From: a virus
Length of the DNA stretch: 18,762 nucleotides
IMG/VR virus record: IMGVR_UViG_3300045988_018182
Location: 1 to 18,762 of that record
Direction: 5' to 3' (one strand)
The notes below the pieces were generated by a model. It was not told where the DNA came from. It did not search any database and saw only the letters and a list, made by a program, of their open reading frames with translations. Position numbers and translations under genes: made by a program. Shown in pieces: positions 1 to 18,762 of the stretch. Each line of letters starts with the position of its first letter. Position 1 is the first letter of the stretch.

Positions 1-109
1 GGGAGGGGTATGGGTTTGTGTGAAGATTTTCCCTTGTGGTTTTTTTTATATGTGTATTATTTTTTTTTGTTCTGTGTCTTTGTTGACTGTTTGTTGTGTT
101 TATGCCTCT

Positions 110-138
110 ATTGTATTTTTTTTAGCCCAGCCTGTCAA
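110..138 (-). promoter_or_regulatory. Outward-facing sigma70-type promoter in left ITR (TTGACA-17 nt-TACAAT)
   Basis: The minus strand reads TTGACA (138-133), a 17-nt spacer ggctgggctaaaaaaaa, then TACAAT (115-110). It points toward nt 1. Confidence 0.5.
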
Positions 139-192
139 GTTTTTTTATTTTGGGCGTGTTGTTTGTTTTCGGGCGTGTCGTGTTTTTGTTTG

Positions 193-201
193 TGTTATAG
201 T
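193..201 (+). promoter_or_regulatory. Putative inward extended -10 promoter in left ITR (TGtTATAGT)
   Basis: TGtTATAGT at 193-201 lies about 15 nt upstream of the SD AAGGGAAGG (217-225) and ATG 235. It has the same TGnTATAAT form as four other intergenic sites in this genome. There is no good -35. Confidence 0.4.
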
Positions 202-234
202 GTAGTTATCAACTTCAAGGGAAGGAAAAATAAA

Positions 235-480
235 ATGATGATTTCAAATATGACTCTCAAGGAAAAGAATGAATTTCTCGCCACTTTGTGGGATGACCCG
301 TCTGTAACGCTTCATGGCGTCAAGGACGGTGTTACGAGTTCGATTGATCGTGATCAGGCCGTTGATGATTACGGCATGGCTCTATATGATTCGTATCAAT
401 TCCTTTTGCCTTATGAAACGGATGACTGTTTGCTTCTGTTTTCTGCTGAGGACTTGGAAGTGTTCGCTCGGACGTGGTAA
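235..480 (+). CDS. Hypothetical acidic early protein (81 aa), left-terminal gene
   Basis: ATG 235 (a second ATG at 238) follows the ITR-encoded SD AAGGGAAGG. The longer track ORF 10..480 is a stop-free ITR artefact. By my count there are about 16 D/E against about 5 K/R. No recognisable family. It is the only plus-strand gene and converges on the endolysin gene. Confidence 0.6.
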   Translation: MMISNMTLKEKNEFLATLWDDPSVTLHGVKDGVTSSIDRDQAVDDYGMALYDSYQFLLPYETDDCLLLFSAEDLEVFARTW

Positions 481-485
481 TAGTA

Positions 486-519
486 AAGCCCCTAGGTTAT
501 TAACCTAGGGGCTTATTTT
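486..519. terminator. Bidirectional rho-independent terminator
   Basis: AAGCCCCTAGGTT att AACCTAGGGGCTT (13-bp stem) is followed by ATTTTA on the plus strand and preceded by an A-rich run (U-rich on the minus strand). It lies between the convergent genes ending at 480 and 531. Confidence 0.8.
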
Positions 520-530
520 ATGCCGTTAAT

Positions 531-1208
531 TTAAGCGAATACGAGATACCATGCTGATTTATCGGCTGGGGCTAGTGCGACGTATCGGGTTGCGCCTGAA
601 CCACCGACATAGTGTGCCCAAATGTATCCGTCTGCGACTGTGCCGCCTTCGGCGAGGTTGACGGTTTGGCCGTAATGATACTGGGCTACTACCTGTGCTG
701 AGGTGGACGGGGCTGATCGTACGTTGAGCGTGTCTACGTTGACCTTGTAAGTTCGGGCGGTGATGGTTACATTATTGTTGTTCGGTGCGGGTGCCGGTGC
801 GCTTGCCGTGCGCGGGTGGAAGTATCCGATGATTCCGGCCTTGCCGATCGTAACGTATCCGGCCTTGTTTGGATTTTGCGACATGGTGTTAAGGGTGCCG
901 TTGCCGTTGTCTCGTACCACGATGGCGACATGATTCATGCCCGCACCGTTCCAAAATGCCACGTCACCGTAAGACGGCGTGTAGTTGGCTCCTTCTCGGC
1001 TGAATGTGTTTTGCAGTACTTGGGAGCGGTTGTAACGATCAGTGCATACGCTTGCTGCGTATCCGTCTACGGTGTTGGTGTCTGCGGCTGGAATGCCGTA
1101 TACGTTGCGTGCGTAGCTGCTCCATAGGTCCCAGCATTGCCCGCCATAGGCACCGTCCATGTCTACAACCTGTCCGTTAACCGAGTTCATCCATTCTTGA
1201 ATGTTCAT
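531..1208 (-). CDS. Endolysin, N-terminal CHAP amidase/peptidase + C-terminal SH3b-like wall-binding domain (225 aa)
   Basis: I moved the start to ATG 1208 (MNIQEW...), which has the SD AGAAGGAAA and lies 1 nt after the holin stop. CHAP signature: DMDGAYGGQCWDLW ... HVAIVV. The linker is SAPAPAPNNNN. The C-terminus YKVNVDTLNVRSAPSTSAQVV...GYIWAHY is SH3b-like. Last gene of the lysis cassette. Confidence 0.85.
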   Translation of the reverse strand: MNIQEWMNSVNGQVVDMDGAYGGQCWDLWSSYARNVYGIPAADTNTVDGYAASVCTDRYNRSQVLQNTFSREGANYTPSYGDVAFWNGAGMNHVAIVVRDNGNGTLNTMSQNPNKAGYVTIGKAGIIGYFHPRTASAPAPAPNNNNVTITARTYKVNVDTLNVRSAPSTSAQVVAQYHYGQTVNLAEGGTVADGYIWAHYVGGSGATRYVALAPADKSAWYLVFA

Positions 1209-1209
1209 G

Positions 1210-1581
1210 TTAGTTTTCCTTCTTATGTTTGGGGGTATTGTTGTTTGCGAATACACTCATAAACGGTGCGTCCGCTAGCTCTGGATTGATGGCGGTGATG
1301 TTTTCGAGAATTGAGGTAAGCTCAATCAGGCTGATACCGCCTACCGTGCAAACGAACACGCTGATCGGAAGTCCGAGGTCAACATGGAGATTGATCATGT
1401 CCACGAAATAGGCTACCAAAGTGAGCATGAGGTAGGCGAACTTATGCCATAAGCCTTGACGCATTCTTTGGGAGCTGAGCGTGTCGTTGAGTATGGCCTT
1501 GGCAAGTCCGGTCACGTAGTCTACGATGATGAAAAAGACTACCGCGAACACACACCATACGTCCGTTGATGTCATTGTCAT
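1210..1581 (-). CDS. Holin (phage holin 4_1 / LL-H-TcdE-like family, 123 aa)
   Basis: Three hydrophobic segments and the family-typical DYVTG motif after TM1. It lies directly upstream of the endolysin. SD AAAGGA. Confidence 0.8.
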   Translation of the reverse strand: MTMTSTDVWCVFAVVFFIIVDYVTGLAKAILNDTLSSQRMRQGLWHKFAYLMLTLVAYFVDMINLHVDLGLPISVFVCTVGGISLIELTSILENITAINPELADAPFMSVFANNNTPKHKKEN

Positions 1582-1595
1582 TGATATTATCCTTT

Positions 1596-2663
1596 CTATT
1601 TTCCTAACAATTCACCGATGATCAGGCCGAAATCGGCCTTGACCTGTGAGTCATCAAATCTTATTTTGCCCAGTCGGTAGCCGGTGGTGAGTCGCCGTAT
1701 GATATCATCCGATTTTTTGACGTACCATGTTTTTTCGTCAACATGATTGGGGTCGAGCGTGTAGACGGGGCGAGTATTGTCTTTCGGAATACGTCGTGAA
1801 ACATATTGTGAAACATGCCCGTCACGTTCGGACACGGAAACCCAAATACCAAAACGCGCATAATCGGTAGTGTCCAAAACATAAGACAGTCCGCCGTCTG
1901 CTGGAATGGGGGCTAGTAGCGTGTCGGATTCGTCACGGAATTTATTGCGTATTGCATAGTCCGCGTAATCCCCGTCGTACTGCTCCAAAAATCTACCGAA
2001 TTTTGACTTGGCGACTTTCGCGCTGAATCCGCCGTAATCAGCTAATTCCAAACACACGAACCCCCCGCAATACAACTTATATTGTTGCTGATTCGCTTGC
2101 TGAGCACCAATGTCCAACCGGTATTTCGCGAAATAGGGGTTCGCTTTTTGCACCGCGTTGGACAAAAACAGCACTTTTGTCCTATCTTGCCAACGGTCTA
2201 CCGTGTTATAAAACTCGCTGAAACTGTTTACCTCATTGCTCAAAAACCTGAGGTTGTCGGGAAAGATTTCGTCGAAAACAATCAAGTGCACTTTAGGGTA
2301 GGCTACCGATTTCAGACCACCGGCTTGTGAGAGTGCGACGAAATAGCAGCATGTACGCCAATCTTTTTCATCCCATGATGTCTTATGAATCTGTCCTTTT
2401 TCGCCATTCACGCGAAACTCATACTGTGGAAAAAATTCCTGAATGTCCTTGAAAAACGTTTCCTTGCGGTGTTGTTCTACGTCCGTGCGACGAAGATAAA
2501 TAAATTCATGGCCATTTTTAATAAACTCTTTAATGCCGTATCGTTTTGCGGCAAAAGTCTTGCCAAGGCCACGTGCGCCGATCACGAAATTCCACGGCGC
2601 GTTACGGGTGAGCAAATTATGCAAATCGTAGTAGTCGTCTTCAGCCAATGTCTGTAACGCCAT
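1596..2663 (-). CDS. DNA encapsidation (packaging) ATPase, phi29 gp16-like (355 aa)
   Basis: WNFVIGARGLGKTFAAKRYGIKEFIKNGHEFIYLRR closely parallels phi29 gp16 LNFVIGARGIGKSYAMKVYPINRFIKYGEQFIYVRR (Walker A). Walker B is HLIVFDEIF. SD AGGAGG. Confidence 0.93.
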   Translation of the reverse strand: MALQTLAEDDYYDLHNLLTRNAPWNFVIGARGLGKTFAAKRYGIKEFIKNGHEFIYLRRTDVEQHRKETFFKDIQEFFPQYEFRVNGEKGQIHKTSWDEKDWRTCCYFVALSQAGGLKSVAYPKVHLIVFDEIFPDNLRFLSNEVNSFSEFYNTVDRWQDRTKVLFLSNAVQKANPYFAKYRLDIGAQQANQQQYKLYCGGFVCLELADYGGFSAKVAKSKFGRFLEQYDGDYADYAIRNKFRDESDTLLAPIPADGGLSYVLDTTDYARFGIWVSVSERDGHVSQYVSRRIPKDNTRPVYTLDPNHVDEKTWYVKKSDDIIRRLTTGYRLGKIRFDDSQVKADFGLIIGELLGK

Positions 2664-2678
2664 GTCTGCTCACCTCCT

Positions 2679-2722
2679 AAAACAATGGGGAGCGTAACGT
2701 CATGACCACCGTTACACTCCCC
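2679..2722 (-). terminator. Intrinsic terminator-like hairpin + U tract directly upstream of ATPase SD
   Basis: Minus-strand RNA GGGGAGUGUAACG (2722-2710), a 10-nt loop, CGUUACGCUCCCC (2699-2687), then AUUGUUUU (2686-2679), then AGGAGG. The stem is perfect only on the minus-strand RNA: the one odd position is G.U there and C/A on the plus strand. Confidence 0.6.
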
Positions 2723-2765
2723 TATTGGTTACGGTCGGCTCAAGGGAAGTTATCACATGCCGACA
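2679..2765 (-). ncRNA. Candidate ~86-nt small RNA or leader with an anti-SD apical loop (targets polymerase and early-gene SD regions)
   Basis: The extended -10 at 2780-2772 places the transcription start site (TSS) near 2766-2764. Hairpin 1 is GUCGGC (2764-2759) / GCCGAC (2739-2734) with the loop AUGUGAUAACUUCCCUUGA, and the terminator hairpin follows. Loop nt 2753-2740 are exactly complementary to mRNA 14365-14352. Confidence 0.4.
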
Positions 2766-2771
2766 CGTATC

Positions 2772-2780
2772 ATTATACCA
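2772..2780 (-). promoter_or_regulatory. Putative extended -10 promoter TGgTATAAT
   Basis: The minus strand reads TGG TATAAT 7 nt after the lysin stop codon (2789-2787). There is no convincing -35. Confidence 0.45.
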
Positions 2781-2786
2781 CACATA

Positions 2787-4001
2787 TTAGAATGCGGGCG
2801 GATTCGATCTACCATCCCACACGGTCAGCAGCGAGTATGCCTGATTGTACCGGCTTACGTATGGCTGGAACGGGTACGTGCTCAAAATATTGGTTTTGAG
2901 CTGCGCGAGATTCGACGCTTTCGGCACCTTCAAGGCGTTTGCCGGCGACTGGTGATATGCGGTCACCCACAAGATTTGCATTTTATCATCACCATACTCT
3001 TGTGGATATCCCGCGTAGTCTTCGGCAAACTGTTTGCGCTGCCCCTCATGCGATTCGCCACGTGCCGCCCATGTCCGGAATGCCGCTGCTTCCGTCGAGG
3101 TGAGCGGTCGAGTGAAATCGCCCCCCGATTCCATGAGTCCCGCAATCTCAGGAGCCGTGCTTTTGAATGCGGCGTAGCCGGTAGGGTCGGCTTCCCGCAT
3201 CTTGTTAAGCACTTGCAAGCGTCGCCCGAAACTCCATTGTGCAATACCGATGCCTTGGAGATTGGCTGCTTCCACTGCATCCCACTGCAGACCGGATTCA
3301 ACCGTGCCGATCACATAGAGCGCATACGAGTTTTCCGGTGATGTCGAGCTGGATGGGTGCCCTTGGCCTTGTGAGTCTGATGGTTGCCCCTGTGATGCTT
3401 TTTCAGAAAAATTGTTGGCCGTTGTCTTATAGAAAATACGAGTATGTGACCCGCTATTGTCCGTTTCATGCAAGTATAGGTTGTCTCCCTGCCAGTGTAT
3501 CCACGCCCCCCTCCGTCCGGAATCAGGGTGTCCCTGATTGTTGTCGCCGGTGGGATTGTCCACGTCCGACTTAGGCATGGTACGGGGATGCAAGTAGCCT
3601 AACAGTCCGTCGATTGGGAACCATTTGAGCGCACTTGCGTCCGGATTTTGCGTGATGATATAAATGCTGTTGTTTTTCACGCCCTCATTGCCGGCGACTA
3701 TGGCAACATGAGTGTATGGAGTATACGTGCCGTACCCCCATATTGCCACGTCACCCGCCACCGGCGAGTATCCGCTTGCTGGAATTCGCTCGTACACTTG
3801 CTCGCACCGTGCGGATACGGGGTATGACGTGTATAAGCCTCCCGCATAGCCGGTTGGGGTTATGCAGTCCTGAATGGACATGCCGTACATGTCCATACTG
3901 TATTTCGCCCACAGGTCCCAGCATTGCGCGCCATACGCGCCGTCCATGTCCCAAAAACGGTTTTTCGTCTGATCAATCCATTGATTAAAAGTAATAGCCA
4001 T
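2787..4001 (-). CDS. Virion-associated peptidoglycan hydrolase (phi29 gp13 position): N-terminal CHAP + C-terminal lysozyme/transglycosylase-like domain (404 aa)
   Basis: The N-terminus FWDMDGAYGAQCWDLW ... HVAIV is a CHAP domain paralogous to the endolysin's. The C-terminal part has IGTVESGLQWDAVEAANLQGIGIAQWS, a lysozyme-like catalytic-Glu context. It lies between the appendage and ATPase genes, as gp13 does. Confidence 0.7.
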   Translation of the reverse strand: MAITFNQWIDQTKNRFWDMDGAYGAQCWDLWAKYSMDMYGMSIQDCITPTGYAGGLYTSYPVSARCEQVYERIPASGYSPVAGDVAIWGYGTYTPYTHVAIVAGNEGVKNNSIYIITQNPDASALKWFPIDGLLGYLHPRTMPKSDVDNPTGDNNQGHPDSGRRGAWIHWQGDNLYLHETDNSGSHTRIFYKTTANNFSEKASQGQPSDSQGQGHPSSSTSPENSYALYVIGTVESGLQWDAVEAANLQGIGIAQWSFGRRLQVLNKMREADPTGYAAFKSTAPEIAGLMESGGDFTRPLTSTEAAAFRTWAARGESHEGQRKQFAEDYAGYPQEYGDDKMQILWVTAYHQSPANALKVPKASNLAQLKTNILSTYPFQPYVSRYNQAYSLLTVWDGRSNPPAF

Positions 4002-4035
4002 ATCACCATTATAGGCGATATGGCTATCCGTGTGG

Positions 4036-5826
4036 TTATTGGGCCGCTATGGTTTTAATAACCGGTGTTGTCTGTACCGCTATGGTTGGGGTTTCAGTGG
4101 CGACACCACCTTTCGTAAAGAGCGTGATTCCTGTTCTATTGGGATGAATTGTTATGTTCTTATAGCTATTGCGAAGAGTGGTGGTGTTTTTTAAGTATAT
4201 GACCCTATAGCGCAATCCGAGCTTATTGGTTTTTGAATCGGAAACGCATATTGGGAAAGAGTTGTTTCCGTCATATAGGAACCCCCTCGTTGAATATTTT
4301 ATCGAATCTGCGGTAAATGTCATGTTTCTAACGTAAATATCTGATAGATTGTCTATTTCGATAGTGACTTCACCGTATGGCTCTAGTGATTTGGATGTAA
4401 AAACAGAAATGCTCTGAGTCATTTCTTCGTACAATACTCCAATGGGGATATAACCGTTTGAACTGTCCGTTACGCCGTAAAATAAACTTGAATGATACGA
4501 GCTTTTTCCATAGTTTGGCATTACAGGCATAAGACAGTTATCACCGTATGTGTCTACGTTGGAGAATTTCACGTTCTCAAAATTAAATGTATACTGATCG
4601 TTTTTTACCCCTACGAGCGGTGTTGCCGCATGACTGTCTTCAAGGAATCTCGCATATAATCCGTCACAGCGCAGTCGGGCGTTGTATGATACCTTGAATG
4701 TCACGGTATCCGTATTAAGTTTTGCATACGTGTAGTGATATACGTTGGTAAAATAAGCGTCAATGTATTTGGATTGCACACCGATGGCTATAGTATCAAT
4801 GTAGATGTTGTTACCAAAATATACCCCATTTGCAAGATCATAGCAGACGGCGTTCTGGAATGATGGATTGTTGAATGAGTGAACCGTGTCGAACATCATT
4901 CCGCCACCGTTGCATTTAAAATGCGTATGGCAATATGTCGTGTAGACGTTGACGAACTGACAATCCGTGCCGTTGAGATAAAACCCGTACTGGGAATCCG
5001 CGCTTTCCTTGAGCATGTTAACCCTGATATTGGTGAAAAGCATGTCCAGTGCTTGAGTTCTTTTTGCATAGAATGACGCTACCTTGGCACCTTTGACCGT
5101 CATGTTCGAAATGCTTACGCCGTATACGTCCTGTTCGAAACTCCAGCAATTATCACACAGGCCAGCACAGTCGTACACACCGCCGGTGATTGTCGCCCCA
5201 TATGTCTTTTCGCCGTTTTCGGAGTATGCTCCAAAATCGAACATGTCCGTCATATTTGCCGTTGCGACGAACCTTGCATTAGGTTCGGCGTAGAAGGTGA
5301 ACGGATTCGTCGTGTTCTTTGGAATGTCGATAGTTTTGTCCAAATGGTAGGTTCCGGCGGGGAAGTACACGCCGTTAAACGGATTGTCCTTGATATACGC
5401 ATTGATGAGGTCGGACACCGAATATGATGCGTCGTTAGGGATGCCGTGTAGCACGACATTGCAGTTTGAGGTGATTTCGTGGGCGGCCTTTTCTGCCTTT
5501 TCCGCGGTTTCGACTCCGAGCGCCGTCAATGCTTGAGTGTTGCTGTCGGCCTTGCTTGCGGCGGCGGTAGCGTCCGTCCCCGCCTTGTCCCACTTGGTTT
5601 TCGCTGCGGTTGCGGCATCCACCGTATTATCCCCCAGCAGTGCCTTCGTGACTTCCTCATCATGGGCTTCACGCGATTCCACCGATTCGATACGGTTCAA
5701 ATGTTTTTCGAGCGTGTCGTCAATGGTATGCATACTGCCGTTGTATCCGTCGCGCAAGTCGGCGGGGTCATTGTCGCCATACAGATTTAGCGCGTAATTG
5801 TCGGTTTTATCGTAAACGGTGCTCAT
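4036..5826 (-). CDS. Tail appendage / receptor-binding protein with pectate-lyase-like beta-helix (phi29 gp12 position, 596 aa)
   Basis: An N-terminal anchor (YDKTDNYALNLYGDNDPADLRDGYNGSM) and a coiled-coil segment are followed by VVLHGIPNDASY...VYFPAGTYHLDKTIDIP and a repetitive N/G/Y-rich beta-helix-like body. The position is syntenic. Confidence 0.65.
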   Translation of the reverse strand: MSTVYDKTDNYALNLYGDNDPADLRDGYNGSMHTIDDTLEKHLNRIESVESREAHDEEVTKALLGDNTVDAATAAKTKWDKAGTDATAAASKADSNTQALTALGVETAEKAEKAAHEITSNCNVVLHGIPNDASYSVSDLINAYIKDNPFNGVYFPAGTYHLDKTIDIPKNTTNPFTFYAEPNARFVATANMTDMFDFGAYSENGEKTYGATITGGVYDCAGLCDNCWSFEQDVYGVSISNMTVKGAKVASFYAKRTQALDMLFTNIRVNMLKESADSQYGFYLNGTDCQFVNVYTTYCHTHFKCNGGGMMFDTVHSFNNPSFQNAVCYDLANGVYFGNNIYIDTIAIGVQSKYIDAYFTNVYHYTYAKLNTDTVTFKVSYNARLRCDGLYARFLEDSHAATPLVGVKNDQYTFNFENVKFSNVDTYGDNCLMPVMPNYGKSSYHSSLFYGVTDSSNGYIPIGVLYEEMTQSISVFTSKSLEPYGEVTIEIDNLSDIYVRNMTFTADSIKYSTRGFLYDGNNSFPICVSDSKTNKLGLRYRVIYLKNTTTLRNSYKNITIHPNRTGITLFTKGGVATETPTIAVQTTPVIKTIAAQ

Positions 5827-5990
5827 TGGTTGGCTCCTTTGGTTTCTCGGATAAGGGTTTCCAGTTGATGGATTTTTTGGTCTAGCGCCCTCATGGACTC
5901 ATTATATCCGTCTCGCAAGTCCATGGGCGTATCATCCGTGTAGAGGGGTAATGCGAGGTATCGTGTCTTGTCATATTGGCTGTTGGTCAT
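5823..5990 (-). CDS. Unlisted 55-aa ORF: stand-alone copy of the appendage N-terminal anchor motif
   Basis: My own translation: MTNSQYDKTRYLALPLYTDDTPMDLRDGYNESMRALDQKIHQLETLIRETKGANQ. ATGA overlaps couple it to both neighbours (5990-5987 and 5826-5823). By eye, about half of its first 40 residues match the N-terminus of the 596-aa protein. Confidence 0.6.
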   Translation of the reverse strand: MTNSQYDKTRYLALPLYTDDTPMDLRDGYNESMRALDQKIHQLETLIRETKGANQ

Positions 5991-6508
5991 TGCTGTTGCG
6001 TCCTTTCTCGTGGGGTTACTCTCGGCTCTTTGTTGCCGAAAATATCATGATTGCCCAATACCGCCCACGTGATGCAATCATGTTCGGCGGCTTCGGCTGC
6101 GGTCTTGGTGGCCATCTGATTAACTCGTGCTCCGAATACGGCCAACTCGCGATACATATCGCGATCGGTGTTTTTAGAGTCCTCATACCTGCCGGTGGTC
6201 ACATTATAGGTGAGCGCCGAGGTTTGATACTGGTCCACCTTTTTCGCGAGATCATCCAATGCGGTATCAACCGAGGCTTGCCATGCTGCGATCTCGGCGA
6301 GAACCCCGTTGATCGCTTCAATGTCGGCGTTTTCATCTTCGGCGAGATTATCCACCTGCTCCCTGAGCTGGTCGAGATGCTCGGCCACCTCCTGTACATA
6401 GCCGAGTACGGTGAGCGTATCACGGTACGAAAACGGTTGCACGGTGGTGAAATAGCGTTGCCTTGGGTCGATATCCAAAGGGGCGGCGCACATGTTGATT
6501 CCGTCCAT
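5987..6508 (-). CDS. Hypothetical structural protein, coiled-coil rich (173 aa)
   Basis: It sits inside the late structural operon with SD TTGGAGGAT and is coupled by an ATGA overlap to the next ORF. No family recognised. The antisense ORF 5951..6544 was rejected. Confidence 0.6.
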   Translation of the reverse strand: MDGINMCAAPLDIDPRQRYFTTVQPFSYRDTLTVLGYVQEVAEHLDQLREQVDNLAEDENADIEAINGVLAEIAAWQASVDTALDDLAKKVDQYQTSALTYNVTTGRYEDSKNTDRDMYRELAVFGARVNQMATKTAAEAAEHDCITWAVLGNHDIFGNKEPRVTPRERTQQQ

Positions 6509-6540
6509 TTATCCTCCAATCTGTCAATGTCAAGTATACT

Positions 6541-7356
6541 CTAGTGGCCGAGATTATAGGCGAGACTCGTAGAGTAGAGTTGCGGCGAATTGGTCATGTT
6601 GTCCCCACTGCCCCACACGCCCATAAACAGGTCTTCCAGCGAGCCGATTACCATCATGTCGATATTAAGCATGGTGCTACGCCAATCGAGCAGCAATTGT
6701 GATTGCGAGCCGCTGGTGCCGATCGTATGCGACACGCTATTGCCCTTGTCGGAAGAATGCGCATAATCCGTGTTGCTGGTACTAGACGCGGTGGCCGAAC
6801 TGTCCTGTTGTGTCGCCGTATGCGTGTTGCCGGTCGAATCCGTCTGCGAAGCGCTGGTGGCGTATTTGCGGAAATCATCAATACGGGTCTGCGGAAACTC
6901 CGAATTAAAAGTCATTGACGAATTATCGGCGGTAGTGTCGGACGTGCTGTTCGCGGTGGACTCGTTGGACTGCGTGCCCGAAGACTTTCCCGAAGATTCG
7001 TTCGTACTGGTCGAATCCATCTCCTGCCGAACGTCGGACGTGATGAACGGGTCGAACTTGCGCTGAGCGGAAACGTACATCTGATTGAAATAGTCCATTT
7101 GTTCGCGCATGGTACGCCCAAGGTAAAAAATGAACATTTGCGGCGTTTCGCTTCCGATTTCGCGTAACGCGTAGTGGGCTACGATTTTCTCGTTCAATTT
7201 CGCCCGATAGTTTTCGTCGAAGATCGGATAATATTGCGAACTTAAATGTAATTTTTCGTCCGTATTAAAACCGCGGTCGATCAGATTACCCAAGGTCAAT
7301 GTGTAGTCGGCCATACTGTCCTTGATCGCATACATGCTCAAGTCCTGTGCCATCAT
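6541..7356 (-). CDS. Lower collar protein (phi29 gp11-like, 271 aa)
   Basis: YYPIFDENYRAKLNEKIVAHYALREIGSETPQMFIFYL is the pattern I associate with picovirus lower collar proteins. The middle is S/T-rich and low-complexity. Its start overlaps the connector stop (ATGA), and the position is syntenic. Confidence 0.65.
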   Translation of the reverse strand: MMAQDLSMYAIKDSMADYTLTLGNLIDRGFNTDEKLHLSSQYYPIFDENYRAKLNEKIVAHYALREIGSETPQMFIFYLGRTMREQMDYFNQMYVSAQRKFDPFITSDVRQEMDSTSTNESSGKSSGTQSNESTANSTSDTTADNSSMTFNSEFPQTRIDDFRKYATSASQTDSTGNTHTATQQDSSATASSTSNTDYAHSSDKGNSVSHTIGTSGSQSQLLLDWRSTMLNIDMMVIGSLEDLFMGVWGSGDNMTNSPQLYSTSLAYNLGH

Positions 7357-8291
7357 TCCTCCTCTTTGTTTCCGTCCACATCCAGCAAACCGCCTGAAGT
7401 GGTATCATTCCATTCGATGCCGATAGGGTAGCCCGAGTCGGCCATTTGCGGCCACAATCGGTTAATCGTATCGCACGCCTGTTGACGTGATTTGAGATAG
7501 CTTAAGCGGAAAACGTTCGTACGGCTATTGCCTGCCGTCACTTCGCTTTCCAGCAATCTTTCCTTTTTTTCCGTGGTTGAATTGTCAATGCCAAGATAGT
7601 TTACGAGTTCATTCCACACCTGCGTTTTCGTGGTGATGATCTTATCCGCCAAAAACGGCGTCATATTAGGGAAGGTCTGAAACATTCCGGTAATATCCGC
7701 ACTATCGTAGGCGTACACGTATGGGTCGCCGTCTTCTCGCGCTTTCATCAAATTTTGAGCCGTGAGCTTGTTGGTTTCGGACGTGGCGATAATGAGGGGT
7801 ACCGAAATATTGTCCAAATTCACGTCCAATGCGCGGTCTGCGATAGCCAATCGTGTCGCGTAATTCCACATCACATCAACCATGGTACATCTAAGCTGGT
7901 TGTCCCAAATGGGTACGCATTCCTTGCTGCCGATCTGCGGGTGAGAATAACTTGTCGCCACGGGCTGGAATGATGTCGGATTATTGTAGTTATTGACGCC
8001 TCCGATATTGCCTGAAGTGACCATAAACCGGTTGACCCCCTTGCGTTTGTCGGGGAAAAAGAGTGCTAGACCGTTTTCAAAAAGCGTCAATTCGAGGTAG
8101 CGTTCGTCGATATATGGGGGTAGGTTAACCCATTTAAACCGGCTTACGGCCAACATTTCGATCAATTTCATGTATTGGTTGATGCGTAGACTTTGCCGCA
8201 TTTCGGGCAGATTCAAATTGCCCCACATGCTGCCGAGCACGCTCTGATTGTCCCAGTGCGCGGCCTTGCGTGCATTACTGCGTTTACTCAT
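7353..8291 (-). CDS. Head-tail connector / upper collar (portal), phi29 gp10-like (312 aa)
   Basis: [16 protein letters not shown] parallels phi29 [43 protein letters not shown] parallels [43 protein letters not shown] parallels FLKSREEACEKINELY. I moved the start from the track's GTG 8297 to ATG 8291. Confidence 0.9.
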   Translation of the reverse strand: [312 protein letters not shown]

Positions 8292-8303
8292 AATCACCGT
8301 CCT

Positions 8304-8340
8304 AAAAATAATGGAGAGAGTTATATTGCTCTCTCCATTA
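8304..8340 (-). terminator. Intercistronic hairpin + T5 fused to connector SD
   Basis: TAATGGAGAGAG (8309-8320) / CTCTCTCCATTA (8329-8340), a 12-bp stem. On the minus strand it is followed by AUUAUUUUUAGGACGG and then ATG 8291. Confidence 0.55.
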
Positions 8341-8347
8341 TATCCGG

Positions 8348-10588
8348 TCAGTACGAGATACCGGCCAGTGGCGTATTGTCCGCGTAATCGGTGACGCCGA
8401 TCTTATCGGGGTCAGTCCATACGGTCACGCCACTTTCAAAAATGCCCTTGACGGTCAGACGGTACTCTTCGGGGCATGTGCTCGATCGCACGTACAACTC
8501 ATGGAGCTTCCAGTAGGTGAAATTGTTCATTGCCATGAGATTCTCCGGCAAGCGCATAAACCTTTGCACATAGTATCCGTACCTTAGCCACACTTCTCCG
8601 ATGGCCTGCATGGCAGCGGGGGAGATTTGCCTATAACGCACCATGACACCAATCAGCCCGTTGGCTAGGTTGAATGCGTCTCCACCCAACGCGCCCGACG
8701 TAGTAGGGGGCACTGTTTGGGTCTGCTGCACTTGGGCGTTGATGCCGGCGATCGTGTTTTCGTAATCGCCTTGCGCCGTAGCCTGTGCAAGCTGTTTGTT
8801 CATGTCGGCTAGCTGCATGGTCTGCTGATTGCCGAGATTGGTTTGCGCAAGTGAAAAAGCGTTGGCTTGAGAGGTGCTTGCGTTATTGGTGGTTTGCGTG
8901 TTCGCAAGCTGCTGGTTCGCCGTGCTCACGTTGTTGCCATAGGTTTGCTGGTTCGTCCATGCACCGATGGCGGTTCCAGCAATAGCTCCGGCCACGCCAC
9001 CGACATTACCGGAGACGGCTGCGCCGGCGGCGTTGGCGATTCCTGAACCTATCGTGTTAATCTGCGCCATCTGGTTGTTAAACCCGAGGTTTTTCAATGT
9101 CAAATCGGTCCCCATCTGCGCACTTTGGTTGCTGATCGCATTCATGGCGTTTCGGTTCGACGTGCCCAGCCGGTTTTGCGCGCTTGCATACTGGGTACCC
9201 AATTGCGCTTGTGCGTAGGCATTGTTAATGCCCATTTGGGTTTTCTGATACCCCCAGTCAGCGGTTTGCTGGGCATACTGCCTAGTGTATGCGCTGTTCG
9301 CAAGCGCAAGCGCCGAGCCATTGTTTACCGCCATAAAGGTAGGGAAGTTCGTAATGCCGAAGCTCGCATTCAACATTTCGCCCGTATCGATAGGCAATCC
9401 CTTGCCGTCCGGCAATGGTTGGCGGTCTCCAAGATTGCCGGCATGGTATCCGCGCGCGTAAAAATTCAAACGAGGAGAGGGGGGCGCATAGTCCCATGTT
9501 TCGCGGATGATCAGATCGGCGCTCGGTATCTGCTCCGGCTCATACGTAATGACGGTGCCATTAAGACAGCTGCATTCGATGTAAGCGTAGGGGGCGGTCA
9601 GGAACTTTTTGAGATACTTATACCGTTCGGGCAGTACGAAAGCGTCGCGGAAATTTTTCAGGTTGATGATATCCGTGTAACGTGCGTTGGAATTGTCGTT
9701 TCGCTTGCGTAATTCCCAGCAATTGCCGGTAAAGCTGACTGAATGGCCGAAAAGTTCCGTTTTTTTCGGTTGACCGTCCAATAGCGCTTGCGGGAGGTGG
9801 GGTACCGCGTAAATGCCGCAAATGCCTTGCGTGACCCATGGGGCATTCATGCCCTCAGTAAAAAATACGACAATATCTGCGGGAGTGTCCAAATAGTACA
9901 TGCTGGTACCGTTGAGTTGACTTTCGAAAGCGCTGCCGGTGGCGGTATTGACTACCGGATTATCCTTGGTGCCCGTATCCGATTCGAGATCGGTGGTGCT
10001 TACGATGATCAATCCATAGGACGTGTATTTTACCCCGTCACGTTCGGCCACGTCCATTAACGGTTTCCATGACTCGTTTGTGAGTACGGTGCATTTGCCT
10101 GTGTCGAGTCCTTCGGGCAGATCGAGGTAGGTTTTCCCATAGTCTTTCCACGCGTTTTCGTTAGCAACCCCCACATGCCCCCTTTCAACGTAGGCGTTAC
10201 CCAACTGGACATCGTGTTGGAATGATTGCCATACATCCAATTGGATATTTAATTGCGTTGTGTTGGCGTTGATATAATCGCATGTCTGAATGAAATAATA
10301 CCAACTGCGGGGCGTGTCGAAATCGTAGTCGTTCGTGGCGATCAGATAATTATACTGCGACGCCTGAGCAAACGGGATGGGCAATCGTACCGGCAACCCA
10401 TACTTACTCATGGTGCAATTCGTAAATTCGATACCATTCAAACGGTCGAAATACTCTTTCTGAGCCTGTTCATCCCATTTGACTATATCCCTATACCCCA
10501 TATCCCACGGGACATTACACAATTTGAATCGTGTGTTCGGCGTCCATTTGGCATAACTGAAGTTGATCGGCAAGTCGTTTGCGCTCAT
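8348..10588 (-). CDS. Tail knob / major tail protein, phi29 gp9-like (746 aa)
   Basis: The N-terminal third parallels phi29 gp9: SWYYFIQTCDYINANTTQLNIQLDVWQSF versus [32 protein letters not shown]. The middle is Q/N-rich and carries a Gly/Ala hydrophobic stretch, GSGIANAAGAAVSGNVGGVAGAIAGTAIGAW. I moved the start from TTG 10606 to ATG 10588, which follows AGGAGG. Confidence 0.85.
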   Translation of the reverse strand: MSANDLPINFSYAKWTPNTRFKLCNVPWDMGYRDIVKWDEQAQKEYFDRLNGIEFTNCTMSKYGLPVRLPIPFAQASQYNYLIATNDYDFDTPRSWYYFIQTCDYINANTTQLNIQLDVWQSFQHDVQLGNAYVERGHVGVANENAWKDYGKTYLDLPEGLDTGKCTVLTNESWKPLMDVAERDGVKYTSYGLIIVSTTDLESDTGTKDNPVVNTATGSAFESQLNGTSMYYLDTPADIVVFFTEGMNAPWVTQGICGIYAVPHLPQALLDGQPKKTELFGHSVSFTGNCWELRKRNDNSNARYTDIINLKNFRDAFVLPERYKYLKKFLTAPYAYIECSCLNGTVITYEPEQIPSADLIIRETWDYAPPSPRLNFYARGYHAGNLGDRQPLPDGKGLPIDTGEMLNASFGITNFPTFMAVNNGSALALANSAYTRQYAQQTADWGYQKTQMGINNAYAQAQLGTQYASAQNRLGTSNRNAMNAISNQSAQMGTDLTLKNLGFNNQMAQINTIGSGIANAAGAAVSGNVGGVAGAIAGTAIGAWTNQQTYGNNVSTANQQLANTQTTNNASTSQANAFSLAQTNLGNQQTMQLADMNKQLAQATAQGDYENTIAGINAQVQQTQTVPPTTSGALGGDAFNLANGLIGVMVRYRQISPAAMQAIGEVWLRYGYYVQRFMRLPENLMAMNNFTYWKLHELYVRSSTCPEEYRLTVKGIFESGVTVWTDPDKIGVTDYADNTPLAGISY

Positions 10589-10596
10589 AAATCCTC

Positions 10597-10637
10597 CTAA
10601 AAACAATAGGTGCGAGAATTATTCTCTCGCACCTATT
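10597..10637 (-). terminator. Hairpin + T5 after capsid gene, fused to tail-knob SD
   Basis: AATAGGTGCGAGA (10605-10617) / TCTCGCACCTATT (10625-10637), a 13-bp stem. On the minus strand it is followed by GUUUUUAGGAGG and ATG 10588. Confidence 0.6.
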
Positions 10638-10657
10638 TTACCTGTTATCGCCGAATG

Positions 10658-12373
10658 TCAGGCGGTGACGGTGATTTTCGCCGTTCCGGTAGCTCCAGCG
10701 AATTTCGCGGTGACGTTGGCCGCTCCCGCGGCGGTTCCGGTAAGCACTCCGTTAGGGGTGATGGTCGCGTTGGCGTCAACCGTCCACATGGCGAGGTTGG
10801 TCACGTCGGCGGTGTTACCGTCCGTCTTGGTGGCAATGGCCTTGAGCGCGACATGCTCGCCGCTCTTCACCGCCTTTTCGCCCTGAATCTCAAGGGATTC
10901 GATGGCTCCCGTCTTCCAGCCGCCGAGCCACGTACCGACAACCGGCACGGACAGTGCTGCGGAAACCGTCTGATCGATCTCGGGATGGGTGGGGTCAATA
11001 TAGGTTGCCTGAGCGGTGACCTTGAGCACTTCGGCGGTTTCGTCGAGACCGCAACGGAGGATACCGCCGTTGTCGATCGAAGTGAACTGCGAGGTCGCAC
11101 CCTCAACCTTGTATTCGATGCCGATCGGCTGGAAGCTTGCGGTATCCCCGTTGGCGCTTGCGATCTCAGATTCGACTTGTACCAAGTCGCCACGAGACAC
11201 GTTTTCGGGGGTAACCGATGGCTGACCGTATTTCATGACGCGCAAGGTAAACTCCGGCTTGCTGGTGGTGAGCGTATCCGGGAGGGTCACGGACTCGTTG
11301 GAGCCTTCGCCCGTCCAAAACAGCACGGCGTTAGCAAACGGGTTAGGGGTGATGCTGCCCCTATGCTTGTAGAAGATGTTGCGCGTGCCGTCAATCGGAT
11401 TGACCGGGGAGCTCGTCGTTTCAAGCATTTCGTCCCAGCAGAAGAAGAAGTCTTCCGTGGTCAACACGGCCTGAACCTTACCGGCGGCACCGCCAATGCC
11501 GAACATATCTGCCGGAATCGGAATGATACGATACGGCACGTTGACCTTGTCGATATTAAACGCTGCGGCCAATGCTTCAACGTTGAGTGCGGCGATAACC
11601 TGAGGCGTGGCGAACAGGATTGCCTCCGAATCGCGCCATGGGGTAACCCAGCTCATGGCGTTATATCGTGGCATGGCCGACATGGGGGATGCCTTGAGTT
11701 CGTTTGCGGTCTGCTGGATAAGGCGCAGAAGATTCTTGGCGTCCGCTTCAGTGGAGTCTGCCGCACCCACATCTGCGGTGTGAACTCGATAAAAACCGCC
11801 CTTACGCGCGTATTCTGCGAAAGTCTGCGTCTTCATCAAATACATGTCGTTACGGTCGGACAGAATCGGCGCGTTCATGATCTCCGCGATATAGTCCGCC
11901 ATGCCGCTTTCGCCGTCAAACGCAGTCAGAAGCGCGTCTTCCGGAATGGTGACCGGATAGTAGTGGTCGAACGTGAGCGGGTGGAACACGCTTGCGGTAG
12001 GCAGTGAATAGCGGCCATACACATCATCCCCGAGATACTCTTGGTTAAAGTTGCGGGTGCGTGCCTTGACAAGGCCGACTGCGGCCTGTTCGTACGTGCT
12101 GCCGTAACGCTTCAGGGTACGGGGGGAGCCGATCAGCTTCAAGGGGTCATCCCAGTCCGCATGCTGGACATAGAGTCCGATCAAGCGCTGAATCAACACT
12201 CCCGTGAATTCATCACGGAGGTAGGGGAAGTTGCGCATGGTGTCAACCGCGTTGCGAATATTGCCTTGCGTGGCGCTTGGAATGCGCACCTGGAACTGTG
12301 GGGAGGTGGCGTTTCGGACGGCGTTGAAAATCTCAACGTCACCCTTAGAAGCCAACGGTCGAATATTAGACAT
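10658..12373 (-). CDS. Major capsid protein with C-terminal bacterial Ig-like (Big_2-type) domain(s) (571 aa)
   Basis: It follows the scaffold gene, as gp8 does in phi29. The C-terminus ...VDANATITPNGVLTGTAAGAANVTAKFAGATGTAKITVTA is a typical Big_2 ending, and phi29 gp8 also carries a BIG2 domain. It is the largest late ORF upstream of the tail genes. Confidence 0.8.
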   Translation of the reverse strand: MSNIRPLASKGDVEIFNAVRNATSPQFQVRIPSATQGNIRNAVDTMRNFPYLRDEFTGVLIQRLIGLYVQHADWDDPLKLIGSPRTLKRYGSTYEQAAVGLVKARTRNFNQEYLGDDVYGRYSLPTASVFHPLTFDHYYPVTIPEDALLTAFDGESGMADYIAEIMNAPILSDRNDMYLMKTQTFAEYARKGGFYRVHTADVGAADSTEADAKNLLRLIQQTANELKASPMSAMPRYNAMSWVTPWRDSEAILFATPQVIAALNVEALAAAFNIDKVNVPYRIIPIPADMFGIGGAAGKVQAVLTTEDFFFCWDEMLETTSSPVNPIDGTRNIFYKHRGSITPNPFANAVLFWTGEGSNESVTLPDTLTTSKPEFTLRVMKYGQPSVTPENVSRGDLVQVESEIASANGDTASFQPIGIEYKVEGATSQFTSIDNGGILRCGLDETAEVLKVTAQATYIDPTHPEIDQTVSAALSVPVVGTWLGGWKTGAIESLEIQGEKAVKSGEHVALKAIATKTDGNTADVTNLAMWTVDANATITPNGVLTGTAAGAANVTAKFAGATGTAKITVTA

Positions 12374-12387
12374 TACTATTCCTTTCT

Positions 12388-12669
12388 TTAGTTAAACAAG
12401 TCTTCGATGGACTCGTGCGTTTCGTCGCCGTCACCGTCGTCGTCGGACGGGGTGGGGTCGGTATAGCCGAGCGTGTCCATCATGGCCTTCAATGCGGCCA
12501 ATTCCTTTTCGATCGAGTCAAGTCGTGCGCTCACGTCCGGTTCGGACGGTTCCGGTTCCTGTTCCGGCTCTTTCGGCTTGATTTCATCATCGATGGTTTC
12601 AGTCTGTTTCTCTTCTTCGGTTGGCGGCGGAGTGATGTTTTCGTCGCTCTCATTGTTTGGGTCTGCCAT
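12388..12669 (-). CDS. Putative scaffolding protein (phi29 gp7 position, 93 aa)
   Basis: Small and very acidic, with E/D/P-rich helical-looking sequence. It is the first gene of the late operon, immediately upstream of the capsid gene. SD AAGGAG (12680-12675). Confidence 0.55.
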   Translation of the reverse strand: MADPNNESDENITPPPTEEEKQTETIDDEIKPKEPEQEPEPSEPDVSARLDSIEKELAALKAMMDTLGYTDPTPSDDDGDGDETHESIEDLFN

Positions 12670-12703
12670 GTAAGCTCCTTACGGTAGGCAATGTTTCCAT
12701 TAA

Positions 12704-12712
12704 ATTATATCA
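12704..12712 (-). promoter_or_regulatory. Putative late promoter, extended -10 TGaTATAAT
   Basis: The minus strand reads cgcaTGaTATAATtt directly downstream of the early terminator, about 35 nt before ATG 12669. Confidence 0.55.
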
Positions 12713-12720
12713 TGCGACGG

Positions 12721-12753
12721 GAAAATAAAATGACCCTCCAATCACGGAGGGTC
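12721..12753 (-). terminator. Rho-independent terminator ending the early/replication unit
   Basis: Minus-strand GACCCUCC (12753-12746), loop GUGAUU, GGAGGGUC (12739-12732), then AUUUUAUUUUC. Confidence 0.8.
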
Positions 12754-12889
12754 TAAATTGTCCTATCAGAGCGCGAAAGTGATAATCGTAGGGCACTACC
12801 GCCACGATAGCAAATCATGGTTGGCGGCGTTTTCAGCCGTGGCAGTCCAACCTATGTCGCTCCCAGTCGAAAATCGACGCTCACAGGAC
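12722..12889 (-). ncRNA. Candidate ~165-nt structured RNA (pRNA-like) with its own promoter and terminator
   Basis: TGcTATAAT (12904-12896) places the TSS near G12889. The 5' GUCCU..GAGCG (12889-12885, 12882-12878) pairs with CGCUC..AGGAC (12773-12769, 12764-12760). Internal helices are GUCGA-UUU-UCGAC (12878-12866) and CUGCCACG/CGUGGCGG (12845-12838 / 12806-12799). GGUUGG (12852-12847) is complementary to CCAACC (12824-12819). No ORF. Confidence 0.45.
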
Positions 12890-12895
12890 ATGATT

Positions 12896-12904
12896 ATTAT
12901 AGCA
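12896..12904 (-). promoter_or_regulatory. Putative extended -10 promoter TGcTATAAT overlapping the polymerase stop codon
   Basis: The minus strand reads atgcTATAAtaatc. The polymerase stop TAA (12899-12897) lies inside the hexamer. Confidence 0.45.
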
Positions 12905-14348
12905 TAACCATTGTGCCGTAGTCGTCCGCGACTTGCACGCCATGTCGAAACAGCTCGTAGGGGATGGGCTGTGTGAATTGGCTTCCAGCCATGCAGATAT
13001 CAACTTCGCCATCATCCTTCCACCCTTGATATCGGTTCATGCCTAAAATGGTGAGCTTTTCGTATCGGGCTGCGATTTTCCATTTGCCTAGTTCGGTGGG
13101 GTGGGTTTCGCATGATTCCACCGGTTCCCAGCCGCTCAAAATGCACCCGTCCGTGTTCGCGTACAAGAGCCGATCGGAGTTGGCATGGCAGACGTCCATA
13201 AGCTTTCGCCTTGCGTAGGCGTTGACCCATACGGGTACGGGGAGGAAATCGGTTTTCAGATTCGATTCCTCTCTCTGTGCTACATCCCAGTCCAAGGTCA
13301 TACCGTCTTTTGACGTGGGAAGCATGACGGCACCTTTGGGTAGACTCGCCATTTTGCCTACGAGCGCGTTCATGACCAGTTTCGCCATTTGCCGTTTCTC
13401 GCCCGTCGCCTTCTGCTTCAAGTCCCCCCATTCATCAACGAACGAGCGGAAAAACCCCTTGGAGCGCCGGAACTTCCACCCCCGCACATGCCTGTATACG
13501 CTCACCGTATAATTCTCATAAAGCAATTTTTGGTCAATGTCAGTCAATACTCTTGTAACATACCCCCTAGTGCTGGTGAGTCGATTGAGTCCATACACGC
13601 TACGATTGTCGAGCAGAAAAGGGTATCCGTTTGGCTTCAATTCCGCTCGAAACGTAAGTTCGTCGCAATGCAACGGCATATCATCATCCTGTTCATACGC
13701 ACCGTCGTAAGGTTCAGGCAATCCCCATGGAAGCCATTCGTTTCGCAATATGCTCGGATACATCGAGTTGCAGTCAACGTCAACGGCCTTGCCGTACGTC
13801 CCCTCTCTTGCAACCATGAAACCGCCGATATAGGCATCATGCAATGACTTTTTGGTTTCGGGCTTCAGTTGGGGGAATTTGTCGTAATACCACTTCCACT
13901 CGCCGGACGCAAACGCTTCCATGCTCGCCCCACCGGCAGTGATCTTGCACAAGCCGCGCTGATCGTACTCGCTTAAAATGTTGAGCAGTTGAGCATCAGT
14001 CATGGTAAGCTTGCAATTTTCCCGCAAAAGATTCGAAATATCAAAAAACCGTGCGGAATTCTCACGGTCGATGCGGACGGTAAGACTAAAAAACTTGCCT
14101 TTTTGGGATACTATCGCATCCCAGCTCAGGTTAGCGTTATGTTCATTGTGGGGTAGGGAGTGTACGACATGCGCTATAAACGGGTCGAGTAGATCGGTAT
14201 TGGTCACGTAGACGGTGAGTTTGCCGCCCTTCATGATGGACGCCAAAAGGCGGTTAGGTTGGATAACATCACGTAGCACGGTGCCGTCCGTGCATCGTAT
14301 GACATTATCCACACACCATAAGCCCACTCTATTGTCATGCACTATCAT
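12897..14348 (-). CDS. Protein-primed family-B DNA polymerase (phi29 gp2-like, 483 aa), divergent active-site motifs
   Basis: Collinear with phi29 DNAP from memory: ITAGGASMEAF / MTAGSDSLKGF; AYIGGF (YxGG); DVDCNSMYPS (motif A); PLHCDELTFRAELKPNGYP (TPR1 region); KLVMNALVGKMAS (motif B); LLYANTDGC (motif C); LGKWKIAARY (KxY). Confidence 0.92.
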   Translation of the reverse strand: MIVHDNRVGLWCVDNVIRCTDGTVLRDVIQPNRLLASIMKGGKLTVYVTNTDLLDPFIAHVVHSLPHNEHNANLSWDAIVSQKGKFFSLTVRIDRENSARFFDISNLLRENCKLTMTDAQLLNILSEYDQRGLCKITAGGASMEAFASGEWKWYYDKFPQLKPETKKSLHDAYIGGFMVAREGTYGKAVDVDCNSMYPSILRNEWLPWGLPEPYDGAYEQDDDMPLHCDELTFRAELKPNGYPFLLDNRSVYGLNRLTSTRGYVTRVLTDIDQKLLYENYTVSVYRHVRGWKFRRSKGFFRSFVDEWGDLKQKATGEKRQMAKLVMNALVGKMASLPKGAVMLPTSKDGMTLDWDVAQREESNLKTDFLPVPVWVNAYARRKLMDVCHANSDRLLYANTDGCILSGWEPVESCETHPTELGKWKIAARYEKLTILGMNRYQGWKDDGEVDICMAGSQFTQPIPYELFRHGVQVADDYGTMVML

Positions 14349-14375
14349 AGTATAACTTCCCTTGATTGCCGTCCG

Positions 14376-15341
14376 CTACTTTTCCAGCGCGCCCACTTCC
14401 GCCATCCACCGGTCGAACTGCCGCCGTGAGCGTTGATAACCCTCACTGTTGTCCCTAAAAACCGACGTGAAGCCGTGTCGAACGGGGTCATACACCGTCC
14501 AATCAAACACGATTCGTGGGGCGTCGGTCTGTTCGATAAAAGCGCGTTTCTGCGCTGCGGATAGTTGACGGAATCGTTTCAGCCGTTTCGAGCCGAGTGA
14601 GGTGGCCAAGATTTTTTCAAAAACCTCATAACGGCCACGTGACATGTAAGATGGCCATTCGTGCTCACCGTACAAGTCTTTGCTCTGTTTGCCTGTTCCC
14701 TGTTTGTTAGACTTGCGTTTCTGTTCGGTGCGCAATCCCAAGATTTCGGCTGCGTCATGCATTTGCTCAAGCAGCTCGTTACGATGTCCGCTTTCCAATT
14801 GGGAGCGCACGAACGCTTCGTCGCTCAGCACGTTGGTCATTTGCAGAAAGTCAGTGAGTTTTGATGGGATGATCTGAGTGCGTCCGAAACCCTCACCGGT
14901 AGTGCCGGTGATTTCGGCCAAACGCTGCTCGTACACGCTACGTTGCGGCATAGCCTGTTCTTTGTTCCAGTCGTTGATCTTCTGCCGTGCCGCATTGATC
15001 TTCCGCTGCTGCTGTCTTAGCAGTTTGCGTCTTTTCGCCACCGGTTCCGCAGCGATTTGCGCGTCCGAGAGTAGCGTGCGCTGGGCAAACATGATGTCTT
15101 TTTTCGTCGGCTTTTCCACGGCGGTGGCATGGTATGGGGTTGCTTTCGCTTCCGCTATGGCCTGTTTCCGCTGCTTCTCCCACTCCTGACCTAAGGTTTT
15201 CGCAATATTGACCAATTGTTTGTCAGCGGTTTTTGCAAGATTCGAGTGAGAGTACGAGCCGAGCTGTTTGATATTACGTGCTGCGCGTGCTTGCGCGGCT
15301 TGATGTGCCTTGACGTGATTCCGGTTACGACTGCGAGACAT
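14376..15341 (-). CDS. Putative terminal protein (phi29 gp3 position, 321 aa)
   Basis: It lies immediately upstream of the polymerase gene, as in phi29 and Cp-1. It is basic, K/R/Q-rich and helical-looking. I moved the start to ATG 15341 (SD AAGAGG, 8-nt spacer) from the track's GTG 15350. No sequence motif confirms the call. Confidence 0.6.
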   Translation of the reverse strand: MSRSRNRNHVKAHQAAQARAARNIKQLGSYSHSNLAKTADKQLVNIAKTLGQEWEKQRKQAIAEAKATPYHATAVEKPTKKDIMFAQRTLLSDAQIAAEPVAKRRKLLRQQQRKINAARQKINDWNKEQAMPQRSVYEQRLAEITGTTGEGFGRTQIIPSKLTDFLQMTNVLSDEAFVRSQLESGHRNELLEQMHDAAEILGLRTEQKRKSNKQGTGKQSKDLYGEHEWPSYMSRGRYEVFEKILATSLGSKRLKRFRQLSAAQKRAFIEQTDAPRIVFDWTVYDPVRHGFTSVFRDNSEGYQRSRRQFDRWMAEVGALEK

Positions 15342-15363
15342 AGTGCGCACCTCTTAAGATGGC

Positions 15364-15389
15364 GAGAGCACCCAAGATTGGGTGCTCTC
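15364..15389 (-). promoter_or_regulatory. 11-bp stem-loop between SSB-like and TP genes (weak terminator, processing or stability element)
   Basis: GAGAGCACCCA agat TGGGTGCTCTC. On the minus strand it is preceded by TATAAT (15416-15411) and followed by GCCAUCUU (a poor U tract) and then the TP SD. Confidence 0.35.
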
Positions 15390-15421
15390 AATAATGAATG
15401 CTACTTAATGATTATAGCGTG

Positions 15422-15859
15422 TCACTTACTCGCTTCGTCCACCGGCTCGATGCTGAAGAACTTGAAGCCGCGGCGGGAACGACGTTCCACTACCTTGATG
15501 GCAAGCGGGGCTTCCCAAGTGTTCGGGGTTCCGAAGATTCCGAACATGGTGTTCAGTCCGGCAGCGAGAGTTGGGGAGGTGGCCGCATACGCCTTGTTAT
15601 CATCGGTTACGATGATGACGCGCACGGTGTTGGAGATTTCTCCCGTCTGATCATCCGTCACTTGTACGGACTGTGCAACGGCGTTCACCATGTTCAGGGT
15701 CTCGTTCAAATGTTCGTCAAGCTTTTCGGCGTTCTGAAGCGCAGAGTAGAGCTTGATCTTGCCTTCACGAGTGGAAGTGTCGATGAAGTGTTGGACGGTG
15801 CCAAGCTCGCCATTTTCGGTGTTGAATGCGGCTAGAGCTTTATTGTTGGTGTTTTCCAT
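15422..15859 (-). CDS. ssDNA-binding protein, phi29 p5-like (145 aa)
   Basis: MENTNNKALAAFNTE...EGKIKLYSA...IKVVERRSRRGFKFFSIEP parallels phi29 p5 as I recall it (MENTNIVKATFDTE...EGQIKIFNA...VKVVQGTSSKGNVFFSLQ). It is syntenic, upstream of TP and polymerase. SD AAGGGAAG (15875-15868). Confidence 0.6.
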   Translation of the reverse strand: MENTNNKALAAFNTENGELGTVQHFIDTSTREGKIKLYSALQNAEKLDEHLNETLNMVNAVAQSVQVTDDQTGEISNTVRVIIVTDDNKAYAATSPTLAAGLNTMFGIFGTPNTWEAPLAIKVVERRSRRGFKFFSIEPVDEASK

Positions 15860-15898
15860 AATATTATCTTCCCTTATATTGTTGTTGTTATTTTGTTC

Positions 15899-15928
15899 TT
15901 AGGCTTATGCCTAAAATCTTTTATATCA
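15899..15928 (-). promoter_or_regulatory. Putative extended -10 promoter TGaTATAAA plus 16-bp palindrome at about +1
   Basis: The minus strand reads TGaTATAAA (15928-15920), then TTAGGCATAAGCCTAA (15914-15899) starting about 6 nt downstream. It lies in the 85-nt gap before the SSB-like gene. Confidence 0.4.
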
Positions 15929-15944
15929 CATACCGTCATTATTT

Positions 15945-16241
15945 TCAATTTTCGGCGTGTCGTTTTGTATGTTCTTCGGGGTCCCATTCTTGCGGCTCCC
16001 CGAAAGTCGCATACTTGTAAAAAGTTTCCTCATTCATGGAGACTTTTTGCGAAAAAATGTGAATAGAGCGTGGAATGAAATTAGGAAACAGTTTCTTGGC
16101 ACGAATCGAATATGCACGCGCGTCCTTAAGTCGCCCGTCAATGACATGCTCGGCTTCCATAAAATCGCCATCAACAAGTTCCATGCCCTTGAGCACGGCA
16201 TACACGCGCGTACGAAAAATGTCGGTTTTGATTCTAGCCAT
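15945..16241 (-). CDS. Putative dsDNA-binding, p6-like early protein (98 aa)
   Basis: It occupies the phi29 gene 6 position (upstream of p5) and is of similar size. There is loose similarity to my recollection of p6 (MA+...I.+T.V....VDG..., acidic C-terminal tail PQEWDPEEH). This is weak evidence. Confidence 0.35.
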   Translation of the reverse strand: MARIKTDIFRTRVYAVLKGMELVDGDFMEAEHVIDGRLKDARAYSIRAKKLFPNFIPRSIHIFSQKVSMNEETFYKYATFGEPQEWDPEEHTKRHAEN

Positions 16242-16246
16242 ACGCG

Positions 16247-16765
16247 TTACCTCCCCTGTAGTAAGATTTTCTGCAATTCAGTATCATTATATCGTGTCGT
16301 GTCCAGTCTGTCAAAATTTTTAAACACGGCAATAATAAGATTCTGAGCTTCCGGGCTGTTGAAAATCGTGCAACAATCATACGACGTACCGCCCTTGACG
16401 GCGCAGACGGCGCACCATGCGATCAGATTCGGCGGGTTCACAGTGCCGTCCAAGTATTCCACGTCATACGTGCGGGACAGGGCGGCGGCGAGTCCATCCC
16501 ATGCGGTCAGGCTGCCGCAAATCTGCGATACGACAATTATTGCTTGCGGAAACCATGTGCTAGCCCCTTCGCGCCACAGTTCGCATAGCATGGTAACCGC
16601 ACGGCAGCATGTTTCAAAATCGCCATACCCCATGTCATACCGTTTCAGATTCAGGTCACGTTTCCGGCCTTTCACAGCCTTGACAATACGGGGTGATTCC
16701 ATGATCGCATCATCAAACCGGCGCATGCGATAGATTGGCGTCCGGTTATTGCCACGATTAAACAT
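16247..16765 (-). CDS. Hypothetical Cys-rich early protein (172 aa)
   Basis: I chose the start at ATG 16765 (MFNRGNN...), which overlaps the upstream stop by 8 nt (ATGTTTAA). The track's longer version (to 16897) would overlap the upstream ORF by about 140 nt. No family recognised. Confidence 0.55.
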   Translation of the reverse strand: MFNRGNNRTPIYRMRRFDDAIMESPRIVKAVKGRKRDLNLKRYDMGYGDFETCCRAVTMLCELWREGASTWFPQAIIVVSQICGSLTAWDGLAAALSRTYDVEYLDGTVNPPNLIAWCAVCAVKGGTSYDCCTIFNSPEAQNLIIAVFKNFDRLDTTRYNDTELQKILLQGR

Positions 16766-16934
16766 AATAGCGCTTCTCCACTCGGAAATATGCAATATCA
16801 CGTACGCGTGCGGGTATTGCCGCCCACTCGCGTACAAGATCGGCGGCCTTATCATACGAGGTGGCATACCCCACTTCGATAGGGGGCTTGTCGCCATGCC
16901 TCACATATGCGAGTGCAACAAAAGTCTCATACAT
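16758..16934 (-). CDS. Hypothetical early protein (58 aa)
   Basis: ATG 16934 follows GGAG with an 8-nt spacer and lies 2 nt after the upstream TGA. The track start at 16940 is a TTG. Confidence 0.5.
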   Translation of the reverse strand: MYETFVALAYVRHGDKPPIEVGYATSYDKAADLVREWAAIPARVRDIAYFRVEKRYYV

Positions 16935-16936
16935 AA

Positions 16937-17140
16937 TCAAAACTCCACTCCTTCATCACCGGACTCGGCACCGAATCTCCACATGTCAACCCACAAGTCC
17001 GTACTCGGACACCGTTTCGGCGGGGCGAAAGCATCACCCTTGCGCTTCACTCCCATCCAAAACGCTCTCAACCGCCAATACGTGTCAGCATAATAGCAAT
17101 TTTTGCAAGTCCATGAATGCAACCAGCCACGAAAATACAT
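16937..17140 (-). CDS. Hypothetical W/C-rich early protein (67 aa)
   Basis: ATG 17140 lies 2 nt after the upstream TGA (same TGAnnATGTAT junction as the next gene). The track start at 17146 is a TTG. Confidence 0.5.
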   Translation of the reverse strand: MYFRGWLHSWTCKNCYYADTYWRLRAFWMGVKRKGDAFAPPKRCPSTDLWVDMWRFGAESGDEGVEF

Positions 17141-17142
17141 GA

Positions 17143-17388
17143 TCAATTCCTATCCAGTAATGGCGTGCGGGCAATGTCGATAGCGTCCAACATAAGATCA
17201 ACCACCTGACTACCATCTCCCGCATCATACGCACACAGAGCAGTGGCATTGCAAAACCCGGCTAAAGTGCGGAATCGGACGGCATACCTCAACTCGTATC
17301 GTTGGCCATGCGGACAATACCACAACTCAACATTACCCCCCACAAACTGTGAGGAAAACACGGCAACTTTCATATCATGTTCAGCCAT
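17143..17388 (-). CDS. Hypothetical early protein (81 aa)
   Basis: It is tightly packed in the operon; ATG 17388 lies 1 nt after the TGA of the small membrane ORF. No family recognised. Confidence 0.55.
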   Translation of the reverse strand: MAEHDMKVAVFSSQFVGGNVELWYCPHGQRYELRYAVRFRTLAGFCNATALCAYDAGDGSQVVDLMLDAIDIARTPLLDRN

Positions 17389-17389
17389 T

Positions 17390-17560
17390 TCAAAACCCTT
17401 TCACGACAAGAACCAAAACCATAGCCACGCTTACTACAAGTATGACCAAAAAACAAAACGTGTCACGCCAATCACGCGGCAATTCGCAAAACACCGTAGC
17501 AGCCATTATAAGAAACAGTACGGAAAGAATACAGACGGAAACAATCATGCCAACCATCAT
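17390..17560 (-). CDS. Unlisted 56-aa two-TM membrane protein
   Basis: My own translation: MMVGMIVSVCILSVLFLIMAATVFCELPRDWRDTFCFLVILVVSVAMVLVLVVKGF. Its ATG overlaps the upstream stop (ATGA at 17560-17557). It exactly fills an otherwise unexplained 168-nt gap. Confidence 0.6.
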   Translation of the reverse strand: MMVGMIVSVCILSVLFLIMAATVFCELPRDWRDTFCFLVILVVSVAMVLVLVVKGF

Positions 17561-17787
17561 ACCAGCACCACCTTCACCATGCCAACCATAGTGCCATCCA
17601 TGTCAAACGTGGCATTATCGATATCCACGCCCACATTCATACCCGCATAGGCGCTGCGGATATGAGATAGAACGCCGTCCAACGACGCTTTCAACGACGT
17701 TGCGCGGAACATGCCACTAGGCTTCACGCAGTCAGGCAGAATCTCAAACACCTGAAACCCATCATTAGTGATGATGAAATACCACAT
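17557..17787 (-). CDS. Hypothetical early protein (76 aa)
   Basis: Start set at ATG 17787 (MWYFIITNDG...), after AGGAG and 1 nt after the upstream TGA. Confidence 0.55.
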   Translation of the reverse strand: MWYFIITNDGFQVFEILPDCVKPSGMFRATSLKASLDGVLSHIRSAYAGMNVGVDIDNATFDMDGTMVGMVKVVLV

Positions 17788-17788
17788 G

Positions 17789-18028
17789 TCAAATCTCCTT
17801 TTTTTCGACGCGCGTAGCAAGAAGAAATGTAACAGGGGGAGTATCCTTCACAGTCTTAATATGAGAAAGTGCGACACCATACTTACCGCATAGCTCCCTA
17901 CGAATGTAAGACTTAGCTCCCCTAAGAGTTCTATTCTTCCCAATATCCAGCATATAGAAATCATCGATATCAGTGAAGTAAACAACAGCAGTTCTAGCCC
18001 ACCAACTGATAGTAATCACAGTATTCAT
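17789..18028 (-). CDS. Hypothetical early protein, paralogue 2 (79 aa)
   Basis: Start set at ATG 18028 (MNTVITISWWARTAVVYFTDID...). It is clearly homologous to the 76-aa upstream neighbour, and both are preceded by TGATTGGAG. Confidence 0.6.
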   Translation of the reverse strand: MNTVITISWWARTAVVYFTDIDDFYMLDIGKNRTLRGAKSYIRRELCGKYGVALSHIKTVKDTPPVTFLLATRVEKKEI

Positions 18029-18041
18029 TGTTACTCTCCAA

Positions 18042-18272
18042 TCAGCTCTCAACACGATTAGCGCGGTAACAGTCAATATCATTAGTAGACCACTCAAACC
18101 TCATGCGAGAAATCGTGACGCCATACTGTTTGAACATTATGCGACGAACACGAGCTTTCGCACTGCTCAAGGTAGTGACTTCACCAAGGCCGAACTTATA
18201 AACACCCTCAATATCAGTAAAAGAAACCACGGCCAAATTACGCGCCCAATCAATGGCGATAATAGTGTTCAT
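18042..18272 (-). CDS. Hypothetical early protein, paralogue 1 (76 aa)
   Basis: MNTIIAIDWARNLAVVSFTDIEG... It has SD TTGGAGG and is homologous to 17789..18028. Confidence 0.6.
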   Translation of the reverse strand: MNTIIAIDWARNLAVVSFTDIEGVYKFGLGEVTTLSSAKARVRRIMFKQYGVTISRMRFEWSTNDIDCYRANRVES

Positions 18273-18286
18273 TTGTCTACCTCCAA

Positions 18287-18529
18287 TCAGTAGGTCAAGG
18301 CTTCAGCTACCGCTTCTGCGATAGTGTCTCCAGTTCCCAAGACAACAACAGGATGACAATGTCTAGCATAAACGGCATAATACACTTCAACCGCATCCAC
18401 CTCACGCCCATCTTCGGTAGTACGATAGTATGGAATCTCAACCCTTGTGACGTAGGCACGTGCCATCAATTCCCGCACCTCATCGACACTAACGCCCGCT
18501 TCTTTTGCGATCCGCTTATAGCTTTCCAT
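18287..18529 (-). CDS. Hypothetical right-terminal early protein (80 aa), possible small HTH
   Basis: Its ATG (18529-18527) and SD are the last nucleotides of the right ITR. The N-terminus YKRIAKEAGVSVDEVRELMARA looks helix-turn-helix-like, which is weak evidence. Confidence 0.55.
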   Translation of the reverse strand: MESYKRIAKEAGVSVDEVRELMARAYVTRVEIPYYRTTEDGREVDAVEVYYAVYARHCHPVVVLGTGDTIAEAVAEALTY

Positions 18530-18561
18530 TTTATTTTCCTTCCCTTGAAGTTGATAACTAC

Positions 18562-18570
18562 ACTATAACA
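18562..18570 (-). promoter_or_regulatory. Putative inward extended -10 promoter in right ITR (copy)
   Basis: Mirror copy of 193-201. It would drive the early operon that starts at ATG 18529. Confidence 0.4.
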
Positions 18571-18624
18571 CAAACAAAAACACGACACGCCCGAAAACAA
18601 ACAACACGCCCAAAATAAAAAAAC

Positions 18625-18653
18625 TTGACAGGCTGGGCTAAAAAAAATACAAT
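18625..18653 (+). promoter_or_regulatory. Outward-facing sigma70-type promoter in right ITR (copy)
   Basis: TTGACA 18625-18630, 17-nt spacer, TACAAT 18648-18653. It points toward the right terminus, about 100 nt away. Confidence 0.5.
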
Positions 18654-18762
18654 AGAGGCATAAACACAACAAACAGTCAACAAAGACACAGAACAAAAAA
18701 AAATAATACACATATAAAAAAAACCACAAGGGAAAATCTTCACACAAACCCATACCCCTCCC

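Follow-up and report, generated by a model that had tools for sequence, protein, structure and literature searches.

The transcription factors p4 and p6 account for temporal control of gene expression in the phi29-like phages of Bacillus. For the abundant podophages of gut Bifidobacterium, to our knowledge, nothing is known about temporal control, and we know of no regulatory RNA described for the group. The question addressed here is what lies in the 123-nt gap between the tail lysin gene and the packaging ATPase gene (2664-2786) of such a phage. The window, i.e., the whole stretch of 18,762 nt that was analysed, belongs to a phi29-like Bifidobacterium podophage with approximately 87% identity to phage BP1. 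Within the gap lie an extended -10 box, a pair of hairpins, a tail rich in U and the Shine-Dalgarno (SD) sequence of the ATPase gene. These features had been located by an earlier sequence-only reading of the DNA, and comparison with the sequence revealed that all of its coordinates were correct. The element is laid out as follows.

2772-2782, minus strand: predicted extended -10 promoter TGTGGTATAAT, containing TGgTATAAT (2780-2772) and without a good -35 box.
2734-2764, minus strand: hairpin 1, with the stem GUCGGC (2764-2759)/GCCGAC (2739-2734).
2758-2740, minus strand: loop 1, the 19-nt apical loop AUGUGAUAACUUCCCUUGA, a UCCC-type loop complementary to translation initiation regions (anti-TIR).
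2723-2733, minus strand: linker joining hairpins 1 and 2, which differs in sequence among relatives and ranges from 2 to 21 nt.
2687-2722, minus strand: hairpin 2, with a 13-bp G+C-rich stem (5' arm 2722-2710, 3' arm 2699-2687).
2709-2700, minus strand: loop 2, the 10-nt loop GUGGUCAUGA with the core GUCAUG.
2679-2686, minus strand: U-rich tail AUUGUUUU, predicted to be a weak intrinsic-terminator tail.
2661-2678, minus strand: translation start of the packaging ATPase gene (1596-2663, minus strand), with the SD AGGAGG at 2678-2673 and the start codon at 2663-2661; the gene product matched phrog_2150 (terminase, 5.5e-60).

The element could be found in all 73 relatives that cover the lysin/ATPase gap, so the proposed order of promoter, hairpin, hairpin, U-tail and SD is real and conserved in every relative covering the site. 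It occurred in two main forms, type I and type II, which formed separate clades at every tested locus, and the lineages carrying it diverged by 14-20% in the genes next door. A second IMG/VR query with the portal of phage BD811P3 returned mostly contigs already in the set, because the portals are 94-97% identical throughout, and contributed useful new lineages only in L104, L108 and L099. Three phi29-like actinophages that are further removed, BadAargau2, Av-1 and Reje, carry the same type of ATPase and had neither a gap at this position nor the element. In these relatives the ATPase gene was coupled directly to the gene upstream, which makes the element a lineage-specific insertion. Rfam searches of the element gave no family match at E <= 10 beyond chance-level hits, and none to the c4 family. 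The literature on phi29-like phages revealed no small RNA (sRNA), and two reviews (PMC11476376, PMC12197685) describe no such RNA, in agreement with what the sequence-only reading had supposed.

Folding of 2679-2766 (minus strand) with RNAfold returned exactly the two hairpins at -36.3 kcal/mol; the z-score was -4.5, and none of 200 shuffles folded as well. Among 23 distinct type I sequences, 98.7% of cells were paired, a proportion that fell to 31-47% when the partners were slid. Hairpin 2 showed changes on both sides at five pairs, with a type I covariation score reached by 0 of 500 shuffles. Stem 1 was kept in type I with G.U variants and gave way in type II to a different complementary stem, (U)GGCRG/CYGCC(A), with G-C to A-U compensation. 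A mixed RNAalifold analysis of both types was dropped, the MAFFT alignment being structurally inconsistent; type I was analysed alone and type II was linked to it by a covariance model. The type I model detected type II at the same site with E = 5e-5 to 2e-3 and one copy per genome. In the window, hairpin 2 contains one U.G pair where the opposite strand would have A/C, and the G.U pairs in the stems are compatible with a minus-strand RNA only. The covariation and the strand-specific G.U pairs therefore identify a minus-strand RNA, as had been proposed.

Conservation was distributed unevenly along the element. The -10 box read T[G/A]TGnTATA[A/C]T in 68 of 68 distinct sequences, and the 5-8 nt separating it from stem 1 varied freely. 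Loop 1 kept the core GAURAC + YUUYCCC + UUGA in both types, and UUCCC was present in nearly all sequences, the exceptions being BD811P2 (UUCCA) and three type II variants (UUUCCA/UUUCCU). The loop 2 core GUCAUG was invariant in all forms with the single exception of GUUAUG. Thus, the -10 box and both loops are constrained across lineages, and the spacer and linker are free. The stem of hairpin 2 ranged from 11 to 16 bp over the relatives with the tail directly 3' of it; the tail read AUUAUUCA, UCUUUCAU or ACUAGUUUU (4-6 U per 8) and pairs in part with the A-rich end of the linker. A terminator consensus scan did not call hairpin 2 because its loop has 10 nt. The ATPase SD followed 0-19 nt past hairpin 2 in all relatives. 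An upstream ORF starting from the AUG in loop 2 was considered and rejected, as its length (6-94 codons), stop position (-24 to +242) and frame were unconserved and it was sometimes fused to the ATPase gene. The promoter of the inverted terminal repeat (ITR), which is presumably early, has the form TGTGnTATAnT, the same as the -10 box of the element; there is therefore no ground for placing the RNA late, and the late-phase timing in the sequence-only reading was unfounded.

What loop 1 might recognise was approached through its complementarity within the window. The 14-mer TCAAGGGAAGTTAT is present at 2740-2753 (plus strand) and 14352-14365 (minus strand); apart from the ITR and a terminator, no other dispersed inverted repeat of 14 nt or more was perfect. 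When up to two mismatches were allowed, the expected number of matches was 0.07, and two were reached in 1 of 200 shuffles. The previous estimate of about one inverted 14-mer per genome by chance was too pessimistic for this sequence, whereas the view that the significance lies in where the copies sit was right. The sequence AAGGGAAG occurred in five copies against 0.33 expected, a number reached in 0 of 200 shuffles. Four copies are in sense orientation and precede the starts of the single-stranded DNA-binding protein (SSB) gene, the DNA polymerase gene and both ITR genes by 7-11 nt; the fifth is the antisense of loop 1. Loop 1 as a whole reads as the reverse complement of a translation initiation region, with the anti-SD UUCCCUU, a 7-nt spacer and CAU. 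The following start regions are predicted to pair with it (duplex energies in kcal/mol).

14345-14366, minus strand: DNA polymerase start region; 14 nt (14365-14352) complement loop 1, predicted -21.6 to -24.0, and CAUG of loop 1 is able to pair over the start codon.
16236-16262, minus strand: start region of an early 98-aa gene (15945-16241); predicted -19.3 to -20.7, with G.U pairs.
18526-18550, minus strand: start region of the right ITR-encoded gene; UCAAGGGAAG (18548-18539) complements loop 1, predicted -16.7 to -17.9.
213-237, plus strand: start region of the left ITR-encoded gene, the mirror copy of the right one inside the 234-nt ITR.
15856-15877, minus strand: SSB start region; AAGGGAAG (15875-15868) complements loop 1, predicted -13.6 to -14.1.

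Among sense-strand sites genome-wide, the polymerase start received the best predicted energy and the early 98-aa gene the second, followed by the ITR gene and SSB. All late start regions paired weakly with loop 1 (-5.1 to -10). When the loop was shuffled with its composition preserved, the observed energies were reached by 0 of 1000 shuffles at the early sites and by 339 of 1000 at the late sites. The late genes carry SDs of the GGAGG/GAAAGGA type, distinct from the early type as had been noted, and the complementarity does not extend to them. The 16S tail paired poorly with the polymerase (-6.4) and SSB (-6.3) sites.

The same comparison was made in each relative, a site being counted when at most 5% of shuffled loops paired as well; such shuffles remove the effect of composition, and the relatedness of the genomes stays in the counts. 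The SSB site was counted in 36 of 38 type I and 27 of 27 type II genomes and the polymerase site in all 36 type I genomes, and at the ITR-gene site the loop beat 95% of its shuffles in 15 of 16 type I and 14 of 14 type II genomes. The ATPase gene's own SD was counted in just 10 of 42 type I and 7 of 31 type II genomes, with a mean z of -1.3 compared to -3 to -5.6 at the early sites. Complementarity of loop 1 to the ITR-gene and SSB start regions in both types, and to the polymerase start region in type I, is thus conserved, exceeds composition-matched shuffles and is restricted to early start regions. Every genome with data had at least 8 nt of match to at least one of the polymerase, SSB and ITR sites.

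The extent of the individual matches differed between lineages. The match to SSB kept 7-9 nt in all type I genomes proper, and the type II SSB site GGAAAGGU(UA) matched the invariant loop part GACCUUUCC in 26 of 27 genomes. Since the types are two clades at every tested locus, the joint change of loop and SSB site between them represents one event, and this concerted change was downgraded as evidence of covariation. The match to the polymerase site measured 9-14 nt in type I, 8-13 nt in BD811-like genomes and 4-7 nt in most of type II. The polymerase as a target therefore holds for type I and is not universal; it is the SSB and ITR-gene sites that are kept in both types. For type II, full-loop duplex energies were given up for contiguous-match counts; with loops of 30 nt the genome scans are too noisy, and many coding sites scored about -20 kcal/mol. 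Lineage-specific extended matches to the polymerase site occurred in three registers, UCAAGGGAAGUUAU (14 nt, type I), GGAAGUUAUCUAU (13 nt, L066, via the BD811-type 5' part of the loop) and CAAGGGGGAAAG (12 nt, L063, whose loop has five C and whose target site has five G). However, the C to A change in the loop of BD811P2 was not compensated at the polymerase site. An extra loop U in L012, L028 and L059 and GCUUU in L015 and L073 were likewise uncompensated, and a matching extra A was present in L037 alone. Own loop/polymerase-site pairs matched over 9.3 nt compared to 7.9 nt for cross pairs, a modest difference.

On balance, we favour, tentatively and at somewhat less than even chances, an RNA that acts by base-pairing with early start regions, either as a leader or as an sRNA. 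From its own extended -10 promoter, the 2664-2786 gap would give rise to a structured RNA, hairpin 1 at its 5' end being followed by the G+C-rich hairpin 2 and the U-rich tail. This RNA would be present as the 5' leader of the ATPase-holin-endolysin mRNA, and firing of the weak terminator may release an additional free RNA of about 87 nt. Acting in trans, loop 1 would pair with mRNAs of the phage itself at the start regions of early and replication genes, which may block 30S binding and/or trigger cleavage. The likely targets would be SSB and the ITR-encoded genes in all lineages and the polymerase in type I and BD811-like phages. We infer transcription from this promoter, the 3' end, pairing in vivo, the repressive sign and the timing. 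As the terminator is weak, a stand-alone sRNA and a leader of the ATPase-holin-endolysin mRNA are equally likely, and the free sRNA may be a minor product; of the two forms that had been put forward, neither is preferred. Against the trans-pairing reading, a pyrimidine-rich, anti-SD-like loop matches purine-rich SDs to some degree anyway, the short polymerase matches of most type II genomes and the uncompensated loop changes do not fit well, and the invariant GUCAUG of loop 2 is left unexplained.

The most serious alternative is a leader that acts in cis, which we consider unlikely, although still plausible. Here an internal promoter would give the ATPase-holin-endolysin cassette its own transcript, hairpin 1 would stabilise the 5' end of that transcript, and hairpin 2 with the U-tail would be a leaky terminator or attenuator serving both this promoter and read-through from the long late operon. 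The loops would bind some protein (an antiterminator, a nuclease or the ATPase itself), and the match to early sites would be a by-product. The position of the element directly upstream of packaging and lysis genes, the close spacing of the SD behind the hairpin and the nature of the element as a lineage-specific insertion agree with this, and a hairpin, U-run and SD were also present at the late junctions 10637-10605 and 4028-3993. Loop 2 is conserved and no RNA partner was found for it. The terminator loop of a neighbouring RNA gene (GUGAUU) is conserved as well, so conserved loops are not unique to the element. However, a purely cis-acting leader gives no reason for loop 1 to be the reverse complement of an entire early start region, for it to beat shuffles on early and not on late sites, or for extended matches to recur in different registers; moreover, no conserved antiterminator pairing was found. 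A pairing of the loop 1 pyrimidines with GGGGAG in the 5' arm of hairpin 2 was rejected, being possible in type I and impossible in type II (GGUGGAGGG). The cis-acting leader is compatible with the trans-pairing reading, because a leader can act in trans too.

A different action in cis, by which ACUUCC of loop 1 would form a pseudoknot across hairpin 2 with GGAGGU of the ATPase SD and so throttle ATPase translation, is improbable. The pairing comprises 6 bp in type I, one of them G.U, and 6-9 bp in type II, of which 2-4 are G.U; it was chosen in some minimum-free-energy folds (L007, L014, L019), and duplexfold gave -14.3 kcal/mol for the window. However, it was no better than expected from composition, as the mean z and the low genome counts at the ATPase SD given above indicate. 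The SD variants GGAAGU, GGGGGU and GAAGGU occurred without matching loop changes, and most folds left the SD free beside stable hairpins.

Loop 1 could also be a decoy rather than an antisense RNA, its sequence GAUAACUUCCCUUGA imitating the 16S 3' tail GAUCACCUCCUUUCU for a host toxin nuclease, a maturation factor or a phage factor; this we regard as slightly more doubtful still. Ten of 15 positions were identical to what we take to be the actinobacterial 16S 3' end, type II has GAUnACCU and CCUUUC in common with the tail, and mimicry would account for the conservation of GAUGAC besides the pyrimidine tract. The likeness is nevertheless imperfect and was spotted after the fact, and no candidate binding partner was identified. 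In addition, the loop pairs with early sites far better and with late sites far worse than the real tail, which is unlike a faithful mimic.

Packaging ATPases of the phi29 type normally need a packaging RNA (pRNA), and the element might be an analogue of phi29 pRNA encoded beside the ATPase gene, with its two conserved loops, of which loop 2 is self-complementary. Such a role is very improbable. The element forms two tandem hairpins, neither a terminal helix nor a three-way junction appeared in single-sequence or consensus folds, Rfam searches gave no match to RF00044, and the element is absent from BadAargau2, Av-1 and Reje despite the same ATPase type. AUGAC in loop 1 and GUCAU in loop 2 pair in many genomes and fail to do so in the window, BP1, BD811P1-3 and others, in which loop 1 reads AUAAC, AUUAC or AUGCU and loop 2 is unchanged. 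Kissing of the two loops, either intramolecular or intermolecular, is thus not conserved and was rejected. Moreover, a far better candidate lies elsewhere in the window.

That candidate packaging RNA, at 12760-12890 (minus strand), shows a terminal helix and a co-varying pair of bulge and hairpin loop. In the literature, no pRNA was found outside the Bacillus phages. The region is a strong candidate for the first packaging RNA outside that group, and it bears on a question of long standing, namely whether motors of the phi29 type use pRNA in general.

Finally, a gene start on the plus strand, offered by the sequence-only reading as its alternative from the initiation-like tcaagggaagttat-cac-ATG ahead of a 194-codon ORF (2757-3341), was refuted and can be set aside, since the ORF measures 6-65 codons in the remaining 41 type I genomes, with 22 of these at 10 codons, the ATG is missing in 30 of 31 type II genomes, no PHROG match was obtained, and the G.U pairs indicate selection on the minus-strand RNA.

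The favoured trans-pairing reading finds its closest parallels in the Gram-positive sRNAs with C-rich UCCC motifs, namely S. aureus RNAIII and RsaA/E/G, Listeria LhrC and B. subtilis RoxS (PMC2790875, PMC4132741, PMC5419742), and in the c4 RNA of P1/P7; the proposed mode of action is that of both. The UCCC-motif sRNAs have a 5' hairpin, a 3' terminator and an SD-binding unpaired UCCC in their most conserved part (PMC2790875). Likewise, the element consists of a 5' hairpin and a terminator-like hairpin, its helices vary and its unpaired UUCCC loop is conserved, and loop 1 complements the SDs of several mRNAs beyond chance. The mechanism of the UCCC sRNAs is Hfq-independent. This fits the host group, which is generally said to lack Hfq. 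Unlike these sRNAs, the element belongs to a virulent podophage, may be mainly a 5' leader and has no sequence or Rfam relationship to them; it is predicted to target early and replication genes of the phage itself, and its loop spans the whole start region from SD to AUG and not the SD alone.

In P1/P7, the phage-encoded c4 RNA blocks translation of a phage mRNA, its loop sequences pairing with the region around the ribosome binding site (PMC12197685). The loop of the element similarly complements the ribosome binding sites of its predicted targets. The c4 RNA is cut from the operon transcript that carries its own target (ant) and serves the immunity of a temperate phage. The targets predicted here, by contrast, are 11-16 kb off on other transcripts of a lytic phage, at 14.3, 15.9, 16.2 and 18.5 kb and, on the other strand, at 0.2 kb, with none downstream in the ATPase operon. 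In phage T4, the RegB endoribonuclease cuts GGAG in early SDs and the RegA repressor binds early start regions. There, too, early mRNAs are picked out by features of their start regions, by proteins in T4 and by an RNA loop here. At the lambda pR'-tR' (6S RNA) and HK022 put loci, a promoter is followed by a short structured RNA and a terminator before late or lysis genes, and put consists of two hairpins. The lambda arrangement, upstream of lysis genes, resembles the layout of a cis-acting leader. In the present phage, however, neither an antiterminator protein nor downstream terminators were evident, the element has no similarity to put, and these systems offer no explanation of the anti-TIR loop. 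The pRNA of phi29 (RF00044; PMC5066667) is likewise a non-coding RNA of a phi29-like phage adjoining the packaging ATPase gene, but the element fails every structural criterion of it.

That a virulent phi29-like phage meters or shuts off the translation of its own SSB, DNA polymerase and ITR genes through the anti-TIR loop of an sRNA or leader is thus a genuine possibility, if short of a probable one. The special SD of the early genes (GGGAAG/GGAAAGG) would make them addressable, and control of this kind would account for the unusual SD of these genes and its poor pairing with 16S rRNA. The element can be tested because cultured isolates exist, namely BP1 on B. pseudocatenulatum U19 and BD811P1-3 on B. 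dentium DA811. If true, the element would be a compact and easily testable case of antisense-loop control by a lytic phage over its own replication genes and an RNA counterpart of T4 RegA/RegB, and it would add a post-transcriptional layer to the early-to-late transition for which no example is known to us in this phage group.

Judged from its sequence, the window is the genome of a phi29-like Bifidobacterium podophage, showing 87% identity to phage BP1 (host B. pseudocatenulatum) across 97% of the window length and approximately 76% identity to phages BD811P1-3 (host B. dentium), and the honeybee phage BadAargau2 was more remote. The relatives compared were BP1, BD811P1-3, and 80 (later 85) IMG/VR genomes retrieved via the portal protein. 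Nearly all genes were located on the minus strand, and the label "early" for the replication block would follow from analogy with phi29.

Main gene features of the window
18.5 to 12.9 kb, minus strand: replication genes, including the DNA polymerase (pol)
15422-15859, minus strand: SSB, in the replication block
14376-15350, minus strand: probable terminal protein, in the replication block
12897-14348, minus strand: DNA polymerase, in the replication block
downstream of the replication block, minus strand: capsid, tail, portal, collar, and tailspike genes
2787-4001, minus strand: CHAP lysin, after the tailspike
1596-2663, minus strand: packaging ATPase, then holin and endolysin

The two ITR copies (234 nt; 1-234 and 18529-18762) were 99% complementary, and truncation of the window at both ends is probable, as BP1 reaches approximately 290 nt beyond it on the left. 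Each ITR carried a near-consensus outward TTGACA-17-TACAAT (138-110, minus strand; 18625-18653, plus strand), from which transcription would head for the genome end, in the manner of the phi29 A1 promoter for pRNA. Right after the SSB stop, a TATAAT conserved in the window, BP1, BD811P3, and BD811P2 (15398-15421, minus strand; TGCTATAAT in BP1) suggests that the terminal-protein/polymerase pair has its own internal promoter. Long perfect hairpins were also present at the capsid/tail (10605-10637, minus strand) and tailspike/lysin (3993-4028, minus strand) junctions, each followed by a U-run and then a start region; these probably act as partial terminators or as processing sites, setting mRNA ratios.

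The gap between the lysin and ATPase genes (2664-2786, minus strand) was occupied by a two-hairpin RNA element. The sequence-only reading had described it as a promoter-hairpin-terminator unit, and all its coordinates were correct when checked against the sequence. RNAfold returned exactly the two hairpins described (-36.3 kcal/mol, z = -4.5), and the G.U pairs fit the minus strand only. The element was found in 73/73 loci that include the junction, in two main forms. Type I (among others the window, BP1, and BD811 phages) has stem 1 GUCGGC/GCCGAC, loop 1 AUGUGAURACUUCCCUUGA (with 10 extra nt at its 5' end in BD811-like lineages), and GGUGGUCAUGA as the loop of hairpin 2. In type II (31 loci), stem 1 differs yet remains complementary, (U)GGCRG/CYGCC(A); loop 1 reads ..UAUGUGAUGACCUUUCC..UUGAAC.., and hairpin 2 also differs (GGUGGAGGGCGUGCG-AGUCAUGG-CGCACGCCCUCCAC). 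A covariance model from type I detected the type II copies at the equivalent site and gave no other match in these genomes. Within type I, standard pairs filled 98.7% of pair cells (31-47% with partners slid), and five pairs of hairpin 2 had both sides changed, with a covariation score reached by 0/500 shuffles. The extended -10 box T[G/A]TGnTATA[A/C]T, most of loop 1, GUCAUG of loop 2, the U-rich tail, and the SD were kept across relatives, while the -10-to-stem spacer and the inter-hairpin linker were free to vary in sequence and length. This conservation is meaningful because neighbouring genes diverge 10-28% among these genomes. The comparative analysis thereby showed a conserved structured RNA; it matched no Rfam family and belongs to no curated one.

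The GUCAUG core of loop 2 (2700-2709, minus strand) was invariant in types I, II, and BD811-like forms although the stem covaries. The core is self-complementary (UCAUGA; UCAUGG with wobbles), and neither a partner nor a function could be found for GUCAUG. Loop 2 with its 3' arm (CAUGACGUUAC) is, in the window, similar to the start of the ATPase gene (CAUGGCGUUAC). The short ORF opened by the loop-2 AUG was rejected, its length, stop position, and frame all being unconserved.

Loop 1 (2740-2753) and the pol start region (14352-14365) share an exact inverted match of 14 nt. Allowing up to two mismatches, 0.07 matches to this motif are expected, and two were reached in 1/200 shuffles. The sequence AAGGGAAG occurred five times against 0.33 expected, and four of these copies, all in sense, lie shortly before the two ITR genes, SSB, and pol. 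The best sense-strand sites of loop 1 in the window were the start regions of pol (-21.6 kcal/mol) and of e98, an early 98-aa gene (-19.3), followed by the ITR gene (-16.7) and SSB (-13.6), and all late start regions gave -5.1 to -10. Composition-preserving shuffles of loop 1 reached the observed energies in 0/1000 cases for early and 339/1000 for late start regions. When duplexfold was run with the closing base pair, the SD was matched by the pyrimidine tract, and the target start codons by the conserved CAUG at the 5' side of the loop; loop 1, put differently, is a complete initiation region in reverse complement. Late genes were confirmed to use a different SD type (GGAGG or GAAAGGA).

Genomes where the real loop is equalled in pairing by no more than 5% of its shuffles
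SSB start region: 36/38 type I; 27/27 type II
ITR-gene start region: 15/16 type I; 14/14 type II
pol start region: 36/36 type I; 5/23 type II
ATPase own SD: 10/42 type I; 7/31 type II

At the SSB site, type I has AAGGGAAG and type II has GGAAAGGU(UA); both fit the loop of their own type, which is CUUCCCUU for type I and the invariant GACCUUUCC for type II. Since the two types form separate clades at every locus tested, this joint change represents a single event. The extended pol-site matches, occurring in three different registers, are more telling.

Extended loop-1 matches to the pol site
type I: UCAAGGGAAGUUAU, 14 nt
L066, an IMG/VR relative: GGAAGUUAUCUAU, 13 nt, using the BD811-specific 5' part of the loop
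L063, an IMG/VR relative: CAAGGGGGAAAG, 12 nt, five loop C opposite five G of the target site

Uncompensated loop-1 changes were also observed (C to A in BD811P2; extra-U or GCUUU variants, except L037), and own matches exceeded cross matches to the pol site only modestly (9.3 vs 7.9 nt). No genome with data had fewer than 8 contiguous nt to its best-matching site among pol, SSB, and the ITR gene. The proposed antisense relation to early start regions is real as complementarity, conserved and above chance, but pol is no universal partner, its match being just 4-7 nt in most type II genomes. The deposited pol starts of BP1 (~14651) and BD811P2 (~3273) look too short; from homology to the window pol N-terminus and the conserved AAGGGAAGTTAT start region, the actual starts would lie 36 nt (BP1) and approximately 114 nt (a GTG, in BD811P2) ahead of the annotated ATG.

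The element and its loop match were thus confirmed, and their earlier interpretation was partly supported. That this is an RNA whose loop base-pairs with early start regions is the favoured reading, at somewhat less than an even chance. A purely cis leader or attenuator, with loops binding putative proteins, is rather unlikely. After hairpin 2, 4-6 U in 8 nt lead straight into the SD, which makes partial termination probable. The element may work chiefly as 5' leader of the ATPase-holin-endolysin mRNA, as a terminated RNA approximately 87 nt long, or in both ways. Its putative promoter is a conserved extended -10 without -35, identical in form to the inward promoter TGTGTTATAGT (190-200) that each ITR carries for its terminal gene. 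The sequence consequently gives no ground for the "late-phase" RNA first envisaged. Smaller weight falls on cis sequestration of the ATPase SD by loop 1, against which the counts for that SD speak, and on loop 1 as a mimic of the 16S tail, which pairs poorly with the SDs of pol (-6.4) and SSB (-6.3) and well with late SDs. A packaging-RNA role of the element, also of smaller weight, was rejected: terminal helix, junction, conserved loop-loop complementarity, and RF00044 match were all absent, relatives with the same ATPase lack the element, and a much better candidate lies in the 12.9-12.7 kb gap. The plus-strand start region suggested as an alternative was discarded, its ORF (2757-3341) having 194 codons in the window only, 6-65 in relatives, and no ATG in type II.

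The packaging-RNA candidate is a promoter-to-terminator unit of approximately 165 nt (12732-12904, minus strand) between the pol stop and the late operon.

12904-12896, minus strand: conserved promoter TGCTATAAT
about 12890-12760, minus strand: candidate RNA
12753-12732, minus strand: strong terminator

Its fold (z = -4.5) has a terminal helix joining the 5' and 3' ends (UGUCCUGUGAGCG / CGCUCUGAUAGGACA), a small hairpin, a helix with a 7-nt bulge (ACUGCCA) above an E-like hairpin cap, and a second, D-like hairpin. The 5-nt loop of the latter, GUGGC, is complementary to GCCAC at the bulge (67 distinct sequences); both change jointly to ACCAC/GUGGU in two lineages (BD811P2 and L086), seven sequences show G.U intermediates, and the 7-bp D-like stem covaries richly. 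A counterpart in the corresponding position, likewise with a similar terminal helix, exists in BadAargau2. No RF00044 match was obtained for the candidate. It shares the hallmark layout of phi29 pRNA and is a candidate pRNA analogue; pRNA is known only from Bacillus phages, according to a 2024 review (PMC11476376). The terminator loop GUGAUU (12738-12747, minus strand) is conserved, while its stem alternates between CCCUCC/GGAGGG and CCCCGC/GCGGGG in relatives; GUGAU is also part of loop 1, within its conserved 5' half.

The logic proposed for the element, pairing with early start regions, recalls T4 RegA and RegB, which single out early mRNAs through their start regions. Among phage systems, the c4 RNA of P1/P7 comes closest in function (PMC12197685). 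In Gram-positive bacteria, UCCC-motif sRNAs block initiation by binding to SDs, and their published signature, a 5' hairpin, a 3' terminator hairpin, and a most conserved unpaired UCCC loop with varying helices, recurs in the architecture of the element, with hairpin 2 as the putative terminator (PMC2790875). The ATPase gene directly adjoins or overlaps the gene upstream of it in BadAargau2, Actinomyces phage Av-1, and Curtobacterium phage Reje; the element is therefore an insertion specific to one lineage, the human-gut Bifidobacterium clade, and no part of the core packaging machinery. More than 100 gut-metagenome contigs (L011-L127, IMG/VR) carried a portal 94-97% identical to that of the window and formed two clades, matching element types I and II and 14-28% apart at other loci; this Bifidobacterium podophage group seems abundant and poorly described.

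Follow-up and report, generated by a model that had tools for sequence, protein, structure and literature searches.

A predicted independent, conserved and strongly folded non-coding RNA gene separates the DNA polymerase gene from the head genes in the viral DNA described here (IMG/VR record IMGVR_UViG_3300045988_018182, positions 1–18,762; the whole stretch of 18,762 nt is termed the window). It extends from about G12889 to a terminator and probably encodes the prohead (packaging) RNA, or pRNA, of a clade of phi29-like Bifidobacterium phages. A pRNA analogue at this place had been proposed in an earlier, sequence-only reading; as far as computation shows, the proposal is supported by the protein partners, the position, the transcription signals and the fold, with the helices redrawn. 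Every expectation for a pRNA-type RNA that can be put to the sequence was borne out in predicted form.

Phage, relatives and genomic setting

The window represents a small phi29-like Bifidobacterium phage. The nearest relative is BP1, and the kin comprise the Bifidobacterium phages BP1 and BD811P1-3, whose records carry no annotated RNA feature at the position of this RNA. The polymerase is of the protein-primed type B, and the capsid protein, gp9 tail knob, gp10 connector and gp16 ATPase of phi29 each have a homologue in the window. Pfam matches are Phage_connector (3e-40), Podovirus_Gp16 (8e-46) and Phi29_MCP (4e-57), and PHROGs are concordant; by both, the gp10-type connector and gp16-type ATPase that had been claimed as partners of a pRNA are encoded, together with a phi29-type capsid protein. 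These gp10/gp16-type packaging genes accompany the RNA strictly, in every relative. tRNA and tmRNA genes are not found (ARAGORN).

The RNA locus is situated at the end of the early region, directly after the polymerase gene and before the head genes. The position of the phi29 pRNA is likewise at the end of the early region (PMC6266182), after genes 2 and 1, and the synteny noted earlier is upheld. Other pRNA candidates are not found in the window, where the gap 12670–12896 is the only one seen with a conserved folded RNA. The connector N-terminus of the window phage, MSKRSNARKA, resembles that of phi29 gp10, MARKRSNTYR, which interacts with pRNA (PMC1636484); this likeness is the only hint of the predicted prohead/connector binding.

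Transcription signals

The extended −10 promoter of the RNA gene, TGCTATAAT, is read from the sequence at 12904–12896 (minus strand), where it had been placed before, and overlaps the last codons and the TAA stop (12899–12897) of the polymerase gene. The −10 box is kept in all 78 of 78 distinct close relatives, with TATGAT and TGTTATAAT as the only variants. TGNTATAAT occurs in four copies against 0.59 expected, and its coding-strand copies fall in intergenic gaps in three of three cases. G12889, located 7 nt beyond the −10 box, agrees with the start predicted earlier. The predicted RNA is about 165 nt long (12722–12889, minus strand), from this inferred start through the terminator U tract. 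RNA positions are numbered from G12889 as position 1, position n corresponding to window coordinate 12890−n.

The intrinsic terminator hairpin, GACCCUCC-GUGAUU-GGAGGGUC, occupies 12732–12753 (minus strand) and is followed by a U tract at 12722–12731. A terminator scan confirmed the strong terminator previously reported at 12753–12732, with the T tract after the stem. Compensatory changes occur in 6/8 stem pairs, and the loop GUGAUUG is conserved. The hairpin is a separate module, 6 nt past the folded domain. Downstream of it, outside the RNA and upstream of the first late ORF, is the extended −10 promoter of the late operon, TGATATAAT (12704–12712, minus strand), conserved in all close relatives. 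The late operon begins with a 93-aa ORF at 12388–12669, and the capsid gene is next. The gap between polymerase and late operon had been described as free of ORFs; none of at least 50 aa is present, the small ORFs are not conserved, and a 31-aa ORF from 12891 loses its start codon in relatives. A promoter and a terminator of its own, at the end of the early region, make the RNA gene a predicted separate small transcription unit.

Occurrence, conservation and covariation

Every one of the 85 close loci has the RNA, as do 59 metagenome loci; loci without a match are truncated contigs or belong to other clades. The covariance model scores 200 bits at the window RNA and matches all related loci searched (100/100). 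Sequence conservation of the RNA region is on par with that of the flanking polymerase and capsid genes. Folding energy is −66 kcal/mol (z = −4.66), and none of 200 shuffles is equally stable.

Among 89 distinct sequences, modelled positions are paired in 98.0% of cases and 33 of 48 pairs are compensatory. In the shuffle control these values for pairing and covariation are reached by 0/500; in the shifted-partner control, with the 3' partner moved by 1–3 columns, compensatory pairs number no more than 11. The same helices are recovered by RNAalifold from an independent MAFFT alignment, with compensatory changes in 26/42 pairs. The RNA is assigned to the minus strand because G-U pairs are frequent. 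The fold of the opposite strand is also stable (z = −4.41 vs −4.66). An all-against-all covariation scan aimed at tertiary pairs is unusable, its signal being lost in phylogenetic background.

Secondary structure

The folded region comprises about 130 nt upstream of the terminator. The predicted fold consists of a 5'/3' closing helix, a junction region, and a three-way junction that is closed by GGG/CCC and carries the C/E arm and the D hairpin. The helices of the pRNA-class core (A, B = GGG/CCC, C, E and D) each show compensatory changes.

The closing A helix (12760–12889, minus strand) is built of two parts flanking an internal loop. The outer part joins positions 1–5 (12889–12885) with 126–130 (12764–12760; 99.5% paired, 3 compensatory pairs); the inner part joins positions 8–13 (12882–12877) with 116–121 (12774–12769; 100% paired, 3 compensatory pairs), and its pair U13-G116 varies as UG, UA and CG. 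The internal loop contains nearly invariant A124 and U125. The 5'/3' helix of the sequence-only reading, in which GUCCU..GAGCG pairs with CGCUC..AGGAC (12773–12760), is borne out, with compensatory changes in relatives. The GUCGA-UUU-UCGAC hairpin is also present as described; as the P1 hairpin UCGA-UUU-UCGA it occupies 12867–12877 (positions 13–23, minus strand), 98.9% paired and compensatory in 3/4 pairs.

A nearly invariant segment, GCCCUACGAU (12785–12794, positions 96–105, minus strand), pairs with two 5' segments. Its CCC (97–99) forms the B helix with GGG at 12862–12864 (26–28, minus strand) and closes the three-way junction; this helix is 100% paired, with A-U in two sequences at each of two pairs. 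Its CGA (102–104) forms a long-range helix with UCG at 12868–12870 (20–22, minus strand), 98.5% paired, in which C-G is replaced by U-A in eight sequences. The covariance model contained neither helix and therefore does not bias these counts; RNAalifold recovers both helices. P1 and helix 20–22/102–104 are mutually exclusive, and both covary.

The C/E arm (12816–12856, minus strand) comprises the C helix, an internal loop, the E helix and the E loop. The C helix is formed by positions 34–36/72–74 and 38–43/66–71, with A37 bulged, and 7/9 of its pairs are compensatory. The CE-type internal loop ACUGCCA consists of 7 nt on the 5' side only (12840–12846, positions 44–50, minus strand). The E helix, CGGC/GCCG (positions 51–54/62–65), is CACC/GGUG in the group of locus L147 and is capped by the E loop UGAAAAC (55–61). 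The D-type hairpin (12795–12811, minus strand) has the stem GCUAUC/GGUAGU (positions 79–84/90–95; 99.3% paired, 6/6 pairs compensatory) and the 5-nt loop GUGGC (12805–12801, positions 85–89, minus strand). The minimum-free-energy structure contains instead a helix 82–88/99–105, which is rejected: it shows no compensatory changes and 18 mismatches at one pair, against 6/6 compensatory pairs in the competing D hairpin.

Candidate loop–loop contact

The internal loop and the D loop are complementary, and one pair of the predicted contact covaries. GCCA (47–50), at the end of the internal loop, is complementary to UGGC (86–89) of the D loop, 97.8% paired. The pair 47–89, which is outside the model, is GC in 71 sequences, AU in 9, GU in 9 and unpaired in none; A47 is accompanied by U89 in 9/9 cases and by C89 in none. 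Covariation on both sides is seen in only 1/4 loop–loop pairs, and eight sequences have a U-U mismatch at 50–86.

A different contact had been suggested earlier. GGUUGG (12852–12847) and CCAACC (12824–12819) do lie at these coordinates; taken then for a pseudoknot or a loop–loop contact, they actually belong to the C helix, an ordinary stem in which 4/6 of these pairs are compensatory. The multimerisation contact was thus misplaced onto a plain stem, and the better candidate is found inside the pairing that had been named a helix. In that pairing, CUGCCACG/CGUGGCGG of 8–9 bp, the central GCCA/UGGC survives as an internal-loop/hairpin-loop contact, but the whole does not stand as a secondary-structure helix. 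The 8-bp helix 45–52/84–91 has flanks that belong to the covarying E helix CGGC/GCCG and D hairpin GCUAUC/GGUAGU; it is tolerable in the close clade, and its outer pairs break in the divergent loci L098, L134 and L151.

Proposed function and alternative explanations

Steps of the proposed mechanism follow the analogy with phi29. GCCA/UGGC pairing would act between molecules, linking several RNAs hand in hand; the resulting ring would sit on the connector of the empty head. Head and connector would be bound by the central arms together with the invariant single-stranded segments, and the end of the 5'/3' helix would dock the gp16-type ATPase. The docked ATPase would pump the protein-primed linear genome into the head, and the RNA would leave the particle after packaging.

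The gene signals and the covariation show a functional RNA and are compatible with roles besides packaging. A structured trans-acting RNA with another role, such as anti-defence or acting as decoy or regulator for a phage or host protein, is rather unlikely; GCCA/UGGC would then be an intramolecular tertiary contact compacting the three-way junction, and the likeness to pRNA would be convergent or vestigial. If the 9-bp C helix and the 6-bp D helix were packed alongside each other, the loops could meet within one molecule. Such a role is also in keeping with the lack of an Rfam pRNA match and with the absence of P1 and the alternative helix from phi29 pRNA, but it leaves aside that the phi29 core is matched feature by feature, the register of loop complementarity included, that pRNA and this locus occupy syntenic places at the end of the early region (PMC6266182), that co-occurrence with gp10/gp16-type genes is strict in every relative, and that the window has no alternative pRNA candidate.

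The remaining alternatives place the function in cis or in the DNA. An early-to-late switch, in which the element is a 3' end that both stabilises and terminates the polymerase mRNA, or a leader or attenuator of late-operon read-through, is quite improbable. The RNA does lie exactly between the early and late blocks with a strong terminator at its end, and in the BadAztec clade, where the 3' hairpin has no U tract and a second promoter is not visible, the corresponding RNA could be a late-mRNA leader. Against this, the window clade has a conserved promoter of its own for the RNA, and a conserved TGATATAAT promoter follows the terminator and precedes the first late ORF, which does not fit a late leader. 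The terminator is separate from the fold, with no antiterminator pairing seen in a non-exhaustive look, and a multi-helix fold of 130 nt with invariant loops far exceeds what a terminator needs. It is scarcely credible that promoters, terminator and protein-binding sites, as signals in the DNA, alone account for the conservation and that the fold is incidental. Stable folds are predicted for both strands (z = −4.66 and −4.41) and the polymerase coding sequence constrains part of the promoter box, but this explanation is already contradicted by the covariation: 33 pairs are compensatory, many with G-U intermediates, for which pairing is possible on the minus strand alone, and the shuffled and shifted-partner controls are far lower.

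Significance

As a part of the packaging motor, pRNA has so far been demonstrated in Bacillus phages only. It is the only natural RNA known as a functional ring of identical molecules and is in wide use as a building block of RNA nanotechnology (PMC4201828). As late as 2024, a review presented it as a feature unique to phi29 and its Bacillus relatives (PMC11476376). A covariation-supported pRNA-type RNA in abundant human-gut Bifidobacterium phages, together with the hints from further actinobacterial phage clades, if true, would make the RNA-dependent packaging motor much more widespread and would open its origin to comparative testing. It would also provide a source of new high-GC three-way junctions and kissing loops, and the records of BP1 and BD811P1-3 would gain a missing RNA annotation.

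Comparison with phi29 pRNA

The reference is the Rfam structure line of phi29 in RF00044 (Phage_pRNA; gathering threshold 100 bits), the pRNA family of the Bacillus phages phi29, PZA, M2/Nf, B103, SF5 and GA-1. The search with this covariance model that the sequence-only reading had named as a check returned no match, neither in the whole window at the gathering threshold nor in 12500–13100 at E ≤ 10; phi29, as the positive control, scores 145.4 bits. Similarity to phi29 pRNA in sequence or by covariance model is not detectable in the window RNA, and the covariance model R1 of the present analysis does not match phi29, Av-1, BadAztec or L095. A strict descriptor derived from phi29 has a single match in the window (12796–12850, minus strand) and also recovers phi29 pRNA; it was written after both RNAs had been seen and has a background of 0.085 matches per shuffled genome. 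A loose phi29-derived descriptor gives 3–5 matches per genome and is uninformative genome-wide because shuffles give the same.

Both RNAs come from small protein-primed podophages that encode a gp10 connector and a gp16 ATPase. They are each about 170 nt long, follow the polymerase gene, have their own TGCTATAAT-type promoter, and combine a 5'/3' closing helix with a three-way junction. The C helix is of 5 + 4 bp in phi29 and 3 + 6 bp in the window RNA, each with a 1-nt bulge. The internal loop, on the 5' side only in both, is of 9 nt in phi29 (GAUUAAACC, ending AACC) and 7 nt in the window RNA (ending GCCA). The E helix (4 bp), D helix (6 bp) and D loop (5 nt) are of the same size in both; the E loop is of 6 nt in phi29 (UUGAGU) and 7 nt in the window RNA (UGARAAY). 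In each, D-loop nucleotides 2–5 complement the final four nucleotides of the internal loop, as AACC/GGUU in phi29 and GCCA/UGGC in the window RNA. A 3' hairpin domain follows the core in both, the window terminator hairpin being the counterpart, in position, of the dispensable phi29 3' domain.

The window RNA differs from phi29 pRNA in the P1 hairpin and second junction, which have no equivalent in phi29, in the short, interrupted A helix (5 + 6 bp), in a 17-nt 3' linker containing invariant CCCUACGAU, and in two mutually exclusive covarying helices. All genes of the window share one strand, which puts the RNA gene mid-genome, whereas the phi29 pRNA gene is at the genome end. The phage infects a high-GC actinobacterium, not Bacillus as in the phi29 family.

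Comparison with other phi29-like phages

Outside the Bacillus phages, pRNAs have been proposed for Cp-1 and Av-1 as well as for the window. For Streptococcus phage Cp-1, PMC6266182 cites a predicted pRNA (Martin et al. 1996) and states that covariance models built from Bacillus pRNAs do not detect it. Actinomyces phage Av-1 (NC_009643) has an annotated 'packaging RNA' (misc_RNA, 16295–16402), which overlaps opposite-strand ORFs near the right end. The Cp-1 and Av-1 predictions are single-sequence folds, whereas synteny and covariation among 89 distinct sequences support the window RNA.

Syntenic RNAs are also present in Bifidobacterium asteroides phages BadAztec and BadAargau, in a clade of gut contigs (L095, L161 and L162) and in Arthrobacter phages Mendel, Swim, Tillums and Anjali. 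These clades comprise 2–6 distinct sequences each, and the BadAztec and Mendel resemblances were spotted by eye. Rfam pRNA scans give no match in BadAztec1, Av-1, L095 or the Arthrobacter phages. An IMG/VR search with the BadAztec polymerase finds only the phage itself, and an obvious equivalent RNA is absent from the Av-1 gap after ORF 7 and from the gaps of Curtobacterium phage Reje. In the BadAztec clade the 3' hairpin is without a U tract and a second promoter is not visible.

As in the window, the RNAs of the BadAztec, L095 and Arthrobacter clades lie between polymerase/early genes and scaffold/capsid genes and have a 5'/3' helix with compensatory changes. All four have a D-type hairpin and a C/E arm; the arm has a 4-bp E helix and an internal loop on the 5' side only, to which the hairpin loop is complementary. 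The D loop GUGGU of BadAztec and L095 is shared with the window clade. Unlike the window RNA, these RNAs lack P1 and have long A helices of two or three segments, and they are not matched by model R1. Their E loops are phi29-like, of 6 nt (UUAAGU, UUGACU and UUGAAU vs UUGAGU in phi29), and their kissing sequences, ACC/GGU and CAGCU/AGCUG, differ from that of the window RNA.

One joint reading is tentative, at somewhat short of even chances: pRNA would be ancestral to and widespread in phi29-type motors, the window, BadAztec, L095 and Arthrobacter RNAs would be divergent homologues, and the Bifidobacterium RNA would have a conformational switch. Earlier detection would have missed them because only the architecture was kept. 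The switch between P1 and helix 20–22/102–104, both of which covary, could gate ring assembly or ATPase docking. What unites them would then be a CE loop on the 5' side only, a 4-bp E helix and a D loop complementary to the CE loop; several of them would also agree in the kissing core (ACC/GGU) and the E loop (UUNANU).

The RNA gene and its transcription signals

Non-coding RNA gene of about 165 nt, located at 12722–12889 on the minus strand between the polymerase gene and the late operon. Positions in the RNA are counted from G12889 as 1, position n being window coordinate 12890−n. The sequence-only reading had proposed a pRNA-like packaging RNA at 12722–12904, and all its sequence elements were found in place: TGCTATAAT at 12904–12896 overlaps the polymerase stop codon, the start G12889 lies 7 nt past this −10 box, the terminator stem at 12753–12732 is followed by a T tract, and the complementary segments are present. 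The gap, described as free of ORFs, contains none of at least 50 aa, and short ORFs are not kept in relatives. The window has 4 copies of TGNTATAAT, against 0.59 expected. The three on the coding strand are all intergenic, before the ATPase gene, the late operon and the studied RNA; this location, together with the enrichment, indicates that the copies behave as real promoters. The ATPase, lysis and end genes may have a promoter of their own, as suggested by TGGTATAAT at 2772–2780 (minus strand), a third extended −10 box, which lies in the 123-nt gap (2664–2786) preceding the gp16 ATPase gene.

Fold and covariation

The A helix is composed of an outer part (positions 1–5/126–130) and an inner part (8–13/116–121) with an internal loop between them, and is followed by the P1 hairpin (13–16/20–23). 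The B helix, GGG 26–28/CCC 97–99, is 3 bp long and closes a three-way junction. The C helix (34–36/72–74 and 38–43/66–71, with A37 bulged) leads through the CE internal loop ACUGCCA (44–50), on the 5' side only, to the E helix (51–54/62–65, loop UGAAAAC). The D hairpin is formed by 79–84/90–95 with loop GUGGC (85–89), and the terminator hairpin by 137–158. Two segments, CUGGGA and GCCCUACGAU, are single-stranded and nearly invariant. The 7-nt E loop (12829–12835) is UGAGAAU in 60 sequences, UGAAAAC in 33 and UGAGAAC in 5; A58 never occurs together with U61, and positions 58 and 61 are too close for mutual pairing.

Folding energy −66 kcal/mol (z = −4.66). Covariation was sought across relatives and found: 98.0% of the modelled positions are paired in a set of 89 distinct sequences, and 33 of 48 pairs show both-sided changes. 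None of 500 shuffles reached these values, and shifting the 3' partner by 1–3 columns left at most 11 such pairs. A MAFFT alignment of 20 diverse members, for which the covariance model was not used, led RNAalifold to the same set of helices; here 26 of 42 pairs are compensatory. The strand of the RNA, minus, follows from its frequent G-U pairs. Because neither the B helix nor the loop-loop pairs belonged to the covariance model, their counts are unbiased. The B helix is 100% paired, with an A-U replacement in comparison locus L098; the contact between GCCA (47–50) and UGGC (86–89) is 97.8% paired. Pair 47–89 is G-C in 71 sequences, A-U in 9, G-U in 9 and unpaired in none; A47 is accompanied by U89 only, in seven different loop contexts, including BD811P2 and L132 of the close clade.

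The earlier helix map is thereby redrawn. GGUUGG/CCAACC, read as a possible pseudoknot or kissing contact, is instead the upper C helix, 4 of its 6 pairs being compensatory (e.g., GGCCGG/CCGGCC, AGUCGG/CCGACU). Of the '8–9 bp helix' CUGCCACG/CGUGGCGG only GCCA/UGGC is retained; its outer pairs are lost in L098, L134 and L151, and it overlaps the E helix and D stem, each covarying independently (E helix to CACC/GGUG in the L147 group; D stem to UUGUC/GACAA, CCGUC/GACGG and others). The minimum-free-energy helix 82–88/99–105 was rejected, with zero compensatory support.

In P1 (window 12867–12877) 3 of 4 pairs are compensatory; the L147 group, for example, has CCGU/AUGG, and L132 has A15-U21. 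In a long-range helix, 20–22/102–104 (12868–12870/12786–12788), C21-G103 is replaced by U-A in 8 sequences and U20-A104 by A-U, G-C or C-G. The two are mutually exclusive, yet both covary, position 21 doing so with 15 and with 103, and they may constitute a conformational switch. A long irregular stalk like the A helix of phi29 would result if the long-range helix stacked on B.

Distribution

The IMG/VR polymerase search yielded 79 loci, and GenBank relatives brought the close set to 85, all of which carry the RNA (85/85; 78 distinct sequences). A metagenome scan with the polymerase alignment gave 69 further loci; in 59 of them the RNA was recognised, at scores down to 92 bits, by R1, a covariance model derived from the close set, and the loci it missed are truncated contigs or other clades. 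The window and the members most distant from it share 67–89% identity in the RNA, a level similar to the 67–85% in the final 600 nt of the polymerase gene.

Phage genome

Judged from its gene content (Pfam and PHROGs), the window is an essentially whole genome of a phi29-like podophage with the main genes all on the minus strand: protein-primed type B DNA polymerase (12897–14348), phi29-type major capsid protein (10658–12373), gp9-like tail knob (8348–10606), gp10-type connector (7353–8297), lower collar (6541–7356) and gp16-type packaging ATPase (1596–2663). Nearest deposited relatives are Bifidobacterium phages BP1 and BD811P1-3 and one unverified gut contig, whose records hold no annotation in the gap with the studied RNA. 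With 483 aa, compared with about 572 aa in phi29, the polymerase ORF is short, and its Pfam match is restricted to residues 136–380. A 324-aa ORF (14376–15350) upstream of it, in terminal-protein position, gives a weak Mu HTH match and no other family. The only sizeable plus-strand ORF (10–480, 156 aa), at the left end, is convergent with the minus-strand genes and has a 13-bp hairpin terminator behind it (486–514). Perfect long hairpins with T tracts on the minus strand stand directly 3' of the capsid gene (10605–10637) and of a 596-aa tail-spike-like gene (3993–4028); these hairpins probably serve the late operon as internal terminators or attenuators.

Function

That this is a genuine gene for a structured RNA is very likely; that its product is a packaging RNA is probable. 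Gene signals, fold, loop complementarity and covariation are established at the level of sequence. As a packaging RNA, copies would join by intermolecular GCCA/UGGC pairing into a ring on the prohead connector, and the ATPase would dock at the 5'/3' helix, giving the RNA a predicted role in prohead binding and packaging. The less probable alternative is another trans-acting structured RNA, with the same loop contact made within one molecule. Since a separate, conserved promoter serves the late operon past the terminator, a cis-acting role in the early-to-late switch is unlikely; an RNA without function is excluded by the covariation.

The pRNA contact in gp10 is made by its N-terminal part (PMC1636484). 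From the likely start codon, the window connector begins MSKRSNARKA and phi29 gp10 MARKRSNTYR, with KRSN in common, a likeness that is weak evidence for a pRNA. Connectors begin MSRRNAKRE in BadAztec1 and MAKSDYVKNG, far less basic, in Av-1.

Comparison with pRNAs and similar RNAs

No description of the studied RNA was found in the literature searched, and according to a 2024 review pRNA occurs exclusively in phi29 and related Bacillus phages (PMC11476376). Of the earlier proposals of a pRNA outside Bacillus phages, that for Cp-1 is a single-sequence prediction unconfirmed by covariance models (cited in PMC6266182). The Av-1 pRNA annotation is likewise such a prediction, matched by neither RF00044, the Rfam pRNA family, nor R1; this RefSeq 'packaging RNA' of an Actinomyces phage (L089 16295–16402) overlaps opposite-strand ORFs C and B.

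Resemblances in other clades, spotted by inspection with few sequences each and none matched by RF00044, are leads, not proof. BadAztec1 (L085 12680–12857) and BadAargau2 (L086 13051–13229) of Bifidobacterium asteroides have a 178-nt syntenic gap with a TGCTATAGT box; A helix in two segments, GUGAGCG/CGCUCAC and ACAGUGG/CCGCUGU, the latter with compensatory change to GCGGUGG/CCGCCGC; C helix covarying from GGUG/CACC through GGCG/CGCU to AGCG/CGCU; 5'-only loop ending in ACC; E hairpin CGUA-UUAAGU-UACG; candidate D hairpin loop GUGGU. Their E arm AAACCCGUAUUAAGUUACGCCCAC agrees with the phi29 pRNA segment AAACCCUGAUUGAGUUCAGCCCAC at 19 of 24 positions. The syntenic structured RNAs of L085, L086 and L090-L094, with a TGCTATAGT box and an A helix in two segments that shows compensatory changes, have a 3' hairpin without U tract and no visible separate late promoter. 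In a gut clade (L095/L161/L162) the E arm is of BadAztec type, with loop GAAACC, E loop UUGACU and D hairpin CCUC-GUGGU-GGGG. Arthrobacter phages Mendel, Swim, Tillums and Anjali have an RNA before the scaffold and capsid genes (z = −6.0), in Mendel a 147-nt intergenic region (L164 4934–5080) of pRNA-like layout, as in L165-L167. A helix compensatory (CAGGA/UCCUG to CAUGG/CCAUG), 5'-only loop GCAGCU, E hairpin CCCC-UUGAAU-GGGG, D loop with AGCUG; complementarity reduced to GCU/AGC in Tillums.

RF00044 finds the phi29 pRNA, the positive control, at 145 bits but gives no match to the window, not even at E <= 10, so the studied RNA falls outside that sequence family. A strict descriptor, composed from the shared features after both RNAs had been seen, gave one match over both strands of the window, 12796–12850 on the minus strand, and the true phi29 pRNA, against 0.085 matches per shuffled genome; matches of a loose version were no better than chance. 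Compared with phi29 pRNA, the studied RNA has P1 as an additional hairpin, its A helix is short and interrupted, and its 3' linker measures 17 nt. The architecture nevertheless matches that given for phi29 in the Rfam structure line: C helix of 5 bp, 1-nt bulge and 4 bp (3 bp, 1-nt bulge and 6 bp in the studied RNA), 5'-only internal loop of 9 nt (7 nt), E helix of 4 bp in both, E loop of 6 nt (7 nt), linker of 3 nt (4 nt), and D helix of 6 bp and D loop of 5 nt in both. In each RNA the internal loop ends in four bases complementary to D-loop bases 2–5, AACC/GGUU in phi29 and GCCA/UGGC here.
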